From: Balanoglossus misakiensis
Lineage: Eukaryota; Animalia; Hemichordata
Assembly (NCBI GenBank): GCA_040954595.2
Contig: CM082578.2
Coordinates: 6,185,519-6,249,518 of the forward strand
Direction of reading: 5' to 3'
DNA length: 64,000 nt
Part shown: positions 1 to 64,000 of the stretch, one piece after another
How positions within the stretch are numbered: position 1 is the stretch's first letter
Layout of the letters: each line of letters starts with the position of its first letter
The notes under the pieces: model-generated
The model's database searches: none
Seen by the model: only the letters and a program-made list of their open reading frames with translations
Told to the model about the DNA's origin: nothing
Translations under genes and position numbers: made by a program

Positions 1-465
1 TGTGAAAGTCATCTACAACATAGTTTTGGGGGGTGGGAAGTTAAAATGTATAGGCCAGCACGCAGTAATATCGGCCGTTTTCCCAGTGTTTTGACTGACT
101 GTGCGTGCTATTGAGGCTTGGACGCGCATGTACTGGCCGGGTGGGCTGCTCACCAAGGGGCGATTGTCGCCCCTTGAACTTGTTACAAGGGGCGATTCAA
201 GTGTAAAAGAGGGGGAATCGCGCGTCCTGGAGATCGAGAAAACACTGCTGGTTGTCGCACGCATGGTAGCCCAATCGGGCTACCACTGGTGTCAAATTGG
301 TAGCCCGATCGCAAACATTGGTAGTCTGTGGACGCGGGGCTACCGCGAATTTCGAGCCCTGTCTTCTATGATACGTAACCTCACTGCATACATCGATCCC
401 CAAGCTTGAAATTTTCCATTTTGTCATCGTTGCATATTTTTTTTCTAACAAATATTTTCTCACAG

Positions 466-3400
466 ATCAGTGTGGGTTGTAACTCCACCACAGCAAGTTC
501 CACCATACACCCAGTTCAACTGTCCTACTCCACTGATCACGGAGTCACCTGGTCTTACCTCGTGCCGCAATGTCTACCCTATGATCCACAATGCAATGGT
601 GCAGTCAGACAATCCAGTCTCTATTTTACTAACCAAGGGTGGAGGAAAGTTGTGATAAAACTGCCTGAAAAGATATTGGAGAGGTAATTATAAAATATCA
701 AAACAGATATTTTGATTGGATTGTTTCCACTTGAATGAAAGAAAATATTCCTGATGACGGCCTTTATAACATTTAATAAATACAAATGCTTATGTACAGC
801 TCTGAATCTGTGAAAAAAGAGAATAACAAGGTAATGACAGTAAATGACAGTGATAATTGGAAATCTCAAAATTGGATAATTCTACCAGTTACAAAAGATG
901 AATGTAGTTATGGATGAAAATGTGTATTTTGTAGTTCTGTATGTGATCTCTTCTTGAATCACCAAACTTTACTATTGTGAATTCATGGTTGAATATGCAA
1001 TCGCCGCATACAGCTACAGTGCCACTGACGCTATTTTCCCCCCCTTCTTGCAGACCTGTGAGATTCAGATGGTGGCAGGAAGGAACCGCATCCAGCTCAT
1101 CCACATACCCGCATTGGGCGCTAGACGATGTCTTCATTTCACAGCCCTGCACCGACGACTGCAATGGACACGGACTGTGTGATTACCCACAGTGCATCTG
1201 TGATGATGGTTTCTACGGCGATAACTGTGAACTGCAGGTCACCCGGCTACCAGTAAGGGGGTTTCTACCACAACATAGTTGTTTGTGTTGTTGTCATGTC
1301 TTGATTGTCACGTTCACACCAATCACCAATTTTTGGAAGAGCTTAAATTGTAAAATCTGCAAGGGCAAATTGAAATTTAAAGTGAAAACAGATGTGTTTT
1401 ACAATGTTCTTTTTGAGATCTTTTAAGTACTGCAGTGATGAATTTTTATCAGTGTGACATTAACTAGGACTAGTCTAATAATTTAAAAAAACAATATTTA
1501 TTCTAGACCACTTAATCCCATCATTGAAAACCATCTTGTGATCATTCTTAACTAATTTTTGGAAAATAATGATTAAATTAAAATACACATTACCACATAA
1601 CCAAATTGAAACTTCACAGGCAACAAGCTTTAAAAAGTGTTGTTCTTGTTTGAATTTCAGACGACGATCAAAGATCGTTTTGAAGCGACCACACTAGCAT
1701 CCTGGTGGGCCATAGTGCAGGGAGGGGACATTGTCAACGGGAGATACAGCTGTGGTGTGCTTCGTGAGGAATCCTCTCTCTATTTCAGTGGATATGGCAT
1801 CCGACAGGCAGAGACGGTCGATCTGGATCTTAGAGGGGCCAGGTATGACTACGCATATATTGTAGAGTCTTTGTGGAAATGTTGCTCAATTGCATGCTTA
1901 GCTTTATTGGGGGAGGGGTATAAAAATAGAATTTGTCATAAGAACAAATTGCTGTACATGTACAAATTTGTGATATGTTTGGGTATACTATTTATTTTGG
2001 TCAGATTTGGTCCTCACCAAGTCTGAGCATTGGGCCTCTCTGCAAAGTTCCACTGAACAAGTTTGAGACATGGGGCCACTAGGAAACTGAATTCATATGT
2101 CATTTCATTTATTTCTCACTCACTCACTCACTCACTCACTCACTTAACCATTGAAAATAATCATGTGAAAAAAATACACAAGGTTATAGTACTACATAAT
2201 GTCTTCTTTACACTCTGACAGTTTCATTCAATACCATGCGATGATTGGAAGCAAACAAGACACCATTCCGTGTCAGAGACCGCACACCAGAAACGAAAAT
2301 GTTATTTTGCAGTATTCCACGGATGGAGGTAAGGGTTATACACAAAGATTAGTTGCACATAAGATAATCATGTTGATGTCTCGATCCATTGAAGTTGGGT
2401 TTTTTTTTACACAGACACTATTTTCCTACATGTATTTTTCAGCCAATGCCTATAACCAAAAATCTTGATGAAAATACACATTATTATTTTTTTCAAAGTG
2501 TGTGAAACACCAAGCATGTGTTGACAATGATGTAATGGGAAATGAATGATACTTGATGAACTTTTTTTCCTTGTCTACTGTCAGGAATGAATTGGCAATT
2601 GCTTCACGAGATGGACTTTGAACATTACCAAACGCCGATGCACAACTATATCCCATTACCTGTGCAGGCAAGGACCAGAACGACCAAAATACGGTGGTGG
2701 CAACCGGTCGACATGGAAACCTACGAATATCAAGCACAATGGGCTCTTGATGACGTTTTTATAGGTACATTATTATGTTTGTTTTCAATTTCATTAAGTT
2801 TATTGTTTCGGTCACTTTCAATATTGTCTAGTGGGTTTAATCAGTTGCTTGTAAACACAGAAATACACACAGAAATGAGTTGAAAGGAATTTAAAATTTT
2901 TGTTAGAAAATGAATAGCCATGTATATGTATCGAAAGTGCAACAATCACAGGCTGCACTGGTTTATATATATTGGCTTGAATAAAAGGATTCCAAATATT
3001 TTAGGAAAAAATATTCCTTGAATAATAATAGCATTTCTGTCTTTGCAGCTTTAAAATACTGAATTTCATTCTGGTATAAAAACCTCCTTCCAAATTGCTC
3101 ATCAATTTGTTCTCTTTAACATTATTGACATATACACCTTGACTCGAAAGCCAAGATGAATGTTCTGTCTTACACAGTTCCTGAATCTGCAATAAATCTA
3201 TGATTTCTCGAAAACAACCAAACACATACACACAGAACGTTCAACTTGCAAAACTGACCCTTCATTACCCTGCAGGTGGCACCGAGATCAACCCCAGCTT
3301 CATCAACGACCGATTTGAGAACGACATCCAGGAAGACAACTGGGAATTCTATCCCAACAGCATCCTGGCGAGGGCGCTGTGTGGAAGCCAAGGAAGACAG

Positions 3401-6400
3401 CTGTACTGGCAAGGAGGCAAGGACGATGGAAGTGACAATGGAGTCACATCCAGACAGTTGATCGTCATGGAAGATTTCATGATACAGTTTAAGGTGCTTC
3501 GTCTGTTCATTGTTAAATTGCCCTTCTTTGGTGCAACTATTAATTGTAGACATTCTCACACTTGCTCAATCTGATTAAAATCAGATGTGGTGATAGTTTG
3601 GCGCATTCTGTTCTCTCGACTTTAGCTGTTCTTGGGCGTACAGAATGTAGGACCCTTCCAAACAGAACAGCAAAGAATCAGCAAAAGTAAAGACTACATC
3701 TGATTTTAATCAGATCATGGACGTAAAAAGAGATTGACATTCGCTTAGCTGAACATGACCATGACAGAATGGTCCATTGGGGAAATTTTGATTCTATGAA
3801 AACAAACATTTTGTTGTTTCTACTTATTTTTTTCACTCTATGAAACATCAATTTATAATTATTATAGAAACTTTGTATAGACTTTGTAGACATACATTGC
3901 CATGTCACACACTACAACGAATGGCGCAATGCACCAAGCTTGACACCATAACAACATATTTCAACCTCCATTTTTCCACTGGTGACGCAGATCATCGTCG
4001 GTTGCGGCAGTCAGACAGACACCTGCTCCAAGTTGGAACCGGTGCATTTGCAGTACAACACAGACCCTGTGAAACCGCAGTGGCAGTCACTGAGATCGTT
4101 GTGTTTGCCGGGCACTGTTGATCACGTGGCGTGCCTACCCCATCAGTACTACGAAGCCACAACGTACGACACCAGCGGGTTCAATGAGTGGACCAGGATC
4201 ACGATGCCATTACCAGATGTGGCAATCTCAAGGTATATGATATGTGACAGACTATATCCATTGAAACTTGGCAACCGAAACAAAATATTGAAAAAAAATC
4301 TGCACTTCATAAACTTTTGTATGACTGACAGTTATAGGCATCAGTGGTCTAACCTAGTTATTTGGTTTGGTGATAGAGAATTATGTAGTTTATACAAAAT
4401 TATTTTACACCAAATATAATCAAATACTTGAAATTCCCAAACAGCAAGTGCTCTTCCAAATTTTTAACAATGAAAAATGCATTTGTTGCCGGATGTGTGT
4501 AAATTGAAATCACTTTGAAATCTTCTAATCTTCAGCGGGGTTTTTCCACTGCACACAATAAGAAAATCCATTCACCAAAAGGTTTCAGGGGCTTCTCCCA
4601 GATTGTGTGAATTGTTGTCTGAAGAATAATACAGCCATTTTTGTTGCCTAGTTTCACTCAGTTCCGTTGGATCCAAACATTGCCTACCCGCTCTGCACCC
4701 AGCTGGTCTCTGGATGACATCTACATTGGCGAGAAGTGTCCAGACATGTGTAGTGGACATGGTGTCTGCTCTGAAACCAAGGAGTGTATCTGTGATCCTG
4801 GTTACCAAGGTAACATATCATCTATTCAGCTATTCACATGTTAAGTTTCCATTACAACCCTGCATGTGTTGTAGCCTGTCCACGCTGTTGTAGACCATAG
4901 AGGCCGAAGATCTCCGTCCCTTTTATAACACGTGTGAATGCAAAAATTTAAAGCCACTGATAAGAAATGTTTACTGACTTATGATAATCGCAAATAGGGC
5001 ACCGGCCCTCACCATGGCACATGTGGAACCATCTCAGGTTGGAGTGGTATATTGTTTTCACTGAATCTGTACATCACAGAACTCTGATAATATAGGATTT
5101 GTATGAATTACATGTACATATAGAATTGTAATCATGCACACGTACAATAGGAACTGTGGTGCGAACTGTTTATGTCGTCTCGAATGACTCTTCCATTCTC
5201 TCTGTTCAGGTGCCACCTGCAAGCCTTCTGCCAAGCTGCCCCATTACATGATTGAGACATTCGAGTCGGGTGTGGCGTCTTCAAAATGGTCTTCGGTGCG
5301 CGGCGGTTTGGTGGGCAGGGGATGTGGATCGCTGCTGCCATACGCCCATGGCAAGAGTCTGTACTTCAATGGGTGCGGTGTGCGAGAGGCCGTCACTGTG
5401 GAGTTAGACACCTCAAAGGCCAGGTATAAGATGATGTACTAACTGAATCATGAAGGCACTCTGACAGGTGCTGGATTTATAGTAGTTAGAGTCCTTTGTT
5501 TTCCACTGGAATTCTCAACAAATTAAGTCCTGATACTTGAAAAAAATTCGCTGAGAATCTTTAATAGGCCCAAGAAAGTGAATGCGGAAGATGTAGATGA
5601 TTGATAGCACACAAAATATGCACCATTGGAACATTTGCTAACATGGTCTTGAGAGATGTCAGTAGGTTAGCAAGGGAATCCAGCATTCTCACTGTCAACT
5701 AAAGAATCATGGCTCACTTCTTTATAATGAATTTTACTCCCCCTTGTATCCCCAATGTATCAACTGTTAAAGTGAACCAACATGCCGACTGCTTACACTT
5801 CAAAAGCCTCCAAGGCCCGATCAAACAGTGCAATTATCTTGTCATTTCAGTGAAATTCAGTTTGTCCTTCAAATCGGAAGTCGTGGCCAGACACCGACCT
5901 GCAACATTGGACTGAGAGCCGGTGAGAACACCGAGAACAAAGCTGTGTTGCTGCAGTACTCCATCAACAACGGCATCGACTGGGTTCTGGTCCAGTCCCA
6001 AGACGCCAACGACTATTTGAGTCCCAAGAGAGTCTCTTACGAGTTGCCGGGCAAAGCCAAGAGCAGAGCCACCAAGTTCCGCTGGTGGCAGCCCGAACAC
6101 AGCGGCATTGGGTTTGATCAGTGGGCCCTGGACCATGTGGAACTTATCTTGTGAGTTTCATTGTTTGATTGCTTGTTAATTTGTTTTGTTATATTCACCA
6201 AGTCCAGTGGTGTGTGTGTGTGGGGGGGGGGGGGGGGGGGGTGTAGGTAGGTACATGTACATGTAATAGTGTGAAATGAAAGTGGAGGTCATTATCACTG
6301 GTGAAGACAGCTAGGAGAGACAGAGTAGGTCTTTGTCTTGGTCCCAACCTGGCTGGAATAATGACTGTTCAAATACACAGAGACCAGATTACATAGAAAT

Positions 6401-6618
6401 GTATGTAATATGTCTGATCGTGTGCAAGAAGTTACAGCATCATGATTTATCAGTTTCGCAAATGGTTTTGGGTAAGCTGTGTTAGTACATAGCATGATTA
6501 ATAATCATATGTGTGATAAGCTGAGAAAATGCACTGAAATATTTTTGCTATTTTTTTTTGTAGGCCGAGAGAAGAGAAGATGCGTCACAGTTTTTACAAT
6601 GGACACGGAAGGAGATAG
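466..6618 (+). CDS. RELN: Reelin, 3' part (last reelin repeats with EGF modules and basic C-terminal region); 5' part lies upstream of the window
   Basis: GT-AG exons 466-683, 1054-1252, 1661-1842, 2222-2328, 2585-2764, 3276-3493, 3991-4232, 4652-4809, 5210-5423, 5851-6150, 6564-6618 join in frame. Repeated Asp-box motifs (LSYSTDHGVTW, LQYSTDGG, LQYSINNGIDW), RFRWWQ...WALDDV motifs and EGF-like CxxxCxGHGxC units; ends WALDHVELILPREEKMRHSFYNGHGRR*. Confidence 0.95.
2115..2143. repeat. (CACT)n microsatellite
   Basis: Visible tandem tetranucleotide run in a Reelin intron. Confidence 0.9.
4905..5005 (+). repeat. Degenerate fragment related to the right part of the Harbinger-like element at 19379-20561
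   Basis: ccgtcccttttataacacgtgtgaatgcaaaa...ctgataagaaatgttt aligns by eye with ccgtcccttttatacacatgtgaatgcaaaa...ctgataagaaatgttt at about 20446-20530. Confidence 0.75.
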
Positions 6619-8342
6619 AATCTCCCCGCGACGGCCATCCAGCAGTATGGATGTTAAGACTGGACAACAATCACTGTTTTTTCACAGTACTTTGTATCTT
6701 GTAGGAGTTTTGTAATTATAGAGGCAGGTTAATGCCAACTCAATATGCTATTTTGACGATGTTTGTAGTCTAACTTTCTGAAATTGAATGAAGTTTTTAT
6801 ATATTATATATATCAACAAGGTATACTTGTACTATTGAGAATAGAAGATCCTAGAAGGATCACCTCAGATATAAACAACACAAAATCACTGACATTTAAA
6901 AGAATTTTTCAAGTTTATTCTAGACAATAAAACAGACTTTTCAGAACAGGGAATTTGTCAATAAGATATGAAAATACTATAATTGTGATCTAAAAACGTT
7001 AAAACAATGCCAGTGAAAGGCACATTTTGTGTGGATTGAACGAATGGGACAAATTAGTTGTAGTTATACGGCTGCCGTTTTGTGCGTCCTTCGAGATGTG
7101 AACAGTTTCCTATCAGGATGGAAAGATTTTCACAGCTGTAGGAAAAATAAAACTTGTGCAGACATTGCCTCGTTAGCTATCTTGATGATTCATTCTGTCT
7201 CTTGGTAGGAAAGACAAGGAGATGATTGAAATAAACACAAAGCAAATTGCAAATGCATCTTTGGTAACCAATACTGGATACACACACCCATACAGTTCAC
7301 ACAGTTGTTAGGAATATACTCAAAAACCTGTCAATGATCGTACAGCTGTATATAAAGTTGCATTACAGGCATCATCATTTCAGTTTAGTTTTCTTCCCCC
7401 AACCATAAGATGAAGGCTATGCATATGTTATAACACATAGACTGATCAAAAGGAAAACTGTCTTCTTATAAGTGTTATACCGGTATGTAACACCAGTGTT
7501 AATTAACCTGTGAGGGCGGGTTTGTAAACATTTCATCTTCTTGTCTGATTGATAATGGTTATAATAAACCTAAATTTTCTTTCCACATGTGCACCGAGTA
7601 CAAAACAATGTACAGTCAATGCCATGGCAGAAACAATTTACTAAACAGAACACACATTGCACACATTAATTATGGGGATGTTACTAGTATGAGGGGCTGC
7701 AAAAGCTGTATGTTTGAGAGGGAAATAGATCAAGACTGTTATTACGAATCCTCAGTCTTCACTGGAAATACCAGGTCACAAAGTTTGTCATTTCACAAAA
7801 TATACACTAGCAATGAAAATATCCTCCCCAACTGAGTGTTCTAATGATTGGTAGGTGATTAACATTGTAAATGAACAAGTAGCATACATATTTCAGGGGA
7901 TGAAAGGGGCACACCCAGACTGGTTGCAAATCCATGAAAATAATAATTTACACCAACAACCTGACAATTGTGTTTAATCCAAAAGTTATTCTAAGCTCAA
8001 AACATAGCATTCATTTAAAAGAAACTTGACAGTTTTTATACTTGATAAATACTTCATGAACTTAAAAGTTGAACTGAGTGGTTTTGCCGTACAGCCTTAT
8101 AAACACAAAATAAAAGCGTTTCATTAAAAATCCATTGAAAGATGTTGATTTAAAACAATGTCACAGTATTTCTTTAAAAAAAATCCTACTTCTGTTTTTA
8201 AAAACCAAGGCAAGACCCTGATGCACAACGGTCATTATTTTCACTGTAACTGTATTTTTCCTTGTGTCTTGAAATGAACATAACTGCAACGGGGACAAAT
8301 TCTGCCAAGTCCTTTCATCAGTTAACTTATATGCATCTCCCA

Positions 8343-11300
8343 TCATTGGAATATACCCCTGTAGATGCAGGAACCCGACCAGTGGACGATACGATAGCCT
8401 CCCCACGCCAGCAATCCCAACAGAGTTGCACGGAAGGTCCAATGGAAAATTTTGCCAGCAAGAGTTGGATCTGGAACACTAATAAACAGGAATACAAATT
8501 AATTTACTATTGAGTTAAAACTTTGATTTAATATTAAAGGTTACAGTGATACTTAGCAGTGTTATACTAAAAGAAAATTGTTCAGTCTGTGAAGAAGCAG
8601 AATGACTTCGTAAATCTTAGCACTGTGTGGCACGGGTGAGAGGTATTCATGGATTCATTCAGAGTGCAGATCTACTACTAGCACTGGGAAAACTACTGTC
8701 AGCAGCATGCTATTGTGAGAATAAATTCAGTACTGAGTAGGTTTTCCTTTGTAGGATCTTGAGAAGTCTGAACCCAACGTCAGTGTAGAGCTCACACAAT
8801 GAGATCACATGAAGAATAGCATTTCTAAATTGCTGTGCCCTTGAGTCAATCTGAGAATATTTTTGAAGTCAGTTCTATAAATGGGTTTTCGTGTTAAGCT
8901 TTGTCAATACTGAATCCAGGAAAATATGTGTGTTGGTGGCACACAACTGCCTCCGTCTGTACTTTAGACGTGCATGTAATGTTAGCATGAAGTTGAAGCC
9001 TCACCTCATGAGTCGTCTGACGTCTTTCGGTTTATTCCAATTGTCAACAATTCCTGGAACGTGGCCCATCCCGACGACACCCACAACAACAGAGGGAAGG
9101 TAGCCTACAAGTTCAGGAAAATGCGGAATGCTTTATAAAGGATGACCAGCCTTTGAAACATGGCAGCACTTCTGCAGCAAGCATAACAAATCGTCAAAAG
9201 TTCATTTCACTTTTTTTACAAATAATGCCAGAGATATTTTCGTCAAACCTGATTGCTAAATAGAAATACTCTTGATTTTGGTTAAAAGACAATATAACAT
9301 GGATACGTACCAGATTCAAAAGTAATGGGTCTGGATGCCCTTTGCAAAGAGTGGGCAAGAAAGACATCTCTCTCATCGACAAACACACGACTCAGTCCAG
9401 GGAATTCCCCCGTCATTTCGCTCAACATCTCCTCCAACAGATCCTTTTGTTTGCATTTTTCTACATCCTCTTTCCTGGAAAAACAAACATGCATATTCCA
9501 TCCGGTCAGCCTTCACTGGGTTTTTCCCCTGGTCTACGAGTAAAAAGCAATGAAGCCTAATTTTTTAAATATCTAATGTGTAAAGAAGGTATACGTACGT
9601 AATTGAATCTTTTGAGGTAATGAGATGCCATGCTAGTTTACACTTCTGCCAGACAGACAACTGCGCCATGGCCCTGCGTAGTGTGATTTGTATGGGGCGG
9701 TCTCCCAATTGAATTTGACAACCTGGAATTTTCTGTGCCTGTAAATTGAAAAACAATCAGGAGACATGATGTCACTTGACAGCCCTTACTGTAAGTTGTG
9801 TCCATTCGCTATATAAAGATACGCTTGGCAATTTCAGTTACACTTTGCAACGCTATGCTGACCCTGAGGTCTACTGAGAATGCCAACTTTATACAGCACA
9901 GAATGACGGCAGCGTAGCAAACCAGGTGCTGCATTTGATTTTGAAAGACTAACAAGTCACACAATAACAACTAATCATTCTCACCTCTTGAAAAGCTCTC
10001 CTGAATTCACCACCGGGGGCCATTCCTAGTTCTTTGGTGAGATGAGCAGACATGCTCAGAAGAAGTATCTGCATAACACCAGTGATTAAACCACTCTGTG
10101 AAAGGAACAATACTTGGATTATCACTTGCATGTAATGTAATTTTACGGAAACAATCAAATGATCAGTGAATGAAATTAGGCTTTACTATTGGACATATTA
10201 CATGATCAAATGTTCTCATTACCAGAAGTATATATGGAGGGAAGTAGCAAAAGTTGCAGCTATGCAATGCTAGTCAAGCATAATTCCTATTTACGAAATC
10301 ATGTATTAAAATGAAGAATGTGACAGCATAAAAATATCAGTATTGTCACAACACTTGGTCATTAAAGCTTTCTGTGTGTTACACTTCAGTCTAATCCTAT
10401 CTACCGGTACTTCCATTGTCAGATCCACCTTTTGTGCAAGGGTTTCTTGATAATAGAATTACATCTTTTTAATCCATTGAAAACAATCTCTCAATCACTA
10501 ATCTCACAGACACCATTTTCAATCATCAATAGAAATTGAGTAATGAAAGACACGATGACAGTCCGAGTGTCTGACCTGTTTGATAGACATCCTCAGTTTC
10601 TGTAAGTTGATATCTTTGGCTTCTTCCTCGAGCGCCTTCTCATCGTACTGCAGAACGTTGAGTCGACTTTCGCATAATTCCAGCATGACCACGTCAGGCT
10701 GTACGCTCTGTATGATCTGATATTTGAGCACAGAACGAGAGGAGTAAATAACTCACGGACACATAAACCTGTGACAGTGCATATTCTGATGATCACAGTT
10801 AGACATGTACAAGGGGTATCTTGCCATATTCATTATCAGCGAACATCCTACAATCATACAACATATAGCAGTCCCCCCCCCCCCATCAAAAAAATTATTA
10901 CCAAGCCCTTATCACTACAGTGCATGAAAATACTGGATCCAACTATTTGTATTTATTTATTTTTGACGATAGTCTGGTTAACTCTATCATTTTTCTGTCC
11001 CTAAAATTGTTTAACAAGGTATTAGTCAGGTGGAGATTCGAGAAATTGTGACCCCCTCTGGCATTTTTTGGTACAAGCAAACCAAATATGTTTTTTGGTC
11101 AATTCGACTACGCTGATTTCGAAAATGCCTGTTCCCAAAAGATCTTTTTGAGATAAGAGCCTCGTTTTGGCAAATCAAATATGGCCGCCAAGGATCGCAA
11201 TTCTCACATGAATAGCATCAAAGAAATGTTCACGTACCTCCTTAAACAATGAAAATAAACTACATGTTTACATCAACAACTTTTTTGGTTGAATAAACAC

Positions 11301-14300
11301 AAAATAGCAATAATAAAACAATAATTATGCACAAATTTGCATATTGTATGAATAATTCGTTGATTTTTGGCTACCAAATAATAATAAAGCTAGGTGTAAC
11401 AGTACATGTACTGAAAACTCACAACCATTGGAAAAAATTACCTTTTCTTTATTTTAATAAAGGACTTAAACCTTGTTCAAAACAATACTTCAAGTGTGAA
11501 GTTCATTTTGAGATAAGAGCCTCGATGTGGCAATTCAATATGGCCGTCTAAAGCCCTGTAGTGGAGCGGCCAAACCCTAATTTTCATAGCGATTGTGCAT
11601 TTTGTGATAAAAGCACCAAACTTGGCTCAGATGTGTGTTAATGTGTACTAAACAAATTCAGATAGCGAGCCACTAAATATCTGTTGATGAGTTTCCATGG
11701 CAACCAATTTTTCAAAATGGCCACCAATACAGATAATTTCACCCACCAAATAACATCTGTGAACACCAAAATAAATTTAGATTTCTATATTTGATACAAG
11801 GAACAGTGGAAACAATGATTTTCAAAGATATTATGGTTACTAAACTACTTATAGGGGTAAGTAAGTTATTAAAACACAATTTAACGGCGCAACTTTTAAT
11901 CCCTTTGTTCTCGGATTAATAGGTGCTCCTCTAGAAATCAAACCATACTGTCTATGGTCAAACATTAGGCTAATTGCGATATTTAACTTGCAGTACGTAA
12001 ATTACACATATGAATCACAACAGTTTACCACCTTAGCTAATGATAATCATATAAACAGATCACCGATATATCAGATTTGCACACGGATGTAGGCTTGGCT
12101 TACTCGTGACTGGTAAAATTTCCTTATCAACTTGATAGGAGAGTCTACTGCCCGAAATAGACGTTGATCCAAACTGAGTCCGCGGTCGTCACGTTTATTG
12201 GTCGTCAGACATACACATAGGGCCTCAAACGCAATGCAATCTAAATGGACCCCGGGTAACGAACCATGCGAAAATGTCGGCTTTGTTTCGACCACAATCG
12301 CGACCGCAGCGTTGACAACGTTTTTTCGGGGCGTTGATGTTTGTCAAAATGCCATAGGAAATTTAAGAAACTTAAGTCGAATTGCTGAAACGTTAATAAT
12401 CGACCATATGTCTTGATACTTTAGATCATGTATCAGTTCCACTCCAGCAATTTTGTCGACTGTTAACTGAGTTGACCAAAAAATAAATGGTGTCTATGAT
12501 TCCAAACTCATAAAAATTACAGCGGAGGACACAACATTATTTTATTTGTCGAGAATAGTGTCCATCATGCCATAAATATTGTCAAAAATGTGTGTTAATT
12601 ATAGAAACCCAACTAAATATACAAGCAGTTGGCCTTTAGATTGGTAAATGGAAAACAGGTCTTATTGCAATTTTCTGGGATTAGGTGGCCCAATGCTCCC
12701 AACAAGTCACTTGGAATGTACTTCCATTCTAATATCTCAATGTGTAATCTGACTTTGCAAGAGATATTACGGAAAACTTCATTTCATTTAATAGCATGAA
12801 GTAAGCGAAATCTTACTCTTTACAGAAAAGCTGTGATCCTGAAGACTTTTGGTGTTTTGAAGCTTATTTTCACTTTATCATTTTATTCTTTGATTTTGGG
12901 GGTTCAAAAATACACAAAATAACATGTCAAAATAGAACTGCTGACTATCATCAAGGTGCGATTAAAATTATCGATAACTTGAGCAATACAAAGCACTTCA
13001 AGCGACTTCATCAAAACGCTTTCCGAAGGACAAGTATTGGATGAAAAGTTTGAAACAGATTTTGATTTGGATTCCTAACATCTATCTATGTACATGCAAC
13101 CTAGACATAGTTAGTTTCTATTGTAACTTTAACAAACCAATCGACTGTCATGATACTGGATTTCTGCCACCATTTTATGGGGAAGTGATTCTTTATTTGC
13201 ATGAATCATTTGATGAAGATAAAATAGAAAAGCTAGATTCTGCACTGATTCAAACTGGTCAGATCAATTTATAAGGTTGAGAAACAAGATGCCGTTTTTC
13301 CTGGGTTGACTAAATTTGGAATTTTGTTCATCAAAGATATTTTTATGGGGAAAAGAACGAATCAACTGAGCTTTACTTGTTAAACTTTTATCACAAAATG
13401 CCCAAATGTTACGAAAATTGTGTTTATGCCAGGCCACTATTATAATATATATATGGTTATACAGTGTTTTAACTAAGTTTGTTGTAACCGGGGTTATTAC
13501 CAAACTTGAATTTCTTTAGCGACTGAATCTCGATCCTGTATTTACCCCTATAACTAGTTTAGTGATGATAAATATTTTGAAAATTACTCTTTGAGCAGTT
13601 TCTTGTTTCAAATATTGTAATATGAATTTATTTTGGTGTTTTATAATTGGTATTTTGTGGGTGAGATTATCTGTATTGGCGGCCATTTTGAAAAAATTGC
13701 CATGGAAACTCATCAACAGATATTGTGGCTCGCTATCTGAATTTGTTTAGTACACATTAACACACATCTGAGCCAAGTACGACACCCAAGTGGATTAAAC
13801 ATACATGTATATATGTTGCCTCACTGACACAATCTTCACTTTGCACACAGTATCATATATAAAACCGTAATAAAAATACACATTACTCTTTACTTATGAA
13901 GAGAAATTGTTGTTAGAGACCGGGTTTCAAAAAAACACCGAGGACGTCGGGCCATCAGTGTTCATTCAACGTCTTATAACTAAGCATGAATATACGGTGC
14001 TGGCATAATGTGAGTGTGGCCATACGATGCTTTCGCTATTAATGAACAACTTGTACGTTAACAAATGTCAGTTTTGTTGGCAAAAAGTATGTTTTTGGCT
14101 TTTCACAACATTGAAAATACATTCATAGTTCAATAACTTGTGAATTGTGGACCTAAACGTTCATACGTTCAATGTTCTGGTGTTTTTTAACGGAGCGGTC
14201 GGTCACGATGTTACCAGCGAGCATGTACAGTCTAAACTAAATCCTCGTTGTGTATGTTTACTTGTTTGTTTCTTTGTTAGTTTGTTTGATTTTGTTGTTT

Positions 14301-16241
14301 TTTATATGCTATTACATACAAATATGAAAAGTTTCATTTCAGTTATTCATTAAAATGCAAACATTTGTCAAAAAACATATGAATAGACACCTGACAGGCC
14401 AAAGTCGTATCTTTAGCTTTCAGTTGTCAATTTTAGCATGACATCATGACTAATTAAGCTAATTTTGCATATTTTCCATGCTGCGCCTTGTCTGACAAGG
14501 TAAACGATTGCATATTTGAATTCCTAGACCCTGAAAACATTGGAATAGACACCTCACTTAACACCGTTGGCTCTCTTATGTAGACCCATTGATTTTAGAT
14601 GGGCGTGTCACCTAATTAACATAAATTAGCATTTTTACCAGTTCACCAAATGTTTCTAAATTAAAAAAATTGTTTAAAAATATTTAAATGAATATAAGAA
14701 TATGATTTCAATAGACTATTATGGTGTTGACCTGTGATATTGCACCATAATGGCTACAAACAGCGTTTTCTTTTAGGTATTTTGAAATTATGACGTCACA
14801 AATTCATTTGCCATTTTCGACATGAAAACGTGAAAATAATTTTTGGGAACAGGCAAATTCGAAATCAGCGTATTCGAAATATCCAAAAACAACTTGTTCC
14901 CAGCTTGTACCAAAAAAATGAATGACATGCTTTTAAAATGCTCATTTTCTGAAATTTCCACCTGGACCTAATTAACATAAATTAGCATTTTACCAATTCA
15001 CAAAATGTTTCTAAATTAAAAAAATTGTTTAAAAATATTTAAATGAATATAAGAATATGATTTCAATAGACTATTATGGTGTTGACCTGTGATATTGCAC
15101 CATAATGGCTACAAACAGCGTTTTCTTTTAGGTATTTTGAAATTATGACGTCACAAATTAATTTACCATTTTCGACATGAAAACGTGAAAAGAATTTTTG
15201 GGAACAGGCAAATTCGAAATCAGCGTATTCGAAATATCCAAAAACAACTTGTTCCCAGCTTGTACCAAAAAATGCCTGACATGCTTTTAAAATGCTCATT
15301 TTCTGAAATTTCCACCTGACTATATAGGTCACAGAGAGTCCCTGTAGTATGTATTCCATGCCTCCTGAGAGGTTAGTTAGCCAATAGAAGTTATCTTCAA
15401 CAACCACGAGTCGTGCGTTTTCACCAAAATCAGAGAAAACCACTGCATTTGTAGGGCTTCACAATTGTGTGTTCTGGGAAAAATCACCATGTTGCCACAC
15501 TAACTGGTCTCAACCATTGTAGTACAGGTAGAAGACATTACTGACCCGATGATGGCGAACTGCATGTTCGCACTTTGCGTATGGTTGATACAAAAAAACT
15601 CTCCAATTGAAAAAGTTGTGCTCTCAAAATGTTACAGAGCGCACTACAGTGTTAACAATGCTGAAGCTATCTATACTCACAGTAGACACATCCTCTTGGC
15701 TGCTTTCACTGAAATGGGCCGTCCCAACTATGTACACCTTGCCTCCACTGAATGTGTCTAACACTGTCACTGTCTCCGGCAAATCTGGATTCGACTGGCG
15801 ACTTTTCCTCATTCTTTGCCACACTGCCATATCGTCCTCATCCTCATCCTCAGCATCATTTTTGGCATCATCATCATCATCATCGTCGTCGTCGTCAACG
15901 TCTGTCTCTACCCCACTGCTGACATCTTGATATTCATCATCATCTTCATCATCGTCGTCATCTGACTGATCACTGTTGATTTTGTCATCGTCCTGAACGA
16001 CAACCCCATTTTCAACAGCTGTTCTCATTCCAGTGTCCTCTGCACTGGTCGTTTGTTCCTGATTCTCAGCACCCTCCCCCTCAGGCACACAGTTATTTAC
16101 TACATCATCACAGGAAGTGTTGCTACCGCCATGAGGAGTGCTGTAATCCAAATTCATCTCATCTTTGACGATACTGTCAGGATCTATGTCAGAGGCATTC
16201 TCAATGTTCAGGTCATGGTTTTGTTCTTCAACTACATCCAT
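8343..16241 (-). CDS. TRABD: TraB domain-containing protein with long acidic N-terminus and C-terminal hydrophobic anchor
   Basis: Exons 16241-15681, 10716-10576, 10095-9985, 9738-9599, 9474-9311, 9104-9005, 8478-8343. TraB motifs VYIVGTAHFSESSQEDV, QPDVVMLELCESR, PGGEFRRA, GDRPIQITLRRA, VFVDERDVFL, VVGVVGMGHVPGI; C-terminal TLLGLLAWGGY segment. A probable non-coding first exon ends at the donor near 16804. Confidence 0.93.
11620..13778. repeat. Internal inverted repeat pair (about 11620-11860 and 13541-13778) nested in the TIR element
   Basis: cttggctcagatgtgtgttaatgtgtactaaacaaattcagatagcgagcca... has its reverse complement at about 13726-13778; similarity continues for about 240 bp. Confidence 0.85.
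14611..15318. repeat. Tandem direct duplication (about 355 bp x2) of the right end of the TIR element
   Basis: Copy 1 at 14611-14964 and copy 2 at 14967-15318 both start cctaattaacataaattagc and end gaaatttccacctg; they are nearly identical. Confidence 0.92.
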
Positions 16242-16565
16242 TGCTTTTGTTTTCCTGGAAGAAATGGTAACAGTAAATAATATTAGTCAATGAGACAGTT
16301 TTACATAAAAAGAGGATCTAGTGGACAACAGTTCCCAAAACTGTTGCCAGCTTGTACTAGTTGTAGTGTATGCATGCTAGACATTAGCTGTGGGCCCATA
16401 GCTATGGTGTTTTCAAAACACAACAATGGACCCACAACTAGCTATAAGTATGTGTGTAATTGTAATTTAAAGGGATATGGTCACCTCCAATTTACATACG
16501 CTCATATAATAGCTAAATGGTGTATTTATTGAGTGTTCTAAAGAACATATGGTGGCACTCTTTTT

Positions 16566-16630
16566 TTGCATGTGCCACCCATTGAAAATCTGTGGTTGGC
16601 CAGATCTCAATTTGGCATGGTTACTCTAGG
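16566..16630. repeat. Short dispersed repeat, inverted copy at about 41471-41530
   Basis: cccattgaaaatctgtggttggccagatctcaatttggcatggttactctag matches the reverse complement of ctacagttaccatggcaaattgagatctagccaatcactgaatttcagtggg. Confidence 0.7.
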
Positions 16631-16804
16631 TACACTAGTACTATCTGTGTCTCAGCAAGTAAAACTACGCCCCCCCCCCCCCTTCCCGCACCTCACTATA
16701 GTCCTCACTATAGAGATAGATAGATCTATACATGTAGGTAGGGAGAAGAACATATTGGTACAGATGAATATTGACAGAAATAAGTAAATTGAAAAAAACC
16801 TTAC

Positions 16805-17410
16805 TTTCCCTACCGCCTCCTTATAGCGTTGTCTCCTTGTGGAAGACGAGGACTTGCCTAAAAGTACAACGGCAAAGCCACCAATTATATATAACAAATT
16901 TCAATTTTTAGATTTCAATGAGCATTGAAATCAGCAATGCGCGTGCACATGAACGTTGGTTCTTGATTCGGTATCGGGAAGAGGCTGGAATTTGCTGTAA
17001 TTTTCGCAGAACGTCGCACTTGTGTGTTTAACTGGTGAAAACAACCCACTACTATCAATATGTGTTACACCGTTTTACAGAAAACTATGAAACGGCGCTT
17101 CCAGCTGTTGAAAGGAGAAGCGGTGACTCGACACATCCTCGTTTGGTTGCTTGTACGTTCGATTTGACCTTTCACCCCTGTGACATCATCAACATTTGCA
17201 TTTCGACCTTTGAACTGAAACAAGCTGTACACGACTTGCTGGATGGTGAAACACACACAAGCTCAACGAACTCTGCGATAAAATTTGCCATAATTGCCAT
17301 AACCGGTGTCCAACGGTCAACAGGATAGAATCTTAGCTGCCAAGAAAGGCCATGCCGTGTAAACTCTTGACATGTTCTAATGCTGGCGCTACGTGAAGCG
17401 ATCGTGGGTA
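16805..17410. promoter_or_regulatory. Probable bidirectional promoter region for TRABD (-) and the LRR-ARH gene (+)
   Basis: CpG-richer segment bounded by a minus-strand GTAAG donor (16800-16804) and a plus-strand GTAAGT donor (about 17408-17413). Both genes have a splice acceptor just before their ATG, so both need upstream non-coding exons. Confidence 0.45.
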
Positions 17411-19180
17411 AGTTGTCGGTCGGCGTTCACAGATGTTCAATCAACATGTTCAATGCTGAGTGCGTTTGGGGCCGAACGTTTTGGTACTTCGATATCGACG
17501 CGCAAACTGCTGCATTTAGCCCGAACATGTTTTCAATAAGTTACATATTACATACAGCGTTTCCAATGCATATAATGTACATGTATAGCATAATTCTGAT
17601 GCTTGCACTAAAAGCTCATACATGTAATTTATTTGTATCAAGTTCGTTTATAATTTTGCCTGCAAAGTAAATATTGGTTTTCCATGGACCCCTCAAACAA
17701 GATACGCATCTCTTGTGTACCGATGGAAAATATTAACAAATTGTAATAATATAAAGTGCATGGGGACAGGCGTGGACAGACAAGCCGCGCTAATACCAAT
17801 AAAGACTTGATAAGGTATCAGTCATTGCAGTGACATTTTCAGGTTGCATTCTCAGTATGACCTTCCCACAACAAACAAAATATTATATCAAACATGAATT
17901 TTTTTCTAAAAAAAACCTTCATATAGTTCAGTTGAAAAAAATCATTTTCATATTAAATGTATGAAAATAAATTTTGGTCTACAAGGCAAGAGAACAAACA
18001 TTTACATCTACTTTACGTACATGATGATGTATGTAAAGTTTTTGCCTATGACAAGTTCCACACAATGACACAGTATCATGGCTGTAATTTAATCAAGTCT
18101 TACATTAACTGGCTTCCAAAGATGCTGCTGCAAATATACTGTTTTTAGAAAAAAAATTTCCAATTTGAATACAGAACTTTAGTTTTAATATTTCCAAAAC
18201 AAAATGGCATCATGTGTATGAGACATAAACCACTATCATTTATATAAAGAGAGTATTAACGCAGGCACTATGAGCTTGTTCTTGGAGTACTATAACTGAA
18301 ATCTTGCCATACTGAATAGACAGGTGTGGCGTGTACAAATAAAAACGTATGATGATCACTTCATGCAATTCATGAAACTTTGTACTCATTTGGCACTAAT
18401 TCAATGAACCTCTCCAATGAGGTAAGCCGGGGGTCAAAATACATTCTGTCATGCCTTGGTTACTGTTCGCACTGCAAAATATTCAGAAAAAAATGACATC
18501 ATTGTAATCTCCTGAAGTCAGCGCTGTTTTGTAAATATGAGTAATTTTGATTTGTTGAGCCAATGAACACAAAGTCCAAAATTGCCGGTCTTGTTTGTAT
18601 AATATCAACACCGGCATCATCATCTTTACATTGGTCACTGTAGGATAGTGTCTGCCACTTCTCGCCTATCAGCAGCTGATAAGGTTAATCAACCGATTAA
18701 CATTCATACACTTAATTCCCCAGGTTCCCCATTCATGCACATTTTCATGGCAAGCACCACAGCACAGAATTTCAGAAGTCGTGTCACAGTGCCAGGACTC
18801 CTGATATTCTAATTTCCAATCTTTAATAAATCCAGTGTAATCTAAACGTGTCAGAATGCTATTTAAATTTTAAGAGCACCACATTGCCTATTTCTAAATT
18901 TAATTCATAAAAGTAATATTTACATGTAGTCTGCCATATGGCATACATGTATTATGGTGCTCATTCAACCTGAGTAACAGTTGGCTTTAATGCAATGTTT
19001 TTTGAAAACATACATTTTTAGTTATTGCTTGGTAAACTATTTAAAATGATGGTAGGCTGTTGTATGCATTGATCACAAAATGTCCACACTCCCCTTGTGA
19101 CAAGTAACACAGCCGGAGTTCAAGCATATTTTACAAATGCCCTGTGTTTGTATTGTATTACAGATATTTGATTTTACACA

Positions 19181-22100
19181 ATGGGGAATGTAGAAGCTCA
19201 CGATTTTGTCCCAGTGAGGGACGATGAAAGGAAGGAGCTGAACCTGAGTCGGAAAGTGAATCCACAGCTTTATGATAAGGTAAGCAAGAAATTTGAGGTA
19301 TTGGTGGCAACTGCCAAACATTTGCAATGACACTTTTTAAAAAATTGTAGTAGAATACTAACTGTTACCTGTTACTAATACCCCTTTCTCACGTGCCGTC
19401 AACGCCGCCCCAGCGGCGGTGCTAGGGCGGCGTTAATTTGTAAGTGCCACGTGTGAAAAGGTGAGAGCGGCCCTGCACCGCTCTTTTTTTGTGACGGTGT
19501 TGAGGGGTGGGACCTGGGTCGGGGCGCCGCACTAAACAGCGATTCAAATCACGTGTGAACAGAAACACCGCACTAAACGCCGATCTAAACGCACTCTGCC
19601 CACGCGGTTTGAGGGGATACAAGTGGCAGTTTCTAATGAGCTTGCATGTAAAATTACCCCTCTGAAAAGAGCGATGTTTAGCACCTTGCTTAGTCAACGG
19701 TCAATTTGCCTTGTTGCTGATGGTCATCAGTAAAATGAGGAGCCCCAAAACCTACAGGCAAAGCCTTGAGGTAGTCGGAACTTACTGCAGCTGGGGCTCT
19801 GCTGAAAAAATTGAGACGCCCAGTGGAAGTGGTAGTGAAACTTGTAGCAAAGTTCATGGTGATAATTGCTAGGCAACTAGGTCTTGCCATTGTCTGGCTA
19901 AAAATACATCCCTGTGCGTGAATAAATTAAAAACGTCTTTGTCCCAAGGGACCAACTCAAAGCGTTCCCACATCCCGGTATGCTTTTACTACTAGCATGG
20001 AGTCATGCTACTAGTATATTACGCACTGGTTTCAAAGCTGTAAGACTCACAGGCGGTACCGTAGAAGCGCTTATACTTATAGGATGACTGTACAAAAACT
20101 GGAAAAGTGTGGATTTTCTCGGATCTTCCATTTATTTGATGTGGAACAACAAATGGGACAAGTGGCGAAATGTGTCCTTGATTTTCAATCGCACCATGAA
20201 GCCTATTTGAACCTAATTTGCATAAATGTCCGAGGGGGTCCTTCTGGCACTTTGACTCATTTTTACCCCCATTGTTTCATCTTTTTGTAAAGAATAATTA
20301 TTTTTTCCTGGTCGAACCCGAAGGATAGATTACGGTATACGCTGTTTGGGTATAAGTCCAGAGCTACATATACAGTAAACACATCACTGAATCCGCCATT
20401 GTGACCTTTAGCCACTCTGCTTTGGACGCATTGAGTGCGGTGATCCCGTCCCTTTTATACACATGTGAATGCAAAACTATTTGAGTCGCTGATAAGAAAT
20501 GTTTGCCAACTTTTATAATCCCGAAAAGGGCGCCCTAATCATTTCACGTGAGAAAGCCCTTTAACTGCTTTTGTATGTTCATGAAGATAGCATTTACTGC
20601 TCAGTCTGGTGCCAGAGCAATCATTATCAGTATTGCCTGTAGGGTGTGACAGTGTATTCATGTGCTTAGTGGCCATATCTGTTTCAGAGAAGATGCTGGT
20701 ATCTGTCTTACACACAAACCCTCAAAATTACAGGAATGTACACAAAAGTACATAAAAAATAATTAACTTCAAAATCTTCTCAGGTACTGGAATGACTGCT
20801 TACATAATGAAAATATCAAAATTTTGCAGGTTTTTTTTTATTGACAATGATGAATTCTCACAGGATGTCTGGTTATCTTTATTCTTTTTCACGCACACCG
20901 GTACAGATGTATATCGATTTATGTACTGCTATCATAAATGGTGGTGAGCATCATGTACTTCCATGCCAGTTAATTCATGCCAGTGTTGTCAAGCACCGGG
21001 CACATTTGTCATTCAGTTTATGTCACAGTGCACATTTAAAGATTATCAAAGTGTCAGGACTTCAGTTTTGAAGCAATGTTGGCCAGTTTATAGCCTGTTT
21101 GTGAGCCTGCAAATAGGTGTGACAGCTAACATCTTTCTATTTCTTGAAATTCCCAATCTTTTATATTCCAACATGAGTACATGCCTCCATGTACACATCA
21201 CACAGCAGTATCAATTCAGTGTGCACAGTTTGCAGATATCCAATCAGTAAGAAGTGTAACACCCTACCTCATCGATCCCCTATCTATCTAACCATTGCCA
21301 ATAATTACCTGATGATTGGGATTTCTTTTAATATCCTTACCTTTATCCTACAATCTGATGTCATGGATCTTTAAAACACTACAAACAGGAAAAAAATACT
21401 AGGCTATTATAAGCAGCAGGTATTGACTCTTTTTTTTCCCCTCCACATTTAAATTTCAGCACATGAATGGAGAAGCAATACCGGGCTCGCTCACTGAGCT
21501 TCCGTGGAATATAGTGGACTCCATCTCCCTCTACGAACACATGGACGTCTCCTTCAACATGCTGACGCAGATCCCGGTGGAGATCCCGCTGCGCCTGCCC
21601 CACCTCAGCTACGTGGACCTGAGCCACAACCACCTGACCTCCTTACCTCACAGCTTCGGGCTGCTCTTCCACCTGCAGGAGCTGCTGCTGAACCACAACA
21701 ACCTGAAGCACATCCCCAAGTCGTTCGTGCACCTGGTCAAGCTGGAGAAGCTCGACCTCTCCTTCAACGAGCTGGCGGCGCTGCCCGAGGAGCTGGGCAC
21801 CATGGAGAAGCTGCGCAAGCTCAACGTCAGCCACAACTACCTGCAGGCGCTGCCCCAGTCGCTGGGCACCTGCGCCGAGCTGGCGGTGCTGCTGGCCTTC
21901 AGCAACAAGTGCGAGGTGCCGCCGCAGTGCGTCTGCGACGAGGGCTCGGCCGCCGTCCTCACCTACCTGAGGAGGCACGTCCACAACGGATACGTTCCCA
22001 GGGACTTTCAAAAAGTCAACGTATTTAAAAGGGTTCGAGGTGAGTTTATAGTGGTGCCAGCCTGTCTCTGTCAAGTTTTGTTTTCCGTTTATTTACTCGA

Positions 22101-25100
22101 CTGGAACACTGATGTTTTTTTTTGTGTGGGATAACTGTGGATTAGAAATTCAGAAATCCCTCTTGTGTCATAATTAATTAATATTGCTGGTATCATAGAC
22201 ATGCTGGTTATACAGTTCTGAGTACAGTATTTCTCAGCTTTGTCCACTAGCCACTTCACTGTCGGTTGTAACGTGGGCATGGTTGTCGTATTCTGACTAT
22301 TTATGTTGTGATAATTTTTGTGTGGATACATTCTTGTCTGAGGTGTACTACTTGCTGCTGGTTTGAATGAAGCAACATGACCAACAACTAGACCAGTGAT
22401 GTAATGTTCTTATTCATTTCAATAGTTGAATTAAAGTAAAGCTTGAAGTCCCCCCCCCCCAAAAAAAAAAAAGTGGTCAAATAATCCTGGCATGATGCCT
22501 TAGTTGATGCAATTCACTCACAGATCCTTCCTGGAAAACTCTTTTCACTGCATCAGAGAAAATCATTTGAATTCCTCTAAGCTTGCACTGGACTTGGCAC
22601 TGCTTCTGTACACTTCAGATGATAAAACCATACGTAGCTCCCTACCCCCCTCCCCATCTCCCCCTCCTCTACCAATAAAGCAGTGGGCAGGAAAACGAAG
22701 GCCCCCAGCAAACAGCTGTGAGATAGAATCTTTTCTATCATATCATGTGTTTTGACCAAAAGTTAGTCATACTATAGTACCGGTACAGTATGTATTATAT
22801 AGGCACTCACAGCAAATTTTCCAATTCTTGCACTATTTAGAGTCACAGTGTGTCCCTACAACATACGTGTACACTAGCTACTTTTCAGAATCAGACCAGG
22901 CATTTGGCTGCACTGCTACTTGTTTTTTTTTAATGCCAACTTACACTATAACATTAAAGCTGCAGTGAATTGATTACACAATTATGATTTCCAGGCATAA
23001 GGAAACGACCTTTCACACTCACATTAATACACAACTCCAACAGTGCTGTAACATTAGTTTTATCATGATGTCGATGCCGGATGGCATGATCCTAGCTAAT
23101 TTACATGTGAATACAGCAGGGTCAAAACAAGGTCAAACAATTTGACGGGGCTGCCAACTGATGGGCAAATATTGAAATTTTAACAATGATCTCACATAAC
23201 GAGTTTCATCACATTTTCAATTATTTCTGAAATGATAGTCATTTTTACCTGTTTTAAGCAGACAGTTCTGGAAAAAAAATATATAATGACTCATTTTATT
23301 ATGTGTTAAAAATATCTGGGGACTTCTGAGTTTAGATAACACCCAGTAGATAACATCTATCCACTTGTATTTCTGTTTTATTTGGGTTTATGAGTAAACT
23401 ATGTCAAATTAGGCCTGGCTTGCTATTTATGGTTGTTTGACAACATGTTGCTATCTGTCCTCATTTGCACAGGGACAGTCTGTCCAAGTCCAAAAGTCAA
23501 GGTCAGAATTCATGTAATGACAAATCAGCACCAGCTTAGTTTCATTTAGACTCCCTCGCAATCTCCTCCAAGTGATTTTATTGTACCCAAAACCAAACCA
23601 CAGAAGTACAAATGTTTCTTTTTTCCTGTTGAGAAGCAGGATAAATGGAATGTCAGGTGTTTGGACATCATTAGAATTAGTGTAACACTAACTATTGAAC
23701 AAGACTGCAGTGATGAACTGCCATACTCACTGATCCCAGAGAATTTTGATTTATACAAATAAATATTTATTTATTTTATTTATTCGTTAAACTTTTAATT
23801 TCAGGAAATGAAAAATTCCATATTTACAAAGGATAAAACACACACCAATGAAAAAAAATGTATACGTGTAGCCACATACACGTTATAGTTGATCATGTGA
23901 AGACTGATATCAAAAGTATCTAACAGTTGAACAGTTGCTCTCTTGGTAGACATTTGAAATGTTGGCTCAGGATTGAATGAAGGTTCTAGAGAAAATGAAC
24001 CTGCTTGAGATATGAGTTACGTTTGACTGAAAGCCTTTGTCCTTACTTTCAGGCAATGTCTTACAAAGTACAGTTGGCAATCCTCACTCAGCAAGGGCAC
24101 AGTATGTTCAAGAGCAGACACACACAGGCAACACAACAAGTCGAATACGGACGCCTCTGCGGCCGCCATTGCAGGCCACCAAACTAGAGGCCGATGAACT
24201 TATGGATAAAATCACCGGTAAAAACACTTTTTTTCTGTTAAACCCTTTCATGAATTTGAAGATGACTGAATACCCAAATACCCACTGAATATTTTGCTCA
24301 AGGCAACTTGCAATTATCTTCTCAGAATCTCTTAAAATTGGGAATGATCATTGGGGGTCACCCTGCAAAATTTTGAATGAGAGAGCAAAATGGTGTCAAA
24401 TTGTCTCAAATTCAAAATGGCCGCCAGTGTTTGTGTCGGACAAGGGACACCCACTTTTCTTTCTGTGTTTCGAAAAAGACTCCCCACACATGTATAACAA
24501 AGATTTGGAAGTTTTTGAGGACCATCATTCTTCCTGAAAATCTGTCCCGAGATGCATTGCTATCTTAAAATGTTCAAAATTAAGTCGTTCAGAGCTATTC
24601 TGATAGCAGAGATGGTTCTAACTTGTATTCCCTTTGTAACTTCCAGGCTTGATATACGGGGCAGCTATCGGAGATGCCATAGGGATAGCCACGGAGCATC
24701 TCACTCCAGACGAATGTGAGTTCCACTATGACAGGGATACACTATGCTACGAACACATACTGCAAGATAAACACAGAGTACGGTGGCAGAGAGGCGACTG
24801 GACGGTGGATTTCGATCAGATGGTAGGTCAACTGTCACTGTGTAGCCGATACATCTGTTGTGATGATGAAAAATGATTGTCACAAGTTTGTTTGCATTTA
24901 AAATAAAAAAATTCTTTCTTCTGTCAATGATGAACTACATTGTTTTTGGTTTGTAATTTGTGCACAACGTACTCCAAGCTTTCAATGTAATTCTTTCACA
25001 AAGATAAACTTCACTCATTTCACTTTTGTGAAATTTATATCTAATACTCAGTTGTAATGGATATCAGTATGCATGATTGATAATATGAAAAAAATGGCAA

Positions 25101-27758
25101 TAGGAGAAAATATTATGATATGAGCTCATGATTTTTTTTTCTTTCAAATACACACTGTACAACGTTAATAAACCCCAGCTCGGAGGGAGATGGTGTTTGG
25201 GGATAATAATCATATCTTTTGAAAAACAAAAATTGCCATGTGGTATTTTTGGTTCTGTCTGTAGATTTTAGTTCTGGATTCACTGCTATCATGGGCCGGT
25301 GTGGTGGATGAATTAGACTTTGCACAGAGGTTGTCATATTGGTGCTACAACGGTTTTCCAGAGCTGGGAGACATTGGTCCCAACTTAGTGTGCAATACCA
25401 TAGCCAAGGTGAGTCTGTGTTTTCAGAACCCCAGCAATATCAAACCCAATCAAATATGAAATATTCTATATCCATACTATCTGTGTGTTTCCAGAGCTCG
25501 TAAATATTAATCTAATTAAACATGCACTATTGTTCCTGCATTGAATGTTTTTTTTTTATCTCAGTGAAATGGATAATTCCGGCCAGATGTTGCTAATACG
25601 CGTGCAGAGAATTTGCAATGTTGTGTTGATGGGGGGGGGGGGGGGGGGGGTACAGTTTACTGAGCTTGATATTTCCCATGATTGCATTCACTGACCAGGT
25701 GGTGTCCGATGGCAGATACTTGCAAGATCCCCATGGGGTGGCCAGGGCAATATGGTCCAAGCTCCACGACCAGGGAGAGGCTGGTTGCCATGACTTCTTT
25801 GCCGACAACGGGGCGGTGGTCAGGGCGGCCATCTTGGGCATCCCACAATTCCATGACTTCAAGGAAGTCACCCAGAATACTGCGAGGATATGTCAGGCCA
25901 CCCACTGGGACACCAGGTTTGGTTTCATTTTCTTCACAAAGACTTTGCTATTGCCATTTTAAAATGGGAAACATTGGCAGTTATAGTGAACATAAAAATG
26001 CCAAATGTTTGTGTTCACAGATTTCGCCAAAACTTAACATTGTGATAATTTTCATAGAAAATGATCCACTGTGGATGAAATGATTATTGAAACAGTTTTT
26101 GAAACATTTCGGTTCTCTGATTCACTTAATTTTAATGCTAGGACATATATGTTTTCATCAGGTTTGTGTGTACACAAGTTGAGAGCAATGTTTGTGAGAA
26201 AGTACACATATTTTGAGGTGAAGATTTGAGGCTTGTTCAAAATGCTGGGCTCCATTCATGAACAAACAAGAAACTCGGACTCGTTGCTGGTCCATCAGGC
26301 ACCCTTGCATGTGACATGTAAATGACGATGTGTTTCTTCTGCAGGTGTCGAGCTAGCTGTGTCGTCATCTCTGTCCTGATAGCCCAGATCCTGCAGGGAA
26401 AATGTGACATCAAGAATTCGTCGTCGGTGGAGGAAATCATCGGCGTTGCCAAGGAGACGGGAAAACAGTTCTTATCAGATGCCGGCTACATCAAGGATTA
26501 CAGCCAGCAGTTTACAGTGAAGGATTTTGACGGGTAAGACATCATTGCAGACGTGATTCGTAAAGTCCAGAGTGTATTGCCTGGAAAGTACCAGTCCAAG
26601 GTCCATTGACACAAAGGGCATTGATAGTAATAAATCACAGGCCGTACTGTGGTCTGTCTAGTGTGACCCTTTGGAAAGAATAAACATGTTTACTTTCTAT
26701 GCCACTGTTTGAAGAGGTTGACCGAGTTCTGAAGGCCCCTAAAGTGTTTATAAAAGCCATTACACTGCATGGCCAAAAAATATCATTTTGTCTCAGTAAC
26801 GTTATTATCACAAAAAGTACATGTAATCTCCTGAATTTTAAATATGCCCGAGATGATGTTTTATTTGTTCTGGCATTATTGCCATAAATAAACATCGTGG
26901 CTTCAAAATTTTACTGTTCTGTGATACTTGGCTGTGATTAAACGCTTGTTCACAAATCATGCCTGCTAATAGTCTGTCCACTCTGTTTATTTTCCCAATT
27001 CAGCGTTCGCTTTGGAGAACCCAACAGACAGAGTTACACTTTCAAACCGATGTCAGCAGCTATAGCAGCGCTCAGAATGCAGACGGACTTCAAGTAAGAG
27101 AGGTTTTTATCCCTTAGTGCTTCATATTCTTTCAGTGAAGTCATCAGATCCATTGAATCACTACACTTCTCTTGGCTGACTCTGTATTACTGGAAGTGGA
27201 GAGATTAAGCTTTTAGTTTATTTGAGCCTTGTGTCTATGAATCTGCAGTTAGCAATACGGTGTTCTTGTACATAACAAAATAGTGGTACCACATTTCAAA
27301 TGTAGTCATCACTAGGCAATGAATAGAAGGACTTTCTGAATTCCCCCATTTTGGTTTGGTTTTAATCCAATATGTCTGACTTGTGTATTAATCGACTTCA
27401 TAATGATGGAATTTGAGTTTGTGAATTTGAGGTTCCAAAACTTTACTTTTGCCGTCATCATGCATTCAACACTAAAGCTGTGATACAAATGTTGAAGTCA
27501 TTGTCATCCCATCCACCACCATGTCACATGTTCGTCATCTCTCCTTGTCGATCTTCCCACCACAGGACGGCCGTGAGCGAGGTTGTGATGCGAGGCGCCG
27601 ACAGCAACAGCAATGCCTGCGTGGTGGGCGCCGTACTGGGATGCGTCTGCGGCTACAGTCAGCTGCCCAAGGCATGGCTGGAGGGACTGCGACGCAGGGA
27701 AGTCGAGTTGCTCAACCACAAAGTCAACGCTCTGTTGGACATGATGGGAATTCCGTAG
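19181..27758 (+). CDS. Leucine-rich-repeat protein fused to a C-terminal ADP-ribosylglycohydrolase (ARH/DraG family) domain
   Basis: Exons 19181-19279, 21460-22039, 24053-24217, 24647-24822, 25265-25408, 25699-25916, 26345-26533, 27004-27093, 27566-27758 splice in frame. Starts MGNVEA. LRRs LxxLxLxxNxLxxLP; ARH motifs GAAIGDAIG, GDWTVDFDQM, DNGAVVR, ATHWD, GADSNSNACVVGAVLG...YSQLPKAW. Confidence 0.9.
19379..20561. mobile_element. Non-autonomous PIF/Harbinger-like element (about 1.18 kb) in an intron of the LRR-ARH gene
   Basis: TIR core CTTTCTCACGTG (19384-19395) / CACGTGAGAAAG (20545-20556); TAA at 19376-19378 and 20562-20564; internal CACGTGTGAA subterminal repeats. Confidence 0.75.
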
Positions 27759-30699
27759 CGCTGTTTGCGTTCATCTGTGATGGTCTGTTGCTGCGGTGGT
27801 GTCCATGGCAACAAGGACAGATGCGATTATCACAGTGTATTTGACGGAGTGTGTACTACTTCCACCTTTTTTTCCCCATCAGTAAGAACTGATTTGGGTG
27901 ATGATACTGAGTGAGGTGTCAAGATTGCACTGTATAGAATATCAGGTATGTGTATGGGTACCATTACACGCGACCAAGAGACAAGAAGAAAATACATCTG
28001 CTGATGTTTGCTGCTTGCCAATCTAGTCTGAGGAGACAATCATTAAATCACAATCATTTTCTGACATTAAAATCAATTTCAGTGAGATGGACGTTCAAAA
28101 TATAATATGCAATTTAGACACAGGTTTCATATCACAAATTATCCACGTTTTGTAGAAAAGAATAACTTTGGCTTTTTTATTTTTCACAACAGCGCCCCCA
28201 AGTGGCAGTTCTTCTATTTTAACATGGGTGATATATAATTTATTAAAATTAAGTTTTCAAACAGTAGCAACTCTACCATTTTAAACAAGGATGATAATTT
28301 AACAGTTTTCAAAAGTGATGCTTAAATTCTAAATATAAATCACTTCCGTGTAAATTAACTTGCAACTTGTGGATATTCTGTCCCCATCACAATCATCAAG
28401 AAGTCTGTTGAGGATTTCATTGATTCAAAACGGTGCTACATTGTTTTCTGCTGATTTGGCTGAAGGAGCATCTTTTCTATTGTACTCAGATTATCCATTT
28501 TAATTATTAGTTTTTTCTCTTGCTTAAAGCAAGCTGTACTACCACAACAAATCAGATTTGTTGGCTCCTTATACTAGGTAGAAATTTTAGCCGCTTTTGG
28601 GTACCGTGTTTTTCTTGCCAAACGATAAAATCTGTTGGTGCATTACTTTTAATCAATCAGTTTGCTTCCAAATAGAGTGGGCTTCTCAGGCAAAACATGA
28701 TAATGCTTGATTTTTGATTATACCGGTAATAAAAAAAACAATAAATCTGAAATACTTTTATTCGCTTCAACCCTTAAAAACAGCGAGTAAAATTTTGTTT
28801 TTCCAATCAACTGGACAATATTAATTAATACCCACAGATCTCAGTAGCTCTTACAGCCCAGCAATTTCCTGTAAATTACCTCAGTTTGATTGGGCAAATG
28901 CCTGAGTTCGAAAATTATGAACGGGAGAATTGACAAATCTCTCAAAAGAGAACAAGAAATGCTTATAATAAACAAACATCATCTGTCAGTGACTTACGAT
29001 GCTGTCTGAGTTTCGCAGCTTTACGTTTAAATTATTTCAACACCACTTCACTCCAGACTTGTGTGAAAATCACAGTTCTTGTAAAGTTATATTTTAGGCA
29101 TCAAGAACAATATACGAAAGTGGATTTTTCAAAACTTCTAGATTTGGCCTTGACATTACCAGTTGGTAAGCAGATATTGTACGCAAACAAATGTGTTTAT
29201 GTAGATAAGCATTGCGCCAAACGAGGACTATGTACATTGGAGATTGTTGCTTCCGGTGTTCATATTTTTGTTTTGCAGTCATAAATGTTTGGAATAAGCA
29301 TAAATGTATAGAGATTTTTGGCCTGTGACAAATCTCTTCCTCGATGTATTAAACAGGTGTTTAGACAAAGTGATCGCAGCTCTAACTTTCTGAATGAAAC
29401 AATACAAAGTGCAATTTTGGAATGAGAAGATTTAATCCGACCTAATGGTTATATTTTCTACTGATGAACTTTCTATTGTAATGGTGATAATATAAAGGCT
29501 CTAAGAATTGCTGGCATCTACCCAACGTTATTGTTGTGTACATGTGCAAATAATGAAATTAATTATTTAAAGAATATATTGAATAATCATCAGAACTATA
29601 ATTTCCAAATAATTTTATTGTCATTATCACTTGGAACTTGACTACATTTCAGGTGTAATGTGATGATACGATCGATTTACATTAAATCAGTTTACAGTGT
29701 ATTGATTCAGTGATCAAATTTTAGACAGGTGCATTGGATGGTGAATTAAGAAATCCTTTGAATCACTGCCGGCATTACGCTGCCAGTCCAACTGGTGTCA
29801 ATCCACAGAGATTCAGTGTTTTTTTTCCTAGCAGTTATTTCCTCCACAGAGATCAGAATGAAGTTTTCGAGTGTGCAGGCAAGACGTTCCTTGTTTCTTC
29901 CTTGTCAGGGAAAATTTTTCAATGCAGTTCACTACAGAGAGTCTGACTGTTGCATACTCATGCAGTAGCAGTGTGCACGTTCATACAACCATACAGACAG
30001 CCATCCCTAGTATTGCCTTACGACTTCTCAGGATCACGATTTGTTGCACAACTCAAATCGCAGCTGTCTTTATTTCAGAATCATTGTACAATTATGCCAC
30101 ATGTTCTACGTGACCCTGCACAATACCATACAATGAAAACAGACAGACCACAATGCAGCTTTATGGATTATGTAAATGATTGACATCAAATTCTGTTTAC
30201 ATGTAATATTTTGCCGTTTCATTTTCTCATATTCACCTAACAGCAACATGGAATATTTTTTTTTTGCAACTCTTGAGGTGTTTTGTCAATATTTTCAAGT
30301 GGAATGAAATAAATATGCTGCTTTGAATATTGCAGAACTCAGTTTTGTGTTTCCTTGGTAACCCAAAAAAGTTTCTCCATCCTTAGTGTTTATTGTGTCA
30401 TCAAATGAGATGCTGTACTTTGACAAATTCACATCACTTGACTCATTATTCATCAGTGATGATTACTTTCAATGCGAGAATATTTTATCCATCATTTTGT
30501 TTGTATTTTGAGGATTCATAACTGATTTTCTTCCAGTCAAAAAGAGACATTAAAATTTTTCGTAATGAAAAGACATTTTCGATATTTACTTTTCTCTGTG
30601 AATTCTTGTTCTGTTCTCTAAAAGCTTGCTAAGTATTTGTCTGGTCATCTGCTTATATTAACATAAGAGTCAGTTGTTTTTGGTTCATTTTCCAAAACC

Positions 30700-33600
30700 T
30701 CAGGGCATGATGTAATGTGGGTCGATGATGTCTGGCATGTACGAGTGGTTATGCCACAACCGTTCTTCAACTACAGTGTCACTCCAAGATGAAAGACGAC
30801 TGGCTATGAAGAATGTGGACTCTGCAAAACAAATAAAATGGAAAACATGTCTGTTGAAATACAGTGAAACCTGTCTATTAAGGACATCTCTGGGACCAGA
30901 AAATCTGTTTTAAAAGCCTCTATAGCTGCCAAATTTCACATATTTTTTCCAAAGTAAAATACTTCGAATATATTCCCTATCCTCTAAAATCATCACCATT
31001 AAGCCATATTATTTGCTTCAGTTTGTCATCTCTCAAGAAAGCTACAGGTAGTCACAACACATTCATTTTGAAAACAAAGGCATTGCCAGGAATGTCAGTG
31101 AGCGTGCATTAGTGTAGCATGAATGGCAATGAGGTTTTGTTTTTTGATTAATGTTTCCAGTATTTTCATTCAAATTGTATCTTGTATCTACTGCAAGTTC
31201 TTGTTCTACTCACTATGACATGTCCATTGTGCTGCTTTTCATCACAGCTATATACGTATAATCACTGATGTTATTCTTTACAACTGAATTTAAGTTGAGA
31301 CTAAAATTCAAACAAAAACTCATTCACAGCACATCTCACCTCTACAAATTTCTTGTTCAACCAGAGATGTCTTGTAATTATCTCCTTTTAATTTCCAAAA
31401 AGCTGGCTGTGAACTTGAGATGAGGTCACTGATTGTATAAAAACCTGGTATTGTTGAGTAAAGGTGCTGTAATACTGGATTCTAGAAGAAAATTAAACAA
31501 GTCTTAATTTATATTTTAAAGTATCAAAGGGATATAAGCAGCTGACTTTTAATAGTGCCAACTCAAGGAACTGTGATTGCCTGCAATCATGTTCTTGCAA
31601 ATGAAGACATTAGTGCTAAGAAAATGCTGTGAAAAGTCTGTTGGCTTAATCCCAACACATACCATGGTAGGCTGTACAATTATCTGTACTGTAGTCACAA
31701 AACTCCTACCTCGACTGACAGAGTAGATGCAAAATAGAGTGAAGTTACATTGAACTGCTTCATGTAGGACAGGAAGACATTGGAGATGTTGCTATGGGAT
31801 ACGTTGAACATGATGCACACGTTGTAATGTAGTAGGTCACACCTATTAAAAGAGAAAAGGGTATAAATTACGAAAAATGATGTATGTATGTTTGTTGTGT
31901 TGTGTTCATTATTATTTATGAATACGACTAAAAGTAAGAATATTCTGCACAGCAAACTAAAGCATTGAAAAATTGCTAGGTCTTAATCTTGCAAGGAGAA
32001 AAATGAGACTGGGGAGGAAGATGCAGGAACAATGATATGCTTTTTCACTTTCAAACTGGAACTATAGGCACCGGGAAACACATTCACAATATTTCCAAAG
32101 TGGATAAAAAGTATTGAAAACCCTCAGAATCTATTATTTGTCAATTTTACCTTACAAGATATTTCAGTATTTGGTATATAAACAATTCTTTTTCTAATTT
32201 ACCCCCCCCCCCCACACCCCCACCCCCCGTGAATGTAGATATAGGTGGGGTAGATAAAACAGTTTGGCGGTCAGGTGCGAATGCGTGGAGGAAAACGGTA
32301 AACAACTCACCAAAAGGATTTGTATTCCGCATTGAATCTCCAGTGAACAGCTATGTACGGACCGCCTCCCAGAACTTTCTGAACGAAAGTTGCTGCCATT
32401 CGTCGAATTGGGGGCGCTCTGCGGACGTGCCTCGCAAACGTCTCCAAATACTCGCCGTACCAAAATCTCTTCCACATCCCGTAGGCGTATACCATGGCAA
32501 CACAGCGGGACTTCGATTCAAACTTTCGTTTTGACATTTCAAGGAATTTGTTGAGCGGCATATTCTTTTTCGGGATGTCGTTCACGGGTAGACCGATTAT
32601 AGTAGTACTGTTGCCGCTGTTGAAATCGGGGAATGAAATTCCTGTGGCGTTCGAGAAACGAGTGTTGATGTCTCTGTTCAGACTCGAAAAGGTGCCCCTG
32701 TATTCGCGCTCTGACATCGCCCAAGTATGGTTGATGGCGTGCAGAACAACCTCCACTCCCCGCGGACACTGCGCTTTGAACTCCTCCATCGTCGCCACGG
32801 GCAACAGTTTCCCCAGCAACGCAGTATCCAGAGTGTCGTTGAATGGTCTAAAGTCGCTCAAACCCAGAGTGAAGTGGTTGTAGAAAGGTGACGTCACCAA
32901 AGTTCTGTTTCTGTGCATGGCGTAAGCAATGGTCGATTTCAGAGCCTGCAGTTGGTTGTTAGGGCCTTGGTTTCCGAGCATGACGGGTAAAATATACTTC
33001 TTGGTGGACTGTAAAGTGACTGCTTTTGTTTGTTTCACAGTGTTCTGTTGCATGAAGGAGAAACACCAATAAAACGGTGACGTTACCACCATATTCATTT
33101 ATTAACTAGAAGGCGAGAACCTAAGAATTCGAAATAAAATATAGTAAAGTATATTTGCGATTGAAATTTCAAATTAAACGCACTTGTCATTCAAACACAT
33201 TTCAGGTATCTCCTACTAGTGCTATTGGCACGACCGGACATATATGCCCATAGTCCAGACCGGAGCAGTCACTGTGATTTAGATGGACACACTGCGGCCT
33301 GGATACCAGACTAGAATGCCCAGTGATTCATCCGCGCACGTGTGCCTACTTTTAAAGATATTTTAATGGAATTTTTTAGTGGACATCATATGAAAATATA
33401 AAACGTGTCATGTTTGTCTGAAGTTATGTTGATCTGTGCCTTACTTGTCAGTAAAGACAGAAATTGATGTCCCGACAACCCAGTTTTAAATAAAATGATT
33501 ATTCATATTACGGAAGTACAATGTAGCTGCAGCATGTTTCTAATACTAAACTTGAACGAATTTTAGGGGGGGTGTGATTAATAAACTCGGGATGATATTA

Positions 33601-34333
33601 AAGCAGGTGCTGCGACTGTATGCTGTTAAGAGCTGGTCTCAAGTGTTCTGGTTCTGTTTGGACTTTGGTCGGCGGCAGACTCGATCTCGCAAGTTTCTTA
33701 TTTCCTTCCTACAACATCGTGAGCGTTCTCCACCAACCCCCTTTTCAAATTCATCATATCGCGAATAGCGAATTACATTGAGTGAATTTAAGCTCGCTTA
33801 GTACTGTAACTATTCCCAGAATTAAACTGATTGAAAATGGAAAAAAAATGCGATATTTTGAATTACTCCATAAATGTTGGTGGATTAAAACATCGGCTCA
33901 CGAATCGGTGTAAATAGTTTACCTTTGATTTCGAGGTGGCAGCAGTGACGGCCTCCAATTCCCCATCTCGAAAAGTCGTGCTCATAATTTCTCCATTTGT
34001 GTGATCCTTGTTGATCCGATCCGTTTCCGGCTTGCTGATTTCTTGATCAGTTGTTTTCATTTCATAAGGCAGACTGTGCGACAAGCTTGCCGAACGTTCA
34101 AGTGCACGCGCTGCATTCTCGATGAGACGCACCGACCCTCTGATGTCGCCTACTGTCCATAGTTGCTTGCTCGGCCTGCTAGAATTCATACTCGCCGTGA
34201 AATTTAAATTCAACCACAGAATATTTACCATCAGTGATGCGAATGTAACCAAGGTGACGTACAGAACACATCCCTTCGGAGTTTTCATCATCGCAGCCAC
34301 AGAAACTGACAAACGAATGCTAGCTGTGTCCAT
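30700..34333 (-). CDS. GDP-fucose O-fucosyltransferase family (O-FucT, POFUT-like) type II membrane glycosyltransferase
   Basis: Exons 34333-33923, 33044-32311, 31842-31710, 31481-31340, 30821-30700. N-terminal TM (VLYVTLVTFASLMVNILWL) and stem, then QGPNNQL, YIAVHWR, LVEQEIC and FIASRLSSWSDTVVEER motifs typical of O-FucT proteins. The start may instead be the Met at about 34291. Confidence 0.82.
33251..33313. mobile_element. Tiny degenerate TAG...CTA MITE remnant
   Basis: tagtccagaccg...cggcctggataccagacta with flanks atatgccca / gaatgccca (7 of 9 identical). Confidence 0.45.
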
Positions 34334-35965
34334 CACAAGCTATACCCGGGCACGCGATTCTTTACATGCGAGTCGCACAAACAGGTAAAAAATAGTGGCT
34401 GGGATGTGCATCGTGTACCCACTTCACAAAGTCATATACAAATAATTTCAATGGCATTTTAATTTCCATATTTTACAGATAACAGCTGCAACGTAATATA
34501 AAAGTTCCAGCAACTTGCGTACGTGGACATGTGGTTGAGTAGGGGAACGCGACGTGGCCGGTTTTTGTGTACCAGCTGGTTCTGTCGAAATGGGCGAAGC
34601 TGCTTATTGCTATCTCAGACATATTTTAGTCAATTTTGTGTCACGTGATAAGGAAACATCTTTAAAGGTTCTTGTGACGATGACTAACGGGACATGACAT
34701 CTGCTCTCTCACACCTCTTTGGAATTACATATAGCAAATTACATATAAGCGACTTAAATTTATGCTGCATTCTAATTATGCATTCGACGTGATGAGTGAC
34801 GACGTAACGGCATTAATATAGAAATAAATAATATTTTTTACAAGAATCAATAATAACCAAAATGTCATGCTAAGTCGTTGGGACTCACTTCTTACGTTCA
34901 CCCAGGTTTTACAGTACGGAAATATATAGCTATTCTAGGGAGAGCTTTGTCTCGAGTTTCATATATTCTCGATTCTCACTTTTGAAATTATAATCTTGTG
35001 TAACAGGCTACTTTAATGACCTCTGTGTGACCTTAGAGCCCTGGAAATCTGTTGGTATGAGTTTACCAGCCATTTTAATTTTAAACACTGAGACCGCCAT
35101 CCTTATCATTTAATTTGTACAATATCACTCATCAATAGAACAAAAGTTTGAATTTTGTCTTATACAAGTGAGTGATTTATAAAGCCTATAGGTCACTCGT
35201 GGGTCATGCAAATAGCCTTTTGGAAAAACGGGAACGATGCTTCATGATGGAGTGCGCGACATTTTACAGGAAACTGTGCACATATAAGAAGCTTCAATTT
35301 TGGTCTATGTCTACTTTTTATAGGGATATAGCATGTGTAAATAACACTGATAATTGCCGTACTTGGGATTCTATTTTAATCATGACTGAACTATTTTTAT
35401 TGCATACATGAATAACTTGAAGGTAATGATTGCGCCATTGTTTGAGCAAAACAAAATGACTAAATACATTGATTTGCATAGCAGACGTACTCTGCTGAGA
35501 ATTTTACCCATTCTATCACATAAAGCTGTCCACAAATCATGTGACTATCATGTGACATTTGTTCAAATTGCACAATTTCCATGCCATGTCCTTATGTAGT
35601 TTTGACCATCGGTTTTGCACCAATATGTCACCACATTCTAGGCAATACATATATCGGAACAGTTTGTAACCACGTACATTTCACGTCATACATCTCACGT
35701 CTCTCATCCAAGGTCATCTCAGGTCACATCACCAAGTGGGTGTGCCCCAACCGGGAAGACACACGTCATTCCATTACTGAAAAAAATTTCTGGGACTACA
35801 CCAATCTCAGCCTTCTGTAAACTCTCAGTAAAAATCATTGAAACAGAGACTCACTTTTTAAGTGTATCATCACATTTTAATCACACATAGAATATGACAT
35901 ACGGTAGTGAAAAAATATTCGTTTTGAAGGTACTTATAAATAGATAAAATAGGCTCTACGTTGTT

Positions 35966-35978
35966 AATAAATAAATAA
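35966..35978 (-). promoter_or_regulatory. AU-rich element (UUAUUUAUUUAUU) in the putative 3' UTR of the micro-gene
   Basis: Reverse complement of aataaataaataa; a candidate ATTAAA polyA signal follows at 35876-35881. Confidence 0.45.
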
Positions 35979-36672
35979 GCTTTCACATAAAAATATTTAC
36001 ATTCATGTTGGTAAAGTCAGTGTAAATATAACATCAAGTGTGTGGTTATTTTGGCAAGTACTTTAAGTGGACGTTTTTTTCTGATATTCACATTTGGTTG
36101 TCTTCGGGTTTTTGTGAGACAAATACACACCGATGTCCATCATTAAAGACACTTATGCCATACTTAGAGCTCAAAAACTGTAAACTGCTTTTAGCATCAT
36201 GAAAGATACGTGTCAGTAATTAAGAGCTCAGAAATTGTGCAATGCTTAAATCGTTTCCTTCGGTTCATAACGAAAAATGGCAGCTCTTTTGTATCACCTG
36301 CATGCAATCCACGGTCGCGTCAAGGGCAACAGTGACGTCAATGTAAATGTTCAAAAAGGGTCTCAATTTCAGCTTGACAAAAAAGGATTGTTGAAATGCA
36401 AAGAAATGTTTTGTTCTGGAGACATCTGAATGTCAATCCCGGGCGCTGTCGATATTGCTCATCTGCAAGGCCAAGGGCAGAGCACAAAGCCCGTCCACAT
36501 TTCCTCTGTCAGTCAGTCAGGAAGAAAGGACTCCTTATAATCCATCCCGACGTGACACCTTCTCCGAGTGGATTTCATTCGACAATCCACAATTGTCCCC
36601 TCCACCGCATATCGCAGACGTAATCCGGGTAATTTTGAGTTTATGACGTCATTCAGAGACGCCCTTCTTATG

Positions 36673-37739
36673 TCAGTCCTCCACGTCGTGTTTTGTACCC
36701 CGCAACCATTGTAGCGAGGATTGGAGGTATTTTGCAACACCGTGGAGCTCGTTGCTGACGCCCTCAACCTTGTCGGGGTGTGGCGCGTGCACTACCTCTT
36801 CAGCCTGTGTGAAACAAGTAAAAAAGGGGAAAATATATGAATATTTCAATATATGAATATTTCAACGTCTAGAATGTTCTGAACCAAGCGAGTTAAAAAT
36901 AGCGATATCAACTAGCCTAGTCCGGGTAAACAACTAGCCTAGTGGTAAACAACTATTAGTACTGCAGTGACACAGTAGTGACCTTACGGTGACCTTGAAA
37001 TAGCACGCAGAAGGTGCGCTATCGAATCCCGAGGATGTGATTCCAAATTTCCAGGTTTGGAATGACACACCCATTTCCCAGACACGTCCACAATAAATAG
37101 CAGGATGAGTCTTAATCAGAGATCGTCTCCAACCCACACGTAAGCCACGTACCGTTATCACCACGCAATTTCCCGGCCAGACGGAGACCGACATCACGTG
37201 CATGTCATATGACTGACAGTCGCCCAAGTATCCCGACATTCGGGAAATTTCTACTTTCTCCGAGCTTGCCGCTCACTGAAATTTTTCACGATCGCATTGG
37301 CATTTAAGGGTGACTTTTAGCCCTTGTGATGGCCCTAAATCCCCACAGATACGCGATTCGGGTTGTGTTACACGCATAGGCATAAACGCGTCACGGCGTA
37401 GTTGTAATGATACAGGCAAAGTAGCTTTGCGTGTCGGAGTCTGTGTTTAATCGTACCGGTTCATAGCGAGTGTCCGACCACGTCAGGCTTAGCTGCGCCG
37501 CTGCCCAACCCCGGACACTCTCGGCTTTACCGGCAGAACAGCGCAGCAGCCCTGCACGCAGATCTAAATTGCCGTAGTAGGAGAGACCAAATTCTGTTGA
37601 ATATTCTTACCTGATGATTGTCACATATATGTGGCACGTTATGATCGGCTTTCACCAACATCGGTACGGGATCAAAGCCCGGCGCCGCAAATCCGAACAA
37701 GGCGAATTTACATGCATCGAGTCGTCTTTGCTCAGCCAT
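36673..37739 (-). CDS. Two-exon gene encoding an 86-aa uncharacterised microprotein
   Basis: Exon 1 at 37739-37611 (ggaATGG context, ends CAG|GTAAG) and exon 2 at 36804-36673 (pyrimidine tract then CAG|) join in phase 0: MAEQRRLDACKFALFGFAAPGFDPVPMLVKADHNVPHICDNHQAEEVVHAPHPDKVEGVSNELHGVAKYLQSSLQWLRGTKHDVED*. Confidence 0.65.
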
Positions 37740-37847
37740 TCCTATAATTTTACAGCGGTTCGTTGCTTCTTCGACTTGTATATTCACTTTATGCGTTCAG
37801 TTTCGTAGTCGTGTAGATAAATCGGTTCTCCCCCGTACTGCGCTTGT

Positions 37848-37969
37848 TTTTATAGAGAGACGACGTCATTAGGGTGACGTCACGCGATTCGAATTGGAAA
37901 GGAGAGGGGAATAAACAAAATAGTCGCGTAGGTCTAGGTCGATTCAGATATCCACATCTCTGTGATTGG
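37848..37969 (-). promoter_or_regulatory. TATA box, two CRE sites and two CCAAT boxes upstream of the micro-gene
   Basis: Minus-strand TATAAAA at 37848-37854; perfect TGACGTCA at 37875-37882 and a 7/8 site at 37861-37868; CCAAT at 37893-37897 and 37965-37969. Confidence 0.7.
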
Positions 37970-40900
37970 CTGCTTCTGCTATGACAACAATCAGGCTCAC
38001 CTAATGACAACCGTTTATAGAAAATTCAAGAATATAGCTTTTTCGTGCCATATACATGTATAAGATTAAACGTATATTCCAGAATTTTACTTTTCTCAGT
38101 TTTCAAATGAAAATATGCTCTCCCCATTTAATAAATATGTCAAATGCGCGAACCGGGTGAATTGATATCTGTTCTGTTTCTTGTACGCTTAACATTGAAC
38201 CAGTCAAAATATTCGCTGTGCCGGCCAGCCCACTAATTTTTACTAACTGTGTTAGTTACTCCATAATGCCGCCCTTCTCGAAACTTCCGGTACGTACTGG
38301 TCTACTGTACGTCATGCACGTATACTTGGTAAAACCACCCGTTGCCATGAATACTCAAAACAGAATTCCAAGTATTGTCTGAGTAAATAAGACAATATCC
38401 GTTGGCGTTGCTGCGCGCCTAATTTGGAGAATAGATCGTTCAGATTAAACCGCGCGCTCAAGGTGAGGAGACAATGGCATGTCATTCAAGAAGGTTGAAC
38501 TGGAGAAATTGAATAAAATATTTAAAGATCACCCAATATGTGCTATTCGCGGCACATTTTATACGGCATCACAATTTTTTAAGCCAATTTTAAAAAAAAA
38601 AGCATAGGGAAATGAAATCTACGTTGCCCAATTGAATGCCACTTAACCCATTTATGCACGGAAATGGGTGGGACCCGATGAAGTATTGGAAAAATATTTC
38701 TGTTCCAGCCCCATTGCATGAGATGGCCACGCGTACTAGACATGGGGCAACCCCTGAACGGTACTTATCCGTAAATTTCCATCTCCGTGGTAACTTCCCG
38801 GTAAATGCCCACGCATAGTTTTTTTTCGTGTTCTAATCAGATTCAACTGCGCAGACGACTCCTCTTTTACCGCCGATAATTACGTGGGTATTAACATCAC
38901 CGATATGCGCGTTAACTTTAAACGTTAATAAAACAAATTGCCAACTTGTTCATTGTATTTTGTTCGAATAAAATACCGTTGTACTGTTTCCGCGGACGAA
39001 AAATCATTTAATTGTGGGTGTAGTATGCACATTTGAGTAAATTTCTATCGTTTTCCGTGTATCTTACATATCCACATGTACCCTCCAGTAGCGTGGCAGA
39101 ACATATTTTTGGAAAAATTACTGAAAATTTATAATCACACTTTTTTACTTTCCTGTGACTAGAATCGATTCTAAAAAATCGCACAGAGCCGGACTGAGAG
39201 ATACAGTGACTATTCGGTGGGATCTTTTAGCATTAGTCTGAACGTTTCTCATTTGTGTGAGACACATCATTCATGTTGCTAAGGGTAATTACACCCACTC
39301 AAATGTGGCGTGTTCGAGCTGTACATCATGTAGACATATAAAATATACAAATTCTCCCGAGACATATTTTTGGGTTAAGTACAATAATGATACAATGTAT
39401 GGCAGTATTTATCGAAACAGTGTAAGTTTTAGTCTTGAATGGTGATTCAGAGAACAAATATCAGTTTAAGCAGAAATGCATAGGTATAATGTTATAAAAC
39501 GATCGTGCAGATTAGCAGGCAGTTCTGTGTGAGGTGATCGCGGGTCATTCTCCATTAGGTCGTTAACCGGAGTAATGAATGGGACATGATATTCAATATC
39601 ATCCAAGGTGCCCCGTTCGCTATTCGCTCATTTTGTGCCAGCTTACGATTCACTGTCATTTTCTATGGTGAAAAGAAGAACCAATGGCAAATTGCACGTA
39701 ACCGACTAATTTTTTGCACATAAACGGAAATGTCTGGAACCCGGGAAGCATTGCGAAATATTCTAGTCAAGTTCCTATTGCATCAGACATACATTGGTTG
39801 CGCTTAGCAACGGGGTTGAAACTGTGTGCGTACTTTACGGAAATTTCCATTTATACCCAAAAGCTTATTGCGGTTTAGTGCCTACGCGCAGTATGACGTG
39901 TTCTTTTTCAAATTTTCATTTTTGATCAGATTTAACGCAGACGGCACCCACGTGTTCACCGTCGAGTTCACATTTTTAACTCAGATTCATATAAACGCGA
40001 ATATTCTACCACCGTTTTTGTCGTTGGTTTTTAACTTGAGTGCATCATACATTGTTTAAAACTGCACACAGCCGGAAGGAAATAAAATGCTGTCAGTAGT
40101 TATCAGTGCATGCACATATGTACATGTCTATTATTATTCCGGGTATCAGTCGCGCAGTTGTCTGGCGATGTATTAAACAACCCACTTGGCAGACAGAAAA
40201 GAATGTTGGCAGTATCACTTCAAAGAAACGCATTTTTGACCAGAAGTATACGTAACAAAGGTTTCCTCACGCTTGAATTTCTGGCCAGTATCATAAGCAA
40301 TATAAATGACATCATGGAAATGTTCAAATTGTTCTATCCATACTCGATGTGTAAATTTAGCTGTCGCAGTGATCGGACAGATTCGGCATATTTCAGTTAA
40401 CAGAATTATACAGAAGTAATATTGTAGAAAATGCAACAAAAACATCTAAATAATGTTACCGGCTTTGTCACGTATTTTTTAACTCAAGTAGCTAGAGCTG
40501 TAAGGTGTGGCTATAGTGTCTGCACGTATCAGCCCCAAATTGTCTTGTTCGGCTGCCCATCCCATTTGTGTACGATGTGTACAGAATGCAGTGTCATTGT
40601 TGAGTTAAAGCACGAATTTGAATCTATTTGTTGACATTAACAACATACAGATTCTGTGGACGAGCAGAAAAGGCCCGACTAGTTGTTGGAATTTCAGTAA
40701 ACTGAAGGTAGTCGAAGAAGAAACTCGTAAAACTGCACTGCAGTGAAACCACTGAAAAATAGCCAACAGTCGCCCAAAAGGTAACCGTATCCTTTACTAG
40801 TAAAGGGACAATATCTGCATTGAATGAAATGTTAAAAATAATAGTAGTTACAGCTTTTCTGCCACTACTACCTAAAACGCATTTGATTCGGTATATTCAT

Positions 40901-43900
40901 GTACACGGCTCTGAATATAACACATGCAAAACGCTCAACGTGAGAAAATCGGACAGTGCCCTATTTTAAACGCCGGAATCACACACTTTTCTCGTGTACT
41001 GGTAATTGCTACTTATTACGTGTGAGACTCGGCACGTCTCTCTGGGCGCGACACCGGATTATAACGATTGTCTGCATCTTCAAACAGAGAGAGAGAGAGA
41101 GAGTACACAGTCCTGGAAAGTACAGTTACACTGGCGCGCGCGTCATTTGTTTGTTATGCGTTGTTTACGACGTTGTTTATAAATACGCGTGGGGCTCGCC
41201 CCGGAATGTGGACACGGCATACGCAGACCTAGACGGTCGCAGCCGGTTCTGTGCCCGTGATCAACACGTTCGACCAGCATGCTGGGCGCAGCTACATCAC
41301 CTGACATTCTGTTTATTCCTTCAGCGTCTGTACACATTAAATGCAGCTGATTGAATTTCAGGTTCGTAAAAAACATGTACGAAGGGAACGTTCATTTGTT
41401 ATATACGGCGTGGCAATACTCCATCAATTCGCACCCTGCCGATTAGTACTTTGTGCACCTATGCAAATTTAGCTACAGTTACCATGGCAAATTGAGATCT
41501 AGCCAATCACTGAATTTCAGTGGGCATGCAGTGTATCAAGACTGCAGTGTGACAAGACTGCCAGTGGTATACCTGCCGTGCCACGCTACGTGGGTAATAA
41601 TCATTAATTAACATGCATTTGTGAAGAAAAACTACACGTAAAGCATATCATATTTAGAGATCACGATTAACTTTTTCAAAAAAATATGAAAGCATCTTGT
41701 GTTATGCTCTTTTGGTCTACATTAGTTACTTGGTGTGGGGGAAAGTACTTGTTTTGAGGATATTGAAACGCGTACACTTGTTGACAACAACGTGACTGTC
41801 GAGTCAAAATTATTATAGTCTCACTAGCACTACTCTGCCATATTTATGATGTCGAAGGGGTCTAACTGCTGTTGTGCTTTTAGTGGGTGTTCGAATATAT
41901 TCTCGGACAACATTCATCCCCCAGTGACTTTTTCAAAGTCGACCCCGGATAGCCAAATTAAGATTGACCTCCGTGCGATATTCCCGTTCCACCCACCTCC
42001 CACAACTATTGAATCCTCCCTAATGCGTGATGATAGAATAAAAGGGCAAGGATTGCGCACGGAGAAAACAAAGCCATCCGTGAAATCGGAGCGAACACAT
42101 AAACAGGAAAGTATTACCGGTGCTCAACAGACAATAGCTTGTCAATAACAGCAAGTTCATACAATATCATCTATCGATATAAATATTATCATTATCTGAC
42201 CCACCGATTAATACCACCGTTTGTTCTAACTTTTCTGTTCATAAACATTTTGCTGCAATGTGGACAATAGTAGCAGTTGTACGTAGAGTATAATTCATTT
42301 GGCGTCCCTCTCACAGTTGCACTGGGTCTAACCTCAGCTTGCATAATTTGTTGCGCGACACGGCGACTCAACTTGTCCGTCGAGATCCCGACTATGATAG
42401 AAAACATCGGGAAAATAATCGCCGTTAGCAACTGGGTTGGAAAAAGACCCGCTTCCAAGACAGTTAACGAAACCCAAAGAATGTTCACACACCGACTACT
42501 TGCCTCCAAGTTACATCTTGTAAATAAACCCCAGTCTATAACCGGTTCTGGGTAGAAAAATTATACAGGCCGTTGACACTATGCGGCAGTAGGGCCATCT
42601 AGGCTAAAAACTTTAAACCAGTATCCGTTTAAGTAAAAGGCGAATTAAAATCTATTATATTTTTGCACAATTCCGCTATGAATATGAACTTTGTTGTGAA
42701 GTTGTTGACGTCCAATTAATGACAATGGCGATGAGATCAACAATGGTGACAGTAACCTTGGTGACAGTGACGCTGCCACTGACATTGTGGAAAGTGTATC
42801 AACACGCAGCCGGCAATAGAGCGCATGCGTCGATTTGACCCCACAGAATGCGTAAACTTGTTTTCCCATCAAAGGGTCCTTGAAAGCCTTGAAGTTCAAC
42901 GACAACTACCAGTACTACGGCGCACCCTAGATAATTTTAATAATGCAGTAACTGAGAAGATCAACGGGCGTGTGTATGTGGGAATAACCGACCGTGAACT
43001 TGGTGTATATTGTTGTTTTTCTCCTACATACGCCCTCACTCAACCAATTCGATAATTTATTTTTAACCTACATGTACATTTTAACGTGGCATTTCAATTT
43101 GTTATAATATGATGTAACTTATCAATTAGGTAAAGGGATGTAGATTTATAATTCAGTGTGGGCTGTATCACTGAATAATGTAACTGCATGATACAGTTTT
43201 GCGTCGTGTGTTAAAGTCACTGCACTTCACAACACAACAAAGTGCTGTGAGGTAACCGCCATGACCGTTCAACGACCTTTTACTCGCGGCAAAATACAGG
43301 TATACGATCTGCAAAACGCAGGGAAGATGCGTCTCTTACCACGTAACCACGCATGCATGTAACGAGATACTTTTCGTTTGAATGCAAAATAATGCCTAAC
43401 CCTAGGCCCTAACCCTTACAAAAACGTGCAAAAGGGGTTCGTTTATACCATGGGCGCTTTTTAACCGACTGTGTTCTTGAAGCAAAACTTGATCGCATGG
43501 TCGCAAATGCATTCAAATTTCAGAATCTTTCCCGGATAGTATAGTAGCTGCTTGTAATTGGTATTATCCAGGAGGTACTTCAATGTCAAACAGTTTACCG
43601 CACGCGGTTTTCTTTTATGCATTTCATCCGTAATCCTGTGGCGTTGAACTTTTGACCCTTCAGCTTGTTTATTCCAATATCAAAGGCTTCGGGCAGGAAT
43701 ATATAAAAGCGTGCGTGGTGGGCTCATTTTGATAATTCATGGTCGGTGGGAACAGGCAGCCTTGCATTTGTGATATCAACAAAATAATGAAGGGTTATTC
43801 GAGTTCAAAAGCGTTCGCGCGCATAGGATCATGGGTGAAAAGTAGATTTCACAACGGGGACTGATCTATCGGCCTGAAGAATGTGTTATGAAAGATTTTG

Positions 43901-45177
43901 AATTTTGAAGGTATTTCTGACTAGATAATGTATTTTGACCGCAGATGTCTTGTTCCTTTGTGTTTTTGCCTCATCACCGGTCATGGACCCCACCCTGCCA
44001 TGTGCTTTCGAAAAATGATCTACAGCAGCACAACTACCAAACGTATGATTTGCCTTTTGTTTCGTGCCGTGGAAATACATTGTACTGTGCACAGAAATAC
44101 GAAAAAGTAATACAATATATTAAAGTCGTATACAGACGAAAGAAAATATATAACCACAAGAAAGGGGGCTTTACTTGAAACTGAGCTCTTGTGATAGTGG
44201 TGAAGGTTTCTACTGCAAGGCTCACTACCCCCTGTGTTATATCAACCTTGGTTTCTCATTCAGCTCCCCAGAATGGGATTGAAAGCGTGATGTCAATCTT
44301 CTCAACATAGCCCATGTACAAATCGACATTGCCACTGTTTAAAGCCGCACTTGAATGCGTTTGCCGACAAAAGCAATTATTTGTTCGTTAACTTATACAT
44401 ATGACTTGTTGTCAAGCAGAAAACTGGGCGTGTTGTGTGTGATACTAAAGGTAGGAGGATCATAAGGAAATGAATTTTATAAAAAAAAAAAAAGTTGTGG
44501 AGAGTATAAGCGCTTCTAGTTTTTCAGTCTATATGCATGGTCAAGCTATGTAAACCAATGTCATTGTGAAGTTTCTTTCACGAGTACACACGTGTACAAA
44601 TCCATAACCGTTCAAATTGCACCAGGTGCCGTCCGAAGATTCTATATTATCTATATTTGTGTTAGTTTTGGATATTAAGGAGATTTGTGTAAAACTGTTT
44701 TTCTATTTTGTAACAAGTATAATTCGATATATCATGCGATTTATTCATCATTTTGAGTAGACAAATTTGTGAGTCTCTCCAGCTCGACTTGTCGGATTTA
44801 TTGTGCGATGCCGTGGTGACGGTTTTACCGCGCTTCTTTGCAACTTCACCCGAAATAACATTTTGGGATTATCGGTCGTAAAGTACTGTTGACCTATTCA
44901 GACTGTTCAAAAGTGTTCTGTCAGGTAGGTTCTGTCAGTGTCGAAAATATAAGCAATGAATTCTTCTGGACACATTGTGTTAAACAATGTATTCTGAAAA
45001 CGAAGGTCTACAATTAAAAACTATTTGGTCGTTGAGGGCAATGTCATGGTGTTTGCAAAACTTGACCATTCAGAAAGTGGCTCATCTTCCCACAGTCCCT
45101 CAAGAAAGACGTGTGTGGAGGGACTGTGTCGAACCCAACTATGCCCTTGTTCTTGACGTTATCGTGAAGATGTTGGT

Positions 45178-45981
45178 TTACTCTGCACCTATCATGTCGA
45201 GCAGTACGTTCGCCATGTTCCGGGGCCAGGCGTTCCAAGAAAATCCCGCAATGATTTTGAGTGCCAGATATACGTCCATGATTTCAGACAACTGTCGCAG
45301 AACGTCCACATTATTGACAGAGAGGCACACTAACGTATAGCAGGCCCAGCAGGCTAGACGTTTATCGTCTGGGACGAGGATGATGTCGATCAGCGCTCTG
45401 ACTCCACCGAGACGTATGACTTTGTCCTGGGTGTCCCTGTTCACGTGACACATCTCACTTAACGTTCGGACTACTTCTACTTTGACATTGACCGTCGTGC
45501 CGGATGCCTTCAGCAAGTCCAACAAAGTGGCAATGTGAGTTGCTGCAAGTTTGTTGGCTTCCGGTCCCCCTGAAACGGTACAACATTATATGAGAATTTA
45601 CTGTTCACCTGTCGCTAACAATACACTTTTGTTTAAATAATTGTTCTTGTTTGACTTCAAACTAACTATTGTTTGGACTTTCCAGGTGGTGTGACTGTAG
45701 TTGTAAACTGCGAAAGACAAACGACTTGCCAAGTTGCCAGTTGTCGGTCGATCACGTGACAATTGTCAGCCAATCTTACCGGTGCATGCAAGAAGACCGA
45801 TCTTCTGGATGGCGTCTGCTTTCGTTTCGTTGTCCGCACTTTCTGTCAAACACTGGGCATACATCATTATATCACGTCTGTATTTGTTAACCTCACTATC
45901 CCAAGGTTGACTTCCTGTGTCGCCTCCGTGGGTAAAATGCGTCCACTTTTTCCCGACACTTTCGAAGACCCTACGAAACAT
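45178..45981 (-). CDS. Small armadillo-like helical protein, ARMH2-like
   Basis: Exons 45981-45780 and 45569-45178 join in frame (MFRRVFES...KIGLLACTG|GPEANK...). ARM-like segments (VRTLSEMCHVNRDTQDKVIRLGGVRALIDII; WACYTLVCLSVNN). The C-terminal WNAWPRNMANVLL resembles ARMH2 as I recall it. Confidence 0.7.
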
Positions 45982-48860
45982 GTTTCGTCTGTGTGCTAAT
46001 TGTTGGTCAGCAACGGTCAGGGAGAACCTTCCAGAGCCTTTAGAATATTTGATGCGCCCGCGCGTCTGACGTCGTGCGCGCCGTTGCTGTGACGTGTCTT
46101 CCACATAAAGAACGCGAACGACGCGAAGTCTTGTTTGAGCTTCAGTGTAGAAGCATGCATGCTTCATCACATCTGGGCCAGGTACACCGACAGCGATTGG
46201 AGATGACGCGAATAGACCAATGGATGTATATTCGTCCAAGACCACAGTCACTGACACTAGAAGCAGCACTCTACTATCTATGGTTGTATAGCAATTTAGC
46301 ATTAGATTGCGCTGAACAGACATTTTTAAAAACTATTACAAGTTTCAAAATCTGAAATGTAACAGGATCATAAAATTTAACCAGGTGCTTATAAAAGGTG
46401 ACGATTGTAAAAAGTTACCCCCCCCCTAATTTCTCCGGCCCATCTTTTCGTTGTAAATGAAATTACTAATAAAGCTCCCTTGTGTCAAATATTGGAAGTT
46501 GTGTGTGGTCGAATGTTGATTCACCATATATCCACATGTAGAATAACATAAACGGTGTCTTGTATCAAACATAATTATTGGAAAAAGGGCTGTGAGAGAG
46601 ACTTTGTCCCTTTAACTTAAAAAATATCATTATCACATGCATTTACCATTGTACTCGTAAACGTAAACGCAAAAATCGATGACCACGCCTGCAATTTTAA
46701 ATCACGATTCTTACGAATTTAAAGTTTGGGTGTCCAGATGAAATTATTAAGAGGGAAGTATAGTGGCCGTCTACAACTTGGACAGAAACACAGATAATGT
46801 GCACGTGGGATCGCGTTTCCTTTGAATGTCTATACCTTTTACCTTGTGTTTTTTTTGGGTGACGGGAAGTGTTAAGGCCTTTATCACGTTGTTGAGATAG
46901 ACCACTTCGAAATCTTATCTCGTCCGTCCTTACGTGGTATTTGCGAATCGAGAATTATAGGCATCATTTAACCCCTTGTTGCAAACGTCGTTGATGGATA
47001 TCATTCTAAAGCTGCGTTGGTTTCTGAACTCGCTCGACTGGCCAGAAGTTATTTTAACTGGGTGATCGATACAGGACAAATGTGCGTATACGCACGGTCA
47101 CGCCATGTAGGAAAATATTAAAGGCACTTCAGGGAGTGGTCTAAACACGTGCTCCAACGCTGAGAAAAGGCCAAATTTAATAGACGTCTCGCGTGACTTC
47201 GCTAAAATGCGCACAATTGTGAATTCTAAAAAGTGCAGTTCGCATTACCACAGAAACAATGCATTTTTTTATACTAGAGACATTATATGTGTCTGGTCAC
47301 CGCTAAGAATGCTTCTTCTGAAATTGTGTCGTGCCTGTGTTGTCGTGTGGAACAGACTGAGTCACTCTGTAACACTCTAGCTGTTCACTACTGTTGATAA
47401 TTATGTCTTGTTTAAAACTCCAGCGAAACACATGCATACAGTTTTTCAATTTCTCTTAAATTCCTATTCCCTTTATGATTTTATAACACATAGTTGTATT
47501 CTCGACTAGATTCTGTGTCAAGTTGTGGCAGTGCAAGAAATTTCGCCCGTCTCTTTTTTATTTGCTCGCATGCAGGAGATTTAATTAGCTAGAAGATTTC
47601 AGTTTGGCAAGGATATTCACTCTTTATTGTAATCAACAAACAAACGGCTGACCTGGCCTTATTACTTGTCGTTACCTCAATATTTGACGTTTGATTTTCA
47701 TGGGTGCATGGCGATTGGTGCAAACAATAGTGTGTTGTCGTCGAGGGTCGATAACATGAAAATGTTTGGTTTATACGACACCTTTTTGCATATATATTGG
47801 TTTCAACCCGGTTGCCAAGGGTTCTTTGTTATGGCTTACGTCACGAACTGTCCGCTTTTTGTAGAAAGTTTAAAAACTGTCATCTCCATCATTAATTCTA
47901 ACAGTAAATAGAGAAGTTTCTTTCTAGACTTCGCGTTTTTCTCAAATGTGAAGACCCTAGAAATGCCAGGAAGAAGAAAATTCAGAAATCCGTTTGTAAG
48001 AATACTTGAAAGTGACAGGAATTTAATTAGAAGATTCGAATTTAATTAAATATGGTAATGCAACGCTTTTAAACAATAACACTGGCGTAAGTTGACACTG
48101 ACTCGACAATCAACAAAGTGCTTTCTGGTGGCCATTCGATGACGTAGCAACCACAACAATTGACGTCAGAAAACGCTGACTTTTCATTGGTGATTTCCCT
48201 GGTTCCAGTGCAACAAAACGACAAGCTGTAATTCCAACCCGCCTCAGTTCTGGAGACTGCGCATCGTACTCGCTTGAAGACTCAGTTGTAAAGGTAAGTT
48301 CCGATTAACTTTCACTTATTGTAAGATGTCAAAACAGTCAGCGGATGGATGTACAGGGGGAAAAGGCATCAGCCAAAACAAGCACACGTGTTCCCGATAC
48401 ATGGTTGTGGTGCTGCGGCCATTATTAGGTTTTTAGGAGAGGAATTTCAATGCGGATGGCATGAAGATGTCGAATGATAATATGGGGGGTTTTGAAAGGT
48501 CGCTGTAGCCTACATAGCGGAAAGGCAATTCTTTATTGGCCGAAGGAAATTATAACAGGAGAAAACATCACACTTTATATAATGCGTGGCAGTCAGTACT
48601 TGTACTGTTACACTGCAAGCGATTGCTCACATCCTGAACATAATTGAACTCTCGGTCTTAATAGTGCTAAATACAAAGTGGTCTTATATACCGTCTTCCT
48701 GCCATGATTTGCTCATACATTTGTCCTATAGCTACGGTTGGTATTACAGCTTGACCTCCTCAGTCGTTTGATTGATTTAACGATCCGTCACCCCGACCAT
48801 GGTTCGTCAGTTTTCCACCATTTCAAAACATCCATGTTTGTATTGGGTTACATTGGAAAG

Positions 48861-49576
48861 GCCTGCGTACAGGTCCGTGTGTTCCCGTCGTTACACGACC
48901 TCCACCATAGCCCTGCTTGGCTCCATATGCCAAACTGGCGCGTCTGCGGTCCGGATCCGGACCGCAGCTTTTTCGGCCGAAATTCGATTTTATGCGGGGT
49001 AATCCTTTTCCCGTCTAATTCAACCCCCTAACCGATTATAACCAACTCCAAAAATCACGCGATTAACTTCTCCTTTAAGTCCGAACCGCTCGCTTTCTGA
49101 AACTTTTGTGTTTACCCATGCAGTGGAGCTATAAACTCACTGTATTCAAAACGCGATCGGAACTATTTTGGGATAACTGCATACCGCTAAAATGTGTACA
49201 AAACTATAAATATCGTAACAAAACAAAATGATAAATATGTCGAGTGTGTAGGCTACATGGCACATGCAGTGTGCTGAGAGTTTTATCCCAAAATAGTTCC
49301 AATCGTGTTTCAATATAACGATCTCCATAGGTAAACACACAAAAAATTCAGAAAGCGAGCGGTTCGGACGTTAGGAATTGTTAATCGCATCACTTTTGGA
49401 GTAGGGTAGGAGGTAGACAGGGAATTCGAAAGAATTTTGCCCCGATAAAATTTCGGCCGAAAAGCTGTAGTCCGGATCCGGTCCACAGACACGTCAGTTT
49501 TGTCTGTGGAGGAGCCTTGCAGGGCTGTTGTGGAGGCCGTGTAACGCCGCGAACACACATACCGTACGCTGGGCTA
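48861..49576. mobile_element. MITE-like foldback element with about 260-bp diverged inverted arms in the presumed first intron of the chitinase
   Basis: 48861-49120 is the reverse complement of about 49325-49576 (shared ccggatccggac, tttcggccgaaatt, gtccgaaccgctcgctttctgaa); spacer about 200 bp; no clean TSD. Confidence 0.8.
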
Positions 49577-49840
49577 CATGTAGTCTACGTCACGGTGCGT
49601 CCACGCGCAACTGAATCTTGCAATCGCAACTGTATTTAGGGTTGAAAACATTTGTTTTCGATAGAGTAAGCTAAAATTCACTTTGTAATCAGCCTTCAAT
49701 GACTGAATAGCTCATAAACTCATAAAACTAACCGATTAGTTCCGTGGTGTCACTTTTGCTGTATGTTTTACCCATATGCAATTATCGCTTCTAAACATAT
49801 AATCTCGTCAACAGTGTTCGCATAGACCACTTTCTTGGCT

Positions 49841-52800
49841 ATGGATTTCTGCATAAAAGTTGTCCCTATCATCTTGCTGGCCCTGGTGGCAAGAAGTAGT
49901 CAGCAAGGTAAGTGCTGCTGATTATTGACGTCATCATATAGTGATACATGCGCACATTGTCTGCATTTCTTGTCTCCGTAGTAAGTCATATTAGTATAGA
50001 CCTTCTGTCTGAGAGCAACGGCACATCGCTGCCTTGCGAGTCACTCTAAAACGGCCTGTTTCCCGACGACGAAACAGTCCCAAGTGTGACGTCACGCTGT
50101 ATTTTGGATACACCTTATGGAATTTACCGTTCGTGCATAGAACACACGGGCATCTTCATTTAGTAGGTCTATACTTGTGCGCGCATGCGCAGATAACATA
50201 CACGTGCGTACGCATACAGCTCGTCAATCAAGCGACGGTCCGTGGTTTTCAGTCCCACGTCGATCAGATCCGATAGACAGAATCCCGTGCGAATGAGCAC
50301 AGAAGTTCAGTTTTGTTTCTTATTTCAGACAGCAGTGGTCGTTTCAAGCGCGTGTGTTATTACACCAACTGGGCTCAGTATAACAGAGGGCCTGGAATAT
50401 ACAAGCCGGAAAATATCGACCCCCACCTCTGCACTCACATCGTCTACGCATTTGCCGACTTGAACGCGAATCATGAACTCGTCGCCTATGAGTGGAATGA
50501 CGATTCCGAACCCTGGTTAACGGTAAGGTTCATTTTATAGAAGACAACTTTCTATATCTTTTTGTCTACTTTTGCAAATGGTTGTGTTTCAGTGCGTCAA
50601 CTGAAGTTTTTTTCGTTGCATTGTCAAAACCACGGTTCCGGTTTATCGTTTAATATTTAGCTCACCAACACGGTTCAGTTGAAATGTGTATTGTCAGCAA
50701 TAAGCCTTATTATCGAGGAAAATTGTGTACAGCAATTAGGGCCTATAACTTAACCCACGTGCGTGGCTGAGATTAATTTACATCTGACATGTCTATGTCT
50801 GAACTTGTATTTGACGCGTCTACTTCAGTTGTGAAATGCTGATAAATTATACTCTCAGACTGGTTTGCATTGTAACTGCCGATGATAAAATAAAACCACT
50901 TTCTCGGGAGTAAGACAAAAATGACATTCTTTTGCACCTCCAGGGAATGTGGGAACTTGTGAACAATCACAAGGAGACAAATCCAAACCTCCGGACGCTT
51001 CTCGCTCTTGGCGGATGGAATTTTGGTACGCAGAAATTCACATCCATGGTGTCTACCGTGGGAAATCGAGCCCATTTCATTTCGACGACAATAGCTTTCC
51101 TGCGAGAGAAGAACTTCGATGGTTTTGACTCTGACTGGGAGTACCCGGGATCACGTGGGAGCCCACCCAGCGATAAGGAGAAATTCGTCATGCTTCTAAG
51201 AGTAAGTGAGTCGATTATCCACGCCAATTAAATTGCATGCGTTCGGGACATGAGTAAGGGACGACTTTTTGAAAATTCGTATATTTTAATAAACTGAACA
51301 TGTTCTTTTGAGAATGTGTCTAACTTTACACCACAGAGTGAAAATGATGCGAGAAGATCATTAGTAAATAACCGGTACCAATTGAAAGGGAATTGTTTAA
51401 TGATTAGATGACCGTGGAAACATCATCTAACGCGCCTGTTTATCGTGTTCATGTAGGAATTCAGAGAAGCCATCGAAGACGAAGATGTTCCTGAAGGAAA
51501 AGACAAACTTCTTCTGACGGCAGCAGTTGGAGCCGGCAAGACGACTATCGATGCCGGCTACAATATACCTGAGATATCCAGGTAGGTATATCCCTGGATA
51601 TTATTGTGATATGAGTGTATCTAATTGCTTTGCTATGGTGAACGTATGCCTATGTCTATACTCTCAAGATTTCCTTGCACATTCTAACAACCATTACACC
51701 TCAGCCAATTGAACTAGAATTCCACCGGCCAAAGAATGCAATAACGTTATAACACATTGGTTGTCATGATGTTCAGTGCAACAGGAGCTCCCTGTGCTAT
51801 AATTGTCTCTTGCTGTTCTTTTTGTCTAACTTGTTTCAGGGAGCTTGACTGGGTGGGATTGATGTCGTACGATCTCCATGGTGACTGGGACCCAGTGACT
51901 GGACACAACAGCGCACTTGACGCAGCTGACAGTGAGACCGGTCTCGATGCGGGAACATTCAACGTTGTACGTATTCGACTCTGACGCCAGTATTGTTAAC
52001 CATGGAGCTCCCCTTCTAGCTCCATGTGTTAACTAAACATTCTGTAAATAGAACTATTTTGTGACTGAGCACACTAGGAGTCAAACATACACAAGGGGAA
52101 TACCAGTACCAAATGCTGCAGTCAACTTGGATGAAGTATTCTATCGACAGTATTACACTAGGCCGTCGGTCCCAAATAACCGGCACTGACCGCAATGACC
52201 CTCCTCAAATCCCATTCCTGCATTCAATACGTGCATAGTCGTGTTGCTTTATACTATAGGTCGTGAGATTGAGCGTCAACGCACTCGAATCATTCCTGGT
52301 CAAAGTAGGACAATGTCACCAGTGTAAGACTGATCAGACAAGGAGAGCTGTTTTAAAACTTAGTGAACAGCTGTGGTTTTAAAACGATGCATCTACATAA
52401 CATCACTTCATCTTGATTTCATTCGTTCTTAGAAATGGGCTGTTAACTATTGGTTAAGTGGCGGCTGCCCCCGCAACAAGCTTCTGGTTGGAATGGCAAC
52501 ATATGGGCGCTCTTTCAAGCTTACGAATCCATCAAATCACGGAGTGGGTGCGCCAGCTAGCGGCGCCGGGACGCAAGGCGAACACACCAAGGCAGCCGGC
52601 TTCTTGGCATATTACGAAGTATGTTGTCATTGAGACGTGTATATGAAAAAAAAAACAATAATCACATAGGCTACATTTTATTAATTTTTTTGGTGTGGAT
52701 ATGCAATAATCGTCCGCATTGTGTTCTAAGTGATCTATCTATTGCACTGAAAAAAAAGTTTCTTGTGATCACAATTGTTTGACCATAGTCCCTTTGTAAT

Positions 52801-54272
52801 CCATAGATCTGTGTAAAGCTGCAGAATGGTGCAACCCGTGTTTGGGATGAAGAGAGGTCCGTGCCATACTATTACCATGGCGACCAGTGGGTCGGATATG
52901 ACGACAGAGAAAGCTTTCGTGTAAAAGTAGGTCGTTATTTTCTTTTTTCTTTTTTGTAAATGATCACAGTGGTCGGGAGGATTTATACATGCGAAATTGA
53001 GCGTCAAGTTTCGGGGAAAAACAAGAGAATAATACTGTCTCTGAGAATAGCATATTTGCAACTTAGCAAACAGAGGAGGGGAGCGAGTTTATTTTGGCAG
53101 TATATTTTAATGACCAGTAATAATTACGAATTCATTTACACATAATTCAAAATAGAGAACAAACACAGAATTCTATTTTGATAAATGAAAGGTGGAAAGT
53201 TGTTCTACAAGTCGAAAATATTGCTTTTTTCCGAGTCACCCTTATTTGAATTGATCAAACTATATTGATATTCTTGTATTAAAAGTTGCAATGGATCAAA
53301 GAAGAACGCTTAGCCGGCACCATGGTCTGGCCCTTGGACCTCGACGACTTCACTGGTGAATTTTGTAACCAGGGCAGATATCCTCTTTTGAGCGTCATCC
53401 AATCCGAACTGGGTGATGCAGAAGCGGTGACGGTCACAGATGCTCCGCCTCAAACACAGACAAGCGCTGATTCCAACCCAGTGACGGTCAGAGAGTCGAC
53501 AACAGCGCTAAAGGCGAGTACCACAACGGCGAAGGCAACGACAGAACCTGTCGTGGAAGCCACGACAGCCCAAGCCAATGATCCGACAACAAAGAAAGGT
53601 AAATGTATAGTCACGTTCCGCGTGGCCACTTGTCCACAATCCGCTTTAGAGTGTAGTGTTAGTTTGGGGTTCTATCTGAGACCCTCATGGTATAATTTTA
53701 TATTCTGTGTGTAGCTTTACGGTGACGGGGGAATGTCTAGAGCAGATAAGCTTACAAACAATCTTGCCTTACATAGGCACGAACACGGAGGTAGAGAGAG
53801 ATTCGGCCGGGCGGAGTGCTTTCGTAGTTAGAGACAAGCGGCTCGTTTGATGTTGTAAATTCTAAGGGAGTATGAAGTTGGCATTGAAATTTGCGGAAAG
53901 AGAACCGCAATGCTAATTCGGTCGCACGTCCGAATTGTGTCGGGTGTGTACGATAGGCTGATATGCCCATGTGTGTGACGATCACTCCAAGTATATGGAT
54001 TTACTGAAAATGACCTCAGGATAATATTTTCTAGGTATGCCCCCAGCTCGATAGTTCATTCTTTTTTTCGCTCACTTGCAGCTCCCGAACAACCAACAGG
54101 AGAAGTTGACTGCATGACTACGCATGATGGTCTCTATCCACATCCCGACGACTGCAACAAGTTTATACAGTGTTCATGGGGAAGGAAGTTCGTGATGAAC
54201 TGCGGCCCTGGCACTGTCTTCAACCCCGCCGGCTACTGCGACTGGCCTTACAACGTACCCGGATGTTACTAA
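49841..54272 (+). CDS. GH18 chitinase (chitotriosidase/AMCase-like): signal peptide, catalytic domain, Thr-rich linker, CBM14 chitin-binding domain
   Basis: Exons 49841-49907, 50329-50522, 50944-51201, 51457-51581, 51840-51966, 52433-52618, 52807-52926, 53286-53598, 54082-54272. Motifs [42 protein letters not shown] (DxxDxDxE intact), [15 protein letters not shown] and a six-Cys CBM14. A probable non-coding exon 1 ends at about 48293. Confidence 0.96.
52001..52026. mobile_element. 26-bp hairpin micro-element with 7-bp flanking duplication
   Basis: TGTTAAC|CATGGAGCT-CCCCTTCT-AGCTCCATG|TGTTAAC. Confidence 0.65.
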
Positions 54273-57215
54273 GTCTCGACCTCCAAGGATTTGAAATACG
54301 CCATCTTCAACCCACCACCACCAGAATGACATAAATTCTGCAGCTGTGTCTTCCATACGTATTGCTCTATTTTATTTTCAATCAGTACAATAGAAAAATA
54401 AACGTTATTTTAATTTTAGATATAGAATGTACATTTATTAGTTTAAATAAAGAATAATGGATTGTAGTTGGGGTTGTTTTTCATGTGAATTTTTTACCAT
54501 TTTAATTAAGGTAATCACTGTTTATGTCCTTTAAAACAGCAATGTACACTGTTGCAAACCTGAAGATCACATTTTATCAATACCTTATTGAAAAGTGTAG
54601 ATTTCCAAACCATCTATCATCGTGTTAATTTTCCAACGGCTTCAGAAGATCTGATATGTGGACGAGAACCAGTATGTACTTCAAGTGTTGCGATCATCAG
54701 GCGTTTACGTTCTGTCGCTATAGATACTCCCATCATGATTTCCTCGAAGACATTAATCTTTCCTTTTTAGAATGGAACTTAGCTGTCGTTTATCAAAGCA
54801 AACGCGAAGAGCCCAAAGCGTCCAGTTCACAAAGAAAAAATATCAAAAACAGTTTTAACTGACGGTCTAAAATATTTAAAACCCATTTAATATCTCTCCC
54901 TGCACACCTGAGTTACAATACCCTTCGCTTGTATAAAGCTGCCGTGTAAAGATCGCCGTGTTTCCATGGTAACACTGTGGGCGAAATACAACATACGTGA
55001 CGCGGACGTGTGTGTCATCTCACTGGCAACTATGCAGTCTACGATATGCAATTCACTATTAATAATCGCTGAGGAAGTGACATTGAAGTCTATCGTCTGT
55101 TCTTAATTGATCTTTACTCAAAGAGGTTTTGAAATAAACAATAAAACCAGAGCGTCACGATGCGTATTACATGTACTAAGTATTTTGAATTATACCAATC
55201 CAACTGTCTGCATGCCAGGTCTTCATTGTTGAACAACACATGGTATATTTTCACTCGACCTTGACCTTGGCGAAGACCTGTGATCAAGGTCTCTCTAATA
55301 GGCCCACTTTTACAGTAAAGACCTTCGATTTTCTGAAATCCTACGTGTCACCGGTCAATCTTAATTCAGAAATAAAAATCGACTTTTCATTATATATTTG
55401 TGCTGTATATCAACTCTCTACCGAATTCCTAAGTTGATGTTTTGAGATAAGGTCAAACGCACGTGAGTTCATGCAGTTATAGATGAGCACGTAGAAGGAA
55501 CCAATGCCAATAACGGCATGTAAGCGTGGGACGAGACAATTATGATCCTCTCTGAGGCATGAGAGAGAATCATCGTATTTATATGGCTGTCCCTGTATGT
55601 GTCTATTTATTTATTTATATATAAATACTTACTAAAATACACTGTTTTTTATGAAACTCGACGAAACATTTTTATTCATTCAGACTTGACTTGGGCATAG
55701 AACAAATATCTTGTCTCAAGCCCAAAACAAGTATGCGCCCTATTTTTTTTTTCAAAATCCGCTATATCAATGTTATCAAACTAAAGCAATCAGCATTACA
55801 ATCACGTTTATTTGTACATTCGTATCATTTTGGGTCCATGCAATTTAAAAAACTACTAAATGCAAGAGGTGAACATTTTTGGCGGAAAACAAAGTCGTTT
55901 GTTCATGCAGCAATAGAGGTCGCCATGGTTTGCATGATTAATTTCATATAATAGCACACATTCTCGGCTTCTCTGCACATTCTGCTGGTCACACCGTCAA
56001 GGTGCATGACGACAACTTTTGATTATTTTAATTACTGGCGGGAAATAATTACCTGTTGAAGCAGAGTGTAGTAGTTGGGTAGTCCGAGAATACCCCTTAA
56101 GTGTCTGCGCACAACCAATTTAGGGTCTGCAGGTGAAATGCGGGGCAAGAAAGGAAGTAGACGTTATTCGGTCTAATCATGAGCTAAAATGGTAGAAAAC
56201 AAGAAATATCCACTTAGCTGGTGAAATTCTGACGACAAGACTTACTACTCCCGAACCACCGAGTCATTCTCCACTTCGCTATTTTGTGACAGCCTTCAAC
56301 GCCAGTCACATTAAATGCGAATAAACCTGGCGTAACTTAATAAGAATCTGTAGTTTGTTTTGTATATAGGGCTTCATGACTGGTGGTTGTCAAGGGTTAA
56401 CTTTCTAATGGTTGACACTCGCTCATAAAACGAGTAGATAAATTCTTCATATTTCTTTCCTGAACTACGGTCCTGTAACCATGGAAACAATGTATTAGAC
56501 TATACCCTGCATATTTCAAGATAAGCCCATTAATTTCTTTGCGGATGAGTTACTGTGGGTGAGACGAACTCATGATTTTTAATGAAGGTTTTAATATTAT
56601 ATCATTTCATTTAATGGTGCGTTTAACCGTTTCAAATAGTACCGGTTTATCTTAGAAAGGTTCTTTTTGGCCATCATTTGAAAAATTTACAACCATTCAA
56701 TTAGAGTGGCGTTCGAGTGTATGTTGAAAATTGTCGTCTCTCGGCCAAACACTTTACCCGCAGGGCTTCCATTTTAAATTGCTATTTTCGAAATTATTTT
56801 TTAATCCAGCAACTGTACAAAATGAGGTACCCACTACTCCAGAGAAAGCATGAGGGAGATGCTATGAGAAGTAAAGTGCCTGGCTCGAGGGCATATAGCA
56901 TCAAGGCTTGTTCAGAGTCTCAAACGCTATACACTGTCTGACAGTGAGATCAGCTATCGAGCGGCACTGCATATGTCTATACTAATACTCAATGAACAAG
57001 TCCTGACATTACGTGTATGTTACTGGGATGTCCGACGGAAACACCTTGTTCATGCGTTTCCGCGATCGTGTGACTGACTGGGACAGAAGGCGCGAAATAA
57101 AATCCTTCCTTCCTTGAAAGGCGCCCTGTCATAATATCTACCAGCGAGATACTATGGATACTGGAAGTTCAGACAACCACAAACTTTTACATTGAAAACA
57201 AGTTCACTGCAGGGC

Positions 57216-57391
57216 TAGACTCTCTCACAGCCCACGGTTCGCTACAACAAGGCTCTTCACTGATGCGCCCTCAACTGTTTAGCAAAGGAGAAGCCCCATA
57301 TGGTGTTTTGCAGCGAACCTCTCGCCTGGGCACACATGCAATCAGACCATAAAGCCTGCATGGACGACGAGAGGGGCTGTGAGAGAGTCTA
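57216..57391. mobile_element. 176-bp MITE with perfect 18-bp TIR (TAG...CTA) and perfect 10-bp TSD
   Basis: TAGACTCTCTCACAGCCC / GGGCTGTGAGAGAGTCTA, flanked by ACTGCAGGGC at 57206-57215 and 57392-57401. Confidence 0.9.
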
Positions 57392-58950
57392 ACTGCAGGG
57401 CGTACGTGCGCGCACTACAGAAAGGGTTACTATGATTGCAATTTTCATGGTTCTGTACCAATGGTCGAATACAATCACTGTGTCACTGTGTTCCAGGGTT
57501 TAGAGATCATATCTTTGTCAATAAAAGGAAGGTGTAACCTTTTAGTTAAACTCGCGAAAATGCGACACTCCAAAATAAACCCATGCTATTTGCACGACAC
57601 AGGTTAGTGTCTCCGCAAAAACTCATCTTTTATACGACATCCTCTGTTATTATGAAGAATATACAATGTATGTTGGACAGCATACACCATGAGTTGATTA
57701 AAGTGGAATATTAGTCTACATATGAGTGTCGGAGAAGGGGATTACAGTTCCATTAACAAAGGTTCTTGATCCTTCCTTTTACTGTTGAAAATCCTCTCCA
57801 TGAAGTCAGGATAATCACTTACCACGAGTCCTTTGTAGAAACAAGATGGCGGCGGGGAGGGGGGATTTCTCTTTGCATTTTAAATTACGCGATGGTCAAA
57901 CTATATGTTGGCGATTCCCTGTTCAACCGTAAAACTTAAAATGCAGAGCTACAGCTAACATCTGAGATTTCCCTAAAACGCCCTACTAAAAGTGAATTAA
58001 ATTTTCCTCAATCTCGATACCACCTGTTCGTTGCGTCGTTTCACCACGAATGCGGTTGTTGGTCGAATCACGCTTATCGCAGACGAGTGCGATGTGGTGA
58101 GACTACGTACATTGACATATAGCGAACGGCAGTAACTATAGTTTACACATATTGACTGGCCATAAAATTAACAGCACACCTTGCATTCCCCCGAGGGACT
58201 ATTATGGCCCTACAAAAAGACTGCTTTTGCAAATGCATATGGCAATTCAGCCATTCTTGACATATCAGATCTTCGTTCAATTCCTTTGCACATCCACGGG
58301 CAATGACCCGGACGATGCACAAACATACGAGCTGTAGGCATAACATTATGAAAATAATAAATCAACGACATTGTTTCTGTCACATTCTGTATTGAAGTTA
58401 TACGCTCCACTGAAGACTAAGTGTACGTTTGTATGTGAAACATTTAATGTACTTCAAATCTGTCTCTTCCTCTGGATAAAACTAAAAATTCGCTGGAAGT
58501 ATTTAGCGGGAAACAGCGAACAGATAAAGTGCAGATGAGAAAAAAAAAACACGGATAATCGTGGTAGATTTAGTTCTTCCGTGTTCCTTACATAATAAAT
58601 GAATAGAAACATTCAATTTGTACGGTTAGATCTTGTTCGTTTAAATCGTAAACCGGTTCCATCGTTTGTTTCCCGCGAGCGCCTTAATCTTAAAGTACGC
58701 CGTATCCTTAGCAACCGGAAGGAACACTGACACTGTCCTCTATTACTTCAGTTGGAGTTGAAAGCGAATCCAATTAAACGTTGGATTGGAAGCGGATGAA
58801 AATATAAATTTACGTGCGTCGTTCTAATCGCCGGGTCTCTGCAGTGTCCGCGAGCCTCGTGAGTAGTAATGTGGGTTCATTGGCGCCACATTACCATAAA
58901 TTAGCATAATAGCATAATTAGCATAAATTAGCATAATTAACATAATTACC

Positions 58951-59145
58951 ATATTTACATATTCATGAGATTTTTATAAACCACATTAACATAAATCTGC
59001 ATATTTACATATTCATGAGAATTTTATAAACCACATTAACATACATCTGCATATTTTTACATATTCACGAGAATTTTATAAACCACATTAACATACATCT
59101 GCATATTTTTACATATTCATGAGAATTTTATAAACCACATTAACA
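58951..59145. repeat. Tandem repeat, about 4 copies of a 50-52 bp unit, in the Polinton terminal region
   Basis: Unit atatttacatattcatgagaattttataaaccacattaacataaatctgc starts at 58951, 59001, 59051 and 59103 (last copy partial). It is preceded by short ATTAGCAT/ATTAACAT repeats at about 58890-58950. Confidence 0.92.
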
Positions 59146-59227
59146 CTTCTTTAAAAAGCGGTACCTCACCAGTGCATGGTAAAACGATTTGATCGACACA
59201 CCTGTACACATCGTAAAGTGTAAAATA

Positions 59228-59833
59228 ATGGCAGCATCTCAAGATAGAAGATTCCCACTCAACGCAAAAGGAAAATGCGTCAGCGTATCTCTATGGGGTG
59301 GCGAGGTCAAAATCCACATCAGGAATTTCCCGGACGGTATTCCAACTCGTCAAGGTATAGCCCTCAATCTTCACGAGTGGTCAAAGCTACTGTCGTACCT
59401 ATCGGAGGTTGACACCGTCATCAGACAACTGTATCCAAACACCGGTAACACGTGTGAGACCGATTGGGCAAGAGGGGCGACCATTGACGGGGGAAGAGGC
59501 TCCACAGTCCCGGACAACAGCCAGAAGAACACCGAAACAGTTCGCCAGAAGAACATCGAAACAGTTCACAGCGTAGGCCGCCACCTGAAACAAGTAAGAA
59601 ATCAGACGCCACGGCTACCGTATTCACGACCCGTACCCCGCTATTTAAAACAAGTGGCCGAAGATATACCTGTGGAGAAGAGTAGAGCTGTGCCAAATGA
59701 ATGTATGAATCATACGCGCTGGAGCGACTCTAACGAACCTGGAACACCGGTAAAACCGAAGAGAATTTTCGGGAAGCGTTTGGAGGCGTCAACTTTGGAC
59801 GATGAAACTACACCTGTATCCCCCAGCTTTTAG
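59228..59833 (+). CDS. Polinton ORF with N-terminal PC4/Sub1-like ssDNA-binding domain and low-complexity tail
   Basis: KCVSVSLWGGEVKIHIRNF...PTRQGIALNLHEWSKLLSYLSEVDTVIRQL parallels the PC4 pattern (VSVRxFKGxVxIDIRE...PGRKGISLNxEQWxxL). ATG at 59228; AATAAA at about 59979. Confidence 0.8.
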   Translation: MAASQDRRFPLNAKGKCVSVSLWGGEVKIHIRNFPDGIPTRQGIALNLHEWSKLLSYLSEVDTVIRQLYPNTGNTCETDWARGATIDGGRGSTVPDNSQKNTETVRQKNIETVHSVGRHLKQVRNQTPRLPYSRPVPRYLKQVAEDIPVEKSRAVPNECMNHTRWSDSNEPGTPVKPKRIFGKRLEASTLDDETTPVSPSF

Positions 59834-60312
59834 TGATTACAGGAAATAGAACAATGTTTTTTAATGATGATAAATGTTATGACAACCGTGACACGTTGTT
59901 CTTTTGACGGATGTTTTTTTTTTTCATACACAATATCGAGCAGTGTAATTTAGCACAATGCATATACAGTACTACAGAAATAAATAAAATTGCTTTTATA
60001 CTTAATTTTATTGTATTGATGTGTTTGATCGCCGTATGGTTGTGATGTTGGATGTGATTGGTTTACGATGACCCCCGGGTTATCACCGACCATTATAAAT
60101 ACACTAAGACCCCTGTTTATACATTCATTTTACCCAAGTAAACAGCGATTGATATTTCGGGAGAGGAAAGACGCTCCCGACCCCATAACGCGTTGTCATG
60201 AAGCTCTGTTGTCAACCACCCTGTCACATTTCGAGATTTTTTGAAAAAACCAAGTGTATCTGTGTCTGTTTTGGGGGTAAATTGGTGGTGGGTAACAATT
60301 CAACCTTTACCG

Positions 60313-61410
60313 ATGGATCGTGCGACCACCCTGTACCTGGACCGAAAATACCGAAACCCCGCCAGCGACGGTGGATTCAGAGGTGCCGGAAGTTTATATC
60401 AGGCTGTCTTAAATGAGGGTAAACACTTCGTACCAATGAGGGAAATTAAGGAATACTTATCAGGACGTGATTCGCACACTCTTCACTCTACTGCGAGAAA
60501 AAAATTCCCGAGAAACAAGACCGTAGCTTTTAGAAAAGATCAGATATGGCAGATTGACTTAGTGGACATGAAATCTTTGTCTAAACACAACAACGGCAAC
60601 CAGTATTTACTGACTGTAATGGATGTATTATCACGCTACGCGTGGGCGGTACCTCTACGTAACAAAACCTCGCAAAGTGTCCTGAAAGCTTTCAAGAAGA
60701 TTTTGAGAAGTGGTAGAAAGCCCGAAAAAGTTCAATCTGACAAGGGGAAAGAATTTCTAAATACCAATTTTCAGAAGTTTTTAAAGACACGGGGGATTGA
60801 ACACTACACGAGTGAGAATGAAACAATAAAATGCTCCATCTTGGAACGATTTCACCGCACTCTTAAAAGTAGAATGTTTAAATATTTCACGGAAAACAGT
60901 ACGTACACATATATATCACGGTTACAAGATTTTGTCAATTCGTATAATACATCTGTACACAGAACCATCAGGGAAAAACCGTGCGATGTAAATGAAACCA
61001 ATCAGACGGAAATCTGGAGACGTCTACACGGCGGAGACTTAGCTAAAAGCCTCACTACACCCGCCAAATTTAAGTTCGATGTTGGTGACTCTGTACGCAT
61101 ATCCACCAACAGAGGTGTTTTTGCGCGTGGTTATCACCAGAATTTTTCCGAGGAAATTTTTACGGTGTCCAAACGGTTGTCGCGGCGTCAACCTGTGTAC
61201 AGGCTTAAGGATTACTCCGACAACGAGATCAAGGGGTCGTTCTACGAATGGGAGCTCATACGTGTTAACAAATTGAATGATTTGTATAAAATAGAGAAAA
61301 TAATCAGGCGTCGTCGTAAAAATGGAAGGATACAGTTATTAGTAAAGTGGCGCGGCTACCCCGCTCATTTTAACAGCTGGGTCTGGAAAGAGCAAGTCCA
61401 AAAAGTTTAG
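60313..61410 (+). CDS. Retroviral-like (rve, DDE) integrase with C-terminal chromodomain, Polinton type
   Basis: WQIDLVDM, VQSDKGKEF and ILERFHRTLK supply the D, D, E triad; chromodomain YKIEKII...LVKWRGYPAHFNSWV. First ATG at 60313; TATAAAT at 60094. Confidence 0.95.
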   Translation: MDRATTLYLDRKYRNPASDGGFRGAGSLYQAVLNEGKHFVPMREIKEYLSGRDSHTLHSTARKKFPRNKTVAFRKDQIWQIDLVDMKSLSKHNNGNQYLLTVMDVLSRYAWAVPLRNKTSQSVLKAFKKILRSGRKPEKVQSDKGKEFLNTNFQKFLKTRGIEHYTSENETIKCSILERFHRTLKSRMFKYFTENSTYTYISRLQDFVNSYNTSVHRTIREKPCDVNETNQTEIWRRLHGGDLAKSLTTPAKFKFDVGDSVRISTNRGVFARGYHQNFSEEIFTVSKRLSRRQPVYRLKDYSDNEIKGSFYEWELIRVNKLNDLYKIEKIIRRRRKNGRIQLLVKWRGYPAHFNSWVWKEQVQKV

Positions 61411-61423
61411 ACGTCTTGAAAGC

Positions 61424-62170
61424 ATGGCAACAGACTTTTACGTTACTTTAATAAGTGATGCAGGCAATATTTTGTACCCCGGAAACACCCCTGATCACTT
61501 CACGACAAAGCTTGCACGACCGATAGATCTGGGTGGCCAGTGGGAAGTAGGTCTGGTTCAGCTAATTTATCCACGAATGTGGTCCAACGTGACAGATGAT
61601 AACAACACCGTATTTTACAGAAAATTGTACAGTGAAACGAAGGCGTTACGGGTACCTGTAGGATATTACGCGACGATTGAAGAGTATATTAGGGTAATTG
61701 AAGACCAGCCTGTGGGTGAGGATAAAGGTTTTCTGAAACTGAAGTATTACAAGCACTCGGGACGCGTTGGTAACGAGATTAAAGACGGGTACATCATACG
61801 GCCCCAGCCGGCGACAGCGGAAATACTTGGATGGCGGCCAGGAAATAGGAGCGGTGTAGACCATGGTGATTTCCATGCAGACATAAACGCAGGGTTACAC
61901 GTTCTCTATATTTATACAGACATTATCGACTACCAACTTGTGGGGAACATCTCCTCACCGCTTCTGTGTACAGTACCCGTGGGCGGCGGTCACACAGATA
62001 CGGTAACGTTTACACCTATCCAGACGCATTACACAACCGTAAATTATAAGGACTTTGAAACCATTGAAATATTTATAAGGGACGAGCACGGGAAGAAATT
62101 TTCATTTGAATCGGGGCGGGTGGTTGTTAAACTTCATTTTCGTCAGAAACGACCGCCCCAGTTCGCATAG
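61424..62170 (+). CDS. Polinton minor capsid protein (penton-like)
   Basis: FYVTLxSD...YPGNTPxHF...LxxPIDLxGxWEVGL N-terminus and LYIYTDII...VGN...PLL...Y...I.I.IRDExG...FExGxVVVxLHFR C-terminus, characteristic of Maverick minor capsid ORFs; gene context agrees. Confidence 0.8.
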   Translation: MATDFYVTLISDAGNILYPGNTPDHFTTKLARPIDLGGQWEVGLVQLIYPRMWSNVTDDNNTVFYRKLYSETKALRVPVGYYATIEEYIRVIEDQPVGEDKGFLKLKYYKHSGRVGNEIKDGYIIRPQPATAEILGWRPGNRSGVDHGDFHADINAGLHVLYIYTDIIDYQLVGNISSPLLCTVPVGGGHTDTVTFTPIQTHYTTVNYKDFETIEIFIRDEHGKKFSFESGRVVVKLHFRQKRPPQFA

Positions 62171-62181
62171 GAAAACTTGTG

Positions 62182-62613
62182 ATGACGGGGTCAGCTGATA
62201 TGTTGACGGATTATTACGTGGGGCAGGCAAAAGGCGCCCCCGGAGCTCCGCCATTTTACAGGGGTGGGCTGCAACATGGTTACGGTCTCGGATCGGTTTT
62301 TGGAAATATCGCACGTATGGCGATACCATTATTTAAGAAGGGTGCGATGGAAATCGGAAAGACCGCACTGCATGCTGGTAGCAATATCGCTACAGATGTG
62401 TTGTCAGGCCGTAATTGGAAAGACTCCCTGAAAAACCGGACCCGTGAGTCTGGTAAAAAGCTGAGTAGACAGGCTCTATCAAGCATTCAGTCACGGGTGG
62501 TCGGTGGCAACGGTATAAAGTCCAACACACGGCGTAAACGCAATAATCCTGTATCTAGACCCCGTAAACGAAGAGCCGTCGCCACCACACAACGTAACGA
62601 TATATTTGCCTGA
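62182..62613 (+). CDS. Small basic Polinton virion core / membrane-active protein candidate
   Basis: YYxxQAxG, then QHGYG followed by the amphipathic GLGSVFGNIARMAIPLFKKG and an Arg/Lys-rich tail ending DIFA; lies between the two capsid genes. Confidence 0.65.
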   Translation: MTGSADMLTDYYVGQAKGAPGAPPFYRGGLQHGYGLGSVFGNIARMAIPLFKKGAMEIGKTALHAGSNIATDVLSGRNWKDSLKNRTRESGKKLSRQALSSIQSRVVGGNGIKSNTRRKRNNPVSRPRKRRAVATTQRNDIFA

Positions 62614-62622
62614 TAAGTAGTC

Positions 62623-63966
62623 ATGGCTTCAGCCCTAGTGGATCCAAACTCCTGCTGCGACTGTGCCAAAGAGGAGCTGGATATTTTTACTGTACCACCG
62701 ACTCAAACCAGTATTGAAAGCGGGAAATACATACAGTTTAACCCTGTATCCTCACTGGCTGCAAACACACCGATTGAATTTCTGATACCCGGTAGCCCCA
62801 ACGAATATGTTGATCTACCGCTTACCAGAGTGTATGTTAAAGCCCGCATTCTGAATGATGATGGTACAAATCTGGCCACAGAGGCTGAGGTGGGCCCCGT
62901 CAATCTTTTTCTCCAAAGTCTTTTCAGTCAGGTAGAAATTTCTCTCGGGGGACGCGTGATATCAAGCTCCCAGAACACATACCCCTACAGAGCCTATATA
63001 GAGACCGTGCTGAATTGCTCCAAGAACGCGGCATCAACACATCTGACCAGCAGTCTCTACTACAAAGACACCACGGGGCGATTTGACCAGGCTAACCCTT
63101 TAGCACAGGGGGGAAATGTTAACGAGGGGTTGGTAAACAGATCGAAATTTACAACGGAAAGCAAGACGGTTGACCTGATAGGTCACATACATAGCGATAT
63201 TTTCTTTCAAAAGAAACACCTGCTCAATGGGGTTGACATAAAGATCAAGTTTAACAGATCAAAAGACGCATTCTGTCTTATGTCATCACAGCCACAACAG
63301 CGTTATCGCGTGGAAATAGTTGAAGCAAGTCTACTTGTACGGCGGGTGAAGGTGTCACCATCAGTCATCCAGGCACACGCCCGAGCACTCGAATTTGCGC
63401 CAGCCCGTTACCCGATCGACAGAGTCGAGTGCAAGAGTTACACCGTAACACCTGGACACCTTTCTTTTACAAGGGAGAATATCTTTTTGAACACTTTACC
63501 GAAGAGATTAGTGCTAGGACTTGTTGACGCTGAAGCTTATTCGGGTACTTACACAAAGAACCCTTTTAATTTTAAAGCGTATGGTGTAAACTATTTAGCG
63601 GTCACGGCAAATTCTGAAACCGTGGGTGGAAAACCCCTCACTCTGTCGTACACACAGCAAGGTGGTCGTAACTACATAAGGGCGTACGAGTCATTGTTTA
63701 CGGGTACCGGAGCGTACTATTCTAACGTCTCCCACGATATTTCGCGAGAGGACTACGCCGGAGGGAACACTCTTTACGCTTTCGATCTCACACCCGACCT
63801 GGGCGGTGGTAGTGACCATTTCAGCACCGTCCAAACAGGGGCTCTATCCATAGAGGTTCATTTTGACGCCGCATTACCCAACCCTGTTAATTTGATTGTG
63901 TACGCGGAATTTGACGAGATCGTGAGAATAGACAAGTCCAGAAACGTGATCGGGGACTTTAAATGA
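62623..63966 (+). CDS. Polinton major capsid protein (double jelly-roll, hexon-like)
   Basis: 447-aa intact ORF with CxKxELDIFxVPPTQTSI, PVNLFLQSLFSQV, YPYRAYIETVL, KNPFNF, LYAFDLTPD and IVYAEF motifs of the Maverick capsid family. Confidence 0.85.
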   Translation: MASALVDPNSCCDCAKEELDIFTVPPTQTSIESGKYIQFNPVSSLAANTPIEFLIPGSPNEYVDLPLTRVYVKARILNDDGTNLATEAEVGPVNLFLQSLFSQVEISLGGRVISSSQNTYPYRAYIETVLNCSKNAASTHLTSSLYYKDTTGRFDQANPLAQGGNVNEGLVNRSKFTTESKTVDLIGHIHSDIFFQKKHLLNGVDIKIKFNRSKDAFCLMSSQPQQRYRVEIVEASLLVRRVKVSPSVIQAHARALEFAPARYPIDRVECKSYTVTPGHLSFTRENIFLNTLPKRLVLGLVDAEAYSGTYTKNPFNFKAYGVNYLAVTANSETVGGKPLTLSYTQQGGRNYIRAYESLFTGTGAYYSNVSHDISREDYAGGNTLYAFDLTPDLGGGSDHFSTVQTGALSIEVHFDAALPNPVNLIVYAEFDEIVRIDKSRNVIGDFK

Positions 63967-64000
63967 ATACATTACAGCTTGATAGAGTCTTACGTGGTGA
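63963..64000 (+). CDS. Start of the next Polinton ORF, probably the adenain-like cysteine protease (truncated by window)
   Basis: ATG overlaps the capsid stop (ATGA) and reads MNTLQLDRVLRG. Identity is inferred only from N-terminal resemblance and usual gene order. Confidence 0.45.
   Translation, partial: MNTLQLDRVLRG

What the first reader, a model, noticed from the sequence alone, without database searches (positions are those of the whole stretch)
19181..27758. Putatively myristoylated LRR protein fused to a degenerate ADP-ribosylglycohydrolase: candidate ADP-ribose sensor
Seen: one in-frame spliced gene joins an MGNVEA N-terminus, about 6 LRRs, a linker and a complete ARH-fold domain. 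The motif corresponding to the Mg-binding TDD reads WTVDFDQ, and the one corresponding to DxDT reads GADSNSN. Known: ARH1, ARH3 and DraG need these aspartates for a binuclear metal centre, and family members such as ARH2 have lost them. The vertebrate ARH1-3 proteins are stand-alone domains without LRRs. Inference: a membrane-tethered LRR adaptor with a pseudo-enzymatic ADP-ribose reader, perhaps a sensor or decoy for ADP-ribosylating toxins or PARP signalling in invertebrates.
Basis: partly seen in the sequence, partly recalled or inferred. Interest (0 to 1): 0.8.

Follow-up and report, generated by a model that had tools for sequence, protein, structure and literature searches.

The report
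Ancient animal LRR–ARH pseudoenzyme adaptor
This gene joins a protein-docking repeat module to a domain of the enzyme family that removes ADP-ribose marks; sponge and protist versions keep the catalytic residues, but every cnidarian and bilaterian version examined has lost them, so in most animals it is likely a dead enzyme reused as a membrane-tethered adaptor, probably not an ADP-ribose sensor.

Summary
The gene model is right: nine GT-AG exons give a 617-aa open frame with MGNVEA, six LRRs, a linker and a full ARH domain. Single-chain orthologues of about 570-720 aa run from sponges to amphioxus and form one clade (100/99). No bilaterian row keeps more than 2 of the 4 metal aspartates (72 rows, 3 with gaps), and 3 of 3 cnidarian rows keep 1. 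Two sponge-type rows and 17 of 18 non-animal LRR-ARH rows keep all four. So catalysis was likely lost after sponges split off. The sensor reading is weaker. In bilaterians the glycine that contacts the diphosphate became Ser (66 of 72) and a small neighbouring residue became Asp (71 of 72), as in the non-binding pseudoenzyme ADPRHL1. The best-kept residues lie on the LRR, the linker and outside the catalytic motifs. In its favour, the window keeps the MgB-side ligands, and ARH3 D77A is dead yet binds ADP-ribose 23-fold tighter. Best reading: a myristoylated scaffold (0.55); ADP-ribose reader 0.25. I found no paper on this fusion. No RNA was available for this species.

The parts
19181..19279 (+). 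Exon 1: start codon, MGNVEAH N-terminus (predicted myristoylation at Gly2) and N-terminal cap strand of the LRR domain
   Evidence: Gly2 conservation; cap strand E19-21 in orthologue models
21460..22039 (+). Exon 2: six LRRs (aa 58-184, 21532-21912), C-terminal cap (PPQxxCDEGS) and start of the FxRxRG motif
   Evidence: Pfam LRR_8 E 6e-20; repeat register and invariant H81, H104, F222, R224
24053..24217 (+). Exon 3: conserved linker (NPHSARAQY helix, RIRTPLRPP) and first ARH helix
   Evidence: 79-89% identity in 8 of 8 hits; low pLDDT at 231-260 in the P0003 model
24647..24822 (+). Exon 4: ARH domain with GDAIG, Glu-flap E298 and WTVDFDQ (24799-24819; V335 replaces the ARH3 D77 equivalent, D336 kept)
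   Evidence: Pfam PF03747 E 1e-7; alignment to MJ1187, Tri1 and DraG
25265..25408 (+). Exon 5: ARH domain, WAGVVDELDF surface motif and diphosphate loop (C383 at 25391-25393 where active relatives have Gly)
25699..25916 (+). Exon 6: ARH domain, D424 (25804-25806), N425, G426, E444, R451, H457
   Evidence: Pfam E 4e-5
26345..26533 (+). Exon 7: ARH helices
27004..27093 (+). Exon 8: ARH domain with SYTFK (Y535, equivalent of DraG Tyr212)
27566..27758 (+). Exon 9: GADSNSN (27594-27614; D566 kept, N568 replaces the bridging Asp), C-terminal helix with N608/D612, stop codon
   Evidence: Pfam E 8e-7

Best explanation
The gene encodes a 617-aa LRR-linker-ARH protein whose ARH domain lacks two of the four metal-binding aspartates and is likely a dead enzyme that works as a protein adaptor, predicted to be tethered to membranes by a myristate on Gly2. 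Shown: the architecture, the residue losses, and intact motifs in sponge-type and protist fusions. Inferred history: the ancestor was a membrane-targeted eraser in which the LRR picked the substrate and the ARH removed its ADP-ribose. Near the cnidarian-bilaterian ancestor the metal site decayed and a conserved linker motif (NPHxARAQY...TPLxPP) appeared. Stand-alone ARH paralogues with intact motifs stayed in the same animals and could carry the catalysis. Inferred mechanism now: the protein docks partners through invariant LRR residues (F65, H81, H104, N155), the linker helix, which would fold on binding, and an ARH surface outside the catalytic motifs (W350, E356, E444, R451, N608, D612). 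The old cleft would be plugged by D424 beside H457. There is no nearby cysteine or basic patch, so membrane binding would be weak and depend on a partner. The partner is not identified; a small GTPase is a lead by analogy only.
For: Metal aspartates: 0 of 72 bilaterian rows keep 3 or 4 (9 keep 2, 36 keep 1, 24 keep 0, 3 have gaps), and 3 of 3 cnidarian rows keep 1. All 4 are kept in 2 of 2 sponge-type rows, 17 of 18 non-animal LRR-ARH rows and 118 of 122 rows without LRR. Single Ala changes at ARH3 D77, D78, D314 or D316 abolish Ser-ADPr hydrolysis (PMC8141533, passages). Pocket: G383 is Gly in 124 of 125 rows without LRR but Ser in 66 and Cys in 3 of 72 bilaterian rows. Position 424 is mostly Ala/Pro/Ser in active rows and Asp in 71 of 72. 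These map to coelacanth ARH3 G105 and G136; G105 contacts the pyrophosphate (PMC6309922, passages). ADPRHL1 shows similar Gly-to-Asp/Ser changes and ADP could not be docked into its model (PMC7390403, passages). Mean majority identity in 73 cnidarian and bilaterian rows: linker core 0.64, LRR 0.63, ARH 0.54. E444 and R451 are kept in 72 of 72 bilaterian rows but in 3-5% of rows without LRR. Both domains fold confidently in two orthologue models and match ARH at Z 36.6 and SHOC2 at Z 23.6. ARH-fold chains also occur as subunits of large assemblies (8xqw_G, 6sga_FP).
Against: No partner is identified, and no binding or localisation was tested. The window, P0002 and six crinoid, brachiopod, annelid and amphioxus rows keep E298, D336 and D566 together (8 of 72). 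That may be a one-metal site, and ARH3 D77A binds ADP-ribose at 0.06 uM. The window also keeps N425, G426, H457, Y535 and K538; H457 is kept in 72 of 72, so the cleft is still under selection. The pocket mapping rests on sequence alignments through a relative (E 0.002 to ARH3), not on coordinates. The models are of orthologues 57-58% identical, with pTM 0.66-0.67, so domain packing is undefined. The window has Ala at position 6, not the usual Ser/Thr, and only 36 of 68 rows fit a recalled PROSITE-type pattern. The Saccoglossus gene model (441 aa) lacks the LRRs.
Confidence: 0.55

Rival explanations
1. ADP-ribose reader or decoy: the dead ARH domain binds ADP-ribosylated proteins at membranes through a one-metal site, and the LRR relays the signal.
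For: The window lost the D77 equivalent but keeps the E41, T76, D78 and D314 equivalents. In ARH3, D77A is inactive and binds 23-fold tighter, while D314A binds 44-fold weaker (PMC8141533). This pattern is shared by 8 of 72 rows spread over hemichordates, crinoids, a brachiopod, an annelid and amphioxus, so it may be the ancestral bilaterian state. H457 is kept in 72 of 72 and N425 in 54 of 72.
Against: The bridging Asp (568) is lost in all 72 bilaterian and 3 cnidarian rows. E298 is Arg in 23 rows, and D566 is His or Tyr in 17 bilaterian and all 3 cnidarian rows. The diphosphate-loop Gly383 is Ser/Cys in bilaterians and Arg in cnidarians, Asp424 adds negative charge next to the diphosphate, and Tyr535 is kept in 13 of 72. 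Metal-free ARH3 binds about 60-fold weaker. A family-wide reader function is hard to square with this.
Confidence: 0.25
2. Regulator of an active paralogue: the dead domain pairs with a stand-alone ARH of the same subfamily and recruits or restrains it at membranes.
For: Relatives without LRR occur in the same animals (Saccoglossus, Lingula, Owenia and others), and 118 of 122 such rows keep all four aspartates. Tandem ARH-ARH proteins exist, and in some the first domain is degenerate (P0089, P0238), so ARH domains can work in pairs.
Against: No interaction was tested. I did not check whether the paralogues and the fusion are lost together. The animal-specific surface is already present in sponge-type rows that keep their own catalytic motifs.
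Confidence: 0.1
3. Still an enzyme: it hydrolyses an unusual substrate with one metal or a rebuilt site.
For: The window keeps E298, T334, D336, D338, D376 and D566. D424, S383 and H457 are fixed in bilaterians and could form a new site. A review notes that ARH2's inactivity may reflect the model substrates used (PMC9738213, passage).
Against: All characterised ARH enzymes need the binuclear centre (PMC7050489 section 22). 24 of 72 bilaterian rows keep none of the four aspartates, and no alternative set of acidic ligands is invariant.
Confidence: 0.08
4. Annotation artefact: the LRR and ARH exons belong to separate transcripts.
For: The Saccoglossus model P0002 starts at the LRR cap and lacks the repeats. 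The junctions were not seen in RNA of this species.
Against: 56 of 78 hits carry both LRR and ARH Pfam families in one chain. Twelve of them come from Logan contigs of 1956-4981 nt, too short to hold many introns. All 8 junctions are in register with orthologues.
Confidence: 0.02

Closest known systems
ADPRHL1 / ARH2 (vertebrate cardiac ARH pseudoenzyme)
   Same: ARH fold with metal aspartates lost and pocket glycines replaced by Asp/Ser. It works without catalysis; its old cleft is needed for myofibril assembly (PMC7390403, passages).
   Different: ADPRHL1 is stand-alone and closest to ARH1 (PMC9738213). This protein nests in a different ARH subfamily (WTDD[TS]DQ / THxDPR / YTxK), carries LRRs and a Gly2 N-terminus, and lost different residues. 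The loss looks independent and much older. ARH1/2 were not in my trees.
DraG, Tri1 and MJ1187 (prokaryotic ARH-fold proteins, Pfam PF03747)
   Same: Best sequence and fold matches of the ARH domain (E 3e-20 to MJ1187; Z 34-36.6). They share the DraG-type Tyr motif.
   Different: Stand-alone, with intact metal motifs. Orthologues score 48-80 bits against NCBIfam cut-offs of 337 and 490.
Human ARH1 and ARH3
   Same: Same fold (Z 29-34); the motifs map position by position.
   Different: Active, no LRR, 15-17% identity.
SHOC2, RSU1 and LRRC57/RABIN (non-catalytic LRR scaffolds)
   Same: The LRR domain and its cap match the C-terminal part of SHOC2 (Z 23.6). LRRC57 is N-myristoylated and binds Rab GTPases (PMC13640479, passages).
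   Different: None has an ARH domain. The likeness is that of a common LRR class and does not show a GTPase partner.
LRR-ARH fusions of Anaeramoeba, Balamuthia, Pelomyxa, Protostelium and Diphylleia (database records; no study found)
   Same: LRRs before an ARH of the same subfamily; 11 of 17 long rows start with MG.
   Different: Intact catalytic motifs (17 of 18), often more repeats, no animal linker motif. A single origin with the animal fusion is neither shown nor rejected (AU p 0.35).

Membership tests
ARH / ADP_ribosyl_GH superfamily (PF03747) | Profile match above the curated cut-off | tested here: met
   Exons 4 and 9 score 32.3 and 29.5 bits against a cut-off of 26.2; exon 6 scores 23.7
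ARH / ADP_ribosyl_GH superfamily (PF03747) | All-helical ARH fold | tested here: met
   The model of orthologue P0007 matches MJ1187 at Z 36.6, rmsd 2.2, 297 aligned; tested on an orthologue, not on the window's protein
Catalytically active ARH enzymes (ARH1, ARH3, DraG) | Two aspartate pairs, [ST]DD and DxD[ST], for the binuclear metal centre | tested here: not met
   The window has T-V-D and D-S-N-S; 2 of 4 kept
Catalytically active ARH enzymes (ARH1, ARH3, DraG) | Glu flap, Asn/Cys-Gly and His of the pocket | tested here: met
   E298, N425, G426 and H457 are present in the window
Catalytically active ARH enzymes (ARH1, ARH3, DraG) | Glycine-rich diphosphate loop | tested here: not met
   L381-V-C383 where sponge-type rows have G-I-G and ARH3 has G-A-G; D424 where ARH3 has Gly; mapped by sequence only
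Catalytically active ARH enzymes (ARH1, ARH3, DraG) | Metal-dependent hydrolysis of an ADP-riboside | not testable with these tools
   Needs an assay
DraG (TIGR02662) and Tri1 (NF041672) equivalogs | Score above the curated cut-off | tested here: not met
   5 of 5 relatives score 48-80 bits against 337 and 490; NCBI's 'Tri1-like' names for relatives are automatic
ADPRHL1 / ARH2 | Orthology to ARH1-derived vertebrate ARH2 | not tested
   No ARH1/2 sequence in the trees; ARH1 is the weakest ARH fold match (Z 29)
N-myristoylated proteins | Gly at position 2 | tested here: met
   MG in the window, 59 of 68 bilaterian, 3 of 3 cnidarian and 2 of 2 sponge-type long rows, against 15 of 125 without LRR; 5 of the other 9 have an MG a few residues in
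N-myristoylated proteins | Ser/Thr at position 6 | tested here: inconclusive
   The window has Ala6; S or T in 26 of 59. Ser/Thr6 is neither sufficient nor critical (PMC4736023, passage); Asn3 occurs in 50 of 59
N-myristoylated proteins | Myristate attached in cells | not testable with these tools
   Needs labelling
LRR proteins of the SHOC2 class | LxxLxLxxN repeats of 23 residues with caps | tested here: met
   Six repeats; E 3e-45 of P0003 to SHOC2; Z 23.6

The most novel reading that the evidence does not exclude
An ancient membrane-anchored ADP-ribose eraser, still active in sponges and phagocytic protists, was converted near the cnidarian-bilaterian ancestor into a one-metal ADP-ribose trap, the natural counterpart of the tight-binding ARH3 D77A mutant. 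Hemichordates, crinoids, amphioxus and brachiopods would still use it as a myristoylated LRR sensor of ADP-ribosylated host proteins, for example after bacterial toxin attack. It would be the first dedicated ADP-ribose reader of the ARH fold.
Probability: 0.2. Interest if true: 0.8.

Novelty: new variant of a known kind. Interest (0 to 1): 0.52.

Why it matters
It adds a second ARH pseudoenzyme to animals, apparently independent of ADPRHL1 and far older, kept as one orthologous clade across cnidarians, protostomes and invertebrate deuterostomes. It comes with a natural series that can be assayed side by side: intact (sponge, protist), metal site lost (anthozoan), partial site with remodelled pocket (hemichordate, crinoid, amphioxus), and fully eroded (many molluscs, arthropods). 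That series makes a direct test of how an eraser becomes a reader or a scaffold. The intact forms also point to a membrane-targeted, LRR-guided ADP-ribose eraser in phagocytic eukaryotes, for which I found no study. The domain pair is visible in automatic annotations and no function is shown, which caps the score.

Tried and rejected
No RNA holder was listed for window 19100-27900, so the junctions could not be read from RNA; this says nothing on expression. No whole genome is held, so paralogues in this species were not counted. The complex prediction of LRR+linker against the ARH domain returned no model; whether the domains pack on each other stays open. Two single-chain models gave pTM 0.67 and 0.66, which does not define the packing; the Atlas model of P0003 has pTM 0.77. 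The ESM Atlas gave no usable hit for the linker and only generic LRR clusters at 0.79, below its bar, for the whole protein. Five literature searches found no paper on this fusion: 5 papers, listing seen; 15 papers, 13 listed; 892 papers, 25 listed; 8 papers; 0 papers. Passages of two hits (PMC1314882, PMC3482391) did not describe it. The library lacks most subscription papers and I read no supplements, so a mention in a domain-architecture table could be missed. No vertebrate, tunicate, nematode or fly record appeared among named hits. These searches are word-limited, so loss in those groups is suggested, not shown. One origin of animal and protist fusions was neither rejected nor shown. Three rows without LRRs and of apparently bacterial type (P0072, P0073, P0079) were mislabelled as LRR-bearing by my profile and were moved to the no-LRR set. 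Position 381 is misaligned for rows without LRR and is cited only for sponge-type and cnidarian rows. The careful 83-row tree did not finish and its quick version is reported; a 39-row careful tree followed.
Full report
Observation. Nine exons between 19181 and 27758 have canonical splice sites and matching phases, and give a 617-aa protein. Pfam finds LRRs in exon 2 and ADP_ribosyl_GH in exons 4, 6 and 9. The window's protein is in register with six orthologues at all eight junctions. No RNA run was listed for this stretch. The nearest relative is Saccoglossus, 70% identical over the ARH domain with the same two motifs, so the source is probably a hemichordate (inference).

The fusion is real and old. 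The linker exon alone retrieved 8 proteins of 11 candidates, six of them full-length LRR+ARH chains from echinoderms. The Amphiura protein retrieved 78 hits, of which 56 carry both domains: amphioxus, brachiopod, priapulid, annelid, molluscs, bryozoan, chelicerates, crustaceans, a myriapod, a dragonfly and a sponge. Twelve come from Logan contigs of 1956-4981 nt, which fits spliced transcripts (inference; the record type is not shown). A search with P0044 added Porites, Nematostella and Montipora (best 120 of 271 listed). The exhaustive search (best 150) added further LRR-ARH rows. Of 30 rows looked up, named ones include Anaeramoeba, Balamuthia, Pelomyxa, Protostelium and Diphylleia; 11 of the 18 rows I call non-animal are unnamed. 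In ARH-domain trees the animal fusions are one clade (SH-aLRT 99 in 83 rows; 100/99 in 39 rows), with sponge-type rows at the base and cnidarians plus bilaterians above (94; 94/89, not starred). Most non-animal fusions form a separate group, and one common origin is not rejected (AU p 0.35).

Catalysis. ARH enzymes need two aspartate pairs and a binuclear metal centre (PMC7050489, section 22 read; PMC9738213, passages), and each single Ala change kills ARH3 (PMC8141533, passages). The window loses the D77 and D316 equivalents. Among 72 bilaterian rows none keeps three or four aspartates, and the D77 and D316 equivalents are gone in all. This set includes the window and unnamed rows assigned by similarity. 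The three anthozoans read WTDSFD and GGHATCN and keep one. Two sponge-type rows (Corticium P0040 and unnamed P0044), 17 of 18 non-animal fusions and 118 of 122 rows without LRR keep all four. Cnidarians and bilaterians share Phe at 337, loss of the bridging Asp and the linker motif, which favours one decay on their common stem. They lost different other aspartates, so two losses are not excluded, and the sample is small (three anthozoans; no ctenophore or placozoan seen).

Reader or scaffold. For a reader: the window and seven other rows keep E298, D336 and D566, and ARH3 D77A is dead but binds ADP-ribose at 0.06 uM, against 1.4 for wild type and 63 for D314A. Against: the pyrophosphate of ADP-ribose is held by G105, V106, G138, S134 and H168 of coelacanth ARH3 (PMC6309922, passages). 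Through an intact relative, G105, G136, G138 and H168 map to window C383, D424, G426 and H457 (a weak alignment, E 0.002, but the motifs line up). Position 383 is Gly in 124 of 125 rows without LRR, Ser or Cys in 69 of 72 bilaterian rows, and Arg in the three cnidarians. Position 424 is small in nearly all active rows and Asp in 71 of 72. The adenine-stacking Tyr is kept in 13 of 72, the window among them. ADPRHL1 shows the same kind of change, and ADP could not be docked into its model (PMC7390403, passages). I could not inspect coordinates, so the clash is inferred.

Where selection acts now. In 73 cnidarian and bilaterian rows the linker core (0.64) and the LRR (0.63) are better kept than the ARH domain (0.54). 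Invariant or nearly invariant polar and aromatic residues include F65, H81, H104, N155, F222, R224, N236, F307, W350, E356, E444, R451, N608 and D612. Most of the ARH ones are rare in relatives without LRR. The linker helix is well conserved but poorly predicted (pLDDT about 43-54 at 231-260), the pattern of a segment that folds on a partner (inference). Both domains fold well in models of two orthologues, but their relative position is not defined (pTM 0.67 and 0.66). The ARH domain matches MJ1187, DraG, Tri1 and ARH3 (Z 32-37), and the LRR domain matches SHOC2 (Z 23.6).

N-terminus. MG starts 59 of 68 long bilaterian rows, 3 of 3 cnidarian, 2 of 2 sponge-type and 11 of 17 non-animal rows, against 15 of 125 rows without LRR. 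Asn3 follows in 50 of 59. Position 6 is Ser/Thr in 26 of 59 and Ala in the window; that position is not critical (PMC4736023, passage). The window has no nearby cysteine or basic cluster, and myristate alone does not give stable membrane binding (same paper), so the tether would be weak. Myristoylation is predicted, not shown.

Mechanism. I commit to a myristoylated pseudoenzyme adaptor (0.55): catalysis lost (strong), cleft plugged (moderate), partners bound through the LRR, linker and an ARH surface outside the catalytic motifs (inferred). Rivals: ADP-ribose reader (0.25), regulator of an active paralogue (0.10), altered enzyme (0.08), artefact (0.02). LRRC57/RABIN, a myristoylated LRR protein that binds Rab GTPases (PMC13640479, passages), is an analogy for the partner class, not evidence.

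Novelty. It belongs to the ARH superfamily by profile and fold, fails the test for an active ARH, and works most like ADPRHL1, from a different subfamily and with a different architecture. Five searches found no paper on the fusion; supplements were not read. Verdict: new variant of a known kind, interest 0.52.

Noticed in passing
P0290 (Pelomyxa) and P0273, P0294, P0311, P0312, P0336, P0337: The same ARH subfamily is fused to a ubiquitin-binding zf-UBP domain (PF02148) in 7 of 120 listed rows. Lead: an eraser aimed at ADP-ribosylated ubiquitin in amoebae; the link to bacterial ubiquitin-modifying enzymes is recalled and untested.
   Followed up: partly
P0316, P0301, P0321, P0325, P0326, P0331: NADAR (PF08719) plus ARH fusions in 6 of 120 listed rows: two kinds of ADP-ribose eraser in one chain.
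   Followed up: partly
P0089, P0236, P0237, P0238: Tandem ARH-ARH proteins in a hemichordate, an annelid and a bivalve; the first domain is degenerate in some (WTDNSD, WTNNSD) and the second is intact.
   Followed up: partly
window 59183-63963 +: PC4-like ORF, an rve integrase with a chromodomain (Pfam) and two long ORFs without a Pfam hit; together they look like part of a Polinton/Maverick-type element (label recalled).
   Followed up: partly
window 5771-6151 +, 32310-33098 -, 45181-45585 -: Neighbouring exons match Reelin subrepeat B, O-fucosyltransferase and ARMH2; no functional link to the finding is apparent.
   Followed up: no
window 15627-16286 -: Upstream divergent gene with an acidic stretch and a VYIVGTAHFS motif that resembles TraB-domain proteins (recalled; no Pfam hit at E 0.01).
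   Followed up: no
window 21460-22039 +: The LRR exon has GC3 of 0.89 against 0.45-0.78 for the other eight exons; unexplained.
   Followed up: no
window 53283-53711 +: ORF resembling the end of a family 18 chitinase followed by a Thr-rich linker (recalled; no Pfam hit at E 0.01).
   Followed up: no
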